In this document: positions 1 through 64,000 of the stretch, piece after piece | Layout: each line of letters starts with the position of its first letter | Position numbering within the stretch: position 1 is the first letter of the stretch | Assembly (NCBI GenBank): GCA_016209325.1 | Contig: JACQWJ010000034.1 | Coordinates: 220 to 64,219 of the forward strand | Direction: 5' to 3' | Origin: Candidatus Uhrbacteria bacterium | GTDB lineage: Bacteria > Patescibacteriota > Patescibacteriia > UBA9934 > GWF2-40-263 | DNA: 64,000 bases | Notes under the pieces: generated by a model | Seen by the model: the letters and a program-made list of their open reading frames with translations, nothing else | Database searches by the model: none | Told to the model about the DNA's origin: nothing | Made by a program: the position numbers and the translations under genes

Positions 1-8302: not shown

Positions 8303-9553
8303 TCAAATCAACTTTTGGCGTCCTTTGCCGTTGATGCGGAGCACCTCGGCGTCGAACGTTCCCTGTCCCAATTGTACCGCAACTTCCTGCCCCCCCTCAA
8401 GCGCGGAGGCGTCGCGCACCAGGCGGCCGCGGGCCGTAACGATGCCGTAACCGCGGGAGAGGATACGCTTCGGGTCGACGTTCTTCAGGACGCGCTCGTG
8501 GGCGTCCAGGCGCTCGCGCAGACGCGGAACCCACGTTTCCGTACGCGCGGAAAACCACTGCGACAAGGTCTCGAGCCGCCGCTTCTGGCGGTCGAGAACG
8601 AACGCCATCATGGCGGCCGTGCGCTCGATGAGACGGCGTCGCCTATCGACTTCCTCGGACAGGCGCTCCTCCATGTGCCGGCACAGCATACCGACCTCGA
8701 ACCCCACGTCGTCCCGGCGCGGCACCAGCCGCTCGGCCGCGTTCGACGGAGTCGAGGCGCGCACGTCGGCCACGAAGTCGCACAAGGACTCGTCGCGCTC
8801 GTGGCCAACCCCGCACACGACGGGAATCTTCGACTGGAACACGGCACGCGCCACACGCTCGTCGTTGAAGGCATGCAGGTCCTCAAGCCCGCCCCCACCG
8901 CGAATAAGGACGAGGGCGTCGGGCCGCTCGGGGGCCGACAGGGCGTTGAAGTGGGCAAAGGCGCCGAGGATCTCTGGAACCGCTTCCCTGCCCTGGACGT
9001 GCACGTGGGTGAAGTCGACCTCCAGACCGCCCCAGCGGTCGTTCAGGATGCGCAGAAAGTCGCCGTAGGCCGCCGCGTCACGGGAGGTGATGAGTCCGAT
9101 CCGCTCGGGAAAGCGCGGGAGCGGACGCTTGCGCGAAGCGTCGAAAAACCCCTCCTTCTCGAGGCGGCGCTTGAGCAGCTCGTAGGCGCGGCGGAGTGCC
9201 CCCTCGCCGACGAGCTCGATCCGCGTCACGTTGAACTTGAGCGTCCCGAAGCGCTCGTACACCTTGGGACAACCGTGGACACGGACACGCAACCCGTCCT
9301 CGACGGGGACCGCGAGCTGCCAGACCGTCATGAAGCATTTCAGGACGGCCTCCGCCTCCTCGTCCTTCAGGTCGAAGCTCACCCACTTGCTCTGCGCAAT
9401 CCGGAAGTCAGAGACCTCTCCCTCGACAGCGATCTCCTCCGAGGGCAGGACCCGGAGCGCGTCGTTGAGAAGCGACAAGTAGGCCGCGACGCGCATCACG
9501 CGCATTCCTTCGGAACCCTTCTCCTGTTCAAACGGATGCATAGCCTCGGGCAC
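8303..9553 (-). CDS. xseA: exodeoxyribonuclease VII large subunit
   Basis: N-terminal OB-fold (VEGEVSDFRIAQSKWVSFDLKDEEA), central catalytic region and coiled-coil tail typical of XseA; start may be an internal Met (MRVMRV). Confidence 0.8.
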   Translation of the reverse strand: MPEAMHPFEQEKGSEGMRVMRVAAYLSLLNDALRVLPSEEIAVEGEVSDFRIAQSKWVSFDLKDEEAEAVLKCFMTVWQLAVPVEDGLRVRVHGCPKVYERFGTLKFNVTRIELVGEGALRRAYELLKRRLEKEGFFDASRKRPLPRFPERIGLITSRDAAAYGDFLRILNDRWGGLEVDFTHVHVQGREAVPEILGAFAHFNALSAPERPDALVLIRGGGGLEDLHAFNDERVARAVFQSKIPVVCGVGHERDESLCDFVADVRASTPSNAAERLVPRRDDVGFEVGMLCRHMEERLSEEVDRRRRLIERTAAMMAFVLDRQKRRLETLSQWFSARTETWVPRLRERLDAHERVLKNVDPKRILSRGYGIVTARGRLVRDASALEGGQEVAVQLGQGTFDAEVLRINGKGRQKLI

Positions 9554-9556
9554 GCG

Positions 9557-10027
9557 TCAGATATGAAAAAAGGATGGCTGGTAATACTGAACACCCAACC
9601 ACATACCGACGGCGATGAGCAGCATGGAAATCAAAAACTCAAGCCACACGAACGGTCCCAGACGGCGCCCGAACAGGCCGAACCGAAGAAGAGGAAGGAG
9701 CACGATCCCGACCGCGAGCCAGACGCCGACGGCATAAAACAGGAGGGACGGGAGCGAATACGGAACGACGGGCAGCAGGCGCCAGTTCCGCTCGACGAGG
9801 AGGGGATAAACGCCCCCGTATCCGACGCCGACGAGCACGTGCAGGAACAGGCCCGCGAGCAGGATGCCCCGTCCAGACCAGCGCAGGTGCCAGGCCTTCT
9901 TGACGTCCGCCACGAGCGGATCGCGGTCCACAGGACCAGGCTTAGCAACCTCAAACGCGATGGCGGGAAGGGTGAGGAGAAAGGCGACCAATCCCCCGAT
10001 CGCGCCGCCGAGCAGTATGTCGTTCAT
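9557..10027 (-). CDS. hypothetical membrane protein (4 TM)
   Basis: Hydrophobic ORF; likely start MNDILLGG, since ORF-track start at 10159 would overlap upstream nuclease gene. Confidence 0.45.
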   Translation of the reverse strand: MNDILLGGAIGGLVAFLLTLPAIAFEVAKPGPVDRDPLVADVKKAWHLRWSGRGILLAGLFLHVLVGVGYGGVYPLLVERNWRLLPVVPYSLPSLLFYAVGVWLAVGIVLLPLLRFGLFGRRLGPFVWLEFLISMLLIAVGMWLGVQYYQPSFFHI

Positions 10028-10047
10028 AGAGCATTGAGCAATCGTTT

Positions 10048-11448
10048 TTATTTCGCCTCCTTCGCCACCCACTCCTTCAGCGTCCAGGTCGCCCGTACGT
10101 CGTCCTCGTTGTACTCGAGAATCTTCTTCATCACGGTCTTCTTGCGCGTAGCGAACCATTCCTCGAACCAGATGACGGCGTTCACACCGGAGGGCTCCTC
10201 GCCCCGCCAGCTGAATCCGGCGTAGGACGCCAGGTCCTTAAGCGAGTAGAACGAAAGGGGAAAGACGATCGCTGGCCGAATCAGCGCCAGCAGATCGATC
10301 AGGTTGCGCTCGAACGCCTCGCCGACGAGCGGAGACACCCCGTACTTGGCCGAAAAACGGCGCACGACCTCGCCCTCGAACGCGCCGTAATGGTAGATGG
10401 GAGCGTCGAACCGGGACTCCATGAAATCGCAAAATGCACGCCACATCTTCCCTTCCTTCTCCGGCATCTCGGCAAAGAAGGAATGATACGTCGCCTTTCC
10501 TTTTTCGACTTCGAGCACGCCAAAGAGATAATCAAAGTCGCGCAAGGGATCGCTCTCGATGTCAAAATAGAGCTCGAGTTTGGCCGCGGGAAAGGAGACA
10601 GACTCGCGGATCAGATGGCGGTCATCACGGAGAGCGATGGCCTGGTCGCGCAGGAGCTCGAAGCGGAACGGCCGCACGCCCGGAACTAGACGCTCCAGCT
10701 CCGCGACGGGCGTCGCGGTCAGTTGGGCGATGGTTTTCACTCCCGCCGCCTCGAGCGCGGCAACCTCCTCGCGCCACACCCGGTTCAGAACCGACAGGTC
10801 ATCGCACGACTCGGTCTCGCTCCGGCACACCCCGAACCAGGGCGACTGCTTGCAGGCCGAAGTCAGGAAATGCTGCGGCTTCTCCCCCGCCACGATGCGC
10901 TCGATCTCCGTTAGCGTCAGGTGGTATTCCGCCTCGAATGACTCGATGAGGTACGACAGCGCCGCCTTGTCCGGCGTCAGCACATATCCCTGGACCGGCT
11001 TCCGTCCTTGCACGCGCTCCAGCAGCTCCGCATAAAAACATCCCTGCATCTGATGTTCCTCACGGAGTTCGCGCGCGCGTTTGATGTCGCCCGCGACATA
11101 GTAATAATTTCCAAACTGCGACTGCCCCTCGACACGAACGAGGAGGTCCGGATTCCCCACCCAATGGCCGTGGACCAGCATCCCATGGTAGATGGTTTCC
11201 CTCCCCTCGCGCATGAAGGCCAACGTCTGGCGGAAGGCCTCCTCGGGGTCCTCAGCCGTCACCTCCGCCACGTCCGGCCGGTCGTTGATGATTTCCCGCT
11301 CCTTGTCCGGCATGAGCCCGTCGTTGATGAGCCGCAAGACGAGCGGATCATGGGGATTGGCCGCCTCGGTCGCGTCAAAATACACCCAACTCGGACATTT
11401 GAGGTACTTGAAGAAGGTTTGGTCGGTGATCTGGCGGGACATGGACAA
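10048..11448 (-). CDS. TM0106-family RecB-like nuclease (PD-(D/E)xK N-domain + RNaseH-like/DEDD exonuclease C-domain)
   Basis: N-terminal YFDATEAANP...C-x-C cluster of Cas4/RecB-like nucleases; C-terminal YFDIESDP...HYGAFE matches DEDD 3'-5' exonuclease motifs. Confidence 0.65.
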   Translation of the reverse strand: MSMSRQITDQTFFKYLKCPSWVYFDATEAANPHDPLVLRLINDGLMPDKEREIINDRPDVAEVTAEDPEEAFRQTLAFMREGRETIYHGMLVHGHWVGNPDLLVRVEGQSQFGNYYYVAGDIKRARELREEHQMQGCFYAELLERVQGRKPVQGYVLTPDKAALSYLIESFEAEYHLTLTEIERIVAGEKPQHFLTSACKQSPWFGVCRSETESCDDLSVLNRVWREEVAALEAAGVKTIAQLTATPVAELERLVPGVRPFRFELLRDQAIALRDDRHLIRESVSFPAAKLELYFDIESDPLRDFDYLFGVLEVEKGKATYHSFFAEMPEKEGKMWRAFCDFMESRFDAPIYHYGAFEGEVVRRFSAKYGVSPLVGEAFERNLIDLLALIRPAIVFPLSFYSLKDLASYAGFSWRGEEPSGVNAVIWFEEWFATRKKTVMKKILEYNEDDVRATWTLKEWVAKEAK

Positions 11449-11524
11449 AGTATATCACGGGAAAAGGGACTGCTTGACGATAATGGAAGCTGGTCCCCGC
11501 TGCTTTTTTCTGCTCACATCCCTC

Positions 11525-11553
11525 CTGACAAATCAGGGGATTTCCTCTATCAT
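11525..11553 (+). promoter_or_regulatory. candidate sigma70-like promoter (-35 CTGACA, 17-nt spacer, -10 TATCAT)
   Basis: CTGACA at 11525-11530 and TATCAT at 11548-11553, ~30 nt upstream of small ORF 11586. Confidence 0.25.
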
Positions 11554-11585
11554 ACCATTGAACCCCTTCCCTTCCGCACCTGCTT

Positions 11586-11809
11586 CTATGGCCTCCGTCT
11601 CTCCTCCCACAAGTGTGCCACTGCCCGCGGACAAGGCGAAAAGCCGCGCCCTGCTGCAAGCCTTCGCCAAGTTCGTGCGCGTCATGCGCGGGCTGGAGAA
11701 GGAGGAACGAACGCTTCTGGAGACGAGCTTGAAACGGATTGACGCAGCCGAAATCCAAGCCATTCAAAAAAACATGAAGCCACCCGCGGCACCCCGGTCG
11801 AATTCCTAA
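11586..11809 (+). CDS. small hypothetical protein (74 aa)
   Basis: ATG-initiated ORF ending 10 nt before start of 11819 gene; same strand, suggests two-gene operon. Confidence 0.3.
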
Positions 11810-11818
11810 CCATTCCCT

Positions 11819-13219
11819 ATGTCAGAAGCCGACACTCAGACTCCGGAACGTTCCCGAAACAAGCCGCACAGACCAAGTGAAAAAAAAGAACGAGCGTTAA
11901 AACCCATAGAAACAATCCTCTGGGACCTGAGAAGCAATCCGGACATGGACGTCTTCTCCCCCGACGCCGCGCCGAACCAGGTGGCCGCAGCTGTCGCAGA
12001 AAAAGTGGAAGAAGTAGAACAGAAGCTGCAAGAACAGCAAAGGAGGGACGGCGCCATCCTGGCAAGACGCGCCGAGGGCACGACTCAAACGTCTGCCAAG
12101 GCGAGATCGAGCGCCAAGGAGACCTTTCAAGAAGGACAAACGGATATCCAAAAGCGGGCGGAGGCAGCCGAGGCGGAATTCGTGTACGACGAAAATGCGA
12201 ACCCGGAGGTATCCGAGCGTACCGTCGACGCCATGGCCGCGTTTTGGCGTGACGTCTTGAATCAGGTGGACGGGACCCTCTTCGCAAGCTTCGCCAAGAA
12301 CAGGTTGGGAAAGCAACTCATAAACAGGGGGCTTCCACGGGAACAGCTCCCGGCTGGATTCAAGGAATTTCCCGGCGATCTGGACGCGTTCGTTCCTGAC
12401 CAATCAGCCTTGGAAAAAGCCTACAAGATATTGCAAACCTTGGGAGCCACGTTTACTTCCACACAGGATGGCCGCCCCTTCAAGCAGCTTCCGGACGGCT
12501 CCCTCCTGCTCGGGGGCGAAGTCGAGATTCCCGGCATGATCCATCGCGCAAAGAACGGCAACGTCGAACCCTTCAAGCATGAGTTCGAATTCTTCGTTCA
12601 AAATTCCGAACGCGTCATCGGCTGGCACGAACGGGAGATGCGGATTCGGACCGACGACGGCATCTGGGTGCTCGACGACGAAGCCCTCTCACGGCAGTAC
12701 GGCCGCAACCTTCGCATGGAGAAGGAGGTGGGACAGGAAGACGCGCGCGTGAGACAGGCCCTGCGCGAAAACGAGACGGCGATCCGGACGGACATCGCCT
12801 TTTGGAAGGCGGTTCCGGACGCGGCGAAGGCGGAGCTGCGCGCCGCACAGCGGTCGGCTGCGGAGGCAGGAACCAACGTCGATTACAAAACACTGGAGCA
12901 GGCAAACGGCTTGAAAGCGGGACAAGCCGAACGGATCATCGCCTTGGACGAAGCGTACCGGACACGCTACTCCCCCGAAGAAATAGAAGAATTCTACGAT
13001 CTCGACCGCAAACGTGAGGAAGCGGTAGCCGCAGGCGAAGCCAGCCAAGTGAAAGCACTCGAAGAAAAAATTACCCGGCATCTGACGGGAGGCCTGAAAA
13101 ACAAGGAGGTGAAGCGCATGCGGGACCTGAAAGATCTGCAGGACCAGCGAAGCATTCCGCCGGAAAAGGAAAAAACGGCCGCAGCGGGAGAAGAACCCTC
13201 AACGGCCCTTGCGGCGTAG
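11819..13219 (+). CDS. hypothetical protein (466 aa, highly charged, predicted coiled-coil, no TM)
   Basis: Long ATG-initiated ORF with consistent codon usage; no recognisable motif; divergent from TM0106 nuclease gene. Confidence 0.55.
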   Translation: MSEADTQTPERSRNKPHRPSEKKERALKPIETILWDLRSNPDMDVFSPDAAPNQVAAAVAEKVEEVEQKLQEQQRRDGAILARRAEGTTQTSAKARSSAKETFQEGQTDIQKRAEAAEAEFVYDENANPEVSERTVDAMAAFWRDVLNQVDGTLFASFAKNRLGKQLINRGLPREQLPAGFKEFPGDLDAFVPDQSALEKAYKILQTLGATFTSTQDGRPFKQLPDGSLLLGGEVEIPGMIHRAKNGNVEPFKHEFEFFVQNSERVIGWHEREMRIRTDDGIWVLDDEALSRQYGRNLRMEKEVGQEDARVRQALRENETAIRTDIAFWKAVPDAAKAELRAAQRSAAEAGTNVDYKTLEQANGLKAGQAERIIALDEAYRTRYSPEEIEEFYDLDRKREEAVAAGEASQVKALEEKITRHLTGGLKNKEVKRMRDLKDLQDQRSIPPEKEKTAAAGEEPSTALAA

Positions 13220-13822
13220 GTGCCATGGACGACGAAACCCCCGATTCCGGCAGTTCAATCCCGAGCAAGGGTCGCTCCGACAGTGGCTGTCGGGAATCCT
13301 GCGGCGGCGCGTCATCGACTACTGGCGGGTGGAGCGAAGGATCCGCCTGGAACCTGACGAGACACTCGACTTGCTCGAGCAGTTGGAAGCCGTTTCCGCA
13401 TGAGCCCTACGTGCAACGAAGCGAGCTTGACGGCAGGGAACGGCTTCGTCGACCTTCCTGCCCCCACGGGGGGGCGAAGGAGAAGCGTTCGTCCAAACCG
13501 AAGGGGGAACTTCGGTCTTGGGATGCGTTATATCCGGTACCGCGTCCGACGAAACCGGAGCCTCAAATCCGTAAGACACTCGTCGGCAAAACTCCCTTGA
13601 TGGAGTTTTACGTTTGAGCAAACGCATTCCCCTTCCGGGAAAAGCAGCCTATACTGGGCTTCGTCTGGACCGCTTCGTCTTGCACTCGGACGCGTCCTCG
13701 CCTCAGTACGTGCTGTTCGGCGTGCCCGAGCAGAGCGGCTGGAGACGGGAATCGAGGCGTACCAGCGGCAGATCGCCGAAAACTTCCTCGGCCACGAGGC
13801 GGCGACAGCGCTGTTCCGGAAG

Positions 13823-14179
13823 GTGACGCACCTCATCTACCGCTACGAGCCGAGGGATGGGACGGACGCGCGTCTGTGGGAAGGCTTGATGGAGGCCACC
13901 CACGAGATCGCGCTCGAGTGCCAGCGCCTCGAGCAGGCGCTCCCAAGCCCACTCACGCCCTACAGCTGGCTCCTCATATGGGCCATGGCCGCATTCGCCG
14001 CCGCGCTCCTCCTCCTGAATCGCGACCAGCCTTCCCTGTCCGCGTTCGGCGCCGCGCTGTCGCTCGGCTCCCTGTGCCTCGGCATGGACCTCCTCGTCCA
14101 GACCAGCCGGCTTTCCAAGCGCGAGGTCGCGGAGTTCCAAAACCGTTACCTGGCGAACATCGAAAAGAGCAGGGATTAA
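13823..14179 (+). CDS. hypothetical membrane protein (open frame extends upstream to ~13640, start codon unclear)
   Basis: Two TM helices (LTPYSWLLIWAMAAFAAALLLL, LSLGSLCLGMDLLV); same frame stays open upstream without ATG. Confidence 0.35.
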   Translation: MTHLIYRYEPRDGTDARLWEGLMEATHEIALECQRLEQALPSPLTPYSWLLIWAMAAFAAALLLLNRDQPSLSAFGAALSLGSLCLGMDLLVQTSRLSKREVAEFQNRYLANIEKSRD

Positions 14180-14221
14180 GACGCGCAGCATCCTCACATT
14201 TCACATGAAACCAAAAACTTT

Positions 14222-14929
14222 GTGACCGTAGCAGATGAAGCAATCACATTCGCCAAACAACATAAGGTTGAGATTTCCCGTCGATTAACCGACCCTGCCC
14301 GGTATCCTCCAAGCGCATATCCCGTTACCGTTTTCATGGCTGGTTCACCTGGTGCAGGCAAGACGGAATATTCAAAAAACCTGCTTGCGGAACTTGCCAA
14401 ACATCCTCAGCACCATCCCGTTCGCATTGATAGCGACGAACTCCGCTCCGAGATTCCTTCTTACACCGGAAATAATTCCGCAGAAATGCAGGGAGCTGTC
14501 TCGATCCTGCTTCGAGAACTGTACGAGCGGACGTTGAAAAACAACCAAACAGTTATCGTCGATGGAACATTCTCAAACTACGAGAAAGCAAAAGAGAATG
14601 TAACCCGTTCGCTTCATCGTGAACGAGAGGTATTCATTTTCTACCTGTATCAACGTCCCGAGATTGCCTGGCAATTTACCCTCGCGAGGGAAAAAGTTGA
14701 GGGTCGCCATATTCCAAAAGATGTTTTCATCCATCAATTCATTCAGGCAAAAGAAACCGTGAACCAGATTCGGAAAGATTTTCAGGAACACGTAAACATA
14801 TTCTTGGTAAAGAAAGACTTTCAAACAAATCAAGTCGCATCCGTGAACCGCATGCGTCCAGAAGATCCGGGATTGGACGCCTATCTACAAGAGACGTATA
14901 CTAAGGAGCAGCTACTAGCACTCCTATGA
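14222..14929 (+). CDS. zeta-toxin family P-loop kinase (AAA-like)
   Basis: Walker A FMAGSPGAGKTEYS, Walker B-like VIVDGTF; ~235 aa matches zeta-toxin/UDP-GlcNAc kinase fold family; AT-rich islet. Confidence 0.65.
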   Translation: MTVADEAITFAKQHKVEISRRLTDPARYPPSAYPVTVFMAGSPGAGKTEYSKNLLAELAKHPQHHPVRIDSDELRSEIPSYTGNNSAEMQGAVSILLRELYERTLKNNQTVIVDGTFSNYEKAKENVTRSLHREREVFIFYLYQRPEIAWQFTLAREKVEGRHIPKDVFIHQFIQAKETVNQIRKDFQEHVNIFLVKKDFQTNQVASVNRMRPEDPGLDAYLQETYTKEQLLALL

Positions 14930-15112
14930 TATTCTCATTTTTTTCAAAAAAAAGATGCAATGAACAGAAAAAGACTGATAACGTATCAGATTTTTTATTG
15001 CACGCTTCGGAAAAAGAAAAAATCCAACTTTTCACAAAAGTGGCACACCAAACAAATAGGGATCAGCAGGATCTCGTAGAACGCAGTAAAAACCTCCAAA
15101 CGATATAAACAA

Positions 15113-15137
15113 GACCCGCTTCATGCGGGTTTTGTTT
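15113..15137. terminator. bidirectional rho-independent terminator between convergent zeta-like gene and RT gene
   Basis: ACCCGC-TTCAT-GCGGGT hairpin followed by TTTTGTTT (plus strand); U-rich on the other strand too. Confidence 0.45.
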
Positions 15138-15181
15138 CATGGGAATGCAACAAAGCTGCAGGGAATTGATCCGGACGGAGA

Positions 15182-16180
15182 TTAAAGTGCACGATCACCT
15201 TCCAAAATTTGTTGGCTGAGTTCGTACGTATCGCCGTGACGCAGAAGACCGAGGTAAGAAGCGAGCGTTTCCGGCTTGGCGGATCCCTTCAGATTTTTTA
15301 ACATCTTTCGTTTAGTCGAGGTGCGAAGAACACGATAATGGGGAAAGTGGACCCACCCCAAAAAATCGATTCCAGAGGCAATAGAACGAAGCTCAATCTT
15401 TCGAGGATGAAGTGATAAACGCAGTCGTTGAAACAGAAACGCGTCTATTTCCTCAAGGATATTTTCGAGATATTCCCGATGCTCTGAAAACAAAACGAAA
15501 TCATCGGCATAGCGGATGTAAAGCTTCACCCGTAAGCGATGTTTTACAAACTGATCGAACGCATTCAGGTAGACATTGGCCAACATCTGCGAAGTCAGGT
15601 TCCCAAGCGGAAGCCCGATACCCTCGATCCCCGAAGAGAAACTTTGGAGAATCGTTTCGAGGAGACGGACGATCCGTTTGTCCGCGATGTATCCATCAAG
15701 CATGGTCAGCAAAACGCGCTGGTCAATGGAAGCGAAGAACTTCCGAATATCGCATGTGAGGACCCAGACGGTCTTGCGATGATTTTGCGAAACCTTGCGC
15801 GCAAAGACGTTAAACCGATCAAGCGCCTTGTGCGTTCCCTTCCCCATCCGACAGGAAAACGAATCGGCGATAAACGTCCGATCAAAAAACGGATATAATC
15901 TGCGGTACAAGGCGCGATGAAGGACCCGGTCTGCCACGGAGGCTTTGTGGATGTGCCTCGTCTTCGGATCGGAGATGATGAATGCTTGATACGGAGCGTG
16001 ACGATACGTCATGTCCGTAAGGCGCGTATGGAGAGAAAACAAATTTTCCATGAGCGACCGTTCAAACGCTTGCACGTCATCCCGTGACCGTTTTCCCTTT
16101 ACAAACTCCTGCCAAGCCTCAAGCAGATTCTCCATAGAAATAACATCCTCGTACGTATGCTGGAAGAGACTCCGGGACAT
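15182..16180 (-). CDS. reverse transcriptase of a diversity-generating retroelement (DGR)
   Basis: RT motifs incl. YADDFVLF (motif 5) and DGR-specific GLPLGNLTSQMLANVYLNAFD (motif 4 with SQ); ~330 aa with no maturase/endonuclease domain; adjacent TR/VR pair. Confidence 0.8.
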   Translation of the reverse strand: MSRSLFQHTYEDVISMENLLEAWQEFVKGKRSRDDVQAFERSLMENLFSLHTRLTDMTYRHAPYQAFIISDPKTRHIHKASVADRVLHRALYRRLYPFFDRTFIADSFSCRMGKGTHKALDRFNVFARKVSQNHRKTVWVLTCDIRKFFASIDQRVLLTMLDGYIADKRIVRLLETILQSFSSGIEGIGLPLGNLTSQMLANVYLNAFDQFVKHRLRVKLYIRYADDFVLFSEHREYLENILEEIDAFLFQRLRLSLHPRKIELRSIASGIDFLGWVHFPHYRVLRTSTKRKMLKNLKGSAKPETLASYLGLLRHGDTYELSQQILEGDRAL

Positions 16181-16215
16181 AACGCCCCTAAGGTTACCCC
16201 CCCCCCCGAACGCTT

Positions 16216-16584
16216 TTGCCAGTCTTGCAAAAGTTGAAAACCGCCTACCTCCTCTGGTTTGGGTATTGCGCCACCATCCCTAAAACGCATCGGTACACGC
16301 TCGGAAACCGCATTGACCAGTTGTTCATCGAAACCATCGAAGCCGTCAGCACGGCCGGCTTTTTGAGCCGTCAAGACAAACTCCCGTACGTACGGCTCGG
16401 CATACGAAAATTGGATACGGCGAAAATTCTCCTCCTTGTGCTGTGGGAATCAAAATCTCTGGACAACAAAAAATACATCGCCCTTTCCCGGGATGTCGAT
16501 GAAGTCGGAAGGATGCTCGGAGGATGGCATGGACAACTCACAAAACAAAACCCCGCCTCTTCCAAAGAAGGGGCGGGGAAATGA
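16216..16584 (+). CDS. avd: Avd-like accessory variability determinant (four-helix-bundle / 23S rRNA IVS family)
   Basis: 122 aa; C-terminal ILLLVLWESKSLDNKKYIALSRDVDEVGRMLGGW matches Avd/IVS family pattern (...IGKMLGGW); lies between RT and TR. Confidence 0.55.
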   Translation: MPVLQKLKTAYLLWFGYCATIPKTHRYTLGNRIDQLFIETIEAVSTAGFLSRQDKLPYVRLGIRKLDTAKILLLVLWESKSLDNKKYIALSRDVDEVGRMLGGWHGQLTKQNPASSKEGAGK

Positions 16585-16592
16585 AGAGACTG

Positions 16593-16710
16593 GCGAGGAT
16601 CGCGGACGGGTTGTTGGAGTTCCACCTGTTGTCGAGATAGTTGTAGTTCACGTACCACCGACCGTCGTTCCAGTACAGGTAGCGGACGTACAGGTTCCCG
16701 TTGGAGTCGC
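16593..16710 (-). repeat. DGR template repeat (TR)
   Basis: 118-bp block matching VR 17083-17200 at all but 15 positions; every mismatch is a T on the plus strand, i.e. an A in the minus-strand TR. Translated TR is rich in AAY (Asn/Tyr) codons. Confidence 0.8.
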
Positions 16711-17075
16711 GATCACACGTGAGACGTCTCCCATAACACTGCTTCTTGAATACTCTCAAAGCTGTATTTTATGCGCGATCTATAATCGCCTAACGTCTCA
16801 CGCCGAGTATCTTCATGAAAAGATTTTTACGTGCCACGCTATCTCAAACCGTAGCATGAAATATTCTGGGCCCAGAAAAATCGAGCTTGGCAGCAAAAAG
16901 CCATAGCCTCTCGCATATTCGCCTTGCCTAACCGCCATGATACAAAAAAACGTTCAAAACGAAAACAGGACCTCGCACACGAAGAAATCGTGGAAAGTCC
17001 TGCAAGAACGGAAAGAAAAAGGGCAAAGGGCCAAGGTCCAAAGGACAGAAGGTCCAATGTTCCAAGGCCCAAAAA

Positions 17076-17333
17076 CTAACTCGCGAGGATCGCGGACGGG
17101 ACGCTGGAGCTCCACCTGCTGACGAGATAGTAGCAGTCCACGCACCACCGACCGTCGCTCCAGTACAGGCAGCGGACGTACAGGTTCCCGCTGGAGCCGC
17201 TGAAGCCAACGGCCCAGAAAAAGATGTAGCGGGTGTTGCCCGCGGCATCCTTCTTCCAGACATCCGGGATGAGATGGACATTCTCCATCAAGGCATCCAG
17301 AATGTTGGGATGGAGGGCATCCAGTCCCTCCAT
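17076..17333 (-). CDS. DGR target (variable) protein, C-terminal portion carrying VR; frame stays open upstream to 17474 at the IS junction, so gene is likely 5'-truncated by the IS
   Basis: C-terminus ...GNLYVRCLYWSDGRWCVDCYYLVSRWSSSVPSAILAS encoded by VR; the in-frame upstream stop at 17475-17477 lies 3 nt from the putative IS end (~17481). Confidence 0.6.
   Translation of the reverse strand: MEGLDALHPNILDALMENVHLIPDVWKKDAAGNTRYIFFWAVGFSGSSGNLYVRCLYWSDGRWCVDCYYLVSRWSSSVPSAILAS
17083..17200 (-). repeat. DGR variable repeat (VR) at 3' end of target gene, with GC-rich IMH-like 3' segment
   Basis: Paired with TR, differing only at TR-adenine positions. Shared 3' segment CCCGTCCGCGATCCTCGC (minus sense), then divergence (IMH versus IMH*-like). 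Confidence 0.8.
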
Positions 17334-17522
17334 CCGACCACGGAGGTCATGGCCGAGGATGGAACCGGTCCCCTTCTGGGCCTCGTCGAGGTGCAGGAGA
17401 ACTTCCCGCCCGTTGACGAAGAGCTTGTCGCCCCGCCGTTGAACCCGGACCCAGCCCTTCTTGACGGGCGAGGTCTATAATGGACCCCAAAATTTAGACA
17501 CGCATTTCCCCTCGCATCCCCT

Positions 17523-17819
17523 ATGAGCGAAACCGTCCCCAAGGGACATCCACCCGTCCTCAAAGCGAAGATCGTCCTTGATGCTCTCCGAGAACAAAAG
17601 ACGATGGCTGAGCTCTCAAGCCTCTACGGCGTGCACACGCTGAAGATCAAAAACTGGAAGAGACAAGCCCTGCTTGCCATCCAGGACGGCTTTACGGAGA
17701 AGACCAAGCAAACCAAAAAAGAACAGGAGGAACTCACGTCCTCCCTCTACCAGGAGATCGGCCGACTCAAAATCGAGATCGACTGGCTTAAAAAAAAGAT
17801 GGGACTCCTTGAGTCGTGA
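17523..17819 (+). CDS. IS3-family transposase OrfA (HTH DNA-binding)
   Basis: 98 aa, KAKIVLDALREQKTMAELSSLYGVH HTH, leucine-zipper-like tail; ends at slippery A7G. Confidence 0.8.
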   Translation: MSETVPKGHPPVLKAKIVLDALREQKTMAELSSLYGVHTLKIKNWKRQALLAIQDGFTEKTKQTKKEQEELTSSLYQEIGRLKIEIDWLKKKMGLLES

Positions 17820-18669
17820 GCAGGGCCTCACCGTCCGGGATCGGGTGGCACTCCTTGAGCGAGACCATCCGGATCTGCCCCTCTCTCGCCAAACCGAGCT
17901 TCTCGGCGTCTCTCGCGCCTCCGCCTACTACCGTCCGGCGGGACCCTCGAAGTGCGATCTCGCCCTCATGGAGGAGATCGACCAACTGTACACTGAGCGC
18001 CCATACTACGGCTCCCGACGTCTGGCTCGAGAGATTTCCAAACGTCGGAAGGAGAACGTGAATCGCAAGTGTATTCAGCGCCTCATGGGTCAGATGGGAC
18101 TCGAAGCCATCTATCCCAAGCCGAACTTAAGCCGAAATACGGCCAAACATCCGATTTACCCCTATCTCCTGCGAGGCGTGAAGATCGAACGACCCAATCA
18201 GGTCTGGAGCACAGACATCACCTACATCCGCCTCTCCCATGGCTTCGTCTACCTCGTGGCCGTGATCGACTGGTACTCCCGCCTGGTTCTCGCCTGGCGG
18301 GTCTCAACCACGATGGAAGCCGGCTTCTGTATCGAGGCAGCAGAGGAAGCAATTGCGATGTACGGCGTACCGGAGATCTTCAACAGCGACCAGGGCGTTC
18401 AGTTCACAAGCGCCGACTACATTGCCATCTGGGAGACGCGCGGTGTCCGCCTCAGTATGGATGGGCGCGGTCGGGCCCTCGACAACATCTTCGTCGAGCG
18501 ACTGTGGCGAACCGTCAAATACGAGGAGGTCTACCTGAAGCACTACGAGACCGTGGAGGAAGCGAGGACGGGCCTCTCCGCCTACTTCCGCTTCTACAAC
18601 CACGAACGCCTCCACCAGAGTCTCCACTACCTCACACCTCACGAGGTCCACTTCCCAAGAGAAGGTTAA
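17816..18669 (+). CDS. IS3-family transposase OrfB (DDE integrase core), expressed via -1 frameshift from OrfA
   Basis: VWSTDITYIRL...VIDWYSRLVLAWRV...FNSDQGVQFTS...ERLWRTVKYEEVY, typical rve DDE motifs; ORF-track 17674-18669 includes the -1-frame overlap with orfA. Confidence 0.8.
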
Positions 18670-18749
18670 ACCAAAAAAAATCGGGCCTACCCGCCTGTCC
18701 TGGAACTTGCCACCAAGAACGGACTGGTACGCCTGATTTCCCCAACCAC

Positions 18750-19031
18750 TTATCCACTGACTGTCTTGACGATGGGGTCCACCTTAGTCGGCCAAGCCAC
18801 CTCAGCTCCCTCGAAGGGCAGTTTCACCTGCGCGTCGAGGTTGACCTCGATGGTGTTGTTGTCGATCAAGTGCCAACGGACTTCCGTTGACCAGGGGTTT
18901 TCTCTGCGGAGAAACTTCTTGAACGCCACGAACCACTCCAGTCCGTTGGCGCCAGCAAGCTTCTCGTAGAAATCCTTCATCGGTCCAGCCAGGGCGGCCA
19001 GACCATCAGCGCCGAGCACGTCTTTCGACAT
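18750..19031 (-). CDS. hypothetical protein; possibly the N-terminal fragment of the IS-split DGR target gene
   Basis: 93-aa ORF ending right at the putative right IS end, same strand as target gene; no motif recognised. Confidence 0.35.
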   Translation of the reverse strand: MSKDVLGADGLAALAGPMKDFYEKLAGANGLEWFVAFKKFLRRENPWSTEVRWHLIDNNTIEVNLDAQVKLPFEGAEVAWPTKVDPIVKTVSG

Positions 19032-19346
19032 GGTCAGTCTCCTTCTCTATTTGGTTTCATTCTTGTCCACGAATCTGCGGACGAAAACTACTCCCCGTGT
19101 TGAAAACCGCATCCTGGCTTACTTTAGCCAAAAAATAAGCAAGACGCGATTTTCAACTAGCTCAAGAGAACTGTTAAATTGTACCACATTTTGTCATAAA
19201 TGTCAAACATAATATATTGTTAGTCCCCAAATCGACTGGAAGTCAACGGAATCATGGCATGACTGAAGTCCGCATGAAGACATAAAAACGAAACATTGAC
19301 GGACAAGTAAGGATACGGTCATAATAGTTAATAACATTTCATATCT

Positions 19347-19580
19347 ATGCCTCCCGCATCTACCATCATGTCCGTATCACTACCCAGGATGCTCACGAAG
19401 GCGATCGACGCCCTCGCGACAAGCACCCAGCAGAACAGAAGCGAACTCGTACGATCTGCCCTGCGTGAATATATCGCGGATGCGGGGGAAGAACGGGAAC
19501 GGTTCATCCGGGCGTACAAGGCGACGCGGAAAGAGGCAACCGTAAGCCTCGCTCGACTCAAGAAGAAATACGCGCTCTAG
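19347..19580 (+). CDS. ribbon-helix-helix (CopG/ParD-like) antitoxin
   Basis: 77 aa; ...SELVRSALREYIAD... RHH pattern; 3 nt upstream of relE/parE-like ORF. Confidence 0.6.
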   Translation: MPPASTIMSVSLPRMLTKAIDALATSTQQNRSELVRSALREYIADAGEERERFIRAYKATRKEATVSLARLKKKYAL

Positions 19581-19583
19581 CGT

Positions 19584-19868
19584 ATGTATCGGATCGTCTT
19601 TCGAAAATGATTTGAGCGGACGTTTACGGATATCGACCAGGAAACCCAAAGAACCGTCATCGAAGCGTTGGAACGGCTGGCAGCGGATCCATTCGCCTCG
19701 CCGCATGTAAGAAAGATCGCCGGCGTAACGTACCCCGCCTACCGGCTCAGGGTCGGAAGGTGGCACGTCCTGTACCTCCTCATCACCGAAGACAAGACCA
19801 TCGAAGCCATCGAGCTCTTTCTCAAGACTTCTCAGAAGGAATACAGGAAGTTCGTTTCGGGAAGATAG
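19584..19868 (+). pseudogene. RelE/ParE-family toxin gene interrupted by in-frame TGA at 19608-19610
   Basis: MYRIVFRK-TGA-FERTFTDIDQETQRTVIEALERLAADPF...YRLRVGRWHVLYLLITEDKTIEAIEL, full RelE/ParE fold signature across the TGA; same frame on both sides. Confidence 0.55.
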
Positions 19869-19882
19869 GTAAAATCCCAATT

Positions 19883-20731
19883 TTATAACGCATCCTTCAG
19901 ACGTTTTTTCTTCTGCGGCTTTGTCAAAAAATTTTTCTTGGTGACAACCGGCCGGCCCAGACGTGCTTCGAGATTCTTCCTGGCCCCTCCGGCGATGTCG
20001 CCTCCCGCCTTGGCGTCCGCTTTCAATTTCGGAATGCCTTTTGAATCTTCCGTCCGATGGATCTCGGTCGTTGCGCGTTCGCCAAGCATGTTGAAAATCA
20101 GCTCGAAATCGTCCATGTGATCGCGTAAATTTTCGCGCCTCAATCCCTTCAATGTTTTATATTCGCTGGGCGTCACGCCAAACGTCGCCTTGGAAATCTC
20201 GGCAGTCAATATCTCGTAGTCTTGCCGGTCCTTTGCCCCGCGATTTTTCCATTCGTCGGTAAGTTCTTCGCGAATAGCCATTCCACGCATGCGCTTTTCA
20301 ATCCAATCTTCACTATAGCCTTTGAGTTTGTAAAGCATCCGTGTCCGCTTTGTCGCCAATTCAGGATTCTCGATTTCTCGCATACGTTCGTAACCCACCT
20401 TCGCCAGCCATCGCTTGAACGGTTCGGCCTTAGGGGAAGGAATGGATTGGATAATGCGAAAAATTCCTTCAGTATCCGCACAATTGATCCGCTGGATTCC
20501 GCCTTGCGTCTGAATCAAAAGGGGGGTGGAAATTTGCCCCCATCCTTTAGCAAGATCCGGATCGCGACGACGCATATCCTTTAAATACCCATCTGGTTGA
20601 GACGAATCCGTCAGAACTCCTATCACGTCCACAATCACAAACCACCATTCGCCACGGTGGAATTTCTTGCGAATCTGTTTGCCCTTGAACAAGGCGATCT
20701 GCGTATGTTCGATATTCTCAGCATCAGACAT
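19883..20731 (-). CDS. Bro-N domain protein (DinD / phage antirepressor-like)
   Basis: IALFKGKQIRKKFHRGEWWFVIVDVIGVLTDS matches BRO-N domain; likely start MSDAENIEH; AT-rich islet. Confidence 0.6.
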   Translation of the reverse strand: MSDAENIEHTQIALFKGKQIRKKFHRGEWWFVIVDVIGVLTDSSQPDGYLKDMRRRDPDLAKGWGQISTPLLIQTQGGIQRINCADTEGIFRIIQSIPSPKAEPFKRWLAKVGYERMREIENPELATKRTRMLYKLKGYSEDWIEKRMRGMAIREELTDEWKNRGAKDRQDYEILTAEISKATFGVTPSEYKTLKGLRRENLRDHMDDFELIFNMLGERATTEIHRTEDSKGIPKLKADAKAGGDIAGGARKNLEARLGRPVVTKKNFLTKPQKKKRLKDAL

Positions 20732-20806
20732 ATCGTATTCACGATAAGGCACATTGCGTTCGAAAAAGAACAAACTATTTGAGCGCCTGACCAAGCGTCC
20801 ACTGGG

Positions 20807-21889
20807 CTACGTGGAAGAAGACTCCTGAGGAGGCGGGGGCACGGAACCCCCGCGCAACATGCCCGCCTTGTAGAGCTCAATCACGACGAGGAACGCCGCG
20901 AGGATGACGGGACCGACGATGATGCCGATCGAGCCGAAGACCTCGAGGCCGCCGAAGATGAAGATGAGGACCAGAAAGGCGTGCATGTGGGTCGCGCCCT
21001 TGATGAGGTAGGGGGCGAGCACGTTGTCGGACAGGCCGACGAAAACGGCCGCCCAGATGAGAAGCCCAATGGCGGCGCCGGTGCTGCCGGTGAAAAAGAG
21101 GTAGAGAACCGCAGGGATCATGACGAGGCCAACGCCGAACAAGGGAACTTGGGCCGCGACCACCGTGATCGCTCCCCAGATGAGAGCGCCGGGGACCCCG
21201 AAGATGGACATACCGATCGCGGCCAAGACACCCTGGACGAAGGCCAGGATGACCGCGCCGAACACCACCGAGCGCACGGTCAGGACGATGCGGTGGATGA
21301 TGTCGCGGTCCATGGCGTCCCCGAACGGACTGAGGGCGAGAATCTCGTCGTACATCTTCTGGCGGTCCACCAGGATGTAGTAGAGGGCGATGAAGAAGAT
21401 GAACGTGTTCAGGACCAGACGGGTAGTGCTCGAGAAGAGATCCCCAACATTGCTGAACATCCACTGGGCCAGGTTGCGGGCCAGGGCGTGGAGGTCCCAG
21501 GCGCGGACCTGTTCCTGGACGAACGCAGGCAGGCTTTGGAACAGGGGATGAGAGCGGGGATCGAACGTGGCCAGCCAGCCCGCCTCGCCAAGCGAGCTTT
21601 GGAGGATCTCGGAGGCCTGCTTCACCATAAGGAGCAGGATGAAGAAGACGGGCAGGGCGACGAGCAGGAAGACCCCGCACACGAGCAGGAACGCCGCGAG
21701 CTTCCGATGTCTGATCAAGCGCTCCATGCGGACGTGGAGCGGAGTCAGCATGATGGCCGCGATACCGGCCGCCAGGAGGACCAGGACAAACGGCTGGACT
21801 GTCTGCCAGGCGAGAAACAGGACCGCCGCGGCCAGCGCGAGAAAGAACCATTTTTCCAATCCCATCGTGGCGGAAAGGGGTTGCGACAT
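20807..21889 (-). CDS. AI-2E family transporter (PerM/YdiK-like, UPF0118)
   Basis: 8-TM protein with FIFFIALYYILVDRQKM and C-terminal GGLEVFGSIGIIVGPVILA, typical AI-2E family; start Met uncertain (ORF-track start at 22018 upstream). Confidence 0.7.
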   Translation of the reverse strand: MSQPLSATMGLEKWFFLALAAAVLFLAWQTVQPFVLVLLAAGIAAIMLTPLHVRMERLIRHRKLAAFLLVCGVFLLVALPVFFILLLMVKQASEILQSSLGEAGWLATFDPRSHPLFQSLPAFVQEQVRAWDLHALARNLAQWMFSNVGDLFSSTTRLVLNTFIFFIALYYILVDRQKMYDEILALSPFGDAMDRDIIHRIVLTVRSVVFGAVILAFVQGVLAAIGMSIFGVPGALIWGAITVVAAQVPLFGVGLVMIPAVLYLFFTGSTGAAIGLLIWAAVFVGLSDNVLAPYLIKGATHMHAFLVLIFIFGGLEVFGSIGIIVGPVILAAFLVVIELYKAGMLRGGSVPPPPQESSST

Positions 21890-21971
21890 AACGTATGAAG
21901 GCAAAAAGCGCAAAATATGACGGCAATCCCCTTTAGCATACCATGCCGCGTCCGTTACGACGGCTGAACAT

Positions 21972-22006
21972 GGGGAAAACGCAAACGCCCGGCACGGAGG
22001 CCGGGC
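21972..22006 (-). terminator. rho-independent terminator after major pilin gene
   Basis: Minus strand: CGCCCGGC-CTCCGT-GCCGGGCG then TTTGCGTTTTCC. Confidence 0.5.
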
Positions 22007-22033
22007 GTCGAACGCCATGGTGTTGAAGACGCT

Positions 22034-22537
22034 CTAACGAGCGACTTCGATCTCATCCGTGTTTTCCGACTCGCATGCGCGGATCGTCAGGATGCCGGTC
22101 GCGTCCCGCTGGAGCGTGTAGCCGGAGAGGGTGGCGCCCCAGGTTCCCGTGCCGTTCGGGCTGACGGGAACTTCGGCGAGGTAACCGTCCGTCACCAACT
22201 CCGCCAGGTCGACGCAATTCGTGGCGGAGCTGACAGCGGTCTCACAGGTGGCATTGCAACCGGTGGTGGCGGTGCCGATCATGTACACCTGCCCGGCCGT
22301 CGTGGCAGCGATGTCAGTGGCATACGCACCACTGTTGTCGACCTGGTCAATCTTGACGGCCGAAAGAATTTCCTGGACGTCGCTTTGGCGGACGGTATCG
22401 CGGGCGTCCTCAAAGCGGGTCGCGGGGTCCAGGGCGACGAACACGACCACCGCCAGGATGGCGATGATGCCGATCACAACAAGGAGCTCGATCAGGGTGA
22501 AACCGGCACGGGCGGCGCGACGGAAAGATGACAACAT
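22034..22537 (-). CDS. pilA: type IV pilin (prepilin-type N-terminal cleavage/methylation domain), probable major pilin
   Basis: ARAGFTLIELLVVIGIIAILAVVVF class-III signal peptide with G-1/F+1/E+5; C-terminal Cys pair; strong terminator downstream. Confidence 0.75.
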   Translation of the reverse strand: MLSSFRRAARAGFTLIELLVVIGIIAILAVVVFVALDPATRFEDARDTVRQSDVQEILSAVKIDQVDNSGAYATDIAATTAGQVYMIGTATTGCNATCETAVSSATNCVDLAELVTDGYLAEVPVSPNGTGTWGATLSGYTLQRDATGILTIRACESENTDEIEVAR

Positions 22538-22563
22538 AGAACGGAAAACTTCGTATGAAGGAT

Positions 22564-23559
22564 TTAGATGAACGTGTGATCAGCGGAGAACCGCCGGGGA
22601 CATGCGGCCCGCAAGGCGGCACCGAGCGCGGCACCGTAGGCATGAACCTCGCGTGGAGACAGTCCGGGAACGCGGACGACCTTCCCGATGGGGAACATGG
22701 GGAGTTCGGGGCGCACTTTGGCACACGCTTCCAGCACGGTCTTGTGTGCGGCTTCGACGCCGGCCAGGACCACACAGGAAACGCGCCATCCGCGCGGCTC
22801 GAAATATACCACCGAATCCTGGATCGTTTCAAGGATCATGTCCACCGAGCGCTTGGAGGGGATGCCGGAAAGGAGCGCGTCGGTCCCCCGTTTGGTGGAC
22901 GGGGGGTGGACGCGAAACGTACGCGAAAACAGGCAAGACCCGCCATCGGCATAAAATGCAATCGTGGCCCACGTATGACCAACGTCGACGATGCCCAACA
23001 GTTCCCTGGGCGCGGGACGCACATGGGGGGCAAAACGTCGGCACAGCCGCCAGACGGCTTTCGTATTTGCCTCGGCCGCCGCCATCGCGAATGACGGAAG
23101 GCCGACAGCAGCCAGCAGTCCTTCGACCACCGCTTCTTCGGCAGCATACGCCGTCACGCGCGGACCAACGGACTTGTCCGCCATCGATTCGAAAGACACG
23201 CGGGCGTGTGTGAACGACAAGGGGATGTCCTGCTGGGCCCGTCGACGAGCTTCTTCCTGCCAGGCACCCCGGGCAACGCCGGCCGACAAGGAAACCTGCG
23301 ATGAAAACACACGCGATTCCGGCACCAGAAGAACAGCCGGGAACGCACGACGGCTGAACGGACCACGGGCAAGTGCGCTCTCTAAAAACGTCCGGAGGTG
23401 CTTGGGATCACGCACCTGTTCATCCTCCACGCATCCCTCGGGAAGGGTCAATTCGCGCACGGCACGAACGCGCCCCCACCGGGAAACCCGCGCCAAGCGG
23501 ACATGGTGATCCGACACGTCGATACCGACACCGGAAAGATGAAAGGGGACATGAAGCAT
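22564..23559 (-). CDS. pilM: type IV pilus assembly protein PilM-like (actin-like ATPase fold)
   Basis: GIDVSDHHVRLARV N-terminal actin-fold phosphate-1 motif and central IVDVGHTWATIAF; position in pilus operon. Confidence 0.6.
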   Translation of the reverse strand: MLHVPFHLSGVGIDVSDHHVRLARVSRWGRVRAVRELTLPEGCVEDEQVRDPKHLRTFLESALARGPFSRRAFPAVLLVPESRVFSSQVSLSAGVARGAWQEEARRRAQQDIPLSFTHARVSFESMADKSVGPRVTAYAAEEAVVEGLLAAVGLPSFAMAAAEANTKAVWRLCRRFAPHVRPAPRELLGIVDVGHTWATIAFYADGGSCLFSRTFRVHPPSTKRGTDALLSGIPSKRSVDMILETIQDSVVYFEPRGWRVSCVVLAGVEAAHKTVLEACAKVRPELPMFPIGKVVRVPGLSPREVHAYGAALGAALRAACPRRFSADHTFI

Positions 23560-23560
23560 A

Positions 23561-23947
23561 CTAAGGAGTTTCCTCCCAACGCGTAATAACGATCGTCGAT
23601 GCGTCAACGGTCGCATCCACTTCCAGTCGGCGCACCCATGAACCTTCCGCGGCTTCTACACGAATGGTACAGGATCCACAGGGAACGCCGGCAACGGAGA
23701 TCGTGCAGGAGGCGGGGCCGACTTCCATTGTTTCGCCGGCATATGCGGCGTCACGGGTCAGCTGCGTCATGGCTTCTTCGGCACAACTCTCGGCTGCCAA
23801 CATGAGATGGCCGCTCCCGCGTGCCGCGAGTCCGGTCTCAAGGGCCTGCCATGCCCCAAGCGCCATGCCCCCGGAAAGAAGGAGGAGCAGCGCCGTAAAA
23901 AGCACGACGCCAACGAGCAGCGCCGCGCCACGACGGTCAGTTCGCAT
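23561..23947 (-). CDS. pseudopilin / minor pilin-like protein
   Basis: MRTDRRGAALLVGVVLFTALLLLL hydrophobic N-terminus; small; in pilus operon; start uncertain. Confidence 0.45.
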   Translation of the reverse strand: MRTDRRGAALLVGVVLFTALLLLLSGGMALGAWQALETGLAARGSGHLMLAAESCAEEAMTQLTRDAAYAGETMEVGPASCTISVAGVPCGSCTIRVEAAEGSWVRRLEVDATVDASTIVITRWEETP

Positions 23948-24464
23948 CCCCTTCCAAGGGAATGCGCATGGTGGTTTGAAATGACTCGGCATAGCCATCC
24001 ACGCTTCCTGTGTTCGAGACCGTCTCCAGGGTGAATTCCACGCGTATGATACCGCTCTCTTCGGAACTTGTCAGGTTGGTAAAAACAAAGCGCGTCACGA
24101 TCATGCCGGGCGGGGTCAGACGCACGGCATCTCCATGTGCCTGCATAACGAAGAGATTTCCGTTATCCTCATCCAGAAAAAATATCGTCGGATCTTCCAT
24201 ATTCTCGGACATCGTCAAAGACAACACCCCTGGGTCGACGTCGAATTGCGAACCTCCGAAATCGATTCCTGCCGCGTGACGTACAGCATCCGTCAGCCGA
24301 ACCTCCACAAGACGGGCATGGTGGGACACAGCGGCAACGGCCTTGATACGCGCATGGAGTATCATGGCCTGGAACAGAAGCGAGGACATGACCGTGATTA
24401 AAAACGCCGCAATCGCCAGGGAGACGAGCGTTTCAACGAGGGTAAACCCACGTGGATGCGTCAT
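23937..24464 (-). CDS. prepilin-type N-terminal cleavage/methylation domain protein (minor pilin)
   Basis: RGFTLVETLVSLAIAAFLI class-III signal peptide. Confidence 0.6.
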   Translation of the reverse strand: MTHPRGFTLVETLVSLAIAAFLITVMSSLLFQAMILHARIKAVAAVSHHARLVEVRLTDAVRHAAGIDFGGSQFDVDPGVLSLTMSENMEDPTIFFLDEDNGNLFVMQAHGDAVRLTPPGMIVTRFVFTNLTSSEESGIIRVEFTLETVSNTGSVDGYAESFQTTMRIPLEGDAN

Positions 24465-24473
24465 ACCAAAACA

Positions 24474-27323
24474 TCAATGTGAAAAACGCAAGGTCACGTC
24501 CTCCAAAACCGGCGTGGACGTTCCATCCCCCCGCAAGAAGCCTTTCCATTGGATCCAACGGCTCCCCGTCGCGTTTGGATCCGACTGCATGGCTTCACCT
24601 GAAACAGCATACGCGGTATCTGGAGTTCCGTCCGGACCTGTCCAGACCGCGTCCGCCAAAGAGGACTCCGTGGCAGCCGTTCGGATACGGAGCTCGACGG
24701 AACCCGTCCCCGACACGGTCCAAGCGGCGCTCAGCCAGTCCGTCGCATCATATCCCGCATCAAAGGCAGTGGAGGTGATGGTACCGTCCTGCGTGTAGCC
24801 GGTCGCAGCCGGTCCAGGCCCGACGATCTGCGCGTCGAGCGTGTCGTGCTCGGTTCCCAAAAACGCGTACGTGCCGTTGAAAAAGACGGCGTTCGCATCC
24901 GCGTCAGCGTCAAACGAAGAACGCAGCAGGGGCGAACTCGGAACAGACAGATCCCAGCGCTGAACCTCGGCATTGTCCGCGTCCAAGCCAACGAACACGA
25001 ACGTCGTCGATTGGAACGCGACGGCATTCACAGCGGAGGCCGCTTGGGTCTGGCTACTGACGACGGGAGAGGAGGGATTCTGGACGCTGACCAACAGCAG
25101 TTCCCCGTCCGCGCTGTCCGCACGACCGACAAGAACCAGACTTCCACTCTTCGCGAGCGCGCGACCGTCTGCCGTTCCATTTGCGTTGGCTGCGGATGTC
25201 AGGACCGGGACCGCTGGATTCGACACATTGAAAACAGCGAGCTCGCGCGCGTCATCGCTGGTTGCCGCATACAGCCAGGAGCTGTCCACAACCAAATCGT
25301 TGATGTTCCCATTGAAGCCAAGTGAGCCGCGCAAGGTGGGTGCGGCGGGATTCGTGACATTCAGGACGAACAGTTCGTTTGGACTGCCCGTCTGGCGACC
25401 GAGATACGCGGTCGTACCCGACAAGGCGACCGAAAACCCGTCCTGGCTCCCTTGGGCATCATAGCTTCCGGCCCGGACGGGAGCGGTTTTAGAACGGACA
25501 TCGATGATGTCCAACTCTCGGGTGTTCTGACTCGTGGCCAAATAGGCGTACCCGTTGCTGACAACGATATCCGAAACCGTTCCCCCAATCTCAAAGGATC
25601 CGCGCAGGACAGGAACAGCCGCGTTGGAAACGTCGTAGATGAAGAACTCCCGATCGCTGCTCGTAGAAAGCGTTCCGATGTACAGATACGCTCCGTCCAC
25701 GAACACGGAACGAACGTCGTGCGTGCCGCTCTTGTTGGCGGACCCGACGCGCACGGGAGCATCCCATCCCCCCTGCCCCGCCTCAAACACATTCAAGTCG
25801 GCAGCGTTGGCCTGGCCGCCGACGTATGCCCGCCCTCCGGAGAACGCAATACTGCGCGCATCATCAGTTCCCGAAATATCCCCCGATGACGCGAGAACCA
25901 AGGGGTCGAGATTCAATACCATCAGTTCGCCCGCGTCGGAAGAGGTCGCGACAAACGCAAAGGTGGTCTCGGGGTCAAGCGCGATATCCCGGACCGAGGC
26001 ATTGAGCTCAAGGCTGCCGAGAAGCGGAAGGCCCGCGTCAGGATCCGAGGCGTCGAGTATGGCAAACTCCTGTGAACTTCCCGAGGTGCGACCCACATAC
26101 AGACGGTCATCTCGCCATTCCAAGCTGAGGGTATCATCGTTCCCCGACAGGTTGACGGCCCGTGTCCTCACGAAGCTGGAACGGCTGATGACGGAAATCT
26201 CCTCATTGTTGGCCGTCGTGGCCACAAAGGCATGGGTAGGGGAAAACGCGATGTCGGTCGGGGTTATCCCCAACTCCGTGGTCCCAAGAAGCGGGAGACT
26301 CGCAAGAGGATCGCTCACGTCATAAAACGTAACTTCGGGCTGACCGGAAGCAGCCCGAACGATGCCGAGAGTCGATTCAGAAACCGCGAGTGCCAACGCA
26401 TCCGCGGTTCCGGACAGATCCAACGTGCCGACCGTAACCATTGAAGTCAGACTGACGATGGTCACCTCGGCCCCATCCTGGACGGAAGAAAGGTAGGCAT
26501 AGCCGTTTGCCACGGCCATGTCGGTAAACGTGATGCCCCCGAATTCCGCTCCGCGCACGACGGTCGGCGCAGCGTCGGAATCGCCGCTCACGTCGAACGC
26601 CTGTAACTCGTTTCCCGAAGTGGAAGTGGAAAGGACGTACAGGAGATCCTGCGACGCGTCGACCGCCGCAGCAATGCGATCCCCATCACCGTCCAGATTG
26701 AGCGTGTACGCAAGGAGGGCCTTCTTCCAGGCGGGATCGGCAGACTCCAGCAGGACTTCCCCACCCTCCGCGTTTTGGATCTGTGTCCCATGTCTCCGAC
26801 CTGCCTCAAAATCCGTGCGTGTCGTCTGCGTCCAGGCGGAGATCAACCAATTGAAGACGTACACGACCGATTCCCAGCGGCGGGGAATGTTTTGGAAGGG
26901 CTCGCTTGTTTCAAGAGTGACCGTCACTTGCTTCGCCCCTGGATCCAACGTGCCCGTCTCCGCGATAGCGCCTTCCAATCCGTCGGTGCGATAGACGTCT
27001 TCGACGAGAAGCGTGCGCGTGTACGATCCGTTGCGCAACGATTCCGGATCGCCCTGGAAGGCATAATAGCCGACCGCGGTCGTGAGGCCGTGAGTCCCGT
27101 TCACGAGTTCCCCCCAGTCGCGGTCGCGAATCGAACGCGCCGCCTGCACGCCTTCCTCGAGATAGCCGGTCGCGACCGTCTCGAGTCGTCCTCGCTCCAC
27201 GGCATCCAACGACAAAAGAAGCGCCGTAAACGTCCCCAAGGCCACCAAGGACACGATTGCCATGGCCAAGACGGCCTCCAAAATCGATTGTCCGGCGGGA
27301 AACGTGTGCTGACGCATACTCAC
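24474..27323 (-). CDS. large pilin-like protein with LVIVD beta-propeller repeats (putative pilus tip/adhesin)
   Basis: N-terminal prepilin-like segment AGQSILEAVLAMAIVSLVALG; >10 LVIVD-type repeats (AYLSSVQDGAEVTIVSL, AFVATTANNEEISVISR, AFVATSSDAGELMVLNL, AYLATSQNTRELDIIDV ...). Confidence 0.6.
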   Translation of the reverse strand: MSMRQHTFPAGQSILEAVLAMAIVSLVALGTFTALLLSLDAVERGRLETVATGYLEEGVQAARSIRDRDWGELVNGTHGLTTAVGYYAFQGDPESLRNGSYTRTLLVEDVYRTDGLEGAIAETGTLDPGAKQVTVTLETSEPFQNIPRRWESVVYVFNWLISAWTQTTRTDFEAGRRHGTQIQNAEGGEVLLESADPAWKKALLAYTLNLDGDGDRIAAAVDASQDLLYVLSTSTSGNELQAFDVSGDSDAAPTVVRGAEFGGITFTDMAVANGYAYLSSVQDGAEVTIVSLTSMVTVGTLDLSGTADALALAVSESTLGIVRAASGQPEVTFYDVSDPLASLPLLGTTELGITPTDIAFSPTHAFVATTANNEEISVISRSSFVRTRAVNLSGNDDTLSLEWRDDRLYVGRTSGSSQEFAILDASDPDAGLPLLGSLELNASVRDIALDPETTFAFVATSSDAGELMVLNLDPLVLASSGDISGTDDARSIAFSGGRAYVGGQANAADLNVFEAGQGGWDAPVRVGSANKSGTHDVRSVFVDGAYLYIGTLSTSSDREFFIYDVSNAAVPVLRGSFEIGGTVSDIVVSNGYAYLATSQNTRELDIIDVRSKTAPVRAGSYDAQGSQDGFSVALSGTTAYLGRQTGSPNELFVLNVTNPAAPTLRGSLGFNGNINDLVVDSSWLYAATSDDARELAVFNVSNPAVPVLTSAANANGTADGRALAKSGSLVLVGRADSADGELLLVSVQNPSSPVVSSQTQAASAVNAVAFQSTTFVFVGLDADNAEVQRWDLSVPSSPLLRSSFDADADANAVFFNGTYAFLGTEHDTLDAQIVGPGPAATGYTQDGTITSTAFDAGYDATDWLSAAWTVSGTGSVELRIRTAATESSLADAVWTGPDGTPDTAYAVSGEAMQSDPNATGSRWIQWKGFLRGDGTSTPVLEDVTLRFSH

Positions 27324-27757
27324 GAGCTGACCAAACCGTTGGCGTTGACCTCAAGGGAAACGGAACGTCCTGCATCGGGAACTGTAAGCGTGATCGTACC
27401 CGTCTGTGCGGTCTCCCCCGTACGGATCTGAAACACGACATCCGAAAGGCCCGAGGCACGGACAGAGGAAGGAAAGACGCGCACTTCATCCACATCCAGA
27501 TCGCGCTCCACGTAACTTGTCCCTTGAAACAAGGTTGCTCGATCAGATTCCAGATGGACCCCCCACACGCCCCCCTGGTCGCCGTTCACGGTCCGTTCCT
27601 GCGCGCGACGGAGCACATCCTCGACGGCCTGACGTTCGGCCGCCAACTGGAGGACGGGCAACGCGCTGAACGCAAACACGACGGCACCCCCCAGAAGGAG
27701 GCCGGTGAGTGCGATAACGATCAAGAGTTCGACCAACGTAAATCCGCGATGAACCAT
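27320..27757 (-). CDS. pseudopilin (prepilin-type N-terminal domain)
   Basis: HRGFTLVELLIVIALTGLLLGG class-III signal; start at MVHRGF. Confidence 0.6.
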   Translation of the reverse strand: MVHRGFTLVELLIVIALTGLLLGGAVVFAFSALPVLQLAAERQAVEDVLRRAQERTVNGDQGGVWGVHLESDRATLFQGTSYVERDLDVDEVRVFPSSVRASGLSDVVFQIRTGETAQTGTITLTVPDAGRSVSLEVNANGLVSS

Positions 27758-27834
27758 AGAGACAGGGTGCACACGCGTGCGCACCCGGGAACGGTTGTGC
27801 GGACGCACGGGAAGCGGGAGCGCGCGGACGTCAT

Positions 27835-28953
27835 CTAGAGACGAACACCGGAAGTCACGGAATAAATAGGAGTGAAAATGGAGATGGCGAGAAACCCAAT
27901 CGACAGACCAATGATGAGGAGGAGGATGGGTTCGACGAGTGTTGCAAAGGCTTTGGCCTCGACCGCGACTTTGTCTTCGTAAAACCGGGCGAGATACGTC
28001 AGGGAATCGCCCGTGCCTGCCGACCGCTCGCCGACGGCCACGGCACGCTGGATCATCGTGGGGTAGAGGCGCGGAAACAAGGCTAATCCACCAGCCAGTC
28101 CCTGGCCGCTTTCGACCCGGGACCTCAGTTGAGAAATGGAACGACGGTAGATCACATTTGACAGGGCGTCTTCAGACAGGGTCAGGGCTTCTGGAAGCGG
28201 TAGACCGGTCTGTAGAAGCGTGCCAAGGGTGCGGCAGAAGCGGGCGCGGTTGACGTCGTGAAAAAACCGTCCGAGGAGGGGAGCGCGCAAAAGCGCCCGC
28301 TCGACGAGCGGGCGCACGCGAGGGTGACAAAGAAGCAGCGCGAACGCCAGAAGCACGAGGACGGAGCCCGGAAGGAGAACAAATCCGTAGCGGTCCAGGA
28401 GGTCAGCAAGCGCGATAAGGAGCCGGGTGGTCCAGGGAAGCTCGACGCGGAGTGACTGGAACACGCGGGCAAGCTTCGGGAGGACAAAGATTGCGAGACC
28501 CCCACCGATGAGACCAGTCGTGACGAGGACGAACGCCGGATAGGCCATGGCGCCGCGGACGCTCCTGCGGAGACGTAGCTCCTGCTCGAGCTGCTCGGCG
28601 ACGCGTGTCAGGTTCGCGGCCAGGGTACCGGACTGCTCGCCAACACGCACCGCATTCATGAACACAGGACCGAACAAGCGGGCGCTGTCCCGGATCGCTT
28701 CGGCAAACGGACGGCCGGACCGCACGTCAGCATGCCAGGCGCGGAGCCGATGCTTGAACGGACCGGCGGTCTCGGCTACGAGAGCCTCGAGCGCTTCGGG
28801 AATGGTCAAACCCGCAGCCAGCATGACCGACAGGTTCTTGGTAAGTGTCACGGTATCCGTCGAACCCGCACTGCCCCATGCGAAACGGAGAAGTGTACGC
28901 AGGCGACCCTCGTTGAGGGAAGCAGGAACAAGACCGGCGTGCGAGCGGTTCAT
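27835..28953 (-). CDS. pilC: type IV pilus / T2SS platform protein PilC (GspF family)
   Basis: Two GspF repeats, 3 TM helices, AMAYPAFVLVTTGLIGGGLAIFVLPKLARVF motif. Confidence 0.8.
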   Translation of the reverse strand: MNRSHAGLVPASLNEGRLRTLLRFAWGSAGSTDTVTLTKNLSVMLAAGLTIPEALEALVAETAGPFKHRLRAWHADVRSGRPFAEAIRDSARLFGPVFMNAVRVGEQSGTLAANLTRVAEQLEQELRLRRSVRGAMAYPAFVLVTTGLIGGGLAIFVLPKLARVFQSLRVELPWTTRLLIALADLLDRYGFVLLPGSVLVLLAFALLLCHPRVRPLVERALLRAPLLGRFFHDVNRARFCRTLGTLLQTGLPLPEALTLSEDALSNVIYRRSISQLRSRVESGQGLAGGLALFPRLYPTMIQRAVAVGERSAGTGDSLTYLARFYEDKVAVEAKAFATLVEPILLLIIGLSIGFLAISIFTPIYSVTSGVRL

Positions 28954-30713
28954 ATGCGGACGGCGCGCAGGACCTCTTCCACGCTGGTGAGGCCGGTCAT
29001 GGCTTTACGGAGCCCGTCGGACAGCATGGGAATCATCCCCTCCTTCAGGGCCGCAGCGCGAATGTCGTCGGCATTCCGACGCTCCATGACAGCCGTACGA
29101 ACAGCGTCCGTGACCCGCAGGAACTCAAACACGCCCACGCGCCCGTGATAACCACTCTGGTGGCACACCCCACATCCTTTGCCTTTGAACAGACGCACGT
29201 GGACCAAGTCGCGCTTGTCTGCAAGGCCCAAAAGTTCTTTGCGAATTTCTGGCACACGTTCAAGTAAATGGACCTCTGTTTGGGTGAGAGGAGACGTCTG
29301 AATACAACTCATACAGATACGCCGCACCAGCCGCTGGGCCAGGATCGCGTTGACCGTGGAGGCAATGAGAAAATCATCGACCTGCATGTCCGCCAGACGG
29401 GGAAAGGCCGTGGCTGCGTCGTTCGTGTGCAAGGTGGACAGGACGAGATGGCCGGTCATGGCCGCGTTGACAGCGATGTGCGCGGTCTCCGTATCGCGGA
29501 TCTCCCCTACCATGATCACGTTTGGATCCTGACGGACAATGGAGCGCAGACCTTTGGCGAAGGTGAGGTCCGCGCGCTCGTCCACCTGGATCTGGTTGAC
29601 ACCCACCATGTCATACTCAACGGGATCTTCAATGGTCGTAATATTGGCCTCGCGGCGATTCAGAATCTTGAGTGCGGCATAGAGGGTGGTCGACTTGCCC
29701 GAGCCCGTGGGACCCGTGACAAGGAACATCCCCCAGGACCGGCGGAGCATGTCGGACAGCTTCTGCGCGTCGTCGGGATGGAGACCGAGGTCGGAGAGCG
29801 AAAAGTCGCGGCTCTTGTCGGTCAGGAGGCGCATGACGGCTTTCTCGCCATGGGTCGTCGGAATGATCGATAGACGGATTTCAATCTCCTGACCCCAGGA
29901 GGAGGCAAAGGTGATCTTTCCGTCCTGGGCTGTCCGATGCTCGTCCGTGGCCAACCGCCCCAAAACTTTGAGACGGGAAATGACCGAATCCTGAAGGGCG
30001 GGGGGAATCTCCGCCATGTCGCGCAAGAGGCCATCGACGCGATACCGAATCGCGGTGTACGCATCCTCGGGATCGAGGTGGACGTCCGACGCCCCGGCCT
30101 GAAAGGCGGACTCGATCATGAGGGCGACGAGCTCGACGGTCGCGGCCCCGGCTTCGAGCGCCCCCGTCTGGAACCGCTCAAACAAGCCAGCAAACGACAC
30201 GGCGGGGTCCTCCCGAAACAGGGACATGTGCCCTTGGATGTCCCGCGAGGTGGCGTACGCGAACGACACGGACTTGCGCAAATACTTCTCGAGGAGAGAA
30301 CGGATGGGAGCATCCCGGGGATCGGTCGTGGCCACGAGCACGGATCCGTCCTTGGAAGAAACAGGGACGAGTCCATGACTGCGAATAAAGGTTTCCGGAA
30401 GCAACCCACGCATGTCCTCGGAAACGTGGGTCTGCTCCAAATTGACAAAGGGAACCTGGTACCACCACGCCATAAGCTGACCGAGTTCGACATCCTTCAA
30501 AACACCCCGTTGAACAAGAGCCTCTTCCAGCCCCAGACGGGCGGCCTCGGGTGCGCAGGCCGTCTCTTCAAATTGCGTCTGGCTGAGGCCTCCTCCTCCC
30601 ACCAAGGCTTCCTCCAATTGTGCGCGGGTAAGTCCCATAGAGCGGATGTCGTAGGGGCGTTGAACAGTCAGATTATAGCATCGGAACGGACGCGAACGAA
30701 GAGACGAGATCAA
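28950..30713 (-). CDS. pilB: type IV pilus assembly ATPase PilB (GspE family)
   Basis: N-terminal GspII domain, Walker A LVTGPTGSGKSTTLYA, Asp box, Walker B, tetracysteine C-x2-C...C-x2-C. Confidence 0.85.
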   Translation of the reverse strand: MISSLRSRPFRCYNLTVQRPYDIRSMGLTRAQLEEALVGGGGLSQTQFEETACAPEAARLGLEEALVQRGVLKDVELGQLMAWWYQVPFVNLEQTHVSEDMRGLLPETFIRSHGLVPVSSKDGSVLVATTDPRDAPIRSLLEKYLRKSVSFAYATSRDIQGHMSLFREDPAVSFAGLFERFQTGALEAGAATVELVALMIESAFQAGASDVHLDPEDAYTAIRYRVDGLLRDMAEIPPALQDSVISRLKVLGRLATDEHRTAQDGKITFASSWGQEIEIRLSIIPTTHGEKAVMRLLTDKSRDFSLSDLGLHPDDAQKLSDMLRRSWGMFLVTGPTGSGKSTTLYAALKILNRREANITTIEDPVEYDMVGVNQIQVDERADLTFAKGLRSIVRQDPNVIMVGEIRDTETAHIAVNAAMTGHLVLSTLHTNDAATAFPRLADMQVDDFLIASTVNAILAQRLVRRICMSCIQTSPLTQTEVHLLERVPEIRKELLGLADKRDLVHVRLFKGKGCGVCHQSGYHGRVGVFEFLRVTDAVRTAVMERRNADDIRAAALKEGMIPMLSDGLRKAMTGLTSVEEVLRAVRI

Positions 30714-32110
30714 GTCCCCTTCGGTGACCGTTCAGCCTTCAGGGGCAGGAGGACGTAAAAAGCGGTTCCCTTTCCCTCTTCGGAACGAAACCAAATTTCG
30801 CCCCCGGCCTGGTCGACGATGGCTTTGGTCGTATACAAACCGAGTCCTGTGCCGCTCGTCTCCTTGCCAATAACGTTGTCCGCGCGAAACAGTTTGGTAA
30901 ACACCTGATTCTGCTGATGGAACGGGATCCCGTAGCCCGTGTCGGAAACCGTGAGAAAGACGCTCGCACGGCGCACGGCGCGGTCGGCGGCGCGCTCTCC
31001 TGCCCGCTTGCCCTCGAGTACGACCGTTACCGTGCCAGATTTGGGGGTGTACTTCACGGCGTTCGACACGAGGTTGTCGAACACGATTTCGAGGAGCTTC
31101 TGATCGGTCTGTAAAACAGGCAGAGAGGGTGTAAAACGCGTCTTGAGGTGTAGACCACGCAGACGGAGTACAGGACGGCATTCCTGGAGGATGGCGCGCA
31201 TGCTTCGCACCACGTCCACCTGCTCGCGCTTGAACGCAAGCGTCCCAAGGTCGATTCGCGACACGCGCAGGAACGCATCCACGAGCTCGACCATGCGCTG
31301 GTTGCTCTGATACAAGAGATCGAGGTACTCGCGCTGCTTGTCGTTAACCGCCCCCGGAATTCCTGCGAGCAACATGTCCGCGTACCAACGAACGGCTGTG
31401 AGTGGAGTCCGGAGCTGGTGGGAGGCAAGACCGACGAACTCAGTCTTGGCGCGGTCGACCTCCTTTTCGCGTGTCATGTCGCGGAACACGAGCACCGCGC
31501 CCGCGGCCTGCCCTTCGGAGACCACCGAGGCACAGGTCGCGACCATGGGAAAGCGTGTGCTGTCCTTGCGACGCAGATAAAACGTGGGGAGGAGAGAAAA
31601 GACCGTCTTGGCGCGCGCGGTTTTTCCCGGTCGGAGCGGATGCCGTCCACGCGCTAACGAACGCCCTTTCTCGTCGTCGATACGCACAACGGACAATCCC
31701 GACTTCCCATGTGCTTCCTCTGCCTTCCAACCGAGGAGTATCTCGGCTTCCTGATTCATGAGCATGATGCGCCCTTTTTCGTCCGTAGCGACGACGCCAT
31801 CGCCAAGACTCGTAAGCAACGCCTGACACCTACCCTTCTCCTTCTCAAGTTCGCGGGTGCGACGGGCGAATTGGAGGAACGCCGAACGGTAGCGCGCGGT
31901 TCCGATAAGTAGACCCGTCACAGCCAAAGCACAACCTCCAAGGGCAAGCGGGCCGAGACCGGACAAGGAGCGCAGCATGGCAAGCGCGACGTCGAACCCT
32001 TGCCAGAAGCCGAGCGCCAAAAATCCCAGCAGGAACAGGTCTGCCAGACCGAACGCGAACAGGCACAGGAAGAGAAACCGACGTTCCGCCTCCCAGGAAC
32101 GTGAGGACAT
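30710..32110 (-). CDS. sensor histidine kinase (2 TM, PAS, HisKA, HATPase_c)
   Basis: H-box ASHQLRTPLTAV, N-box DNLVSNAVKYT, G-boxes DTGYGI / GTGLGLY. Confidence 0.8.
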   Translation of the reverse strand: MSSRSWEAERRFLFLCLFAFGLADLFLLGFLALGFWQGFDVALAMLRSLSGLGPLALGGCALAVTGLLIGTARYRSAFLQFARRTRELEKEKGRCQALLTSLGDGVVATDEKGRIMLMNQEAEILLGWKAEEAHGKSGLSVVRIDDEKGRSLARGRHPLRPGKTARAKTVFSLLPTFYLRRKDSTRFPMVATCASVVSEGQAAGAVLVFRDMTREKEVDRAKTEFVGLASHQLRTPLTAVRWYADMLLAGIPGAVNDKQREYLDLLYQSNQRMVELVDAFLRVSRIDLGTLAFKREQVDVVRSMRAILQECRPVLRLRGLHLKTRFTPSLPVLQTDQKLLEIVFDNLVSNAVKYTPKSGTVTVVLEGKRAGERAADRAVRRASVFLTVSDTGYGIPFHQQNQVFTKLFRADNVIGKETSGTGLGLYTTKAIVDQAGGEIWFRSEEGKGTAFYVLLPLKAERSPKGT

Positions 32111-32236
32111 AGCGCGAAACGCGCGACACCTGTCTACCGACAGGCAAGCTCAGAGAGTAGTCGTTCCAGTATAGCAAAAAACGCGCACAAACGGAATGCA
32201 AAACGACTCCGGAGAGGAGTCGTTTTGTGGGGACAC

Positions 32237-32624
32237 TCAGGTGTCGAGCGTATCCTGAATCTTCTTTACCACGTCAGGCAGGGAGTAGTTGGCCTTGATG
32301 AAGTACTCCTTGGCGCCGAGCGCGAGACCGCGCGCGATGTCGTCGTCCTGGCCAAGATTCGAGAGAATCAGTGTGGGAATCTTTTTCAGAGCCGGATCCT
32401 TATGTTTCTCTTCCAACGTTTCAAATCCGTCCTTGATGGGCATGATGAGGTCGAGGAGCACGAGGTCCGGATGCCAGGCGCGCATCTGCTTCAGACCGTC
32501 TTCCCCGTTCGTCACCGTCATGACCTCATACCCAGCATGCTCCAACCCCGCGGTATAGGCGCGCAAGATAAAGTCGTCGTCTTCCACCACCAAAATGCGT
32601 TTCACGCTGGTTTTCATACATGTT
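32237..32624 (-). CDS. stand-alone response regulator receiver (CheY-like)
   Basis: KRILVVEDDD...DLVLLDLIMP...ILSNL receiver motifs with conserved Asp; start at MKTSVK. Confidence 0.75.
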
Positions 32625-32685
32625 TGAGCCCCAAACCTAGCACGACATCCAATTTTTGGCAAGAGCAAGCGAAATAAATGAACGT

Positions 32686-33807
32686 CTACCATCGCACGAC
32701 TGCTTTCAGCAAAAAGAAGTACGCGACCATCAACGGATTGACGACTCGTTTGAGGAGCGGGTTTTCAATTTCCTGGGCTTCGATTCTTCCTACCATGTAG
32801 CGGAGAATCTCACGATCCGGAACCCGGCGGATGCGCGCGGTTTGGCGGCGCAGACGGCGAATCCAGGACCAGGTGGAGGGAAGGAAAAAAAAGGCCCACA
32901 CCCGACATTTCTCCTTCAACCATCCTGACTTCCAGGCAAATGCCGCCGTGCCCCCCTCCATCACGAGGAGTGGAAGGAGCATGAGCAGAAGAGTGGGTAA
33001 CCGCAAGCGGGACGCGTGCGTCACCAGGCGGTTGCGCTCCATCAGGTAAAATTTCGCGATGCTGCGGGAAAACTCGTAGCGATGATAGATCACCGACGCC
33101 TCGGCGTAGGCGTGCCTGTATCCCGCCAGACGCGCCCGCCAAGCGAGGTCTACGTCGTCGTGGTACATGAAGTAGGCGGGATCGAACAGGCCACCGACCG
33201 CTTCCAAGACGCCGGTCCGGACGAGAAGCCCGGCGCCGCTGTTGAAAAAATGGGGACGTGGATGCCGGCGTGCGTCTTCCGGCGTCCGACGATAGCCGTC
33301 GGAAAAACCGAATCCCAAAACATGGAGGCAATTGCCGCAGGAATTCAGGAGGAACGGCTCCTGCTTCAGCATCACGCGGGACTGAACTGTGGCGATCCGG
33401 GGGTCAGAGGCGGCGACCCGTACGGCCTCCTCCAGAAAACCGGGATCGCAGACGGTGTCCTGGTTCAACAGATACAGGAAGTCCGGCTCCCAGGAACGGA
33501 TGGCTTCATGCGCCGCGACGTGTCCGCCCGCGAACCCCGTATTTTTTTCAGATCGTACAAACGTCATCTCCGGCAGCGTTCGGCGGGCTTTTGGCATCCA
33601 ACGCGTCCGAAACAGCTCCTCCGCGCGGCAGTCGTCCCCGTAGGGATTGTCGACCACCACGATATGCCAACGGTCATGCGGATAGGAGACTTGCTCCAGG
33701 GAACAAAAACAGTCCTCGATGTCCTTCTCCGCCCCCGGATGGAGATAGGCGAGATACTGAACGGCAACTTTGGGCAGGAGCGTGGTCATATCCGCTTGCC
33801 CGCCCAT
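32686..33807 (-). CDS. glycosyltransferase family 2
   Basis: GT-A DxD region (VVVDNP..., YLLNQDTV) and conserved C-terminal region. Confidence 0.65.
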   Translation of the reverse strand: MGGQADMTTLLPKVAVQYLAYLHPGAEKDIEDCFCSLEQVSYPHDRWHIVVVDNPYGDDCRAEELFRTRWMPKARRTLPEMTFVRSEKNTGFAGGHVAAHEAIRSWEPDFLYLLNQDTVCDPGFLEEAVRVAASDPRIATVQSRVMLKQEPFLLNSCGNCLHVLGFGFSDGYRRTPEDARRHPRPHFFNSGAGLLVRTGVLEAVGGLFDPAYFMYHDDVDLAWRARLAGYRHAYAEASVIYHRYEFSRSIAKFYLMERNRLVTHASRLRLPTLLLMLLPLLVMEGGTAAFAWKSGWLKEKCRVWAFFFLPSTWSWIRRLRRQTARIRRVPDREILRYMVGRIEAQEIENPLLKRVVNPLMVAYFFLLKAVVRW

Positions 33808-34601
33808 TTGAGCGCATATTTCATCCAGCTGGCGATGTGGGCGCGGGCCATGGGGTTGAAGAAAAAATTCGCCAGCAGGCCCTTCTCCTTATCCGAAGCC
33901 TTGCCGTACAAATGAAGAATCTCGGCGTGGGGGACGTAGTAGACGGGCCGGCAGCGCTCCCAACACTGGCGGCAGAGATCGGTATCCTCAAAATACATGA
34001 AGAAACGCCGATCGAATCCCCCGAGCTCGCGAAACAAGTCGGCAGAAATCATGAGGGCCGAGCCCTGCACCCAGTCGACCATGCGCGGTCGCTCGTGGTC
34101 GTAATCACACATGAGAAAGCGGCGCGCGTAGCGTGCGGAGAACGCTCCGAGCCAGTTCGTACGCTGCGCGAAGGGCATGAACCAGGCGGGAAAGCGGCGG
34201 CAGGTCTCCTGCAGGCGGCCATCGAGGTAGCGCAGGCGGGGCGCGGCGATGCCCGTCCTCGGGTGGGCCCGCATGAACGCGTACAGCTTGTCGAAGACGG
34301 CCAGGTCGCCGATGGAGGTGTCCGGATTCAAAAAGAAATAATAATCGGCCGAAACTTCCTCCACGCCCCGGTTGAGGGAGGCGCCCATACCGTAGTTCCC
34401 GTCACGCTGGATGACGAGGGGACGCCGCATGTGCGTATGCGCAAGAACGGCGGCATCGAGCTCGGTCGAGGCATTGTCGACCAATACGAAACTGATCCTC
34501 AGGGGAGAGGCATCGATGGCGCGTTGGACCGAAGGAAGATCCAGAATCTTGTTGTAAGACACCATGACGACGGCGATGTCGAAATGCTCACGGGGCATAC
34601 C
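33786..34601 (-). CDS. glycosyltransferase family 2
   Basis: IAVVMVSYN...VLVDNASTE...FLNPDT GT2 signature; start at MPREHF. Confidence 0.7.
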   Translation of the reverse strand, partial: GMPREHFDIAVVMVSYNKILDLPSVQRAIDASPLRISFVLVDNASTELDAAVLAHTHMRRPLVIQRDGNYGMGASLNRGVEEVSADYYFFLNPDTSIGDLAVFDKLYAFMRAHPRTGIAAPRLRYLDGRLQETCRRFPAWFMPFAQRTNWLGAFSARYARRFLMCDYDHERPRMVDWVQGSALMISADLFRELGGFDRRFFMYFEDTDLCRQCWERCRPVYYVPHAEILHLYGKASDKEKGLLANFFFNPMARAHIASWMKYALKWAGKRI

Positions 34602-35559
34602 GCAGGTCTTTTTTTCGAAGCGCGCGGCGCTTGGCAAGCAGGGACGGCCAACGCGCCCGGGTTTGCTTCCACGCGTCCCTGAGAACAGAGGGACACTTAA
34701 CCAGATAAAATACAACTTTGACAAGCTCGAACGGAACGACGGCCCACGCATCCCGTACCAGATCCCTGAGCGTCAGATGGACGAGGAGGTTCCACCAATG
34801 GTTGCGGTAAGAGAAGAGCTCGAAAATGGGAGAAGTCCCGCGGTGGAGCAGAGACTGACGAAACGAGCGCTGGTGGTAGGCGACCGCCTCGGGCAGCACG
34901 ACCGCCTTCCACCCGCGGCGGAACAGCCGATAGGCTAGATCCACGTCTTCCTTGTACGATCCGTAGGCAGGATCAAACAGATGGCCGTCGTGGCTCGCGT
35001 CCAGAATCGCACTCCGCCGGTAAAACGGCAAGCATCCGGAAATACCGAAAACAGGAACGGAATCACGCCCCACCCGGAGGTCGGGCATTCCGGTCGCGGA
35101 ATCGGTCACTTTCCCCGTCGCGGAACGGACGAGTCCGAGCGAATCGACAACTGCCTGCGTCTCGGGCCTTCCTTCCTTGTTCCAATCCCACCGCAGAATC
35201 TTTCCGGTCGCCGCTCCGACGTCGGCGTGGGTTTCGAGATAGCTCCTCACGCGGACGATGAAATCCGGCTCAAGTATCGCGTCCTGATTGACGAGGAACA
35301 CGATGTCGGCTGCATGCTGTTCAAACAAGCGCTGATGTCCTCCCGCGAACCCCAGGTTCGTTTCCGAGGAGGCAAACGTGAACGGCAGATCCTGGCAGGA
35401 CGCGAAAAACGCCAAGGATTTTCGCTTCTCCTCAAAAACCGTGCTGTTTTCCAGGACAGCGAGATGCCAGTCGTGATCGGTCTGCCGACGCAGGGAATCG
35501 AACAGGACGGGGAGATACTGGGATCCATTGTAGGACAGGAGCTGCAGGGCGAGCGTCAT
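34588..35559 (-). CDS. glycosyltransferase family 2
   Basis: QLLSYNGSQYL...LENSTV...FLVNQDAIL GT2 motifs. Confidence 0.7.
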   Translation of the reverse strand: MTLALQLLSYNGSQYLPVLFDSLRRQTDHDWHLAVLENSTVFEEKRKSLAFFASCQDLPFTFASSETNLGFAGGHQRLFEQHAADIVFLVNQDAILEPDFIVRVRSYLETHADVGAATGKILRWDWNKEGRPETQAVVDSLGLVRSATGKVTDSATGMPDLRVGRDSVPVFGISGCLPFYRRSAILDASHDGHLFDPAYGSYKEDVDLAYRLFRRGWKAVVLPEAVAYHQRSFRQSLLHRGTSPIFELFSYRNHWWNLLVHLTLRDLVRDAWAVVPFELVKVVFYLVKCPSVLRDAWKQTRARWPSLLAKRRALRKKDLRYAP

Positions 35560-36428
35560 ACCGTTTTTCGCTTGCGCAAAAACCGCGCGAGGTCGACGCC
35601 AACCCCCATCAGAATCGCGAGCGGCCTAAGCGTCGCGAGGATTGCCGCCTGCCACTTCGGATGCCATTTCCAGAAATAGAAAACCATACTCCGAGTCAGC
35701 ATGGCCTGCTTGCGGCGCACGGGGTGCTGCTTGAAGCTTTGACCGACCAGGTCACGGCAGGCGACGTCCGCGCAGTAGCGTACACGGTAGCCCTCCTTGC
35801 GGACGCGCTTGCAGTAGTCCACTTCCTCAAACCAAATGAAGAAGCGCTCATCAAAAGGGCCGACCCGCTCGAACAGCTCCCGACGGAACGCGAAGTAAGA
35901 TCCCCGTACCTGCTCGACGTTCTGGGACGTCTCGTAGTCGAACTCCGCATACAGGTAGCGGTTGACGACAACAGGAAACAGGTGCGGCAGCTTGAGTACG
36001 ATGGCCAACTGATCCCGGAAGCCGGGATCGCGACGGACCGACCGGATGGGGTTTCCTTCTGGATTGGTCAGTTTGACTGTCAGGATCCCAATGTCGGGAT
36101 GGGCCATGAGCTCGTCGTAGGTACGCTCCAAGACACCTTCCTCAAGCAGCATGTCCGGATTGAGAAGAAGAATAACTTCTCCCGTCGACAGACGAAGGCC
36201 TTGGTTTACCGGATAGGCGAATCCCGCGTTCCAGTCATTCATGACCAGACGGACCTCCGGAAACTCCTCGCGCACCATCCGGGCGCTGCCGTCCTGCGAG
36301 CCGTTGTCGATGACGATGACCTCCTTCTCGTACCGACACGGAAGCGAAAACAGACGTGCGAGGTTTTCCCGGAGGATGTCACGCACGTTCCAATTAACGA
36401 TGACGATAGAAATTTGGGGAGAAGGCAT
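35556..36428 (-). CDS. glycosyltransferase family 2
   Basis: ISIVIVNWN...IVIDNGSQDGS...LLNPDML GT2 motifs. Confidence 0.75.
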   Translation of the reverse strand: MPSPQISIVIVNWNVRDILRENLARLFSLPCRYEKEVIVIDNGSQDGSARMVREEFPEVRLVMNDWNAGFAYPVNQGLRLSTGEVILLLNPDMLLEEGVLERTYDELMAHPDIGILTVKLTNPEGNPIRSVRRDPGFRDQLAIVLKLPHLFPVVVNRYLYAEFDYETSQNVEQVRGSYFAFRRELFERVGPFDERFFIWFEEVDYCKRVRKEGYRVRYCADVACRDLVGQSFKQHPVRRKQAMLTRSMVFYFWKWHPKWQAAILATLRPLAILMGVGVDLARFLRKRKTV

Positions 36429-36434
36429 GGGGTC

Positions 36435-37520
36435 TCAAAGCTCGACCATGGAATTGTCGCCGACGAACAGACGATGCCCGCTTGAAGGAGAAGACGCGAG
36501 ATGGGAGGTGATGGAGGCGTTGCGGCCGATCAGCGAACCGTCAATGCGGGGGGTGTCCTTGATAGTGGTCCTGTCGAGGATGATCGAATGTTCGATCTCC
36601 GAACCGTCGATGAGACACCCGGCACCGATCGTCGTGAACGGCCCGATAAAGGCATGGCTGATCTGCGTGTCCTTGCCGATAATGACGGGTCCGCGAATGA
36701 CGACGCGCGGCCCGATGCGGGCTCCCGCCTCAACCTTCACGAACCCCTCGATGGAAGCGGACGGATCGACTTCCCCCTCGATCACATACTGATCTTCGGG
36801 AAGGGAGTTCATGGCGAGGACATTTCCTTCCACAAGCTGGGCGGGACGGCCCGGATCCTTCCACCAGCCGTCAACCACGTCGTACCCGACGCGATACCGG
36901 TTCTGCAACAACCAGGTATGGATGTCCGAAATTTCGTATTCGCCCCGTTGGGAAGGCTGGATGTGCTGGAATGCCTCGAAGAAGCACTTGTCGTACACGT
37001 ACACCCCCGCCACCGCCAGGTCGCTCGGCGGTTCTTTCGGCTTCTCGATCACCCCGACCAGCTTGCCTTCCGGATCGAATTGCGCGACGCCCAGTTCGGT
37101 CAAGTTCGTGGCGCGGGACAGGGTCAGGGCACAGTTCAACACCTCCGCCCGGAAGCGCTCGACGATGTTCTTGATCCCGTTGCGAAAAATGTTGTCGCCC
37201 AAATGGAAGATGAACGGCTCGTCCTCGCCCAAGAACGCGCGCGCGTTATATACCGCGTGCGCGATCCCGCGGGGACCGCCCTCCTGTTCGATGTAGGTAA
37301 TGCGCGCTCCCCAGCGCGAGCCGTCCCCGACGACCTGCCGGACTTCCTTATCCCCAGGATTGACGTTGATGGCGATTTCGCGCGCGCCCGCTTCCACGAC
37401 GTTGCGAATCGGGTGGAAAAGCATCGGCTGGCCGGCAAGCGGCAGCAGGTGCTTGTTCATGGACCAAGTAAGCGGACGGAACCTGGTCGCGTGCCCCCCC
37501 GCGGCGATGATGGCTTTCAT
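36435..37520 (-). CDS. rfbA: glucose-1-phosphate thymidylyltransferase (long form with C-terminal hexapeptide-repeat domain)
   Basis: MKAIIAAGGHATRFRPLTWSMNKHLLPLAGQPML N-terminal NTP-transferase signature; left-handed beta-helix repeats at C-terminus. Confidence 0.75.
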   Translation of the reverse strand: MKAIIAAGGHATRFRPLTWSMNKHLLPLAGQPMLFHPIRNVVEAGAREIAINVNPGDKEVRQVVGDGSRWGARITYIEQEGGPRGIAHAVYNARAFLGEDEPFIFHLGDNIFRNGIKNIVERFRAEVLNCALTLSRATNLTELGVAQFDPEGKLVGVIEKPKEPPSDLAVAGVYVYDKCFFEAFQHIQPSQRGEYEISDIHTWLLQNRYRVGYDVVDGWWKDPGRPAQLVEGNVLAMNSLPEDQYVIEGEVDPSASIEGFVKVEAGARIGPRVVIRGPVIIGKDTQISHAFIGPFTTIGAGCLIDGSEIEHSIILDRTTIKDTPRIDGSLIGRNASITSHLASSPSSGHRLFVGDNSMVEL

Positions 37521-37541
37521 AAGATGGGTGCAGAAAGGCGG

Positions 37542-38396
37542 TTAGGATGCGGAAGCGGCGGCTTGCCGCTTGGCGCGGGCGTACTTTTCCATCGTGTCAC
37601 GGAGCGCCTCATGGACAGGACGCATGGCAATGCCGAGGGCAGCGAGGCGCTCTGAGGCCAGAACGTTGTTGGACCGCGGCTTTTTGGCAAGACCCATCGG
37701 AACAAGGTCCTCTTCGCGTATCCATTCGCACGTGTGCGTCGGGTCAACCAACTCTTCGTATAAGGCAATGAGATCCTGAAGTTTTACCGTTCCGGGATTG
37801 GTGGCGTGGAAAATGCCCGTTGCGCGCCGTTCCAGGAGAGCGTGGAGCACGGCTGGCAGGTCGTCCAGGATCGTCACGCTGTTTTCGATCTCCATGAGCT
37901 TGGGGTAATGAGCGACCTTGGTGATGTAATTCCCGGGACCGGGAATCGAATCGATCGGCATGCGAATACGGGCGATTCCGACGTTCGGAAGCGTCGACAG
38001 GACCAGGTCGGCCGCCCATTTGTTTCGGGAATACACGGGGGACGGATTCCCGAAGTCATCTTCGCGCCACGCCTTGTCGGGATGGGGGGCCTCGCCGTAA
38101 AAAATACAGCCCGACCCGATGTGAAGCAGGTACACACCGGCGTCGGCGCAGGCGTCGGCCAAGAGGAGCGGCATGAGCACGTTCCCGCGCATTGTTTCGA
38201 ACGGATGTGAATCGCACCAGTCAACATTCGGTTTCCCCTTAACACCCGCCGCATTCAGAACGACGTCCGGTTGCTGCCGACGAATTTCTTCCAACGCCTC
38301 CTCCTTACTGGTCACACGGACGTCAGATAGGACCGCATCCGGCCACGCGGCCTGGCAGCGCTTGCCAACGTATCCGTTTCCAAAAATCAGAACCTT
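37542..38396 (-). CDS. rfbD: dTDP-4-dehydrorhamnose reductase
   Basis: MKVLIFGNGYVGKRC Rossmann, YSRNKWAAD active-site Y-x3-K; RmlD length. Confidence 0.75.
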   Translation of the reverse strand, partial: KVLIFGNGYVGKRCQAAWPDAVLSDVRVTSKEEALEEIRRQQPDVVLNAAGVKGKPNVDWCDSHPFETMRGNVLMPLLLADACADAGVYLLHIGSGCIFYGEAPHPDKAWREDDFGNPSPVYSRNKWAADLVLSTLPNVGIARIRMPIDSIPGPGNYITKVAHYPKLMEIENSVTILDDLPAVLHALLERRATGIFHATNPGTVKLQDLIALYEELVDPTHTCEWIREEDLVPMGLAKKPRSNNVLASERLAALGIAMRPVHEALRDTMEKYARAKRQAAASAS

Positions 38397-38400
38397 CATA

Positions 38401-39408
38401 CTAACGCATGACGTATTGTTTTTTATAATATTCCAAATAGGCGCCCGACTTGAGGGGCTTCCACCAGGCTTCGTGCGTCTTATACCATTCCACCGTCTTT
38501 GCCAATCCGTCTTCAAGGGAAACCTCCGGCGCCCAGCCGAGCTCCCGCCGAATCTTGGACGCGTCGACCGCGTAGCGGCGATCGTGGCCCGGCCGGTCCT
38601 TCACGTGCTCGATGAAGGACGCGTCGCGGCCGCAGAGACCGAGCAGGAGGCGGGTAAGTTCGAGATTCGGCCGGCGCTCCTCGGTCCCGATGTTATACAC
38701 CTCGCCGGGAATCCCCTTCTCCAAAACCGCTTCAATGGCTCGACAGTGGTCTTCCGTAAAAATCCATTCGCGGACCTGCTGGCCGTCGCCGTATACCGGC
38801 ACGTTCTTCCCTTCCAGGAGATTGGTGATGAACAGGGGGATGACCTTTTCCGGATACTGATAGGGCCCGTAGAAGTTGCAGGAGTGGGTCACGATGACCG
38901 GGGTTCCGTACGTATGCGCGTACGCCCGGCACAGATGGTCTCCGCCGGCCTTGCTCGCCGAATACGGTGAGTTGGGCTCGAACGGGCTCATCTCGTTGAA
39001 CGTCCCGTCCTCGACGGATCCGAATACCTCGTCGGTCGAGACCTGGACCATCCTCCCGACGCCGTGCTTCTTTACCGCCTCAAGCAGGTGGTAGGTCCCG
39101 ATGACGTCGGTAAAGAGGAACGCCTTGGGATCCAGGATGGAGCGGTCGACGTGGGTCTCGGCCGCGTAGTTGACGACGGCGTCAAACGCGTGCGCGCCGA
39201 ACAGGGCCTCGACCGCGGCCTCGTCGGCCAGGTCCCCCCGCACAAAGACGTAACGGGAGTCGTCCTCCACGTCCCGGAGGTTCTCGAGGTTGCCGGCGTA
39301 GGTGAGCTTGTCGAAGTTGACGAGCTGAAGATCGGCATGCCGGGCAAGCATATGCCGGATAAAGTTGCTCCCCATGAACCCTGCCCCTCCCGTAACGAGA
39401 ATTCTCAT
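38401..39408 (-). CDS. rfbB: dTDP-glucose 4,6-dehydratase
   Basis: MRILVTGGAGFMGSNF, YAAETHVDRSI, YSASKAGGDHL catalytic Y-x3-K; RmlB length. Confidence 0.85.
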   Translation of the reverse strand: MRILVTGGAGFMGSNFIRHMLARHADLQLVNFDKLTYAGNLENLRDVEDDSRYVFVRGDLADEAAVEALFGAHAFDAVVNYAAETHVDRSILDPKAFLFTDVIGTYHLLEAVKKHGVGRMVQVSTDEVFGSVEDGTFNEMSPFEPNSPYSASKAGGDHLCRAYAHTYGTPVIVTHSCNFYGPYQYPEKVIPLFITNLLEGKNVPVYGDGQQVREWIFTEDHCRAIEAVLEKGIPGEVYNIGTEERRPNLELTRLLLGLCGRDASFIEHVKDRPGHDRRYAVDASKIRRELGWAPEVSLEDGLAKTVEWYKTHEAWWKPLKSGAYLEYYKKQYVMR

Positions 39409-39469
39409 AGTCGTTGCGAATGCCTAAGCCAAAAATCGATCGAATTCTACTGGTTCAAACGGCGTCCTG

Positions 39470-39772
39470 TCAATCGGAAACCGGCTCCTCGAACGTGTCG
39501 GCGGGGTCGTGGACCGTCGACGCGAGGACGCCCAAAATGGCGCCTTTGGGAACTGCGGCGCGGTGCCAGACCCCCGGCGGGATCAACAGCGCTCGCGAGG
39601 GGTCGGACAAGGAGACAACCTCTTCCATGTTCCCCTGACGTAGGGTAACGACGACGGTTCCGGCTACGGCAAGCATCGTTTCGTGCTTGCGGAGGTGGAA
39701 GTGGCCGCCATGTCCCCGTCCGCTTCCCTGCTCGTCCGAAAAGATGAAGTAGACTTCGGGAACGGCAAGCAC
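39470..39772 (-). CDS. cupin-fold dTDP-sugar epimerase/isomerase-like protein (RmlC / WxcM-FdtA-like); N-terminus uncertain
   Basis: RGHGGHFHLRKHETMLAVAGTVVVTL...LIPPGVWH...VLASTVHDPADTF resembles cupin sugar isomerase/epimerase core; frame open upstream to 39883 with no canonical start except GTG at 39772. Confidence 0.45.
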   Translation of the reverse strand: MLAVPEVYFIFSDEQGSGRGHGGHFHLRKHETMLAVAGTVVVTLRQGNMEEVVSLSDPSRALLIPPGVWHRAAVPKGAILGVLASTVHDPADTFEEPVSD

Positions 39773-39898
39773 CGCGCCTGCGGTCAGCGCGGGTATACGA
39801 ACCGAAATCAGACGCCCCTCCCCCTTCGAACCATCGGCCGGAAAAACATGCGTGTGCAGGTCAAGGACCTTCCAAGGAAATGTCTATACGCGCGGCCG

Positions 39899-40465
39899 TT
39901 AAGCCGACAATGGTTGCGCCGCGGCCAGCAAGGCAAAGACATGCGGCTTGGCAATGGCCCAGGCAGCGAGAGCGTATCCGTTAAACAAACCGCCGGAGGC
40001 GATGCGGCTATCAACTTCCTCCGGAAGGAGGGAAACGAGCTCGAACTCCTCGGTCTCGTCCGCCGCAGCCGGCTTGGGAATCAGGCAGGTTCCCAGGAAC
40101 ACGTAACCAGTCTCGTCCAGGAGGCCCGCGTCGGTGGCGAAGGTTCCGATCAGGCGCAGCGTCCGGGCCTCGAACCCCGTCTCTTCGGAAAGTTCGCCGC
40201 GCGCCGCCTCTTCGGGAGCCTGTCCCAGCTTGATGCCGCCCCCGGGAAATTCAAGACTGTCGCGGTCCAGAAGATAGCGATATTGGCTGACACACAAGAT
40301 GCGTCCCTCATCCGTGACGGGAATGACGGTGACGCCTCCCAGTGTATGCATGTAGTGGTACTCGCCCTGCTTGCCGCTTTTCAGCTGGAACCGGTCGATC
40401 CGGTATTCCCACCAGGGATTTCTAAAGCGCACCTGCGTGGACAAGCGTTTCCAGGCATGGAGCAT
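39899..40465 (-). CDS. NUDIX hydrolase
   Basis: Nudix box GGIKLGQAPEEAARGELSEETGFEA. Confidence 0.75.
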   Translation of the reverse strand: MLHAWKRLSTQVRFRNPWWEYRIDRFQLKSGKQGEYHYMHTLGGVTVIPVTDEGRILCVSQYRYLLDRDSLEFPGGGIKLGQAPEEAARGELSEETGFEARTLRLIGTFATDAGLLDETGYVFLGTCLIPKPAAADETEEFELVSLLPEEVDSRIASGGLFNGYALAAWAIAKPHVFALLAAAQPLSA

Positions 40466-40468
40466 ACA

Positions 40469-40873
40469 TTACAGTGCTCCGCGGACCTTCTCGGCCATGG
40501 CCGCAAGGTCTCCCGCCTCCGTCCCGTGCCACAGCTCGTAGCCGTCCCCGGGCCTGCGCGGCATGACGTGGAAGTGGGTGTGGAACACGACCTGTCCCGC
40601 CGCGGCGCCGGTGTTGACGCCGAGGTTGAACCCCTCGAAACCGACCGCGCGCAGGAGGGCAGGGGCGATCTTTTGGACCGCGTCCATGACGGCATGCAGA
40701 TCCTCGGGCGCCATATGGACCATGTTCGCGCTGTGGGTTTTGGGAATCACGAGGACGTGTCCCGGGTTCACTGGTTGGATGTCGAGAAACGCGAGAACGC
40801 GCTCGTCCTCGTATACCTTGTGGCAGGGAATCTCGCCTCGAACTATGTTGCAGAAGAGACAGTCGGGCATATG
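40469..40873 (-). CDS. HIT-family (histidine triad) protein
   Basis: CLFCNIV...VNPGHVLVIP...QVVFHTHFHVMPR (H-x-H-x-H-xx); start at MPDCLFCNIV (ORF-track extension to 41425 is spurious). Confidence 0.8.
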   Translation of the reverse strand, partial: HMPDCLFCNIVRGEIPCHKVYEDERVLAFLDIQPVNPGHVLVIPKTHSANMVHMAPEDLHAVMDAVQKIAPALLRAVGFEGFNLGVNTGAAAGQVVFHTHFHVMPRRPGDGYELWHGTEAGDLAAMAEKVRGAL

Positions 40874-41052
40874 TGGAGGGATGAGGGGGTTAGGGATTAG
40901 GGTGTTGGTGGTTGGGGGACGGCGGCAACCCCCTGGTAGTCCCCCTTGGGAAGGGGGACACGCGTTCCGGATCAGTTTCCCCTTCTTATCCAAGGAGGGG
41001 GTAGGGGAGGTTGCCGATGTGCTTGCTGAGGGAGTAAGCCAACAACTGACCG

Positions 41053-41427
41053 TTACTCTGAACGCAATGCCGACAGGACAAGAAACGGAACCAGGGCGAG
41101 GAGTCCGGCAACGAGTAGGACGTATCCATCGAACGCGCCGCGCAGGCTCCAGGCGACCGCAACGGCTGTGCCGGACAGAAAGAGCGCTGCAACTACCTGC
41201 AGCCATGGACGTCCATGGGGACCGTCCGTCTGCCACGGCAGGGCTCCCCACCAGACCCCGGAAGCGAGGAGAGGCAGGAAGAAAACGTGAAACGGAAGGT
41301 GGTTGGAAACAAAGCCGGGCCAAGCCCATTCCAGGCAGATCGCCGTCACGAGGGAGGCGAGAGACGCGAAGAACGCCGTGCGGGCCACGGCTTCGCGGGG
41401 ATCGAAATGGTCCCGTTGCGTCCACAT
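41053..41427 (-). CDS. hypothetical membrane protein (4 TM)
   Basis: Hydrophobic 124-aa ORF immediately downstream of 41431 gene. Confidence 0.4.
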   Translation of the reverse strand: MWTQRDHFDPREAVARTAFFASLASLVTAICLEWAWPGFVSNHLPFHVFFLPLLASGVWWGALPWQTDGPHGRPWLQVVAALFLSGTAVAVAWSLRGAFDGYVLLVAGLLALVPFLVLSALRSE

Positions 41428-41430
41428 ACG

Positions 41431-42945
41431 TCAGGGTGCCAGGCGTTCCCGTATTTCATCAGCCATCTTGTTCCAGGTCAACGGCTCGCGGCGCAGCGCG
41501 AGACGGATGCGCCCGAGGAGGAACGGTTCGTCCGGACTTGCTCCCGGAACGGAAAGGGCGAACTTCCAGGTGCCGTTCTCAACCGCGAACAGACCCGCGT
41601 CAAACGACGCTTCCGCCACGAGCCACTTCCCTTCTCGGTGCGGCGGTTGGTAATCGGCGATAACGTAATCGACCCCCAGGCGATCGAGGTCGGAGTGTCC
41701 GAGGAGGCGCACGGGATCGGGATTGAAGTACTGGTCCTCCGCGAAAGCCACATGACCGTCGGTGCGCAGGACGACGTCGCCCTTCGGAGCCTCCCCCCGC
41801 GCCACGCCGCCGGTCGAGACGTCGAGGAGATATTCCTGATACGGCTCCGCGACCTCGACCGCGTCTTCCCCCACGCGGAGCGTCTGGCGCGACTCCGCAT
41901 GTGTGGTCGCCGCGCGGATGCGCTTGGCCTCGGTCCAAAATGCAACCAGCGCCGGCTCCCGGCGATACCCGACGTCGTCGGCCAGGTAAACCGTGCTACC
42001 GAACACAATCTTCTGCTGCGCGGTGGTGAAGCGCCGGAAGAAGACGTCATGCTCGGCGCGAAGCTGGACCTTGTACACACCCTCGGGCAAGTTGGGAGCT
42101 TCCAGACGAAGGACCTGAAGCCCGGAGGGACGGGCGTTGTCGGTCGCGTTGCCGTCGTCCGCCGCCCGTACTTCGGCCACCGGCGATCCAGATTCGTTCA
42201 GCACAGTGACGACGACCGGGTCCGCGCCGTTCTTCCGGTTCATGTCCACGTAGGTGATGCCAAACCACAATATCTCATCTTTGATATAGGTCTGGAACTC
42301 ATGAAATCCGCGGAGGGAAACCTCGATCGTCCGTTCGGTGGAGGAAGGATGGTAGTCGGAAAGACGAAACGGGGCACGGAGGCCGTAATGGTAGGTCGCG
42401 ATGCGGCTGCGCTCGGGAAGGTCGCGCAGGAATTCCCCGATAGACGCGTACGTCGGCTCGCGCTGGAGAAGCAATAGACCATCCTCTTCCAGACGATGCC
42501 AGGACGAGCGGTCGATCAGCAAATTCTGGAGCGGCTTCAAATCGTATACCTCCCCCGAGGCTTGAGCGAGCACGCCCATCTCAACGATCGGGACGTCCTC
42601 GTTCTGAAACCAAACCTCAACATCGACCCGCGAAAAAGAACGATGCGGATGAACGAAGAACGTCACAGGGTCGCCGATGACAGGCTGAACCCAGTCCCCG
42701 TCCGCATCTTGAACCAGCTCCCCGGTACGAGCCTCGGGCAACACACGATCCATGAACGGCGAGCGCTCCTCGACGGACCGGTCGACAACGAACGTCCCGC
42801 TCGACACGAGGTTCTGCCAGCCAAGCCAAAAGAAGGCTCCGAGGGGAATGAGGAGGATGAGGGCTTGGAGAAGATGGGTGCGGAAACGAACAGTCACAGA
42901 AAACGAATCAAAACAATTTCTGAATGATCCGTTTGGAAATCTCAA
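41431..42945 (-). CDS. hypothetical protein with N-terminal TM/signal anchor (504 aa)
   Basis: Long ORF, one N-terminal hydrophobic helix, no recognised motif. Confidence 0.5.
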   Translation of the reverse strand: MRFPNGSFRNCFDSFSVTVRFRTHLLQALILLIPLGAFFWLGWQNLVSSGTFVVDRSVEERSPFMDRVLPEARTGELVQDADGDWVQPVIGDPVTFFVHPHRSFSRVDVEVWFQNEDVPIVEMGVLAQASGEVYDLKPLQNLLIDRSSWHRLEEDGLLLLQREPTYASIGEFLRDLPERSRIATYHYGLRAPFRLSDYHPSSTERTIEVSLRGFHEFQTYIKDEILWFGITYVDMNRKNGADPVVVTVLNESGSPVAEVRAADDGNATDNARPSGLQVLRLEAPNLPEGVYKVQLRAEHDVFFRRFTTAQQKIVFGSTVYLADDVGYRREPALVAFWTEAKRIRAATTHAESRQTLRVGEDAVEVAEPYQEYLLDVSTGGVARGEAPKGDVVLRTDGHVAFAEDQYFNPDPVRLLGHSDLDRLGVDYVIADYQPPHREGKWLVAEASFDAGLFAVENGTWKFALSVPGASPDEPFLLGRIRLALRREPLTWNKMADEIRERLAP

Positions 42946-43567
42946 TCCGTTTGTCTAAGTCCATCTCCTGATAAAGCTCGTCAAATAAATTGCCAAAATC
43001 TTTCAGTTCGACACGAAGATATTTTAACCGTTGCTTGGGAGCCGGAGTCCAACGGGCGTGAACGTCAAAGCAACGCTCCAATAATTCATTGTCTAAAATT
43101 TGGAGATAGAGATTTGCCGTCGGACGATCCTTGTCCTTAAAATATTCAATAGCCCGAATCTTGTCCTCAGCGTCAAAGCGTAAGTGCTTCAGTTTTTGCG
43201 CATCAGGCCGTTCTTTGCCCTTTCGTTCTAATTCCTGAGCAAACTGATGGATCTCCTCCATCACACCTTGAGGATCGTAAACAATTTTGGCATCTTTCCA
43301 GAGCTGCACAGCATCATTAGGATTCTTTCCATAAAAGTCTAGGGTGTCCTTTTTTGAAGCGTACACCATCTCAAAGGCCTGCCCATTCCTGAATTCAATA
43401 TCCCGCCAAACGCCTTCTGTTGTGACAACCAACACATCGACGTCGCTGTTGGGACGCTGTTCTCCTCGTGCATAAGAACCGAAGAGGGCGATTCCGACCA
43501 CGCTATCTTTCGCTTTGAGCTCGTCGACAAACGATTGGATGATCGATTCCATAAGAAGATGCATTGA
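42908..43567 (-). CDS. nucleotidyltransferase (minimal Pol-beta-like NTase with C-terminal helical domain; KNTase/MNT-like)
   Basis: IALFGSYARGEQRPNSDVDVLVV NTase G-S-x9-13-D-x-D motif; AT-rich islet beside tRNA. Confidence 0.6.
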   Translation of the reverse strand, partial: SMHLLMESIIQSFVDELKAKDSVVGIALFGSYARGEQRPNSDVDVLVVTTEGVWRDIEFRNGQAFEMVYASKKDTLDFYGKNPNDAVQLWKDAKIVYDPQGVMEEIHQFAQELERKGKERPDAQKLKHLRFDAEDKIRAIEYFKDKDRPTANLYLQILDNELLERCFDVHARWTPAPKQRLKYLRVELKDFGNLFDELYQEMDLDKRIEISKRIIQKLF

Positions 43568-43700
43568 CACGACAACCTTTTTATGATTTGATAATAGCAA
43601 GCGGATGGAGTCCCATGGACTTAATACCCGTTGTCACAAAAAGCTCCCCCCAGAAATGCGTGGGGATCTTTTTGTTTACGTTCATCCCGGGCCGGATCCG

Positions 43701-43777
43701 GGGCCCATGGGAGTAATTGGCAACTCCATTCGCTTTGACAACGGAAGTTGCGGGTTCAAGTCCCGCTGGGTCCACCA
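43701..43777 (+). tRNA. tRNA (77 nt, CCA encoded), anticodon uncertain; G3:U70 and A73
   Basis: Acceptor GGGCCCA/TGGGTCC, D-arm GGAG-TAATTGGCAA-CTCC, T-arm GCGGG-TTCAAGT-CCCGC, ACCA; anticodon arm TTCGC-TTTGACA-ACGGA with 31:39 C-A mismatch, loop UUGACA as in tRNA at 6774-6849. Confidence 0.65.
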
Positions 43778-44058
43778 TGGCTCGGGACCAACTACCACCC
43801 CGTCGCAAGACGGGGTGGTTGGGTTTATTCCTATAATTCATTCCATTTAAATTCATATGGATTCACATCCGCACGCTGCGATTATCTATTTGACAAAAAA
43901 GATCCGGGCTGTTATTCTTTTTCTAGATCACCACGAAAAGCGCCCTTCAAGGTTCCGTCCTTGCGGGGTTCTTTTCTTTTTCAAGACCGACAAATTTCTA
44001 CATCTATTAGATCCCTCCGAGACGTTCGGGATGACATATACATATACAAAAAACAATG

Positions 44059-45708
44059 TTATTGCCCCAAAGACGTCATCCGGTACAGCGACTCCTCCCC
44101 GTACGTCCCCACGAGCTCGATGCCGAGTCCCAACCCCTTCAGCTTGTCGTCGTTCAGGTAGGCGAGGTCGGTTTCGGGGAGAGTGATGCCGAAGTAGTAG
44201 AGAGGGGCACGGAGCGCAATCCTCGGGAGGAGGGCGTAGGTGGCCTCGTCCCGGAGGGGGTAGCGGACGCGGCGGTGGGGGAAGAAGAGCTTGTCCGCCC
44301 GGTCGACGACGATCACGGCGTCCGGCTCGGTCAGGCCGAGGACCTGGTCGCGAGTCTTGGCCGCGGCCTCGAGGGTGCGACGGGCGAGAACGAGGCTGTC
44401 GGCGGACGCGAAGAAGGCGCCATGAACCCCGAGGCCGAAGACGGCGAGGAAGGCTCCGACCGCCCAGGCGCGCTGGGCCAGCGGGTGGAGCAGGAGATCA
44501 CGCACCCAGAGGATCGCCAAGGCGGCGAAGGGCGTCGTCAGGACGAAGGCAGGCAGCCAATAGCGTACGTACGAGTTGCCGATCGTGACGGCCGCGGGAT
44601 CGGGATTGTCGTGGATCGTCCAGCTGCCGTAGAGGAGGGCGAGCCATCCCCCGACGAACAGAAACACGGCGAGATAGAGCCAGCGCCACTGCCGCCGCGC
44701 CCCCTTGTCGGACCGTTTGGGAAAGGCGAGGAAAAATCCCGGGACGGCGAGAACGGCCATCCACCAGAACAGCGTGATGCCGTAAGCGAGGAGGTGGCTC
44801 CACGCGATGCGCGGATGGATCCCGAACGGGGCCACGAGGGATCGGACGGAACGCGACCCGCCTAAGGGAGCGGACACGGCGGCCTGCGACGCCTCGTCAG
44901 TCGTTTCCGCAACCAGCGTGTAACCGGTTGACACGGGGCTCCCGTACAACGCCTGGTTGAAGAAAAACAGAGGTGAGACGGCTAGGACGGCGCCAAGCAC
45001 AGCCCATGCGACGGCCTGCCTGGCGACGTGGCGATGGAGCCATACGAGGATGAGGAGACCCCCGGCCAGCATCCAAAACGCTTCGGAGGCCCTGACGAAA
45101 ACGGCGAGACCAAAGCAGATGCCCACCAGCGCAGGGTCTGCCGCAGCCGGGATGAACCGCATCCCTCGGGTGCGAAGGCCTTTAAACGGCTGAACGAGAG
45201 CGAAAAAGACGCTTCCGATGAGAAGGCTCGTAAACAGGACGTTGTGCATGAGGGACCGCGCCGCGTAATACCACCAGGCGGGATGGGCGAAGAGGAGGAG
45301 GGCCGCCCAACGGGCCACGCGAGGGTCAAACAATTTCCGCACGATGCCATACCAGGCGAGCACAGCAAGAAACGCGACGACGGGGGTCAGCAGGGGAAGC
45401 GCGCCGATCCCGAGCAGACGGGCCGCGAGCCCGTACAAGACGGGGAGGCCGGGAAAGCTGGCGGGGACCAGGCGGCCGTGGAGGGATAGGATGCTACGCG
45501 GATGCAGGACGTCGCCAAGGATCTCGTTCAAGGGCTCGAAGGCATACAAGCGTCCGTGCTCGGCGAACGTGCCCGCGAAAAAAGCGTTCGCGGTCTCGTC
45601 CGGAGAAACGAAGGGGCCTCCGGGAACCGACAGGACGAGGCAGGCGCAGACGAAGAGAATGCCTGCCGCGACCAGGACGGCGAGGTCGCGCCTGGTTTCA
45701 GATGCCAT
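44059..45708 (-). CDS. GT-C fold membrane glycosyltransferase (family 39/83, PMT/ArnT-like)
   Basis: 549 aa, >10 TM helices, N-terminal loop with conserved acidic residues (SPDETANAF) typical of GT-C mannosyl/arabinosyltransferases. Confidence 0.55.
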   Translation of the reverse strand: MASETRRDLAVLVAAGILFVCACLVLSVPGGPFVSPDETANAFFAGTFAEHGRLYAFEPLNEILGDVLHPRSILSLHGRLVPASFPGLPVLYGLAARLLGIGALPLLTPVVAFLAVLAWYGIVRKLFDPRVARWAALLLFAHPAWWYYAARSLMHNVLFTSLLIGSVFFALVQPFKGLRTRGMRFIPAAADPALVGICFGLAVFVRASEAFWMLAGGLLILVWLHRHVARQAVAWAVLGAVLAVSPLFFFNQALYGSPVSTGYTLVAETTDEASQAAVSAPLGGSRSVRSLVAPFGIHPRIAWSHLLAYGITLFWWMAVLAVPGFFLAFPKRSDKGARRQWRWLYLAVFLFVGGWLALLYGSWTIHDNPDPAAVTIGNSYVRYWLPAFVLTTPFAALAILWVRDLLLHPLAQRAWAVGAFLAVFGLGVHGAFFASADSLVLARRTLEAAAKTRDQVLGLTEPDAVIVVDRADKLFFPHRRVRYPLRDEATYALLPRIALRAPLYYFGITLPETDLAYLNDDKLKGLGLGIELVGTYGEESLYRMTSLGQ

Positions 45709-46297
45709 AGCTGAGGAGACTCAAAACCGCGAAACCGAGCGCCAGACACAGAGTCCCAATCGAGACCCATTCAAGAGCGTCTATCCCAAACCAAACCGAC
45801 AACAGAAGAGCGAGCACACCCATGACTTCAAGAAACATCTTGGTCTTCCCAAACGCATTGGCCGACAAGGGACGTCCGCGCCGGCGGTTGAACACGCCGC
45901 CCAGCACGATAAGAAGCTCCATCGAGATGATGAGCAGCGCAAATCCCCACCCAAGATGCTTGGTCACCGTGAGCAGGACGACCGAGCCGATGAGAAGCTT
46001 GTCGGCAACGGGATCGTAAAAGGTGCCCCATGGGGTAATCTGTCCCCGCACGCGCGCCAGGGAACCGTCGAGGGCGTCCGTGAGGGCCGTCACGAAAAAC
46101 AAGGGAACACCGACCGCGTAGCGTTCCTCCATGAGAAACCAGAGCACAAACGGCGCCAGGAGGAAACGCAGAATCGTGAGATGGTTGGGGCGGACCCAGG
46201 CGGGAAACAGGGGAAGCAGGGTGCGCCGCAGGACAAGGTCGTGAGGATACAGCCGGGCCGGATCCCGCTGGGAGCGCCTCCACAATTTCTTCATCAC
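45698..46297 (-). CDS. CDP-alcohol phosphatidyltransferase (PgsA-like)
   Basis: D-x2-DG-x2-AR...G-x3-D-x3-D motif: DALDGSLARVRGQITPWGTFYDPVADKL. Confidence 0.75.
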   Translation of the reverse strand: MMKKLWRRSQRDPARLYPHDLVLRRTLLPLFPAWVRPNHLTILRFLLAPFVLWFLMEERYAVGVPLFFVTALTDALDGSLARVRGQITPWGTFYDPVADKLLIGSVVLLTVTKHLGWGFALLIISMELLIVLGGVFNRRRGRPLSANAFGKTKMFLEVMGVLALLLSVWFGIDALEWVSIGTLCLALGFAVLSLLSYGI

Positions 46298-46334
46298 AGG
46301 AAAACGGGTTCAGCGTGCTAAAATACGGGTACCT

Positions 46335-48470
46335 ATGCGCACCGAGGGAATGTCAGCCAAATTTACCATACGCGGCGCGATTATTCTAGCGGTCTTCCTC
46401 CTGAATGCGCTTTTATGGCGCTCGCCCTTCCTGGGCATGCTTCTGCTTGTCGTTTGGAGTCTTGTGTTTGGAGAAGACCTTGGCGCGCGGGCGATGCCCG
46501 GATGGTCGCGGGGAATGCGGCGGATCACAGGTGTTTGGATCCTGCTGTCGGGTATCGCGATCGTGGGAAGCCTGGTCTACTACTTCTTCGCCTTCACACG
46601 ACCTGTTGCTGTGGGCGTCATGCTCCTTTTCACAGCTGCCGCTTGGTGTGTGGGAAGGAACACGCAAGATACGAAAACAGATGCCGGAGCAAAAAGCGTC
46701 ATCGCTCGTATACGAACGATTCCGATCGGCGTATGGGGAAGCGCCGCGTGCGCGGTTGTCCTCCTTCTCGTGACCCTCCTCCTCGTCCTCCCTCACGCCA
46801 CAGAAGAAGCAACACGTTCCCTGTGGGAACGCATCCCAACAGCAGCTATCTTGGCCGCCTTTGCCGGAAGCGCCGCGCTGACGGGCGCGCTCCTACTGCG
46901 CGGAAAGGGACGCGTCGCTTCCCTACCGCTCGCGGCCTGCCTGCTCGGGGTCGTGATCGCGCTCGCGCTCGCGGTCTTTCCCCTCGGATACGGATTCGAC
47001 CCGTTCATCCACCAAGCCACGGAACGGCACATCGCCGCCCATGGAACCATCACGCCAAAACCGTTGTACTACGTGGGTCAGTACGCCGTCGTCTTGTTTC
47101 TCCATCACACCTTCGCATTACCCATTGACGCAACGGATCGTTTTCTCGTCCCCCTCCTCACGGTTCTCTTTCTTCCCCTCATCTGGTATGCAGCGGCCAC
47201 GCGACTCCTCGGAAGCAGACGTGCCGGAGCCGCGTCGCTGCTCGTGCTGTTTCTCTTTCCCTTGGACGCATTCATTTCCACAACCCCTCAAGGCCTGGCC
47301 AACCTCTGGACGTGTCTGACCCTTCTCGTAGCCCTGCCCCGCCTGCGCGAAGGAAGAGCTTGGCCTCTTTGGCCCGTTCTCCTTGGCACGGGCGCGACAC
47401 TTCTCATTCATCCCCTTGCAGGCATTCCGATCGGCCTGTTCTGTCTCCTCATGGTGGGCGAGGATAAGCGGCTACGGAAACGATTTCCGCGCGGCATGCA
47501 AATCGGACAATGGCTTGTTGTTCTCGGTGGATGCGTCGCCCTGCCTCTCTCCTTTCTCCTCAACGCCAAACTGTCGGGAAGTGCTGTTCAGTTTGATCCG
47601 AGTGGCCTCCTGCCCGGACGTTTCTTGGAAACACTCAGTTGGCAGGCACCCCTTGAAACCCGCTTTGACCCCCTGGCCGACGCCGTTTATCTCTTCGCCC
47701 GGAATCGAACATGGCTGCTTATCCTCGGAGCCACGGCAGGCTGGATCGCTTTCCGTCGTCGCCTCGGTCGTGGTCTGGACGCATACGTCTTGACAGCGTT
47801 CGCTCTGCTGGTCAATTTTCTGCTCGTAAAAGGAACACTCCGATTCGATTTCCTCATCGGGTACGAACAGTCGGCTTACGCGGACCGACTGGTTCCGCTC
47901 TGCCTCTTCTTCCTGATTCCGCCACTCCTCTTCGGGTTCGAAGCTGTACGCCGACGGCTTGAAACGAAACCCCTTGTACTCCACACCTGCGTCGTCGCAC
48001 TGTTCGCGGCTCTGGCCACGGCAAATTTCTACCTGACATATCCACGCCAGGACGCCTACGCCACAAGTCACGGCTACACCATGGGCCAGAGCGACGTCGA
48101 CGCCGTGCGCTCGATCGATGCGGAGGCCGCAGGAACACCCTACGTGGCGCTCGCCAACCAGACCGTCTCGGCGGCAGCGATCCGCGAATTCGGTTTCGCA
48201 CATTACTACGACGACCTGTTTTTCTATCCCATCCCGACCGGGGGGCCTCTCTACCGAATTTTCCTCGCGATGAACGAGCATCCGGATCCAACGACCGCCG
48301 CCGAAGCCATGAACCTGGCTGGTACCGACCTCGTCTACTTCGTCGTCAACCGCTACTGGTGGCAAGCCGATCGCATCATGGAAACCGCAAAAACAAACGC
48401 CGACGACTGGTGGAGCGTCGGCGACGGGGACGTATACGTGTTCACGTACGTCCGAGAACGCCCCGAATAA
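46335..48470 (+). CDS. large polytopic membrane protein (possible GT-C/YfhO-like glycosyltransferase)
   Basis: 711 aa, ~14 TM helices in N-terminal 2/3 followed by soluble C-terminal domain; architecture reminiscent of YfhO/ArnT-like enzymes; no motif confirmed. Confidence 0.5.
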   Translation: MRTEGMSAKFTIRGAIILAVFLLNALLWRSPFLGMLLLVVWSLVFGEDLGARAMPGWSRGMRRITGVWILLSGIAIVGSLVYYFFAFTRPVAVGVMLLFTAAAWCVGRNTQDTKTDAGAKSVIARIRTIPIGVWGSAACAVVLLLVTLLLVLPHATEEATRSLWERIPTAAILAAFAGSAALTGALLLRGKGRVASLPLAACLLGVVIALALAVFPLGYGFDPFIHQATERHIAAHGTITPKPLYYVGQYAVVLFLHHTFALPIDATDRFLVPLLTVLFLPLIWYAAATRLLGSRRAGAASLLVLFLFPLDAFISTTPQGLANLWTCLTLLVALPRLREGRAWPLWPVLLGTGATLLIHPLAGIPIGLFCLLMVGEDKRLRKRFPRGMQIGQWLVVLGGCVALPLSFLLNAKLSGSAVQFDPSGLLPGRFLETLSWQAPLETRFDPLADAVYLFARNRTWLLILGATAGWIAFRRRLGRGLDAYVLTAFALLVNFLLVKGTLRFDFLIGYEQSAYADRLVPLCLFFLIPPLLFGFEAVRRRLETKPLVLHTCVVALFAALATANFYLTYPRQDAYATSHGYTMGQSDVDAVRSIDAEAAGTPYVALANQTVSAAAIREFGFAHYYDDLFFYPIPTGGPLYRIFLAMNEHPDPTTAAEAMNLAGTDLVYFVVNRYWWQADRIMETAKTNADDWWSVGDGDVYVFTYVRERPE

Positions 48471-49674
48471 TCTCTTCCAGCGTGTCAACGTAATGCGGGA
48501 GGCTATACGATTCGACCGAAGCCGTAATCTCTGGACCCCTGGCCCAAAACATATCCTTCTGCCCATCAAAGGATTCGATGGCCGCGGTCCATACAGCAAC
48601 GTCACCGAGTTCCACTAAGAGGCCGTTCTTCCCTTCCCGAATGAGCTCTCCTACGCCGCCGATTTTGGAAGCGATGACAGGGACACCGGCCTGGAAACTC
48701 TCGTAAATGACGGTGGGGGAATTTTCCGCGCAGACCGAAGGAACGACGGTCGCGTCCATAATGGCAAACAGACGTCGCAGGCCTTCCATGGAAACGAAGC
48801 CGTGGTAGACGATGCGACGGTCCTCCCGTCCGAGGTCGCGCACGAAATCGACCAGCGTCCCCTCCCCGGCCATGTGCAGCTCGAACGGGATCGATAGACG
48901 GCGGACAGCGTCTATGAGCTCGTTCACTCCCTTGTGACGCTCAAGTTGTCCGGCCATTAAGAGACGTAAAGGACCCGGAAAACGAACGGGACGACGAGAA
49001 CGAGCATCCCAGCTCGGCGCAGGATTCGGAAGAATGTGCACGGGAACATTCCGAAAAAAATTCTGTTGTCTATAAAAATCCGCCAAAAATTGGGAAGGAG
49101 AAATCACCGCGTTTGGAGGACCCATGGCCTTCCGAACCGCCATCCCGTACAGGTTCCTGAACGCGATAGACACGAGATGGTCCCTGTGTCCGTGCAGAAG
49201 CAAGCCACTGGGGACGGAGAGTTGAACGTCATGCACGGTGTGGATCCAGGGAATCCCAAGCGTACGAGCAGCCTGCGGAACGCGAAGACCAATTCCCTTG
49301 AGGTTGTGGGTCAGCACGATATCCGGTTTCTCTTGACGTAAGACCTCCTCCACGCAGCGCTCGGAGGAAGCGGAACACAAATCCACAAGGTGCCAGACGG
49401 CCCGCAGCGGATACGGAAACCGATGGTCGTCCAACAAATAATAAAGATTGTGAGGAGCAAAGCGATACACCCGTTCTATGGAGGCTTCACGCAACAGCGG
49501 TCGACGGGTGGCCGGGTCAGTTGGCGGCATCGTCGACACGATGGATACCCGATGCCCGCGGGCATGCAGTTCCTGGGCAATACGCTGAGCCACGCGCTCG
49601 GCCCCTCCACGACTGACAGGAGGATACAGGTTGGAGATCAAGCAGATACGCATATACGGCGTTGGCCGAGACAC
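48442..49674 (-). CDS. glycosyltransferase family 4
   Basis: GT-B C-terminal motif E-x7-E region (...ENSPTVIYESFQAGVPVIASKIGGVGELI). Confidence 0.7.
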   Translation of the reverse strand: MSRPTPYMRICLISNLYPPVSRGGAERVAQRIAQELHARGHRVSIVSTMPPTDPATRRPLLREASIERVYRFAPHNLYYLLDDHRFPYPLRAVWHLVDLCSASSERCVEEVLRQEKPDIVLTHNLKGIGLRVPQAARTLGIPWIHTVHDVQLSVPSGLLLHGHRDHLVSIAFRNLYGMAVRKAMGPPNAVISPSQFLADFYRQQNFFRNVPVHILPNPAPSWDARSRRPVRFPGPLRLLMAGQLERHKGVNELIDAVRRLSIPFELHMAGEGTLVDFVRDLGREDRRIVYHGFVSMEGLRRLFAIMDATVVPSVCAENSPTVIYESFQAGVPVIASKIGGVGELIREGKNGLLVELGDVAVWTAAIESFDGQKDMFWARGPEITASVESYSLPHYVDTLEEIIRGVLGRT

Positions 49675-50792
49675 GTGTCATACACAGCCTCAAGCTTATC
49701 TATAAGGGGATCCCAAGCGAAGTGTCGTTCGGCCCGCTGCCGGGCGGCGCGTCCCATGCGTCGGCAACATTCCCCGTCGCTCGCGAGGCGCAAGATGGCT
49801 TGGGCAAGCGCCGCCGCGTCGCCGGGCGGCACGAGCAGGCCGGTTTCTCCCTCCTCGACGAGCGTGCGAACGCCAGGCAAGGCGGAAGCAATGGTCGGGA
49901 GACCACTCGCCGCCGCCTCAAGCACCACCATACCGAACGCTTCGGAACGGTCCGTGGAGGGAAACACATGAAAATCCGCCATGCGGTACAGCGCAGGTTT
50001 ATCCTGTTCGGAAACGTCGCCCAAAAAATGCAGACGCGAACCCTGAACCGCGGTCTGGGTTTCGAAATTGGCACGCAGATCACCGTCCCCGACCAACACG
50101 GCATGCCACGACCGATGTGCGAGGTCGGCAAGCGCCTCGATGAGAACGGGCACGCCCTTGAAAGCGTGGGCACGGTCCATGCCGCCCACGAACAGGAGCA
50201 CGGGCGCGTCAGGGGGGATGCCAAGCTCCCGACGTCGGGCTTCCTCGCGACCCGGATGGAAGTGCTCCAGGTCGACCCCGAACGGCAGCTCGGTGAGCTT
50301 ACCGAAGACAGTGGGAAACCCGCTGAGCGCGCTGGACTCGGCGTAATCCAGGGAACTGACGAGCACACGGTCGACGCGCTGGACGATCCAGGGAAACAGG
50401 ACGCGGCGGTGGACGTCGAAAACCGCGTGCTTAAATCCCCGCCCCGCGGCCGTGTCCATGTGGTACGTCATGACGAGCGGCTGGGAGGAGCGGAGCGCCT
50501 TGCGCATGATGACGGGCTCCGCGCCTCCGAAGAACGGATAGTGGAGATGGACCAGGTCAAATCCCGCCAGGCGGGAGACGAGCGAGGGAAGGACGCCAGC
50601 GTTCCCCCAATGGAGAGGTGAGGGCAGGCGGTGGACGTAGGCCGGGTCGTCCGGAACCGTTCCCACGTAGCGGGGCACGAAGGCGTGGGCATGGTGGCCG
50701 CGGGCGCGCAGGCGCTCCACGTACTCAAAAGCCACCGCGCCCATGCCGCCGCGATACGGAGGATACGTGCAGACGACATGGGCGACTTTCAT
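49638..50792 (-). CDS. glycosyltransferase family 4
   Basis: EAFGMVVLEAAASGLPTIASALPGVRTLV GT4 signature. Confidence 0.75.
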   Translation of the reverse strand: MKVAHVVCTYPPYRGGMGAVAFEYVERLRARGHHAHAFVPRYVGTVPDDPAYVHRLPSPLHWGNAGVLPSLVSRLAGFDLVHLHYPFFGGAEPVIMRKALRSSQPLVMTYHMDTAAGRGFKHAVFDVHRRVLFPWIVQRVDRVLVSSLDYAESSALSGFPTVFGKLTELPFGVDLEHFHPGREEARRRELGIPPDAPVLLFVGGMDRAHAFKGVPVLIEALADLAHRSWHAVLVGDGDLRANFETQTAVQGSRLHFLGDVSEQDKPALYRMADFHVFPSTDRSEAFGMVVLEAAASGLPTIASALPGVRTLVEEGETGLLVPPGDAAALAQAILRLASDGECCRRMGRAARQRAERHFAWDPLIDKLEAVYDTCLGQRRICVSA

Positions 50793-51157
50793 GGGGAGAC
50801 GTCAGAAACGGTCTTAGACGATTCCGATTGCTCGTTCGCATCGCGAAGCGCGAGGAGGCGGACGAGCTTCGTGATGTCCCGCTCGACCTGTTCGAGTTTC
50901 ACGAACAGCCGGAATACCAGGTAAAATAGGAGGATGAGAGACAGGTAAATGGCGAGGTCCGCACCCCGGCCCACGCCGAGCAGGCGCGCGGCCACATCGG
51001 TGGTCTTCGGCCACAGGGCGGCGAGTCCCGCGAGGAGCCAAAACCCGCCCCAAAACGCGAGCTCGCGACGCGTCACGTGCCCATCCGAAAACTGCTTCCA
51101 GGTGCGTACGAGGGCAACGGCAGCCAGGACGGCGAGAAGAATCTGAATGAGGGACAT
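50789..51157 (-). CDS. DUF2304 family small membrane protein
   Basis: 122 aa, 3 TM; commonly follows DPM1-like GT2 genes; pattern RRELAFWGGFWLL. Confidence 0.55.
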   Translation of the reverse strand: MSLIQILLAVLAAVALVRTWKQFSDGHVTRRELAFWGGFWLLAGLAALWPKTTDVAARLLGVGRGADLAIYLSLILLFYLVFRLFVKLEQVERDITKLVRLLALRDANEQSESSKTVSDVSP

Positions 51158-51837
51158 AGGGGGAGATAACAGGGGACGAGCCGACGCAGGATCAGCTTCA
51201 TGAGTGTTCGAACGCCGACCGTGAAACTCTGACCCTTGGACAACGAATAGTCGGTATAAATAGCACGAATGGAAACTTCGGTGTAGACAAGCCCTTTGAC
51301 GCGGGTCTCATGGATGAGTTCCGAGGAAACCTCCATGCGGTTCGTGCGGATGTCGATCCGCTCGAGGGCGCGGCGGGACAGGGCGCGGTAGCCCGACTGG
51401 CTGTCGGTCACCCAGGCGCCGAACAGGAGAAGCGTCGCGAGGTTGCCGACGAGGGTGGCCGCCTTACGATGAAGGGGCATGCCCACGAGGCCAGTACGCA
51501 TACGAGAGCCGACGACGAGGTCTGCGCCGCCGGAGAGGGCTGCGAGAAAGAGGGGGATCTCGGAGGGGTCGTGCTGCCCGTCGGCGTCGAGCGTGACGAC
51601 TGCATCTGCGCCAAGTGCGAGCGCGGCGGCGAATCCGGTTCCGAGCGCCGCTCCCAGTCCCCGATTCAGAGCATGGTGCACCACCCGGGCACCCGCTTCT
51701 CGGGCGGCTTCGGACGTCCGATCGGTCGAACCGTCGTCGACGACGATGACGCATTGGACGAACGGAGCGGCAGCCCGGGCGACGTCTCGCACAGCCTTCT
51801 TCTCATTGTAGGCGGGAATGACGGCAACGACCTGCAT
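51073..51837 (-). CDS. glycosyltransferase family 2, dolichyl-phosphate mannose synthase-like
   Basis: VIPAYNE...VIVVDDGSTDRT...TLDADGQHDP...DSQSGYRA motifs; 3' end overlaps DUF2304 gene (C-terminal tail may be over-extended). Confidence 0.75.
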   Translation of the reverse strand: MQVVAVIPAYNEKKAVRDVARAAAPFVQCVIVVDDGSTDRTSEAAREAGARVVHHALNRGLGAALGTGFAAALALGADAVVTLDADGQHDPSEIPLFLAALSGGADLVVGSRMRTGLVGMPLHRKAATLVGNLATLLLFGAWVTDSQSGYRALSRRALERIDIRTNRMEVSSELIHETRVKGLVYTEVSIRAIYTDYSLSKGQSFTVGVRTLMKLILRRLVPCYLPLCPSFRFFSPSWLPLPSYAPGSSFRMGT

Positions 51838-51857
51838 ACGCGGGAAACCGACGATGG

Positions 51858-52871
51858 TTACAGAGGACGCGAAAGAATTTTCGTCGCACGAATGTCATCG
51901 ATGGTCTTTTGGAGCCCATCTTCCAGGCGGGTGAGGGGGAGCCACCCGAGCTCCCTGGCCTTGCCCGTATCTGGCAGGCCAAGCTCACTGAGGAAGAGGA
52001 GGCCTTCCTGAAATACGACGCGAGAGGAAGACCCCGTCAGGTCGATCACACGCTGAGCAATGTCCGCCATGCGCAGGTCCGCGTCGCTCCCAATGTTGAC
52101 CGGACCGGTCCCGGTGGGCGCCTGCATAACGCGGATGAGGCCATCCACCACGTCGTCCACGTACACGAGCGATGTACGGAAATCCTCATGGCCGTAGATG
52201 ACGAGGTCCTTCCCTTCGAGCGCGTTCAAAACGAAATCAGGAATCAGGTGGCCATCAAACAAGGGCATGCGCGGCCCGTAGGTACGGAAGACGCGCGCAA
52301 TCTTCGCGTCAATTCCGTGGACAGCACGGTAGGTCTCGAACATGGTCTCGGAGAAACGCCGGCCCTCGTCGTAACAGCCGCGCGGGGAGAGGTGGTTGAC
52401 GCATCCCTCCGCGTCCTCGCGCAGGAGGACATGTCCCTCGCGGCGCGGCCCATAAACAACAGCACTCGAAGAGAGCAGAACTTTAGAGCGGTACTTCAAG
52501 GCGAGTTCAAGAATGTGGTAGTTGGCCAATGAGTTGGCCAACAGGATCTGAATCCGGAACTGATCAAACTTCTGGATCGCCATGGGACAGGCTAGATGGT
52601 AGATCTCCTGGATGCCCTGGAACGGAAGCTTGAGCGGCTCGAGCTCGGCGATCTTCTCGAGATCAAGAGGGAGGTTGGCATCGAGGCGCAAGAAGTGGAA
52701 GTCCGGATAAGACAGAAGGGGCTCGATGTTCCGAATGCTCGAGGTGGAAAAATTGTCGAGACATATGACGTGCACTCCATCCCGAAGCAACCGCTCGCAC
52801 AGATGCGAACCGATAAAGCCGGCGCCTCCGGTCACGAGAACATTCTTTTTTTCAAACGGCTTGTCAGACAT
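51858..52871 (-). CDS. NAD-dependent epimerase/dehydratase (UDP-glucuronate decarboxylase/UXS-like)
   Basis: VLVTGGAGFIGSHLCERLL Rossmann, Y-x3-K (YDEGRR... / YAVHG), SDR-extended length. Confidence 0.7.
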   Translation of the reverse strand: MSDKPFEKKNVLVTGGAGFIGSHLCERLLRDGVHVICLDNFSTSSIRNIEPLLSYPDFHFLRLDANLPLDLEKIAELEPLKLPFQGIQEIYHLACPMAIQKFDQFRIQILLANSLANYHILELALKYRSKVLLSSSAVVYGPRREGHVLLREDAEGCVNHLSPRGCYDEGRRFSETMFETYRAVHGIDAKIARVFRTYGPRMPLFDGHLIPDFVLNALEGKDLVIYGHEDFRTSLVYVDDVVDGLIRVMQAPTGTGPVNIGSDADLRMADIAQRVIDLTGSSSRVVFQEGLLFLSELGLPDTGKARELGWLPLTRLEDGLQKTIDDIRATKILSRPL

Positions 52872-52918
52872 ACAATGCAGCCATGATACGAGTCGAAGAC
52901 GGAAAAATCAAACAGACA

Positions 52919-54967
52919 TCACCAGATTCCGAGCTCCAATCCGAAACGTGCGTTCGTGTCAAAGGCGAAAAAACGCGCGCGCGCCTGACCGGATCCGTCG
53001 AACACCTGCACATGCGGCCCACCTCCGGGGCCGGCACCTGTCACGATCTCATCGACCCCGTCCCCGTCGAGGTCGCCCGCGGCAACGCGCACGCCCCCAC
53101 GGAAGGTCTGGGCGTAAGAGAAAAACTGGGTGCGCAGCGTCCCGTCCGCCTCAAACACCCGCACGTGGGGTCCTCCACCGGGGCCGGCACCTGTCACGAT
53201 CTCATCGACCCCGTCCCCGTCGAGGTCGCCCATAGCGATGGCAACCCCTCCTTGAAAGGAAGGATGATAGGCGTCAAACTCGCGGAGGAAGGTTCCATTC
53301 CCCTCAAACAGCCGAATGCGCGGTTTCCCGCCAACTCCGAGAGCTGCAACGAGTTCGTCCGTGCCGTCCCCGTCGAGGTCGCCCAAGGCGACGCGTATGG
53401 CCTGAGAAACGCGGTCAAACGGAAAGAAGGAAAACAGCTGCGTTCCATCCGCGGCAAAGATACGAACCTCTCCGCCTCCTCCTTGATCGGGGGAAACAAT
53501 AATCTCATCGACCCTGTCCCCGTCGACATCTCCGGAAGCGACAAACACGCCCTGCCGCTTGTCCTGGCCGTAGGCGAAAAACTGGGAATGGAGCGTACCA
53601 TCCGCCTCGAATACACGCACGTGCGGCCCGCCCCCGGGGCCGGCACCTGTCACGATCTCATCGACCCCATCCCCATCGACATCCCCCATGGCAACGCGCA
53701 CACCCCCAGAAAACCCGGGCGCGTAGGGGGAAAACTCGTTCAGCACATGACCTGTCACATCCAGCCGCCGAACGGTCGATATGCCTCCAGCATCTTGAGA
53801 CGCGACAAACGATAGACTTGACCTACGGATAGACGACGTGTTGCCTCCCGACACCAAAGACGCAAAGCTCGCTCCGATCTCGAGCGCACGGGCAAGCTGG
53901 ATCCGCCCAGCGCCGAGCTGTCCGGACAATGCGGGGTCCTGCTCGCGCACGGGATCGACAGACAATTGGAGAACGGTCCGGAGCGTGTCGGGGCGGAGCG
54001 ACGGATACGCTCCCTTGAGCAGGGCGACAGCACCGCTCACCATGGGGGCGGCGATCGACGTGCCGGACCACAGGCCCCCGTACGCGCCCTTGAATTCCGG
54101 GAGGGAGATGTCCTGGTACATGGTACCGATGACGTCGACGCCAGGCGCGGACAGATCGACACACTGGGAGCCGTAATTGGAAAACCCGGCCTTGGCGTCC
54201 TCGCGGTCGGTCGCCGCCACACCAAGGACAAGGTCGGCTCCTTCTGACGAGACAAAACAGGCAGGATAGATGGGGGTCTCGTTCAAGTCCACGCCGCCGT
54301 TGCCGTCGTTGCCCGCCGCCGCCACGACCGTGACGCCAAGTTCGTAGGCGGTCTGAATCGATCGCAAAAACGCAGGATCGAAATCGAATCCCGTGAAACT
54401 CAGGTTAATGACATCAGCACCATTTGCCACGGCGTAATCCACGGCCTTTCGCGCCATGACGGAATCGCCGGACCCGAGGTCGTCGAGCATGCGCACCGGC
54501 ATGATCCGGACATGCCAGTTGAGACCGGCAATACCATCGCCGTTGTCGGCCACGGCGCCGACGATTCCGGCAATGAGGGTTCCGTGGGAGGCGGCGCTCT
54601 GGTTGAACTCGCCCGTCAGACTCGGAAACGGCGTGGCATCGTCTTCGACGAAATCCCATCCGTAGACGTCGTCCACGAACCCGTTCCCATCGTTGTCGAT
54701 CCCGTCCCCGGCCACTTCCCCGCCATTGGTCCAAACGTGGGAGACGAGGTCGGCGTGGTCGAGGTCGAGCCCCGTATCAAGAACGGCCACCACGACGTCA
54801 TCGGAACCCGTGGTCCGGTCCCACGCTTCAAAGGCATGGACGCGCTCCAGGTACCATTGATCCTCCAAGAGGGGATCGTTCGGGACGAGCGCCAGGACGG
54901 GCTGCACGAACGCGAGGCTTATGATTCCAAGAACCGAACCGGCAAAACGAAAAAAGGCGCGAAGCAT
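52919..54967 (-). CDS. secreted subtilisin-like (S8) serine protease with C-terminal FG-GAP/VCBS-type repeats
   Basis: Signal peptide; catalytic D (VAVLDTGLD), H (HGTLIAG), S (GTSIAAPMVSGA); four C-terminal repeats GD(V/L)DGDGVDEIVTGAGPGGGPHVRVF. Confidence 0.75.
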   Translation of the reverse strand: MLRAFFRFAGSVLGIISLAFVQPVLALVPNDPLLEDQWYLERVHAFEAWDRTTGSDDVVVAVLDTGLDLDHADLVSHVWTNGGEVAGDGIDNDGNGFVDDVYGWDFVEDDATPFPSLTGEFNQSAASHGTLIAGIVGAVADNGDGIAGLNWHVRIMPVRMLDDLGSGDSVMARKAVDYAVANGADVINLSFTGFDFDPAFLRSIQTAYELGVTVVAAAGNDGNGGVDLNETPIYPACFVSSEGADLVLGVAATDREDAKAGFSNYGSQCVDLSAPGVDVIGTMYQDISLPEFKGAYGGLWSGTSIAAPMVSGAVALLKGAYPSLRPDTLRTVLQLSVDPVREQDPALSGQLGAGRIQLARALEIGASFASLVSGGNTSSIRRSSLSFVASQDAGGISTVRRLDVTGHVLNEFSPYAPGFSGGVRVAMGDVDGDGVDEIVTGAGPGGGPHVRVFEADGTLHSQFFAYGQDKRQGVFVASGDVDGDRVDEIIVSPDQGGGGEVRIFAADGTQLFSFFPFDRVSQAIRVALGDLDGDGTDELVAALGVGGKPRIRLFEGNGTFLREFDAYHPSFQGGVAIAMGDLDGDGVDEIVTGAGPGGGPHVRVFEADGTLRTQFFSYAQTFRGGVRVAAGDLDGDGVDEIVTGAGPGGGPHVQVFDGSGQARARFFAFDTNARFGLELGIW

Positions 54968-54984
54968 GAAAGGACAATTAAAAC

Positions 54985-55710
54985 CTAAGACGAGAACATT
55001 TGCGCGCGTTGCATCGCTTGACGGACCTCGTCGATGCGGACCTTCAGCGCCGCGTCGTCCGGATCGAGCTGAAGGGCAATTTCGTAATGGGAAAGTGCTT
55101 GGGCGTATAGTCCTTGAGCTTCATACCAGGCTCCGAGACGGGCGAGTAGGCCGGGCGTCTGCCCCAGGGTCGCGATGGCCTCTTCGAGGATGTGACCGAT
55201 TTCCGAACGTTTTTCCGGCAGGCGCTCATCAATAAGGTCAGCCAACTTGAGATAGGTCGGCTCATAGGAATTGACGACGATCGCCGCGCGCCAACGAGCT
55301 TCCGCTCCCGTCACGTCACCCATTTCATAGAGTGCCTGGCCGAGATTCTCAAGGGCGGGCGCGTCCCGCGGATGGTCAGCCAAAATGCGCTCGTACCATT
55401 CTTTCGCTCCCGCGAGGTCGCCGTAGGCATACTTCAAATTTCCTAACTGGAGCATGTTTGAGATGTCCTCGGACGCCTCGGTGTCTTCCCGCATGGCAGC
55501 CTCGAGGGTCTGGATGCGAAGCTCCAGTTCGGCCTTCCCTGCAGAATCTAACCCGCGGTCAATCAAGGCCGCGAATGCCGAACCCGGCACGGGAGCCGGC
55601 GATGGCTGTCCAACGCGCCAAAGAACGACGATGATGGCCGCGACAAGCAGCACCAACCCCGCACCAGCCTTGTGCGCAGGAAGAGAGAATTTCTTGGATA
55701 TCTGTTCCAT
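54985..55710 (-). CDS. TPR-repeat protein with N-terminal membrane anchor
   Basis: One TM helix then 4-5 TPR-like helix pairs (W-LG-Y-A-F-A-P patterning). Confidence 0.55.
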   Translation of the reverse strand: MEQISKKFSLPAHKAGAGLVLLVAAIIVVLWRVGQPSPAPVPGSAFAALIDRGLDSAGKAELELRIQTLEAAMREDTEASEDISNMLQLGNLKYAYGDLAGAKEWYERILADHPRDAPALENLGQALYEMGDVTGAEARWRAAIVVNSYEPTYLKLADLIDERLPEKRSEIGHILEEAIATLGQTPGLLARLGAWYEAQGLYAQALSHYEIALQLDPDDAALKVRIDEVRQAMQRAQMFSS

Positions 55711-55830
55711 AGACAGGGGTCATCCTAACGAAAACGAGGAGGTTTGGCAAGGGGAAATGAACTGTACAAGCATGCCGCACGTCTTCCAAAATACCCGTCC
55801 ATCGGGTACGATGGCGGCCAATCCATCTCT

Positions 55831-57102
55831 ATGCCCGCACCTGAACCCTCTTCCATCCATCGTATCGTCATCCTTGGCGCCGGATTCGGGGGCATCTACG
55901 CCTACCGTCGCCTTCACTGGCGGCTCCATGGCCGCACGGACGTGAGCGTGACCATCGTGAACCGGGAAAACTACTTCCTGTTCACGCCCCTGCTGCACGA
56001 GGTCGCGACAGGCAGCATCGCCCCACCAAACATCGTGGAGTCGGTGCGCAAAATCGCCCGCTGCTGCGTCGGGGACGTGGTGATCGGGAGCGTCCAACGG
56101 GTCCGCCTGGAAGACCGGATCGTGGAAACGGACGCGGGTTCCCTTCCCTACGACGAGCTCATCATCGCTCTCGGGTCCGAAACGAACTTTTACGACACAC
56201 CGGGGACCGAGGAGCACGCCCTCCAGCTTAAGTCGCTATCCGACGCGGTGCGCCTCAAAAACCACTGCCTCCGCCTGTTCGAGCAGGCCGCCTCGGAAAC
56301 GACGAATCCTGAGGAGCGCCGGCAGCTCCTGCGCTTCGTCATCGTCGGCGGAGGACCGACGGGCGTGGAGCTGGCCGCCGAATTGTCCGAGTTCGTGTAC
56401 GGCACGCTGGAGGCGTTTTTCCGACGCGAAGACCTCTTGCCCGAGGTGGACATCGTCCTCCTCCAAGCCGGGTCGGAACTCCTGCCCCAGTTTGCGCCCC
56501 ACTCCCGAACCAAAAGTCTGGAAGTGTTGCGACAAAAAAAGATCCGCGTTTGTCTCGACACGACCGCTCGAACCATGGATACGGAGGGGGTGACGCTCGA
56601 GAATGGCACACCCCTGCCCTCGAAGACAGTCGTCTGGGTGGCGGGCACGAGGCCTACCCCTCTCGCGTTTGACGCGGACGTGAAACGGGACACTTCGGGG
56701 AAGCTCCTCGTGGACACTTCCCTCCGGCTCATAGGACACAAGAACGTATTCGCGCTCGGCGACCAAGCGGCCTGCCTGGACGCGAAGACAGGGCGTCCCC
56801 TGCCCGGGCTGGCCCAAGTCGCGACCCAACAGGCCCGGATCGCAGCCGACAACGCCTGCGCCGCCCTGCACGGCAAGCCCCTCCGGACCTTCCGTTACCG
56901 TCACAAGGGAAACCTAGCCTCGCTCGGCCAGTGGATGGCGATCGCGGAAATCGGCGGGCGCCACTTCTGGGGACACCTCGCCTGGTGGCTCTGGCGCACG
57001 GTGTACCTCACAAAGTTCATCTCGCGCAAAAAGAAATTCGAAATCGCCATGGACTGGACCCTCAACCTCTTCGCCTCACGCGACATCTCAAGGATCGAAT
57101 AA
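55831..57102 (+). CDS. ndh: type II NADH dehydrogenase (NDH-2) / FAD-dependent pyridine nucleotide-disulfide oxidoreductase
   Basis: Two dinucleotide-binding motifs IVILGAGFGG and VIVGGGPTGVELAAEL; start at MPAPEPSS. Confidence 0.75.
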   Translation: MPAPEPSSIHRIVILGAGFGGIYAYRRLHWRLHGRTDVSVTIVNRENYFLFTPLLHEVATGSIAPPNIVESVRKIARCCVGDVVIGSVQRVRLEDRIVETDAGSLPYDELIIALGSETNFYDTPGTEEHALQLKSLSDAVRLKNHCLRLFEQAASETTNPEERRQLLRFVIVGGGPTGVELAAELSEFVYGTLEAFFRREDLLPEVDIVLLQAGSELLPQFAPHSRTKSLEVLRQKKIRVCLDTTARTMDTEGVTLENGTPLPSKTVVWVAGTRPTPLAFDADVKRDTSGKLLVDTSLRLIGHKNVFALGDQAACLDAKTGRPLPGLAQVATQQARIAADNACAALHGKPLRTFRYRHKGNLASLGQWMAIAEIGGRHFWGHLAWWLWRTVYLTKFISRKKKFEIAMDWTLNLFASRDISRIE

Positions 57103-57104
57103 AA

Positions 57105-57133
57105 ACGGACCGCAGGTGTGGTCCGTTTTTATT
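57105..57133 (+). terminator. rho-independent terminator after ndh
   Basis: ACGGACC-GCAGGTGT-GGTCCGT followed by TTTTTATT. Confidence 0.55.
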
Positions 57134-57189
57134 CTCTGTTCACAAGGCATTCTTGAAAATCATCAGAATTTTTGATACAATAAAATTGT

Positions 57190-57417
57190 ATGAAGTTCAG
57201 ACAAACACTCTTTTGGGATGTAGACCCAAAGACGATCGATTCAAAAAAACACGCACGGTATGTGATTGAACGTATTTTTGATTTCGGAACTGATAAGGAA
57301 GTACGATGGCTTTGGCGAACCTATCCAAAAACGCTCCTTCACGGTGTCGCAAAGACGTCTCGAAGTCTTCATGCGGATACCCGTGCCCTATGGCAAGAAC
57401 TCACAAAAATCAAGTAA
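57190..57417 (+). CDS. small protein, putative cognate partner (antitoxin-like) of AbiEii-type nucleotidyltransferase
   Basis: 75 aa, overlaps start of downstream NTase gene; pattern LFWDVDPKTID...YVIERI commonly precedes DUF1814 NTases. Confidence 0.4.
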   Translation: MKFRQTLFWDVDPKTIDSKKHARYVIERIFDFGTDKEVRWLWRTYPKTLLHGVAKTSRSLHADTRALWQELTKIK

Positions 57418-58067
57418 CGTGGCATCTTGACGCTCTTCCGCATAAGACGTTGAAAGCGTTAGATTTTTTTTCGAAGGCAGAATGGCTCAGCACGTCAAAG
57501 TGGTATCTTGCCGGTGGCACTGCCCTCGCTCTTCAAGTTGGACATCGTACCTCTCTTGATCTCGATTTTTTTACACCCGCTAAAAATTTTTCCATGAATG
57601 GTCTGACCAATCGTTTTTCTTCAACGATGTGGGAAACACAGATTGCAAAAGAAGCAACTGTGTATGGGACACTCTTAGGAGCAAAAGTCAGTTTTATCGC
57701 CTATCCATTTTTTATTCCCAGAGAACCTTTCATACGTTATGGGAACGTCCGAGTTCTTTCTATTCGCGACATCGCTGTCATGAAAATTATTGCGATCAGT
57801 CAACGTGGAAAGAAACGGGATTTTTATGACCTCTATTGGTATATCCAACACTGCGAATCCTTGTTGGATATCCTACGCAGGCTACCAGATCAGTATCCCA
57901 CCGTGGCGCACGACTTTCATCATATCTTAAAAGCCCTCTTGTATTTTGCCGAAGCCGAAGACGATCCGATGCCGCGTTTATTTTTCACATCACCTTGGAA
58001 AACCGTCAAACGCTTTTTTACGAAGGAAGTCCCTCTTATTTCAAAAGAACTTCTGCGTCTTGAATGA
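57390..58067 (+). CDS. nucleotidyltransferase, AbiEii/DUF1814 family (type IV TA / abortive-infection-like)
   Basis: YLAGGTALALQVGHRTSLDLDFF (G-x-A-x9-D-x-D) and RDFYDLYW motifs; start at MARTHKNQ. Confidence 0.6.
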   Translation: MARTHKNQVTWHLDALPHKTLKALDFFSKAEWLSTSKWYLAGGTALALQVGHRTSLDLDFFTPAKNFSMNGLTNRFSSTMWETQIAKEATVYGTLLGAKVSFIAYPFFIPREPFIRYGNVRVLSIRDIAVMKIIAISQRGKKRDFYDLYWYIQHCESLLDILRRLPDQYPTVAHDFHHILKALLYFAEAEDDPMPRLFFTSPWKTVKRFFTKEVPLISKELLRLE

Positions 58068-58203
58068 TGCACATCGTCTCATGCTTCTCCCCTGTGTCAG
58101 AGTAAGGTTTGGGATATGGAAGCTGTTTGTGGTGCATGATTTTTTGGATGGTGGAAGTTGCAGTAGAGATCGCTTCCAAGCCATCATCTGAGAAAAAAAC
58201 ACA

Positions 58204-58878
58204 TTACAGCGTCTCCAGATCCAAGACAATCTTGATCTTGTCGTCGATGGCCTGATCGCCGATGTCCTCGAAGAATTTGCCGGAGCCGAAACGAACGTCC
58301 CAGAGGGTCCGGTCGATCTCGAACTCGGCGTGGGCGGTAAGCCGCTGGGCATCGGCCTTGATGGCCGCGGGGAACGCAATGGCGTTCGTGATGCCCTTGA
58401 TCGTCAGGTCTCCCGTGACGTCGTAGGCGTCGGACCCGGCAGCCTTGTCAACCTTCGTGATCGCGAAGGCGGCGGCCGGATACTGCGCGACGTCGAAAAA
58501 GTCGGGGGACTTCAAGTGGTTCAAGAGCCGTTCGCCGCCTATAGCGTCGAGCACCTTGATCGCTGTCATGTCGATCGTGAATTGTCCACCCATAATCGCA
58601 CCATTCTCGACCGTGAGAGTTCCCTCGGACACAGGCACCGTTCCGTTGTGTTTGTAATCGACAATAAACGTCTTCTTGGCCTCCCAGGCGAGCGTGCTCT
58701 TCTCCACATTCAACGCGTACGCCCCGTCCGGCAGCAGGACGGAAACGCCTTCACTCGAGGTCGAAGTCCCCTCGGAAGACGGTTGCGCGGGAGCCGATTC
58801 CGGCTGGCATCCGGCCCCGGCGACGAGGAGTGAAGAGACGAACAGACTGGCAAAGAACAGGGAGGAAGTGGTGCGCAT
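58204..58878 (-). CDS. YceI-family periplasmic lipoprotein
   Basis: Signal peptide with lipobox LVAGAGC; YceI motifs (KSTLAWEAKK..., TIDMTAI..., DFFDVAQYP, VTGDLTIKGIT). Confidence 0.75.
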   Translation of the reverse strand: MRTTSSLFFASLFVSSLLVAGAGCQPESAPAQPSSEGTSTSSEGVSVLLPDGAYALNVEKSTLAWEAKKTFIVDYKHNGTVPVSEGTLTVENGAIMGGQFTIDMTAIKVLDAIGGERLLNHLKSPDFFDVAQYPAAAFAITKVDKAAGSDAYDVTGDLTIKGITNAIAFPAAIKADAQRLTAHAEFEIDRTLWDVRFGSGKFFEDIGDQAIDDKIKIVLDLETL

Positions 58879-59028
58879 AAACGTGAAAACGGTTACGTTA
58901 CGAATGGAGGTAAGACCCCTTCGCGAAGGGGTCGAAGAATAGGGACGCCTCGAAAAAAGACATGGAGAGTATACCAGGCGCTTCCCAAAGAAAAAAGACG
59001 CGGGGTAAGCGCGTCTTGGAGTCGACCG

Positions 59029-62000
59029 TTATTGCGGAAGCGTCATGACCTGGCCGGAGCCGGACCAACTGATCCCCACCTCATATTCGTAGTCGTCCAC
59101 CTCCACACAGAGCGGATCGCCGCTCTCCTCGCACCACTGGTTGTAGTACGAGTACCTCCAGTCGTTGGAGGAGGTCATGTTGACCGCCTTCGTGGAGCTC
59201 GTTGTGGACAGGGTAGAGACGAGGGTGAAGACCGAAGCCGTCACCTTCGCCTTACCCGCGAAGTCGACGGCCAGAAGCCCGCCCGAATACAGGATGAGGT
59301 TGTCGCTCTGGAGCTGCGTAGACGGCCCGAAAGGGCTGTCGCCGGTGGCGTAGGCGTTGGCGGTCGTGTAGGCCGTGGCCGCCGGGTCGCATTTCCAGTT
59401 TCCGGAGATATAGCCCGAGGTCTCGTACTTGCAGGCGAAGACCCCCTGACTCCCGCTCCGGAACACGACTTTGCTCCCCTCGAAGTAGACATACGGGCAG
59501 GAAACGGTCTCCTGCGCGTCCATGGCGCCGTCGCAGTCGGTGTCGGCCTGATCACCGCACCGTTCGATGGCGTTCGGGTAGACGGTGTTGTTGGCGTCGT
59601 TGCAGTCGCCGGTCGCCGTCGCGTAGCCCGAGGGCTTGTTGCAGGCGGCCGTGGTCGTGGAGGTACCGTAGCCGTCAACGTCGGCATCGAGATAGAAGGT
59701 CTTCTTCACCCCCTCGTCGACCGAGCCGTCGCAGTCGTTGTCCAGCCCGTCGCAGCTTTCGGCTGCATTGGGATTGACGGACGACCGCGTGTCGTCGCAG
59801 TCGGTGTTGTTGGTGACCTTGCCGCTCGGCTGGGCGCAGGCCGAGACGGGGGTTGAGCCCGCCATGCCATAGCCGTCGCCGTCCGCGTCGGGGTAGTAGT
59901 TTTTGAACGTGAGCCCCTCATCGGAGCTCCCGTCGCAGTCGTCGTCTATCCCGTTGCAGGCCTCGGCGGCACCCGGGTAGACCGCGGCGTCGGCGTCGTC
60001 GCAGTCTCTGTCGTTGGTGACCTGGGCTCCAGACGGAGCACAGGCGTAGGTCGGGCTGCTCCCCATCTGGCCGTAACCGTCGCCGTCTGAATCCGTGTAG
60101 TAGGCGGTCTTGACGCCGTCGTCGGCCTGACCGTCGCAGTCGTCGTCGAGCCCGTTGCACGTTTCCGTAGCACCGGGGTAGACACTCGAGCGCGTGTCGT
60201 CGCAGTCGGTGTTGTTGTTGGTGTAACCAGACGGTGGACTACATGCGTAAGCAGGGCTGCTCCCCGCCTTACCGTAGCGGTCACCGTCGTCATCTGGGTA
60301 GTAGGCGATCTGGACGCCGTCGTCCGCCACGCCGTCGCAATCGTCGTCGAGGCTGTTGCACTGCTCGAGAGCGCCGGGGTAGATGGCCCCGTTGCCGTCG
60401 TCGCAGTCGCCGGAAACAGTGACGTAGCCGAATGGCTGGACGCAGTCGGCCTTGGTGACCGCACCGTTGCCGTAGCCGTCGCCGTCGATGTCCTCGTACC
60501 AGGTCTGGTAGAGGACACTTTCATCGATGTCTCCGTCGCAGTCGTCGTCGGCCCCGTTGCACTGCTCGGGGGCGTTCGGGTGAACTGCCGCGTCGGTGTC
60601 GTCGCAGTCGTCGTCGGCGGAGACATATCCGGAGGGCTGAGCGCAGGCCTCGGTGGCCTCACCAGAATCCCCGTATCCATCACTGTCGCTGTCGAGGTAC
60701 CAGACCGAACGGGCAAGCCCGTCGTCGATCTGGGTGTTGCAGTCGTTGTCGATATTGTCGCAGACCTCCGTTGCCCCCGGATGGGTCTGGTCGTCGCTGT
60801 CGTCGCAGTCAGAGTTGTCGAGGACGTACCCAGAGGGCTGAGCGCACGCCTGGGTCGAGACAGCCGCGTTGCCAAAGCCGTCGCCATCCAGGTCCTCGTG
60901 ATAGATGACCTTCAGGCCGTCGTCGGCCACCCCGTCGCAGTCGTCGTCAATCCCGTTGCAGACTTCCACCGCTCCAGGATGAACGGTCGACCGAGTGTCG
61001 TCGCAGTCGAGGCTGTTGGCGACGTATCCGTCGGGCTGGGTGCAGGCTTGAATGCCTTTTCCCGCGTCCCCGTATCCATCTCCGTCGACGTCCTCGAAGT
61101 AGTTGGTTTTGACGCCCTCGTCAAACTGGGTGTCGCAGTCGTTGTCCAATCCATCGCATTCCTCCGGTGCTCCCGGATGGACATTCGACCTGGAGTCATC
61201 GCAGTCGGCGTTGTGGCCGACGTAGCCATCGGGCTGGGAACAGGCCTGGATCGACCCGTCCGCCGCTCCGTACCCGTCGACATCGGCGTCGCGGTAGTAC
61301 TGGGTCTTCTGGATGCCGTCATCCGCCGCACCGTCGCAGTCGTCGTCCGCCTCGTTGCAGACCTCAGTGACGCCGGGATTCACCGCCGGATTGCCGTCGT
61401 TGCAGTCGCCGGAACGGAGAACGGTGCCAGCCGGCTGGAGGCAGTCCTCCACGCCCTCGCCGGTTCCGTACCCGTCGCCGTCGGCGTCCATGTACCACCT
61501 CGAGGTCGTGACGTCGTTGTCAACCACCTCGTCGCAGTCGTTGTCGATGCCGTCGCACTGCTCCGGCGCGCCGGGATAGGTCGCGGCGTCGGCGTCTTCA
61601 CAGTCGCCGGCGTTGTCGACATACCCTTCCGGTGCACGACAGGCCTCGGTGGTTTCCGCGTCTGGATCGCCGAAGCCGTCTTCGTCCGCGTCGACGTAGA
61701 AGGTCGTCGTTTCGAGATCTTGGTCGACCTCGCTGTCGCAGTCATCGTCGATCCCATTGCAGGCTTCCGCCGCTTCGGGGTTGACCGACGCCTGGGTGTC
61801 GTCGCAGTCGAGGGCGTTGTCGACGTATCCATCAACCTGCTCACACCCCTGGGTCGGGATGGTCGGGTCGCCGTAGCCGTCGTTGTCGCCGTCGAAGTAG
61901 TAGGCGTTGTTCACACCCTCATCCGCCTCGCCGTCACAGTCGTCGTCCTGGTTGTTACAGGTCTCCGTCGCTCCGGGATGGACATCCTGGTCGGTATCGG

Positions 62001-62910
62001 CACAGTCACCGCCTTCCGACACGTAGAGGTCGGTCGGAGGCTTGCAGGCGATGGCGGGTTTGGCGGAATTGCCGTACCCGTCGCCGTCGTTGTCCGGGTA
62101 GAAGGTGCTAAGGACACCTTCGTCCACCGCCCCGTCGCAGTCGTTGTCCGCTTCGTCGCAGATCTCGTCGGCATCGGGGTTGATCGAAGCGTCGCTGTCA
62201 TCGCAGTCGTCGGCGTTGTCGACGTAGTCGTCCGGAGCAGCGCACGTTCCCGCCGGCTTGGCGGGATCGCCGAAGCCGTCGCTGTCGAGGTCCTGGTAGA
62301 AGGGCTCGTAGCTGCCCTCGTCGACCTCCCCGTCGCAGTCGTCGTCCTGCCCGTTGCAGACCTCGTCGGCTTCGGGATTGACCGACGCCAGCGTGTCGTC
62401 ACAATCTTCGGAGTTGTCGACGTAACCGTCTGCGCTGTCACAGACGAACTGTTCGTCCTCAGCGTCGCCGAAGCCGTCTTCGTCCTTATCTGCGTAAACC
62501 GCCCAACGATCGCTGAGTTCGACGTCATCGTCGATCTCGCCGTCGCAGTCGTTGTCAACGCCGTCACAGTCGTCGTAGGCGCTCGGATGAACCGCATCGT
62601 CCGCGTCATCGCAGTCGCCTTCCGTGACCGTGTAGCCGTCGTCGTCATCATCCTGCTTTGGATCCGGCGTGGACGTGGTGACCGGAGGCGAAGTGCCATC
62701 CGGCGGCGTCGTCTCTTCCGGGGAGGGCTCCATGGTCGGAGTGACCGACGGTGCCGTATCGGGAGGTATGGAAGCCTCCGGACACTCATCGTTCGGGTAG
62801 TCGGAGGGGTAACTCCCCCCTGAGCAAGGCAACTCCACGGGAAAGCATCCCGCCACCAGGAAGAACAGCCCCGTGATAGGACCATTCACCAACTTCCATC
62901 TTTTTTTCAT
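59029..62910 (-). CDS. giant secreted/surface protein with ~19 tandem Cys-rich MopE-like putative metal-binding repeats
   Basis: Signal/lipoprotein-like N-terminus; Thr/Pro-rich linker; repeat unit [DG]xCDDxDxxxxPGAxExC(N/D)GxD(D/N)DCDGxxDEG about every 60 aa; distinct ~200-aa C-terminal domain. Confidence 0.7.
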   Translation of the reverse strand: MKKRWKLVNGPITGLFFLVAGCFPVELPCSGGSYPSDYPNDECPEASIPPDTAPSVTPTMEPSPEETTPPDGTSPPVTTSTPDPKQDDDDDGYTVTEGDCDDADDAVHPSAYDDCDGVDNDCDGEIDDDVELSDRWAVYADKDEDGFGDAEDEQFVCDSADGYVDNSEDCDDTLASVNPEADEVCNGQDDDCDGEVDEGSYEPFYQDLDSDGFGDPAKPAGTCAAPDDYVDNADDCDDSDASINPDADEICDEADNDCDGAVDEGVLSTFYPDNDGDGYGNSAKPAIACKPPTDLYVSEGGDCADTDQDVHPGATETCNNQDDDCDGEADEGVNNAYYFDGDNDGYGDPTIPTQGCEQVDGYVDNALDCDDTQASVNPEAAEACNGIDDDCDSEVDQDLETTTFYVDADEDGFGDPDAETTEACRAPEGYVDNAGDCEDADAATYPGAPEQCDGIDNDCDEVVDNDVTTSRWYMDADGDGYGTGEGVEDCLQPAGTVLRSGDCNDGNPAVNPGVTEVCNEADDDCDGAADDGIQKTQYYRDADVDGYGAADGSIQACSQPDGYVGHNADCDDSRSNVHPGAPEECDGLDNDCDTQFDEGVKTNYFEDVDGDGYGDAGKGIQACTQPDGYVANSLDCDDTRSTVHPGAVEVCNGIDDDCDGVADDGLKVIYHEDLDGDGFGNAAVSTQACAQPSGYVLDNSDCDDSDDQTHPGATEVCDNIDNDCNTQIDDGLARSVWYLDSDSDGYGDSGEATEACAQPSGYVSADDDCDDTDAAVHPNAPEQCNGADDDCDGDIDESVLYQTWYEDIDGDGYGNGAVTKADCVQPFGYVTVSGDCDDGNGAIYPGALEQCNSLDDDCDGVADDGVQIAYYPDDDGDRYGKAGSSPAYACSPPSGYTNNNTDCDDTRSSVYPGATETCNGLDDDCDGQADDGVKTAYYTDSDGDGYGQMGSSPTYACAPSGAQVTNDRDCDDADAAVYPGAAEACNGIDDDCDGSSDEGLTFKNYYPDADGDGYGMAGSTPVSACAQPSGKVTNNTDCDDTRSSVNPNAAESCDGLDNDCDGSVDEGVKKTFYLDADVDGYGTSTTTAACNKPSGYATATGDCNDANNTVYPNAIERCGDQADTDCDGAMDAQETVSCPYVYFEGSKVVFRSGSQGVFACKYETSGYISGNWKCDPAATAYTTANAYATGDSPFGPSTQLQSDNLILYSGGLLAVDFAGKAKVTASVFTLVSTLSTTSSTKAVNMTSSNDWRYSYYNQWCEESGDPLCVEVDDYEYEVGISWSGSGQVMTLPQ

Positions 62911-63256
62911 CTTCGGCTCCTTAGTCTAAAACCGGACCTTTCCGGTTTGCCACGAAACCGTTCCGTGGACTTTCCAACCGCTTCCGCACTTCCAACCAAA
63001 AAAGAGAACGGAACGCATTTCCCGCCTCTTTTCAAAGAACAAAACCCTCAAGCACGGTCCCGGCGGCCGTACGCCACAAAACCCACGTGACGTACGCAAA
63101 CCGGTACCCTGCTTAAAAGGACCGGGGACCTTAGCCGAAAATGCCAATTACGTCAAGGAAAATGACCTAAAAAAATAATTTTGGGTTTCTTCCATATCCA
63201 GGGAATATATGTTACGTTTTAAGTGTTCATCTGTACCAATTCGATAATCACAATCT

Positions 63257-64000: not shown

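Follow-up and report, generated by a model that had tools for sequence, protein, structure and literature searches.

The chromosomal diversity-generating retroelements (DGRs) of CPR/Patescibacteria genomes have been assigned to 'DGR clade 2' (Roux et al. 2021, PMC8144416), and 90% of CPR DGRs share a single architecture, termed B3 and written TR-(avd)-RT, in which a reversed avd separates TR from RT (Wu et al. 2018, PMC5758913). Their targets are small proteins with a C-terminal VR and no recognisable domain. The prototype DGR, that of Bordetella phage BPP-1, has the order mtd-avd-TR-brt and combines an SQ-motif reverse transcriptase (RT) and Avd with adenine mutagenesis and a TR rich in AAC; its IMH-like end is GC-rich, VR is followed by a hairpin, and a stem-loop comes immediately after TR. 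It also has an essential structured RNA (Sp, Rfam RT-10), which is located downstream of TR. In non-phage DGRs, cDNA priming has been inferred by prediction only. To our knowledge, little has been described of the regulation of DGR activity, and the DGR literature consulted here does not deal with it.

Here we describe a DGR in a 64-kb window, by which we mean the whole stretch of DNA that was analysed. A sequence-only reading had called the region a complete DGR with RT, Avd, TR, VR and adenine-specific mismatches. The core of that call is borne out by our results, but the element is not complete, since the target gene is split by an IS3-family element and the proposed right boundary at 17477 is simply the edge of that insertion. 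We conclude that the region is very probably a chromosomal DGR of the lineage typical of CPR/Patescibacteria, with its target disrupted by an IS3-family element.

The two repeats show the bias expected of mutagenic retrohoming. TR (16593-16710, minus strand) and VR (17083-17200, minus strand) align without gaps over 118 bp at the coordinates first proposed, and the same pair was recovered by an independent repeat search (122 nt, 88% identity). The 15 differences originally reported came to 14 on recount. All of them fall at a T on the plus strand, that is, at a TR adenine in the minus sense, as had been claimed: 14 of the 29 adenines in TR differ and, tabulated by TR base, none of the 89 other positions does. 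The hypergeometric probability that 14 random differences would all land on the 29 adenines is 1.5e-10. The changes from TR to VR comprise 11 A>G and three A>T. The translation given earlier for TR is correct, and TR has nine AAC codons in the VR frame. Its adenines occupy codon position 1 (11) or position 2 (18) and never position 3. VR forms the 3' end of the target ORF and encodes its last 39 codons, of which 13 are altered by the 14 substitutions, each non-synonymously. Both repeats end in the GC-rich 3' block CCCGTCCGCGATCCTCGC, also noted previously. The last 18 nt of VR are identical to TR and IMH-like; past this block the sequences read GAG and CAG, respectively, and then diverge, a pattern that may correspond to IMH versus IMH*. 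An adenine-masked scan of the 64-kb window found no further VR. Together, 14 adenine-specific differences that are all non-synonymous show that retrohoming took place in the past.

The RT gene (15182-16180, minus strand) encodes an apparently intact protein of 332 amino acids that matches Pfam RVT_1 with an E value of 4.5e-23. As the sequence-only reading had stated, its translation contains GLPLGNLTSQ...YLN and YADD, so that both the DGR-type motif [ILV]GxxxSQ (LGNLTSQ) and the catalytic box are present. The best sequence match in the PDB is 8ub7_A, a 328-aa RT (140 bits, E 9e-40), which from its length and a cryo-EM preprint we infer to be the Bordetella phage bRT. Group II GsI-IIC RT scored 78 bits and retron-type RTs 63 bits, and by these scores the protein appears closer to DGR-type RTs than to either of the other classes, in line with the earlier assignment. 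Furthermore, full-length single tblastn matches to RTs of CPR loci were obtained at 49-69% identity.

The avd-like gene (16216-16584, plus strand) lies on the strand opposite TR, RT and target. Its 122-aa ORF, reported earlier, is indeed Avd-like by profile: it matches NCBIfam DivGenRetAVD (E 2.2e-15, 56.8 bits, below the curated cut-off of 80) and Pfam bAvd (E 1.2e-9, 39 bits, just under the cut-off of 40), and all 22 of the Avd homologues from related loci match Pfam bAvd. No PDB match was found for Avd with either the single sequence or the 22-member profile. Searches for RT, Avd, a zeta toxin and a 60-aa ORF returned no database record of identical sequence.

The opposite orientation of avd had been regarded as uncommon but tolerated. 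Instead, it is conserved in 29 of 29 relatives chosen by their target and in 23 of 24 chosen by their RT, and the order TR-(avd)-RT with avd reversed is that of architecture B3. Related loci likewise carry a TR/VR pair (28 of 29), in which 411 of 427 mismatches fall at TR adenines. The locus shares its gene order and orientation with the CPR DGRs, along with a chromosomal site in a CPR host and a small target that bears its VR at the C-terminus and has no recognisable domain. It differs from them in its interrupted target gene and in the unusually high G+C content of the host, about 60%, the cassette itself residing in an island of 48-52%. The best named matches of the host PilB are to Candidatus Uhrbacteria/Patescibacteria (54-60% identity), which suggests a host among the Patescibacteria, close to Uhrbacteria. 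Among the 80 target-family loci listed, most are assigned to CPR/Patescibacteria; some bear the names Gammaproteobacteria or Bdellovibrionales, and these we take to be mislabelled MAGs. The likeness to BPP-1 extends to the SQ-motif RT, Avd, adenine mutagenesis, AAC-rich TR, GC-rich IMH-like end and the hairpins that follow VR and TR. In contrast to BPP-1, the element is cellular rather than phage-borne, and avd, on the opposite strand, separates TR from RT.

The target gene is present as two fragments. The C-terminal fragment (17076-17475, minus strand; 132 codons and a stop) is open up to the edge of the insertion and has no start codon between 17474 and 17333, where an in-frame ATG occurs. 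Target homologues of 189-229 aa match both fragments and cover this one at 39-66% identity, and all 17 homologues of the first pass, 181-229 aa long, reach about 80 residues further toward the N-terminus. The N-terminal fragment (18787-19031, minus strand) begins MSKDVLG and ends AEVAWPT (81 codons, 19031-18790), and it aligns with the N-termini of five homologues, P0001-P0005 (MSKxxLG...). Removal of 17476-18786 together with one GTC restores a 213-aa in-frame ORF that matches full-length homologues; the uninterrupted target site would read ...TGGCCGACCTCGCCC.... No family in Pfam or NCBIfam matches the target, its profile gave nothing meaningful against the PDB, and Foldseek searches of the PDB and BFVD returned no significant match. 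The target fold appears only weakly lectin-like, perhaps a further difference from BPP-1. Upstream of the target, a promoter-like site (19178-19206, minus strand; TTGACA-17-TACAAT with TG, 11 of 12 consensus matches) is a candidate from a consensus scan, with no function implied.

The inserted element (17476-18786, plus strand; 1,311 bp) has the hallmarks of the IS3 family. OrfA (17523-17819), with an HTH, overlaps OrfB, with a DDE (rve) domain and extending to 18669, at an A8G slippery run (17790-17798, plus strand). The transposase scores 278 bits against NCBIfam transpos_IS3 (cut-off 160), with matches to Pfam rve, HTH_21 and HTH_Tnp_1. Terminal inverted repeats are imperfect, as in the family, with the core TGGACCCCA in common, and a 3-bp target duplication, GTC, flanks the element at 17473-17475 and 18787-18789. 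Judged by this duplication the outermost ends are TA...TA, whereas the TG...CA usual for the family lies 5 nt inside. Ends at TGGACCCC...GGGGTCCA were considered and rejected, as they leave a frameshift and no target duplication; ends 5 nt outward were preferred, since they give the GTC duplication and restore the frame exactly. No second copy of the element was found in the 64-kb window. The same insertion is present in three contigs independently assembled from three sequencing runs, which overlap the window at 16743-20088, 17050-19123 and 16588-18183 and are 100% identical to it. Transposition into codon 82 of the target rules out production of the full-length variable protein, and the lack of further lesions in both target fragments indicates that the insertion is recent.

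Both repeats are followed by conserved structures. Just after the target stop lies a segmented hairpin (17028-17070, minus strand) of 2-5-bp helices with symmetric UU/UU internal loops, for which RNAfold gives -23.7 kcal/mol and a z score of -4.4. Across 75 target-family loci, hairpins after VR have a median z of -2.3, with 56% below -2 (per-sequence folding against dinucleotide shuffles), and the CTTnG motif reaches 3.3-3.9 copies per 90 nt against a background of 0.53. RNAalifold predicted no structure for the aligned post-VR region, because loop lengths misalign. A hairpin or cruciform downstream of IMH has been described for the Bordetella phage DGR (PMC5758913), and by analogy the hairpin at 17028-17070 is likely its counterpart. 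The inverted repeat after VR (17070->17028) is different from the stem-loop found after TR (16542-16578, minus strand). The latter begins 14 nt past the TR end, consists of a stem-loop (16578->16551) followed by UUUUGUUUU (16550->16542), and is antisense to the last avd codons. None of its six consensus pairs is broken in 27 sequences, and five show compensatory changes. Its position fits the Avd-binding stem-loop that Handa et al. placed just downstream of TR, and its U run suggests that it may act as a terminator. A conserved A after TR was also considered as a mark of the priming site; this was rejected, as the base belongs to the avd stop codon read in antisense.

The most extensive structure lies on the other side of TR. 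A leader domain of three helices, P1-P2-P3 (16717-16803, minus strand), ends 6 nt before TR; RNAalifold supports 24 pairs, 21 of which have compensatory changes. With a covariance model of P1-P3 (R1), the window scores 123.5 bits, inside the range of its relatives. In 17 sequences from outside the training set, pairing is kept in 96.2% of cells compared with 80% when shuffled, and 19 of the 24 pairs are compensatory. Further upstream, stems A (16923->16889) and B (16876->16828), which together span 16828-16923 on the minus strand, contribute 30 pairs, 23 with compensatory changes. The whole leader, about 215 nt directly upstream of TR, thus has 54 pairs with covariation support. A promoter-like TG-TATCAT (16937-16944, minus strand) would mark the start of a leader-TR RNA unit, and it aligns with a TGnTAnAAT of the relatives that is found directly 3' of the target's terminator hairpin. 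In BPP-1 the essential structured RNA is downstream of TR, whereas here the large conserved structure is upstream and what follows TR runs antisense to avd. The nearest Rfam entries are RT-16 (RF03019) and RT-7 (RF03028), orphan 'RT motifs' described as sited near RT genes, possibly those of DGRs (Weinberg et al. 2017, PMC5737381). RT-16 shares with P1-P3 a closing helix, the junction CAUAAAAUACAGC and an inner helix, scoring 22.6 bits where the gathering score is 50, but its P2 is unlike that of the leader. The 5' hairpin of RT-7 matches the stem B region (16870->16816) at 25.9 bits against a gathering score of 116.8, and 139 positions of the RT-7 model are missing from the leader. Neither the window nor any of 12 related loci gave a hit at the Rfam gathering score.

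A second conserved feature lies in the 35-bp divergent intergenic region between avd and RT. This region contains a run of 11 G on the RT-sense strand (C11 on the plus strand; 16197-16207), the only G/C homopolymer of at least 8 in the 64 kb. Directly 3' of the tract and 10 nt before the RT ATG is TAACCT (16191-16196, minus strand), which resembles a promoter -10 and could serve as one; a TAnnnT hexamer adjoins the tract in 13 of 29 relatives. Of the loci selected by target, 29 of 30 have a simple-sequence repeat (SSR) at this place between avd and RT, as do 19 of the 24 selected by RT (48 of 54 in all); the SSR takes the form of poly-G of 6-12, (GT)8, (CT)10, (AG)13 or (CT)6. Evidence for length polymorphism comes from these relatives rather than from the window's own locus. 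G9 versus G10 was the sole difference in 2.6 kb of one related locus across six samples, and G8 versus G9 the sole difference in 2.5 kb of another across three runs; a third had G11 in both copies. Also in this comparison, the P0103 locus was without repeat and without variation, and at the P0028 locus RT was not adjacent. Phase-variable promoters, such as those of meningococcal porA (poly-G) and Bordetella fim (poly-C), have a homopolymer between -35 and -10. The arrangement here is similar in that a G/C homopolymer lies directly upstream of a -10-like hexamer and that, in related loci, its length is the only difference. The controlled genes at porA and fim encode surface antigens, whereas by analogy the controlled gene here would be the RT of a targeted mutator. 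We found neither the leader RNA nor the poly-G repeat described in PMC5758913 or PMC8144416.

Other explanations of the locus have to be weighed against that of a DGR whose target was disrupted. Between 17474 and the stop at 17076 the frame is open, and an ATG at 17333 could give an 85-aa VR-bearing product, so the target might be a short ORF of 85-132 aa ending near 17477 in a complete, functional DGR with nothing missing. We consider this very unlikely: the first-pass homologues are without exception about 80 residues longer at the N-terminus, and the missing part lies beyond the element, in frame once it and one GTC are taken out. Furthermore, no start codon precedes 17333, and in the modelled structure an 85-aa product would be short of roughly half the C-terminal domain. 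Misassembly of metagenomes is common at repeats and IS elements, and the junctions could in principle reflect a chimeric contig or a misplaced collapsed mobile element. The agreement of three independently assembled contigs from three runs, together with a clean 3-bp duplication and an exact restoration of frame, which are the traces of a real transposition, makes such an artefact highly improbable. It is scarcely conceivable that the repeats arose by ordinary duplication or gene conversion beside a retron or group II intron RT. The top NCBIfam match of the RT is a group II intron RT/maturase model. The match of 143.6 bits is, however, far under the cut-off of 300, and the NCBIfam families listed for the RT include no DGR-RT model; the mismatch bias, the SQ motif, the adjacent Avd and the adenine bias of the relatives all argue against this origin.

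More serious is the suggestion that the cassette is a decaying relic, inactive since the loss of its target, with the remaining parts merely not yet degraded. We regard this as a real possibility, though a doubtful one. The target is disrupted, and the cassette sits with toxin-antitoxin and Bro-N genes in a low-GC island, a setting that marks it as accessory DNA. In addition, VR is identical in the assembled sequences of the window and the three independent contigs. An intact related locus has a VR that is likewise invariant across six samples; thus invariance does not discriminate active from inactive elements. Against decay, the reading frames of RT and avd run their full length and the catalytic motifs are kept, the leader scores within the range of its relatives, and the absence of extra lesions in the target fragments points to a recent insertion. 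In the Bordetella phage DGR, homing needs the 3' end of VR and the hairpin downstream of it, but not an intact ORF. By analogy, mutagenesis of the pseudogene could continue.

For a DGR whose target was disrupted by an IS3-family element, we propose the following working. On the minus strand the order is target with its 3' VR, segmented hairpin, an RNA unit of about 390 nt, opposite-strand avd, poly-G and RT. The RNA unit would comprise its own promoter-like site, the leader of about 215 nt, TR and the stem-loop with its U run, and the leader-TR RNA would be bound by an RT-Avd complex. TR would be copied into cDNA with random misincorporation opposite adenines, and the cDNA would replace VR, guided by the common GC-rich 3' end and the hairpin after VR. 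Such replacement could recode up to 20 adenine-containing codons among the last 39 of the 213-aa protein. A later jump of the 1,311-bp element into target codon 82 left RT, avd, TR and the cis elements apparently intact. In this scheme the transcription units and the parts given to the RNA elements are inferred, and retrohoming may or may not continue.

Tentatively, and with somewhat less than an even chance of being right, we read the repeat and the leader jointly as two control layers that have not been described: an SSR-switched RT promoter and an upstream leader that serves RT-Avd. In the first layer, the promoter spacer of RT, and perhaps of avd, would be a hypermutable SSR, in which slipped-strand changes of length would switch the mutagenesis machinery on and off stochastically. 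We propose this as a contingency locus placed over a targeted mutator. In the second, the structure for RT-Avd priming, processivity and stopping would reside mainly in the leader upstream of TR, where the 12-bp helix P1 adjoins the TR 5' end and a long-range pairing AAAUGAAGA/UCUUCAUUU across TR is possible. This layer would amount to a permuted form of the RNA of the Bordetella phage DGR, in which the equivalents (Sp) are downstream. The window holds both proposed control features intact, the G11 tract and a leader of 123.5 bits. We found nothing relevant in the literature linking DGRs to insertion sequences or homopolymeric tracts.

Overall, the locus is an ordinary DGR of the CPR whose target has been disrupted, and the leader and repeat, which are lineage-wide, are interesting leads. 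The CPR is the most DGR-rich part of the bacterial tree, and our results show that its DGR cassettes can have their sole target destroyed by a transposon and yet keep an intact machinery. The window is thus a natural case for asking whether retrohoming into a pseudogene goes on. Additionally, the comparison of leaders suggests a function for the orphan Rfam 'RT' motifs. Together, the conserved, length-polymorphic SSR at the putative promoter of RT and the large covarying leader joined to TR provide two testable hypotheses.

The template repeat (TR, 16593-16710) and variable repeat (VR, 17083-17200) of the diversity-generating retroelement (DGR) align without gaps over 118 bp, and an independent repeat search recovered the same pair, in agreement with an earlier sequence-only reading. 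That reading counted 15 differences; our recount gives 14, and all 14 lie, as it had proposed, at a plus-strand T, which is a TR adenine on the minus strand, the sense strand of target, TR and reverse transcriptase (RT). Fourteen of the 29 TR adenines are changed in the VR (11 A>G and 3 A>T) compared with none of the 89 other bases, and 14 random differences would all land on adenines with a probability of 1.5e-10. Read in frame with the VR-bearing ORF, these adenines occupy only codon position 1 (11) or position 2 (18), the TR carries nine AAC codons, and the 14 changes alter 13 codons, every one non-synonymously. The final 18 nt (CCCGTCCGCGATCCTCGC) are identical in both repeats, which diverge beyond this common 3' segment, as previously described. 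Together the results demonstrate that past adenine mutagenesis of the VR is recorded in the sequence. An adenine-masked scan of both strands found no further VR in the 64 kb.

The window contains every part of a DGR, and the earlier identification of the element as such was right. The RT ORF (15182-16180, minus strand) matches Pfam RVT_1 (E 4.5e-23) and contains the DGR-type motifs LGNLTSQ and YADD noted earlier. Its top solved relative is 8ub7_A (a 328-aa RT, 140 bits), presumably the bRT of the Bordetella phage from the cryo-EM series. Solved group II intron and retron-type RTs scored 78 and about 63 bits, so by score the RT is not closer to either of these classes, the outcome that would have counted against the sequence-only reading. 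The NCBIfam group II model scored 143.6 bits, far under its cut-off of 300, and no DGR-RT model is among the NCBIfam families listed for the window RT. The avd gene (16216-16584, plus strand) encodes an Avd-like protein matching NCBIfam DivGenRetAVD (E 2.2e-15) and Pfam bAvd (E 1.2e-9), with each score slightly under its curated cut-off; bAvd was matched by 22/22 Avd orthologues from related loci.

The opposite-strand avd had been considered uncommon but tolerated. This is wrong for the lineage, since the inverted avd is standard in relatives, lying between TR and RT in all 29 related loci having RT and avd beside the target and in 23 of 24 loci of an independent set selected by RT similarity. 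A TR/VR pair of 120-130 bp occupies the same relative position in 28 of those 29 loci, and 411 of 427 mismatches in related loci fall at TR adenines. DGR clade 2 is restricted to the CPR and has targets without recognisable domains (PMC8144416), and the window's DGR agrees with this clade. The nearest named proteins to the window PilB are from Candidatus Uhrbacteria/Patescibacteria (54-60% identity).

The element had also been described as complete; however, its target gene is interrupted. The frame that carries the VR stays open between 17474 and a stop at 17076, with no start codon before 17333, and its homologues (181-229 aa, most 189-229) are about 80 residues longer at the N-terminus. Adjoining this frame is an IS3-family element (17476-18786) with OrfA (17523-17819, HTH), an A8G slippery run (17790-17798) and OrfB (to 18669; rve; NCBIfam transpos_IS3 278 bits, cut-off 160). 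Beyond it, a minus-strand ORF (18750-19031) starts MSKDVLG, comparable to the MSKxxLG of homologues. Ends at 17476 and 18786 give a 3-bp direct duplication, GTC, and excision of the IS with one GTC rejoins the target pieces in one reading frame, giving a 213-aa protein (...AEVAWPTSPVKKGWVRVQ...) whose whole length aligns with the family. The ends implied by the duplication read TA...TA, and the customary TG...CA sits 5 nt inward. These results demonstrate that the target was split by recent IS3 transposition. The exact OrfA is present on three contigs from three sequencing runs, each matching the window at 100% identity (16743-20088, 17050-19123 and 16588-18183); the insertion is genuine, both junctions being spanned by independent contigs, and thus the IS is probably single-copy there. 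The VR is the same in the window and all three contigs. This invariance is no sign of inactivity, since an intact related locus is equally invariant across six samples.

No Pfam domain was found in any of the target family's members, which number at least 308. The family occurs at 235 places in species-representative genomes; most of the 80 loci listed are metagenome-assembled genomes (MAGs) labelled CPR/Patescibacteria, and several are labelled Gammaproteobacteria or Bdellovibrionales, which we take to be mislabelled MAGs. In a confident structure model of the target (pLDDT 90.5), the N-terminus forms a helical pair, with a beta unit and, at the C-terminus, an alpha/beta domain finishing in the VR strands. 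A Foldseek search of PDB and BFVD with this model returned no significant match; a divergent lectin-like fold is plausible, though not established.

Around the cassette (14001-21000) the G+C content is 48-52%, in a genome of about 60%. This low-G+C island also encodes a zeta toxin (14222-14929), a small ORF (19668-19868) and proteins of the RHH (19347-19580) and Bro-N (19883-20794) types, which together suggest accessory DNA gained by horizontal transfer. The presence of type IV pilus genes, SecD and NDH-2 elsewhere in the window shows that the setting is a chromosome. A SecD/SecF-type protein (3336-5549, minus) has a PPIase (rotamase) domain in the same ORF, an unusual fusion. ARAGORN reported two tRNA-Ser(UGA) genes, 6774-6849 (minus) and 43701-43777 (plus), only the second reaching the Rfam gathering score, and the first may therefore be a degenerate copy or integration scar. 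A unit of about 200 nt, repeated 12-13 times in tandem (60-75% inter-copy identity), makes up a 1,293-aa ORF (59029-62910, minus) that probably encodes a repetitive surface protein.

Directly upstream of the TR lies a conserved, structured leader RNA of about 215 nt (16717-16944, minus). A weak terminator-like site precedes its promoter-like TG-TATCAT (16944 to 16937, minus), which aligns with the TGnTAnAAT of relatives. On the minus strand, covarying stems A (16923 to 16889) and B (16876 to 16828) have compensatory changes in 23 of 30 pairs, and a P1-P2-P3 domain (16803 to 16717), ending 6 nt before the TR, has them in 21 of 24. A covariance model of this domain gave one match per locus, on the target/RT strand, in 45 of 81 sources; in RT-selected metagenome loci it matched 19 of 33, about 540-700 nt upstream of the RT and on the RT strand except for one weak opposite-strand match (L130). 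In 17 sequences outside training, 96.2% of P1-P2-P3 cells were paired, versus 80% after shuffling and 29-53% for slid controls, in an alignment fitted to the model and hence biased towards the predicted structure. Two related loci of 10-12 kb each carry leader and TR without nearby avd or RT (L054, 6657-6905; L017, 6765-7040), where 12/12 and 14/15 mismatches to the adjacent VR, respectively, are adenine-specific; evidently the TR RNA unit is separable from the RT. No Rfam family reached its gathering score on the leader, which shows weak, below-threshold similarity to two orphan motifs, RT-16 and RT-7, described as "found nearby to RT genes" (PMC5737381). Another related CPR locus (L049) has a LOOT RNA (RF03000, 77.8 bits) at 2474-2601, upstream of the DGR target by about 3.4 kb.

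Beyond the TR by 14 nt, and antisense to the final avd codons, is a stem-loop (16578 to 16551, minus) followed by UUUUGUUUU; its six consensus pairs are never broken among 27 sequences, and five show compensatory changes. It fits the Avd-binding stem-loops predicted just downstream of the TR in 207 of 278 DGRs (Handa et al.), and the U run after it suggests that it is also an RNA terminator. Thus, covariation demonstrates that RNA elements of the lineage are conserved. In addition, AAAUGAAGA, 5' of P1, might pair with UCUUCAUUU, 3' of the TR; same-locus duplexes averaged -6.66 versus -5.74 kcal/mol for different loci (permutation p 0.0016), which weakly favours a counterpart to the "cPRT Stop duplex". 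Directly 3' of the target stop codon is a segmented hairpin (17070 to 17028, minus) of 2-5-bp helices separated by symmetric UU/UU internal loops, giving an 8-nt CCTTGG periodicity. Its RNAfold energy is -23.7 kcal/mol (z -4.4); across 75 family loci, with or without an adjacent RT, z has a median of -2.3. The hairpin probably corresponds to the inverted repeat that lies downstream of the IMH, the block at the VR end.

The 35-bp avd-RT intergenic region contains a G11 tract on the RT-sense strand (16207 to 16197, minus), and no other G/C homopolymer in the window reaches a length of 8; TAACCT abuts the tract and the RT ATG lies 10 nt beyond. A repeat occupies this position in 48 of 54 related loci (29/30 selected by target similarity, 19/24 by RT similarity), compared with a background of 31 such repeats in 317 kb. 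In relatives it is poly-G of 6-12, always with G on the RT strand, or (GT)8, (CT)10, (AG)13 or (CT)6; that dinucleotides stand in for poly-G argues that repetitiveness, not sequence, is conserved.

Copies of one related locus from six samples (L085-L090, tract near 4423) are identical over 2.6 kb except for G9 versus G10, and those of another from three runs (L091-L093, tract about 1,432 nt past the target start) over 2.5 kb except for G8/G9; a third locus has G11 in both copies. Such one-base differences may be homopolymer miscalls. L127 and L128, from two assemblies and judged the same locus by equal RT and avd coordinates and compared in the shown flank only, differ about 40 nt upstream of the RT start (2501), with G10 versus an interrupted GGGGTGGGGG. 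Taken together, the repeat is conserved and polymorphic in length among relatives. Its layout resembles that of phase-variable promoters, and it may be a phase-variable RT promoter; we found no literature tying DGRs to such homopolymeric tracts. Public RT gene calls flip between 381 and 336 aa with one base of G-tract length (L085/L087 versus L086/L088/L089), and avd is called or missed in the L085-L089 copies in the same way. These tract-dependent calls are an annotation artefact that could mislead surveys.

We propose that the locus would comprise four transcription units: target, leader-TR RNA, avd and RT. The leader-TR RNA would be bound by RT-Avd, the VR would be replaced by cDNA via the common 3' end and post-VR hairpin, and RT expression would be tuned by repeat length. 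Overall, the locus is a genuine yet ordinary member of the CPR DGR lineage with a disrupted target, and the leader RNA and promoter repeat are lineage-wide features worth follow-up.

Follow-up and report, generated by a model that had tools for sequence, protein, structure and literature searches.

The window, a 64,000-nt (64-kb) stretch of Candidatus Uhrbacteria DNA, carries a DGR composed of the following parts:

15182..16180, minus strand: DGR reverse transcriptase (RT), 332 aa, intact (RVT_1, E = 4.5e-23), about 400 nt from the TR
16216..16584, plus strand: avd accessory gene, between the TR and the RT and inverted with respect to the target, TR and RT
16589..16710, minus strand: template region (TR), from the TR/VR comparison
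17079..17200, minus strand: variable region (VR), 122 nt, from the TR/VR comparison
17082..17094, minus strand: hairpin CGCGA-TCC-TCGCG at the VR 3' end, its stem complete in the VR only

The VR departs from the TR by substitutions at 14 of the 30 TR adenines, and by one difference at a position other than adenine, near the 3' end. At this sole non-adenine difference the TR has C and the VR has G, and the G completes the 5-bp stem of the hairpin, which is imperfect in its TR counterpart (16592-16604, minus strand). The stem may be what identifies the VR as the recipient. The Avd product matched the bAvd model at 39.0 bits (cutoff 40, E = 1.2e-9) and DivGenRetAVD at 56.8 bits (cutoff 80, E = 2.2e-15), with full-length coverage in both cases. 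Systems with which this DGR can be compared include those of the Patescibacteria/CPR as well as the Bordetella phage BPP-1 and Treponema TvpA paradigms, and it belongs to a known CPR-type lineage. A related locus encoding a target homolog of 229 aa (P0010) has an IS-free cassette in the order target-VR, TR, inverted avd, RT and zeta toxin, and thus shows what the locus would have looked like prior to insertion. The inverted avd is also seen in the IS-free relative L091 (5154-5666, minus strand), and is thus conserved in this lineage of DGRs.

The surrounding parts of the window are chromosomal and include SecD, type IV pilus genes and a histidine kinase. Between about 14200 and 20800 the GC content is 41-53% versus 59-62% in the flanks (48.9% for the RT, against a window mean of 58.7%), and this low-GC stretch, which covers a zeta-toxin gene, the RT, avd and TR, and then RHH antitoxin and Bro-N genes, has the appearance of an acquired island. 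The zeta-toxin gene adjoins the RT in L091 too. Elsewhere in the window two tRNA genes, at 6774-6849 (minus strand) and 43701-43777 (plus strand), are 76-77 nt long and about 75% identical over aligned columns. ARAGORN called both tRNA-Ser(TGA), and both are without the long variable arm expected of a tRNA-Ser; their anticodon loops read TTGACA, and with a one-base shift of the loop each could be a tRNA-Val(GAC).

Just upstream of the VR lies an insertion sequence (IS), whose features are:

17473..17475, no strand: target-site duplication GTC, left copy (relatives make 3-bp duplications)
17476..18786, plus strand: IS3-family insertion sequence, ends by homology to multi-copy relatives
17476..17500, plus strand: left inverted repeat TATAATGGACCCCAAAATTTAGACA, holding an inward-facing TATAAT at 17476-17481
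17523..17819, plus strand: orfA, 98 aa, HTH DNA-binding part of the transposase (HTH_Tnp_1 match)
17790..17798, plus strand: A8G slippery run at the orfA/orfB overlap, read from the sequence
17809..18669, plus strand: orfB, DDE (rve) catalytic part, its frame open from 17674 and +1 relative to orfA
18762..18786, plus strand: right inverted repeat TGTCTTGACGATGGGGTCCACCTTA, holding an outward-facing TTGACG at 18766-18771
18787..18789, no strand: target-site duplication GTC, right copy (relatives make 3-bp duplications)

That an IS3-family element with orfA and orfB sits next to the VR had been proposed in the initial annotation, and is confirmed here by domain and family-model matches; orfB contains the Pfam domains rve, rve_3 and HTH_21, and scored 276.3 bits against the NCBIfam IS3 family model NF033516 (cutoff 160). 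Its extent was less straightforward. The most obvious inverted repeat lies at 17481-17500 and 18762-18781, and the obvious cores are TGGACCCC and GGGGTCCA. When these TG...CA cores (17481-18781) were taken as the ends there was no duplication, and every simple join of the flanks was either out of frame or retained a TAG. We therefore gathered relatives of OrfB to set the ends, and the core placement was dropped once these had been compared. The relatives were drawn from one genome per species (GTDB representative genomes), none of them from the source genome; the best are 60% identical in OrfB and are spread over many phyla, among them Alphaproteobacteria, Acidobacteriota, Chloroflexota and others.

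To define the ends we compared copies within the same genome, in 11 multi-copy sets of these relatives. In every set the shared sequence runs 5 bases past the TGGxCCCC core, and each copy is flanked by a 3-bp duplication. Ends seen among the relatives include TGAGG/TGGACCCC...GGGGTCCA/CCTCA, TATAAT/TGACCCC...GGGGTCAA/CTATA in the Caldilineaceae and TGTAA/TGGACCCC in the Bryobacterales. Transferred to the window, this comparison puts the true ends 5 bases further out than the core on each side, giving a plus-strand element of 1311 bp with TA...TA termini, a terminal dinucleotide also found in the Caldilineaceae relative. Its terminal sequences are TATAATGG.../...CCACCTTA (left end TATAATGGACCCC, right end GGGGTCCACCTTA), the left and right inverted repeats match at 17 of 25 positions, and the GTC duplication is perfect and directly outside both ends. 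This placement rests on relatives no more than 60% identical in OrfB together with the GTC duplication, a 3-bp match that has a chance of 1/64 at fixed positions. The element had at first been placed at about 17481-19031, and the relatives' ends and the duplication replace these limits by 17476-18786. Comparison with other copies, suggested at the outset as the way to fix the termini, turned up none from the source genome, but the relatives supplied both the termini and the 3-bp duplication. There was no second copy within the 64-kb window, which holds only this one; none was found in viral contigs; exact look-ups of OrfA and OrfB matched only this locus; and the GTDB representative genomes contained no copy, only relatives at most 60% identical. 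The element is a previously unnamed member of the IS3 family, present in single copy in the window.

On either side of the IS are two pieces of a single gene, with a promoter-like site further upstream:

17076..17475, minus strand: 3' part of the split DGR target gene (codons 82-213 and the stop), holding the VR; first in-frame start ATG at 17333 (M129)
18787..19031, minus strand: 5' fragment of the DGR target gene, codons 1-82, reading on into the IS as a 93-aa ORF (18750-19031)
19178..19206, minus strand: promoter-like site TTGACA-17-TACAAT, 11 of 12 matches and an extended TG, upstream of the target start; a consensus match only

Deletion of the IS and one GTC yields a minus-strand ORF of 642 nt and 213 aa without a stop, so that the insertion falls at codons 81-82 of a 213-codon DGR target gene and lies antisense to it. 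Joining the flanks in silico had been put forward as a check, and it is the exact removal of the IS with one GTC that produces this single ORF, whereas raw joins at the cores failed. The predicted empty site reads ...CTTGACGGGCGAG-GTC-GGCCAAGCCACC..., with the junction ...GGCGAG GTC GGCCAAG.... A homology search with the joined sequence returned 35 homologs, the best of which range from 209 to 229 aa in length and align over 93-100% of the query. Global pairwise alignments, end to end, gave the restored protein 53% identity with P0001 (212 aa) and 51% with P0003 (213 aa), both of them intact homologs from other Patescibacteria; a single 1-residue gap falls beside the junction, and T82 pairs with T82 of P0003. 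Conserved motifs flank the IS on both sides, IEVNLDA..LPF.GA on the 5' side and GWVRVER on the 3' side. No homolog of the joined protein above 57% identity was returned, and since the same search omitted the window's own 93-aa and 70/85-aa fragments, though both are in the collection, its recall is imperfect and its negatives are weak evidence. Coordinates of target homologs in related loci are 5001-5642 in L088, 960-1589 in L090 and 5001-5690 in L089.

These alignments bear directly on the possibility that the IS landed in an intergenic spacer, in which case 18750-19031 and the VR ORF would be unrelated genes and the target would natively start near 17470. Searches against Pfam and NCBIfam could not link the two fragments, neither of which matched a family, and this is as such reading would have it. 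However, intact homologs of 209-229 aa span both pieces in continuous alignment, exact removal of the IS with one duplication restores the frame, the remnant has no in-frame start before M129, and the TAG upstream of it is made by the IS end. Homologs with a native start near 17470 were looked for, and the opposite was found. An intergenic insertion is accordingly so improbable that we give it virtually no weight, and the earlier proposal that the IS sits inside the target gene is borne out by the restored 213-aa ORF and its continuous alignment with intact homologs.

As a stand-in for the restored protein we modelled P0001, the closest intact homolog, with AlphaFold from a 31-sequence alignment (pLDDT 89.6, pTM 0.76). 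The model comprises an N-terminal helical hairpin, a six-strand beta region (residues 53-108) and a helix/strand C-terminal part that contains the VR. On this model the point of insertion corresponds to residue 81, where the strand formed by residues 77-81 ends, in a block with pLDDT of 94-96. Foldseek searches against the PDB and BFVD gave nothing significant. Compared with the C-type-lectin (CLec) fold of DGR variable proteins, the VR-bearing domain showed neither a clear match nor a clear mismatch. Because the break falls inside the confidently folded, beta-rich part of what is modelled as a single compact protein, neither fragment should be functional.

The fate of the two pieces can be predicted from their new surroundings. 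The 93-aa ORF comprises 82 native N-terminal residues followed by 11 residues encoded by the IS, from the right inverted repeat. It is on the minus strand, the same strand as the VR ORF, as had been described; it does not end exactly at the IS end, its stop at 18750 being 37 nt inside the element, and it is indeed a displaced 5' part of the target, but at 38% of the protein it is not a half. A GGAG lies upstream of the ATG at 19031, and the 5' piece, still behind its own promoter-like site and ribosome-binding site, should give a 93-aa chimeric stub. The VR frame is open from 17076 to a stop at 17475-17477, in agreement with the initial annotation, and that stop is a TAG. Rather than lying 3 nt from the IS end, as had been thought, it straddles the boundary, its TA belonging to the IS terminus and its G to the target-site duplication. 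The 3' piece with the VR is separated from its promoter and start codon and begins behind a TAG made by the IS.

The ends of IS3-family elements are known to carry promoter halves, and in IS911-type elements a promoter forms at the abutted ends in the circular intermediate. It had been suggested that the IS might provide an outward promoter for the VR remnant, such that a truncated VR-bearing protein would still be made and the DGR would still be diversifying a working product. The promoter halves of such ends speak for this, as does the VR frame, which is still open. Against it, a consensus scan of the minus strand found no promoter-like site in or near the left IS end that faces the VR remnant; the sole outward -35 (TTGACG), in the right repeat, points antisense into the 5' fragment; and translation from the first start would give only residues 129-213, so that six beta strands and two helices present in the model would be missing. 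We consider continued production of a working VR-bearing product to be highly improbable. The reading that we prefer is that the IS silenced the target, and its promoter halves may instead serve the element itself. TTGACG lies 15 nt from the right IS end and TATAAT begins the left end, and a 3-nt spacer between abutted ends would give TTGACG-18-TATAAT. By analogy with IS911-type elements, the IS most likely moves by copy-out/paste-in via a circle, whose junction would form this promoter from the right-end -35 and the left-end -10.

With respect to transposase expression, the element had been credited with an A7G frameshift site. The run is in fact A8G, and the frame of orfB with respect to orfA is +1 rather than -1. 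Computed translation shows that an mRNA with A7 would encode a 381-aa OrfAB fusion and one with A10 a fusion of 382 aa. Relatives whose run is A8G or A9 (Bryobacterales, Chloroflexia, Caldilineaceae) likewise have orfB in +1 and occur in multiple copies at >99% identity, from which it follows that this arrangement is functional. Relatives with A7G or T6G have the classical -1 arrangement. Relatives L047-L055, L033/L035/L079, L064-L075, L051/L053 and L008-L010 have OrfB identities of roughly 50-60%, differ in their recoding set-ups and are all multi-copy. An apparent in-frame stop between orfA and orfB of relative L008 proved to be a homopolymer length difference among copies. Judged by these sequences, recoding style has switched within the clade of IS relatives.

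Classical IS3-family elements (IS911, IS3, IS150) rely on -1 ribosomal frameshifting at A6G, and their ends are TG...CA. The element described here resembles them in its HTH OrfA and DDE OrfB, its length of about 1.3 kb, its 3-bp duplication, and a right-end -35 and left-end -10 that could be joined as a circle-junction promoter. It differs from them in its +1 frame, its A8G run and its TA...TA ends, and its close relatives show both styles. A closer likeness is to the IS1447 (IS120) subgroup of C. thermocellum, in which an A9 run, the need for a +1 frame, TA termini and 3-4-bp repeats have been described and transcriptional slippage has been shown (PMC6211511). Features in common are overlapping transposase frames with orfB in +1, an overlap that contains a long A run (A9 in IS1447, A8G in this element), termini of 5'-TA in place of 5'-TG, inverted repeats that match imperfectly and direct repeats of 3-4 bp (PMC6211511). 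The hosts differ, Clostridium thermocellum being a Firmicute and the host here a CPR bacterium, and the likeness described here is one of features. By comparison with IS1447, the OrfAB transposase would most likely be made by transcriptional slippage on the A8 run. That A8-A9/+1 relatives are multi-copy in several phyla suggests that expression in the manner of IS1447 extends beyond Firmicutes.

Misjoins at repeats are frequent in metagenome assemblies, and the arrangement could in principle be an artefact in which an IS contig was spliced into the gene by mistake. Logan contigs of the four runs SRR12113385, SRR12113390, SRR12113401 and SRR12113422 nevertheless match the window at 100% identity over one or both junctions and the VR, and differ from it only by adapter remnants at contig ends. 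Identical junctions in independent assemblies of four runs, together with a perfect 3-bp duplication and exact restoration of the frame, both of which are signatures of real transposition, make an artefact exceedingly improbable. As to the age of the insertion, the perfect duplication, the intact transposase frames and the lack of a secondary stop or frameshift in the 642 nt suggest a recent event. Conversely, no IS-free allele was recovered, so the insertion could be old and fixed rather than recent. The exact restored protein was absent from a collection of 15 billion proteins, the searchable collections barely covering this organism. JGI metagenome contigs likewise gave 0 matches for the empty-site 24-mer and for a 23-mer of left flank plus target-site duplication, and as the organism is absent from that collection these counts are uninformative on IS-free alleles.

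Taken together, we hold with high confidence that the IS transposed into the DGR target gene of this Candidatus Uhrbacteria genome, duplicating GTC and splitting the gene into non-working pieces, with the core of the DGR left intact. The event itself, the knock-out of a gene by a new member of the IS3 family, is of an ordinary kind. An intact and expressible VR-bearing target gene, such as defines a complete DGR, is lacking at this locus, as the gene is split at codons 81-82. The view that a DGR with an interrupted target would be inactive was right as regards the protein product, which is destroyed, but not as regards the retrohoming machinery of RT, Avd and TR, which looks undamaged, as do the cis elements of the VR. 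With the RT, Avd, TR and VR 3' hairpin all intact, the DGR can probably still write adenine-directed changes into the VR, which means that it would now be writing into a pseudogene.

Whether this amounts to an orphaned DGR depends on the rest of the genome, where one or more further targets could make the loss only a partial decay. P0003 and P0008 are full-length target homologs located among housekeeping genes with no RT within 4-5 kb, so remote or stand-alone copies of the target family do exist in related genomes, which lends this possibility some substance. P0006, another target homolog, is on a contig with a terminase-like gene, and the family possibly occurs on phages as well. On the other hand, a scan with the TR that allowed any change at adenines found this VR and no second one in the whole 64-kb window, the window being the extent of that scan. 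We regard additional targets as unlikely, if clearly less so than the other alternatives considered above, and prefer the reading that the DGR has lost its target.

For annotation, these results mean that three 'hypothetical proteins' of the Candidatus Uhrbacteria MAG are really two halves of one pseudogene (HY734_03100 and HY734_03115, the two target fragments) and an IS, and surveys of DGRs should count this one as target-less. What the locus provides is a base-pair record, from a CPR bacterium with a small genome, of how a mobile element inactivated the only local target that a hypermutation system had. Although speculative and in our estimation rather doubtful, it is appealing to think that this population is a natural test of DGR homing on a silenced target, and that the IS extends IS1447-type recoding from Firmicutes to CPR and other phyla. 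If homing continues without selection, the read diversity of the VR would be high at TR-adenine positions and would include otherwise disfavoured codons. The locus lends itself to a modest natural experiment on DGR activity in the absence of selection.

What the first reader, a model, noticed from the sequence alone, without database searches (positions are those of the whole stretch)
24474..27323. 949-aa pilin-like protein with a prepilin N-terminus and a long LVIVD beta-propeller, inside a secretin-less type IV pilus operon
Within the pilus operon sits a very large protein that begins with a class-III (prepilin-like) hydrophobic segment and then carries more than 10 LVIVD-type repeats. The operon itself has pilA, pilM, three pseudopilins, pilC and pilB, with no pilQ/pilN/pilO/pilT in the window. 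This looks like a pilus-displayed adhesin or tip module fused to a pilin anchor. It sits directly upstream of a histidine kinase/receiver pair that could regulate piliation.
Basis: partly seen in the sequence, partly recalled or inferred. Interest (0 to 1): 0.55.

Follow-up and report, generated by a model that had tools for sequence, protein, structure and literature searches.

The report
Giant double-propeller type IV minor pilin
A 949-residue protein in a Candidatus Uhrbacteria type IV pilus operon is a minor pilin carrying two seven-bladed LVIVD beta-propellers, most likely an adhesin shown at the pilus tip; pilins with grafted modules, including LVIVD ones, are already catalogued, so this is an uncharacterised member of a known kind.

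Summary
ORF 24474-27323 (minus strand) encodes a 949-aa protein in a Candidatus Uhrbacteria (CPR/Patescibacteria) contig.

- **N-terminus:** it is a class III (prepilin) signal, MSMRQHTFPAG|QSILE followed by about 22 hydrophobic residues. Gly-1 and Glu+5 are conserved across the family.
- **Fold:** AlphaFold2 predicts a 55-residue helix and a small beta-sheet (the pilin module), then 14 four-stranded blades, then a conserved 107-aa C-terminal beta domain.
- **Repeats:** a repeat HMM built only from homologues finds exactly 14 LVIVD-type units.
- **Two propellers:** the two halves are 30% identical in register. Foldseek hits tandem seven-bladed propellers. Relatives come in length classes that fit 1 to 5 propellers.
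- **Operon slot:** the gene fills the second minor-pilin slot (GspI/PilV/ComGE position) of a conserved operon: HK/RR, pilB, pilC, GspH-like pilin, this gene, two more minor pilins, pilM, pilA. In other Patescibacteria the same slot holds a bare 138-175-aa pilin or the same pilin module with other C-terminal domains.

The best reading is a tip-displayed adhesin on a monoderm type IV pilus. Function is inferred, not shown. The pilin + LVIVD architecture is already listed by Raynaud et al. 2021, and TM7x PilX2 is a tested analogue.

One correction: the kinase/receiver pair lies upstream of pilB, not downstream of this gene.

The parts
24474..27323 (-). Whole gene: 949-aa modular minor pilin (pilin module, split beta domain, two LVIVD propellers)
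   Evidence: ORF list and translation. The exact protein is in NCBI as MBI4599165.1, Candidatus Uhrbacteria. AlphaFold2 mean pLDDT is 85.5.
27291..27323 (-). Class III leader peptide, residues 1-11 (MSMRQHTFPAG), ending in Gly-1
   Evidence: Gly11 is invariant in the 27-sequence N-terminal alignment. Mature residue 1 of solved pilins aligns to the position right after it.
27120..27290 (-). Mature N-terminus QSILE (Glu+5), hydrophobic alpha1-N, and the long alpha1 helix (residues 12-68)
   Evidence: Glu16 is nearly invariant. The helix spans 14-68 in the full model and 10-68 in the module model. This is the only hydrophobic segment in the protein. N_methyl scores 13.6 bits here, below the cut-off, but 9 of 16 orthologues match it at E up to 0.01.
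26844..27119 (-). [quoted passage not shown]
   Evidence: Strands fall between residues 76 and 157. Stand-alone homologues of 138-175 aa end exactly here.
26724..26843 (-). Conserved linker strands (residues 161-200, W-x-Q-T...D-F-x-x-G...G-E-V-x-L). Proposed N-terminal part of a split beta domain.
   Evidence: F172, G175 and G188 are conserved. In the 305-aa relative P0179 this segment runs directly into the C-terminal domain with no propeller between them. The split-domain reading is inference.
25779..26723 (-). Propeller 1: LVIVD-type units 1-7 (residues 201-515)
   Evidence: 28 strands. Seven repeat-HMM hits of 8.7-30 bits. 30% identity to propeller 2 in register, E 3.6e-29.
24798..25778 (-). 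Propeller 2: LVIVD-type units 8-14 (residues 516-842). It starts at the conserved GGW motif and holds the best-conserved blades.
   Evidence: Pfam LVIVD best stretch is 580-622. Repeat-HMM hits score 19.6-53 bits. W520 is conserved and unit 9 is the most conserved. The GGW...SG.HD motif recurs at the start of the extra propeller in the 1271-aa relative P0002.
24477..24797 (-). Conserved C-terminal beta domain (residues 843-949). No known family.
   Evidence: It has the highest conservation score of the seven regions compared. S851, W868, G896, G899 and P938 are conserved. It has no Pfam or PDB sequence match.
27320..27808 (-). Minor pilin 1, GspH-like (162 aa as ORF), translationally coupled to the 949-aa gene
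   Evidence: N_methyl scores 30.1 bits. GspH scores 20 bits, just under its cut-off. TIGR02532 scores 27.4 bits.
23937..24464 (-). Minor pilin 3 (175 aa, RGFTLVE), GspI/J/ComGE/GF-like by weak hits
   Evidence: N_methyl scores 28.2 bits. NCBIfam hits are sub-threshold. Orthologues follow the big gene in all loci.
23561..23947 (-). Minor pilin 4 (about 128 aa from the ATG at 23947): MRTDRRG|AALLVGVV, no Glu5. GspK/PilX/ComGG-like position.
   Evidence: Read from the sequence. No Pfam or NCBIfam match. Conserved in the same position in related loci. Its class is inferred from position and the lack of Glu5.
22564..23616 (-). pilM (likely start is the ATG at 23559)
   Evidence: PilM_2 scores 28.3 bits against a cut-off of 27. 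TIGR01175 has E 4e-12. Start read from the sequence.
22034..22537 (-). pilA, candidate major pilin (167 aa, AGFTLIELLVV)
   Evidence: N_methyl scores 31 bits. It is 56-70% identical to the gene in the same position in related loci, the best-conserved pilin of the operon.
21984..22009 (-). Terminator-like hairpin just after pilA (10-bp stem, 8 G-C pairs, T-rich tail). Probable operon end.
   Evidence: Pattern scan. This is a consensus match only.
27835..28953 (-). pilC platform protein
   Evidence: T2SSF scores 176.6 bits with two domains.
28950..30713 (-). pilB assembly ATPase (the true start is probably about 25 codons inside the ORF)
   Evidence: T2SSE scores 405.9 bits and an MshEN domain is present. 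TIGR02538 scores 494.9 bits. tblastn matches start at residues 4-46, most at 21-26.
30710..32110 (-). Membrane PAS histidine kinase. Its stop codon overlaps the start of the pilB ORF.
   Evidence: PAS, HisKA and HATPase_c domains.
32237..32692 (-). Stand-alone receiver domain protein (CheY-like, no output domain)
   Evidence: Response_reg scores 70 bits with no other domain apart from a sub-threshold PDE8A_N match inside the receiver region. A receiver next to pilB recurs in L003, L007, L010, L012 and L014.

Best explanation
The gene encodes a modular type IV minor pilin of a monoderm-type (secretin-less) pilus in a Candidatus Uhrbacteria cell.

**Shown by sequence and comparison**
- It has a class III signal: a short basic leader, Gly-1, Glu+5 and a hydrophobic alpha1.
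- The signal is followed by a small pilin head (residues 1-160).
- This head is orthologous to free-standing 138-175-aa pilins that fill the second minor-pilin slot of the same operon in other Patescibacteria. That is the GspI/PilV/ComGE position in an H-I-J-K-like set.
- Onto this head is grafted a module of about 790 residues: 14 LVIVD blades arranged as two seven-bladed propellers that arose by duplication, plus a conserved C-terminal beta domain.

**Inferred**
- A prepilin peptidase encoded elsewhere cleaves after Gly11.
- The four minor pilins assemble on PilC, driven by PilB, into the priming complex that ends up at the pilus tip. The Glu5-less fourth pilin sits on top.
- The double propeller is thereby displayed at the tip of a PilA filament, where it binds a ligand on a host cell or surface.
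- The number of propellers (1 to 5 in relatives) and the swapping of the C-terminal module between lineages tune reach and specificity.
- The neighbouring kinase and single-domain receiver modulate pilus extension.
For: **Class III signal**
- Gly11 and Glu16 are conserved, and the motif is present in 101 of 118 relatives.
- Among the matches to the N-terminal profile, the PDB chains aligning to its first ~45 positions are, with one exception, type IV pilins or GspG. Mature residue 1 lines up just after the invariant Gly.
- N_methyl is matched in 9 of 16 orthologues.

**Pilin-like fold**
- A helix of about 55 residues followed by a beta-sheet, with pLDDT of 74-96 over most of the module (lower at its ends and around residues 90-100).

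**Slot and orthology**
- The order pilB-(pilT)-pilC-H-like-THIS-pilin-pilin-pilM-pilA is conserved in L001-L009, L010 and L016.
- The same slot holds a bare 138-aa homologue in L014 and a 258-aa homologue with a Cys-rich tail in L012.
- NCBIfam's best sub-threshold hits for the module are ComGE (12 of 27), PilV, XpsI and GspI.

**Propellers**
- Pfam LVIVD scores 56 bits.
- There are 14 units, with scores far above shuffles, and 14 four-stranded blades.
- The two halves are 30% identical in register.
- Foldseek's best PDB hits are tandem seven-bladed propellers (Utp21 4nsx, DDB1, BT4663) at E 1e-16 to 6e-20.
- Relatives fall into length classes of about 600, 940, 1250, 1650 and 1990 aa.

**Precedent**
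- Modular pilins act as tip adhesins (PMC8179133).
- TM7x PilX2, a pilin with a seven-bladed propeller, is needed for host binding (PMC11623550).
- CPR cells attach to hosts by pili-like appendages (PMC7906910).
Against: - No prepilin peptidase and no PilT are encoded in the 64-kb window, so processing and retraction cannot be confirmed for this genome.
- This copy's N_methyl score (13.6 bits) is below Pfam's cut-off of 21.2.
- Foldseek finds no significant PDB match for the pilin module. The best pilin hit is TTHA1218 at E 0.37.
- The GspI/PilV/ComGE assignment rests on sub-threshold hits, probably driven by the helix, and on gene order.
- The function of LVIVD repeats is unknown (PMC10210494), and no ligand can be inferred.
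- A mature protein of 938 residues (about 100 kDa) is roughly twice the mass of the 50.5-kDa processed S. sanguinis PilB, the solved modular pilin cited here. Its passage through the cell wall is unproven.
- The full-length pTM is only 0.64, so the mutual arrangement of domains is uncertain.
Confidence: 0.6

Rival explanations
1. The protein uses its pilin-like helix only as a membrane anchor. It stays at the base of the machine, or on the cell surface, as a sensor, primer or cell-envelope adhesin. In this it would resemble PilY1-type priming factors, and it would never be lifted into a filament.
For: - The large size of the module.
- TM7x PilX2, the closest tested analogue, is not needed for filament extrusion. 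Its authors also raise a PilY1-like priming role.
- No PilT is present in this operon.
Against: - Glu+5 is nearly invariant. That residue matters for pilin-pilin packing in filaments and is not needed for a plain anchor.
- The module's orthologues are ordinary small minor pilins in a fixed slot of an H-I-J-K-like set.
- Translational coupling to the neighbouring pilin genes.
Confidence: 0.15
2. It is displayed on the pilus, but its job is not adhesion to a host. The propellers would bind DNA for uptake (a competence-type pilus), or act as an enzyme on host envelope polymers.
For: - The only PDB sequence match of the family profile is the seven-bladed propeller YncE, E 4e-5. From my own knowledge, YncE binds single-stranded DNA.
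- The pilin module's best NCBIfam hits are to competence pilin ComGE.
- CPR bacteria depend on imported nucleotides, and T4P are suspected in DNA uptake.
Against: - The YncE match is weak: 24.6 bits, with no stretch passing on its own.
- No comEC or comEA was seen among the scanned ORFs of the window.
- No catalytic family matched the protein in Pfam or NCBIfam.
- pilM and in-operon pilT in relatives indicate a T4a-like pilus rather than a Com pilus.
Confidence: 0.12
3. The operon builds a short T2SS-like pseudopilus for secretion rather than an external pilus, and the big protein is its cap.
For: - Minor pilins give weak hits to GspH, GspI and GspJ models.
- PilB scores about equally on the GspE and PilB models.
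Against: - There is no secretin or outer membrane to cross.
- A PilM and a well-conserved PilA-like major pilin are present.
- A genuine PilT/PilU ATPase lies in the operon of close relatives, at 376 bits against a cut-off of 319.
- A 100-kDa cap makes little sense for a piston.
Confidence: 0.05
4. The N-terminus is an ordinary Sec signal peptide or a simple signal anchor, and the protein is an unrelated surface propeller protein that happens to lie among pilin genes.
For: - Pfam N_methyl and TIGR02532 do not reach threshold for this copy.
Against: - The hydrophobic stretch is interrupted by a conserved Glu at +5 after a conserved Gly.
- It continues into a 55-residue helix.
- It aligns in register with solved pilins.
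- Orthologues pass N_methyl.
- Position in the operon is conserved across at least 12 loci.
Confidence: 0.03

Closest known systems
Modular type IV pilins as defined by Raynaud et al. 2021 (PMC8179133). Prototype: S. sanguinis PilB (pilin + vWA) and PilC (pilin + lectin).
   Same: - An N-terminal pilin module with a class III signal carries a bulky non-pilus module.
- It is a minor pilin of a monoderm pilus.
- Tip display and adhesion are proposed.
- That paper's Dataset S1 already lists about 30 proteins with IPR012902 followed by 1-13 copies of IPR013211 (= LVIVD). The text mentions an 860-aa Candidatus Falkowbacteria example.
   Different: - The module is a different fold (LVIVD propellers, not vWA or lectin), and the protein is about twice the size.
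- The propellers seem to be inserted inside a second conserved beta domain rather than simply appended.
- The LVIVD class was listed only as a 'motif of unknown function'. No structure, operon position or function has been described for it.
PilX2 of Nanosynbacter lyticus TM7x (Saccharibacteria), PMC11623550
   Same: - A CPR minor pilin with a C-terminal seven-bladed beta-propeller.
- It has a non-canonical signal by predictor.
- It is the largest pilin of its locus.
- Its deletion lowers host binding but not filament production.
   Different: - PilX2's propeller is made of RCC1 repeats and there is only one. Here there are two LVIVD propellers, and no RCC1 family appears among the Pfam matches.
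- The phylum is different.
- PilX2's pilin genes lie in a separate locus from the machinery.
- Homology of the pilin modules was not tested, because no PilX2 sequence was available.
PilY1 / PilC adhesins of Pseudomonas and Neisseria type IVa pili
   Same: - A beta-propeller adhesin associated with the tip complex of four core minor pilins. This is a functional analogy.
   Different: - PilY1 is not a pilin. It has a Sec signal and docks on the minor pilins, and its propeller belongs to IPR008707.
- The PilY1/PilC propeller family is not among the Pfam matches at E up to 0.1.
- In effect the propeller here is fused to one of the minor pilins.
GspI / PilV / ComGE class of core minor pilins
   Same: - The second gene of a four-gene minor-pilin set, following a GspH-like gene.
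- A small head with Glu5.
- Best, though sub-threshold, NCBIfam hits.
   Different: - No model reaches its cut-off.
- Fold comparison was inconclusive.
- Known members are about 120 aa with no extra module.
CofB / TcpB minor pilins of type IVb pili
   Same: - A large minor pilin with extra beta domains after the pilin module, proposed at the tip as an adaptor or initiator (described).
   Different: - A different pilus class, different domains (beta-repeat plus beta-sandwich) and trimeric organisation.
- No sequence relation was seen.

Membership tests
Type IV pilin / class III signal peptide (IPR012902, PF07963, TIGR02532) | Short, positively charged leader ending in Gly at -1 | tested here: met
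   The leader is MSMRQHTFPAG. Gly11 is invariant in 27 aligned family members. [GA]xx[LIV][LIV]E is found in 101 of 118 relatives.
Type IV pilin / class III signal peptide (IPR012902, PF07963, TIGR02532) | Glu at +5, followed by about 20 hydrophobic residues that form the start of a long alpha1 helix | tested here: met
   QSILE16 is followed by AVLAMAIVSLVALGTFTALLLSL. Glu16 is invariant or nearly so. The helix is predicted at 14-68 and 10-68. The family profile aligns in register with alpha1-N of solved pilins and GspG.
Type IV pilin / class III signal peptide (IPR012902, PF07963, TIGR02532) | Score above the curated threshold of the N_methyl / GFxxxE models | tested here: inconclusive
   This copy scores 13.6 bits against a cut-off of 21.2, and has no TIGR02532 hit. 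However, 9 of 16 orthologues match PF07963, with a best E of 8e-7. The +1 residue is Gln rather than Phe.
Type IV pilin / class III signal peptide (IPR012902, PF07963, TIGR02532) | Alpha-beta 'lollipop' head resembling solved pilins | tested here: inconclusive
Type IV pilin / class III signal peptide (IPR012902, PF07963, TIGR02532) | Cleavage and N-methylation by a PilD-type A24 peptidase, and incorporation into a filament | not testable with these tools
   No Peptidase_A24 appears among the scanned ORFs of the window.
Type IV pilin / class III signal peptide (IPR012902, PF07963, TIGR02532) | Encoded with type IV filament machinery and other pilins | tested here: met
   pilB, pilC, pilM, pilA and three other pilin-like genes sit in one tightly packed operon. 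Synteny is conserved in at least 12 loci.
LVIVD repeat proteins (PF08309 / IPR013211) | Significant match to the LVIVD model | tested here: met
   56.1 bits against a cut-off of 20.2. 15 of 16 orthologues match, with a best E of 1e-42.
LVIVD repeat proteins (PF08309 / IPR013211) | Tandem units of about 42-46 residues folding as beta-propeller blades | tested here: met
   14 units of 40-50 aa. 56 strands make 14 four-stranded blades, with block-mean pLDDT of 73-96 over the repeat region. Foldseek matches tandem propellers at E down to 6e-20. Seven blades per propeller is inferred from the internal duplication and the length classes, not from inspecting coordinates.
Modular type IV pilins (Raynaud et al. 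2021) | An N-terminal pilin module plus a module not specific to pilus biology, in one polypeptide | tested here: met
   The pilin module exists on its own, and with other tails, in relatives. LVIVD occurs in thousands of non-pilin proteins. The architecture IPR012902-IPR013211 is listed in Dataset S1.
PilY1 / PilC tip adhesins (IPR008707) | A PilY1-type C-terminal propeller domain in a non-pilin protein with a Sec signal | tested here: not met
   The PilY1/PilC propeller family is not among the Pfam matches at E up to 0.1, and the protein has a class III signal. The resemblance is functional analogy only.
GspI / PilV / ComGE core minor pilins | Match above cut-off to the family models, and second position in the H-I-J-K gene set | tested here: inconclusive
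   The position criterion is met. Only sub-threshold hits were found: ComGE in 12 of 27 members, PilV in 4, XpsI in 4, GspI in 3. This copy itself has none.

The most novel reading that the evidence does not exclude
The second minor-pilin slot of Patescibacteria pilus operons is a swappable host-recognition cassette. The same small pilin head carries nothing, a Cys-rich knot, a beta domain, or one to five LVIVD propellers nested inside a conserved C-terminal domain. The type and number of modules would set which host cell envelope an uncultivated Uhrbacteria-type episymbiont can grasp. The propeller module could then serve as a bait to identify hosts.
Probability: 0.25. Interest if true: 0.6.

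Novelty: new member of a known kind. Interest (0 to 1): 0.4.

Why it matters
Most CPR/Patescibacteria, including Uhrbacteria, have no known host, and how they recognise one is open. Type IV pili are their best-supported attachment organelle, and in the one tractable system (TM7x) a propeller-bearing minor pilin contributes to host binding.

This family gives a concrete, conserved candidate for the same role in Parcubacteria-type lineages.
- Its domain boundaries are defined, so the module (residues 201-949) could be expressed and used to fish for ligands or host cells.
- It has a simple architectural series of 1-5 propellers.
- Modules are swapped at one operon slot.

It also gives the LVIVD repeat, whose function is unknown, a defined biological setting. 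It does not change the current concept of modular pilins.

Tried and rejected
**Alternatives rejected**
- **Sec signal peptide:** rejected on the conserved Gly-1/Glu+5, the register with solved pilins and the 55-residue helix.
- **PilY1 or RCC1 membership:** neither family is among the Pfam matches.
- **Target of the neighbouring diversity-generating retroelement:** rejected. The only long repeat in 9000-28000 is the TR/VR pair at 16.6/17.1 kb, outside this gene.

**Searches that led nowhere**
- **C-terminal domain:** no match in Pfam, in PDB sequences or in the word-indexed protein search.
- **Linker strands (161-200) as a copy of the C-terminal domain:** hhalign found no relation, probability 0.2%.
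- **Fold class of the pilin module:** Foldseek against PDB gave nothing below E 0.2.

**Weak support only**
- The link between the 305-aa relative P0179 and the C-terminal domain is 19 bits by HMM and 48% probability, E 2e-4, by hhalign. BLASTP aligns only the pilin module.

- The full 16-sequence alignment was too divergent for the genome scan, so a 7-sequence subset was used.
- PilD and PilT elsewhere in this genome could not be checked, because only the window is held.

Full report
**What is there.** The window comes from a Candidatus Uhrbacteria (CPR/Patescibacteria) metagenome-assembled genome. The exact protein is NCBI MBI4599165.1, 'hypothetical protein HY734_03160', on a 66-kb contig. 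ORF 24474-27323 lies on the minus strand and gives 949 aa from a GTG that overlaps the stop codon of the preceding pilin gene (GTGA). NCBI starts two codons later, at an ATG. G+C content is about 59-60% over 24-28 kb, similar to most of the window, so nothing suggests recent import.

**N-terminus.**
- The protein begins MSMRQHTFPAG|QSILEAVLAMAIVSLVALGTFTALLLSL.
- In 16 full-length homologues (29-43% identity) and in a 27-sequence alignment of the N-terminal 200 residues, Gly11 is invariant and Glu16 is invariant or nearly so.
- The pattern [GA]-x-x-[LIVMFT]-[LIVMFTA]-E plus a hydrophobic run is present in 101 of 118 relatives of 560-1400 aa. By inspection of the N-terminal sequences, most of the others look like truncated gene calls.
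- A profile of this region searched against all PDB sequences gave 17 weak matches. Those aligning to the N-terminal helix were type IV pilins and GspG (geopilin, PilA, MshA, TcpA, PilE1, TTHA1219). The first residue of the mature chains fell on the position after the invariant Gly.
- Pfam N_methyl is matched by 9 of 16 orthologues. This copy scores only 13.6 bits against a cut-off of 21.2.
- This is the only hydrophobic segment of the protein, and there is no cysteine.
- AlphaFold2 predicts one continuous helix (residues 14-68, or 10-68 in the module-only model) followed by a small antiparallel sheet up to residue 157.
- An ordinary Sec signal is therefore excluded as far as sequence can show.
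- Foldseek found no significant PDB neighbour for the head, so its fold class remains unassigned.

**Repeats and propellers.**
- Pfam LVIVD scores 56 bits, E 2e-15, with two stretches passing on their own.
- I built a repeat HMM from units 8-12 of 57 homologues, leaving this protein out. It finds 14 back-to-back units between residues 218 and 828, scoring 8.7-53 bits. The best score in 100 shuffled copies is 3.6 bits.
- The full-length model has mean pLDDT 85.5 and pTM 0.64. It contains 56 strands between residues 202 and 839, i.e. 14 four-stranded blades in register with those units.
- Residues 201-515 and 516-842 are 30% identical over 315 residues in register, E 4e-29.
- Foldseek against the PDB returns tandem seven-bladed propeller proteins first: Utp21 4nsx, other SSU-processome WD proteins, DDB1 and BT4663 4a2l. 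These align over about 700-900 columns at 10-15% identity, E 1e-16 to 6e-20.
- Relatives that carry the pilin motif fall into length classes near 600, 940, 1250, 1650 and 1990 residues. The steps of about 320-350 residues correspond to seven blades.
- In the 1271-aa relative, the extra block starts with the same GGW...SG.HD motif that starts the second propeller here.
- I conclude there are two seven-bladed propellers that arose by duplication. The 7+7 split is an inference, since I could not inspect coordinates.

**C-terminal domain.**
- The last 107 residues score highest in conservation of the seven regions compared. They match nothing in Pfam or among PDB sequences.
- A 305-aa relative, P0179, has the pilin module, the linker strands, and then directly a domain that matches this C-terminal profile end to end. 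The support is 19 bits by HMM and 48% probability, E 2e-4, by hhalign.
- This suggests that residues 161-200 and 843-949 form one domain into which the propellers were inserted. The evidence is modest.

**Operon and comparative context.** On the minus strand the order is:
1. Receiver (32237-32692)
2. PAS histidine kinase (30710-32110)
3. pilB
4. pilC
5. GspH-like pilin
6. This gene
7. A 175-aa pilin
8. A protein of about 128 aa starting MRTDRRG|AALLV, with no Glu5
9. pilM
10. pilA
11. A terminator-like hairpin

Genes overlap or are separated by fewer than 30 nt. The same order is found in nine loci from Uhrbacteria and other MAGs, including a Peribacteria locus at 25% identity. It also holds in loci of a 30%-identical orthologue (L010) and of the three-propeller variant (L016).

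Searching with the N-terminal profile showed that the pilin head also occurs in two other forms:
- As free-standing pilins of 138-175 aa that end exactly where the head ends here.
- Fused to other tails, namely Cys-rich repeats or an unrelated beta domain.

In L014 the bare 138-aa form sits in the same slot of an otherwise identical operon: HK, RR, pilB, pilC, pilin, THIS SLOT, pilin, pilin, pilM, pilA. In L012 the Cys-rich form does.

The slot is the second of four minor pilins, after a GspH-like one and before a Glu5-less one. The head's best NCBIfam hits, all sub-threshold, are ComGE, PilV, XpsI and GspI. I therefore place it at the GspI/PilV/ComGE position, with reservations.

Four of seven close loci carry a gene between pilB and pilC. 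In L002 this gene is a PilT/PilU ATPase, at 376 bits against a cut-off of 319. It is absent here, where pilB and pilC overlap.

No PilD, PilT, PilN, PilO or secretin was found among the scanned ORFs of the window. Lack of a secretin is expected for a monoderm-type CPR envelope.

**Family size.** The word-indexed search found only 16 full-length relatives. The exhaustive profile search found 12,393 proteins at E up to 1e-30, most of them generic LVIVD proteins. Taken together with the first-round hits, 111 proteins carry the pilin motif. Of these, 57 are two-propeller forms, 24-43% identical to this one.

**How it most likely works.**
- Shown: a pilin-type signal and head, a grafted double propeller, a fixed operon slot, and module swapping between lineages.
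- Inferred:
  - a prepilin peptidase encoded elsewhere cleaves after Gly11;
  - the four minor pilins prime assembly on PilC/PilB and end up at the tip of a PilA filament;
  - the propellers bind a ligand on a host cell or surface;
  - the kinase and single-domain receiver tune extension.
- Supporting precedent:
  - S. sanguinis PilB is a tip-exposed modular pilin adhesin (PMC8179133).
  - TM7x PilX2, a pilin with a seven-bladed RCC1 propeller, is needed for efficient host binding but not for filament production (PMC11623550).
  - Groundwater ultrasmall cells are seen attached to hosts through pili-like appendages (PMC7906910).

I give this reading 0.6. The rivals are:
- a membrane-retained primer or sensor (0.15);
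- a tip module with another activity, such as DNA binding, hinted at only by a weak YncE match (0.12);
- a secretion pseudopilus (0.05);
- a Sec-type surface protein (0.03).

**Comparison with what is known.**
- The kind is known. Raynaud et al. 2021 defined modular pilins. Their Dataset S1 lists about 30 InterPro proteins with IPR012902 followed by 1-13 copies of IPR013211, and the text cites an 860-aa Candidatus Falkowbacteria case as a 'motif of unknown function'.
- IPR013211 is the LVIVD repeat (PMC10210494).
- This protein is not a PilY1 family member: that family is not among its Pfam matches, and it has a pilin signal.
- I found no paper describing this family's structure, operon slot or function.
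- The verdict is a new, uncharacterised member of a known kind.
- The added points are the 7+7 architecture, the 1-5 propeller series, the probable nested insertion, and module swapping at one slot.

**Limits.**
- Only the window was available for this genome.
- All functional statements are inference.

Noticed in passing
window 15182-17333, with an IS element at 17523-18669: A diversity-generating retroelement lies about 5 kb downstream of pilA.
- Reverse transcriptase: 15182-16180 (-).
- bAvd-like gene: 16216-16584 (+), 39 bits against a cut-off of 40.
- Template repeat: 16589-16710.
- Variable repeat: 17079-17200.

All 14 mismatches in the roughly 118-nt core fall at adenines of the template copy. 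The variable repeat ends a short ORF (17076-17333, -) that looks 5'-truncated by an IS3-family insertion. The element does not target the pilin gene.
   Followed up: partly
window 28950-28953, compared with L001, L002, L004, L006 and L016: Close relatives carry a PilT/PilU retraction ATPase between pilB and pilC (376 bits in L002). In this genome the pilB stop overlaps the pilC start and no second T2SSE ATPase is in the window. The pilus here may be non-retractile, or it may use a pilT encoded elsewhere.
   Followed up: partly
window 59029-62910 (-): A 1293-aa protein has 16 copies of the MopE-type putative metal-binding motif (PF11617, 470 bits) and a lipoprotein-like N-terminus.
   Followed up: no
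window 52919-54967 (-): A 682-aa protein combines an S8 subtilase with FG-GAP repeats. It is another secreted or surface propeller-type protein near the glycosyltransferase cluster.
   Followed up: no
window 3336-5549 (-) and 2417-3424 (-): The SecD homologue (737 aa) carries PpiC-type rotamase domains ahead of the P1 head domain. SecF follows it. A SecD-PPIase fusion is not what I expect of a SecD (my impression, not checked).
   Followed up: no
window 14000-20800: A low-GC island (48-54% against about 60%) holds a zeta toxin (14222-14929), the retroelement, an IS3 transposase and a Bro-N protein (19883-20794). It lies directly after the AI-2E permease that follows pilA. An AbiEii toxin is at 57306-58067.
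   Followed up: no
window 32199-32227 (-) and 32686-39408: A 12-bp terminator-like hairpin lies between the receiver gene and the kinase gene. Upstream are four GT2 glycosyltransferases and RmlA-, RmlD- and RmlB-like genes (a putative rhamnose pathway, judged from generic sugar-nucleotide Pfam families). The receiver/kinase order here (RR then HK) is the reverse of that in L002, L006, L007 and L014.
   Followed up: no
window 6774-6849 (-) and 43701-43777 (+): ARAGORN reports two tRNA-Ser(TGA) genes. Rfam at gathering threshold reports only the second. The first lies inside a 160-aa ORF with no family match, which is probably not a gene.
   Followed up: no
L013 9083-10876, L010 1-3659 and 13788-15365, L012 5992-7461: Three variations on the operon appear in other Patescibacteria.
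- In L013 a 597-aa protein follows the slot-2 and slot-3 pilins, so a large protein sits at or just after the end of the minor-pilin set.
- In L010 the operon adjoins cheB, cheA, cheC/X and cheD, and PilM is 525 aa with SH3 domains.
- In L012 PilC carries an SH3 domain.
   Followed up: no
L003, L004, L005, L006, L009 (record titles): Several loci with 39-41% identical orthologues in the same secretin-less operon are titled 'uncultured Gammaproteobacteria bacterium' (TPA assemblies). The gene content looks like Patescibacteria, so these labels are probably placeholders or errors.
   Followed up: no
window 41431-42945 (-), 44059-45708 (-), 46335-48470 (+): Three large ORFs (504, 549 and 711 aa) have no Pfam match. 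They lie among cell-envelope glycosylation genes and next to a CDP-alcohol phosphatidyltransferase (45698-46297).
   Followed up: no
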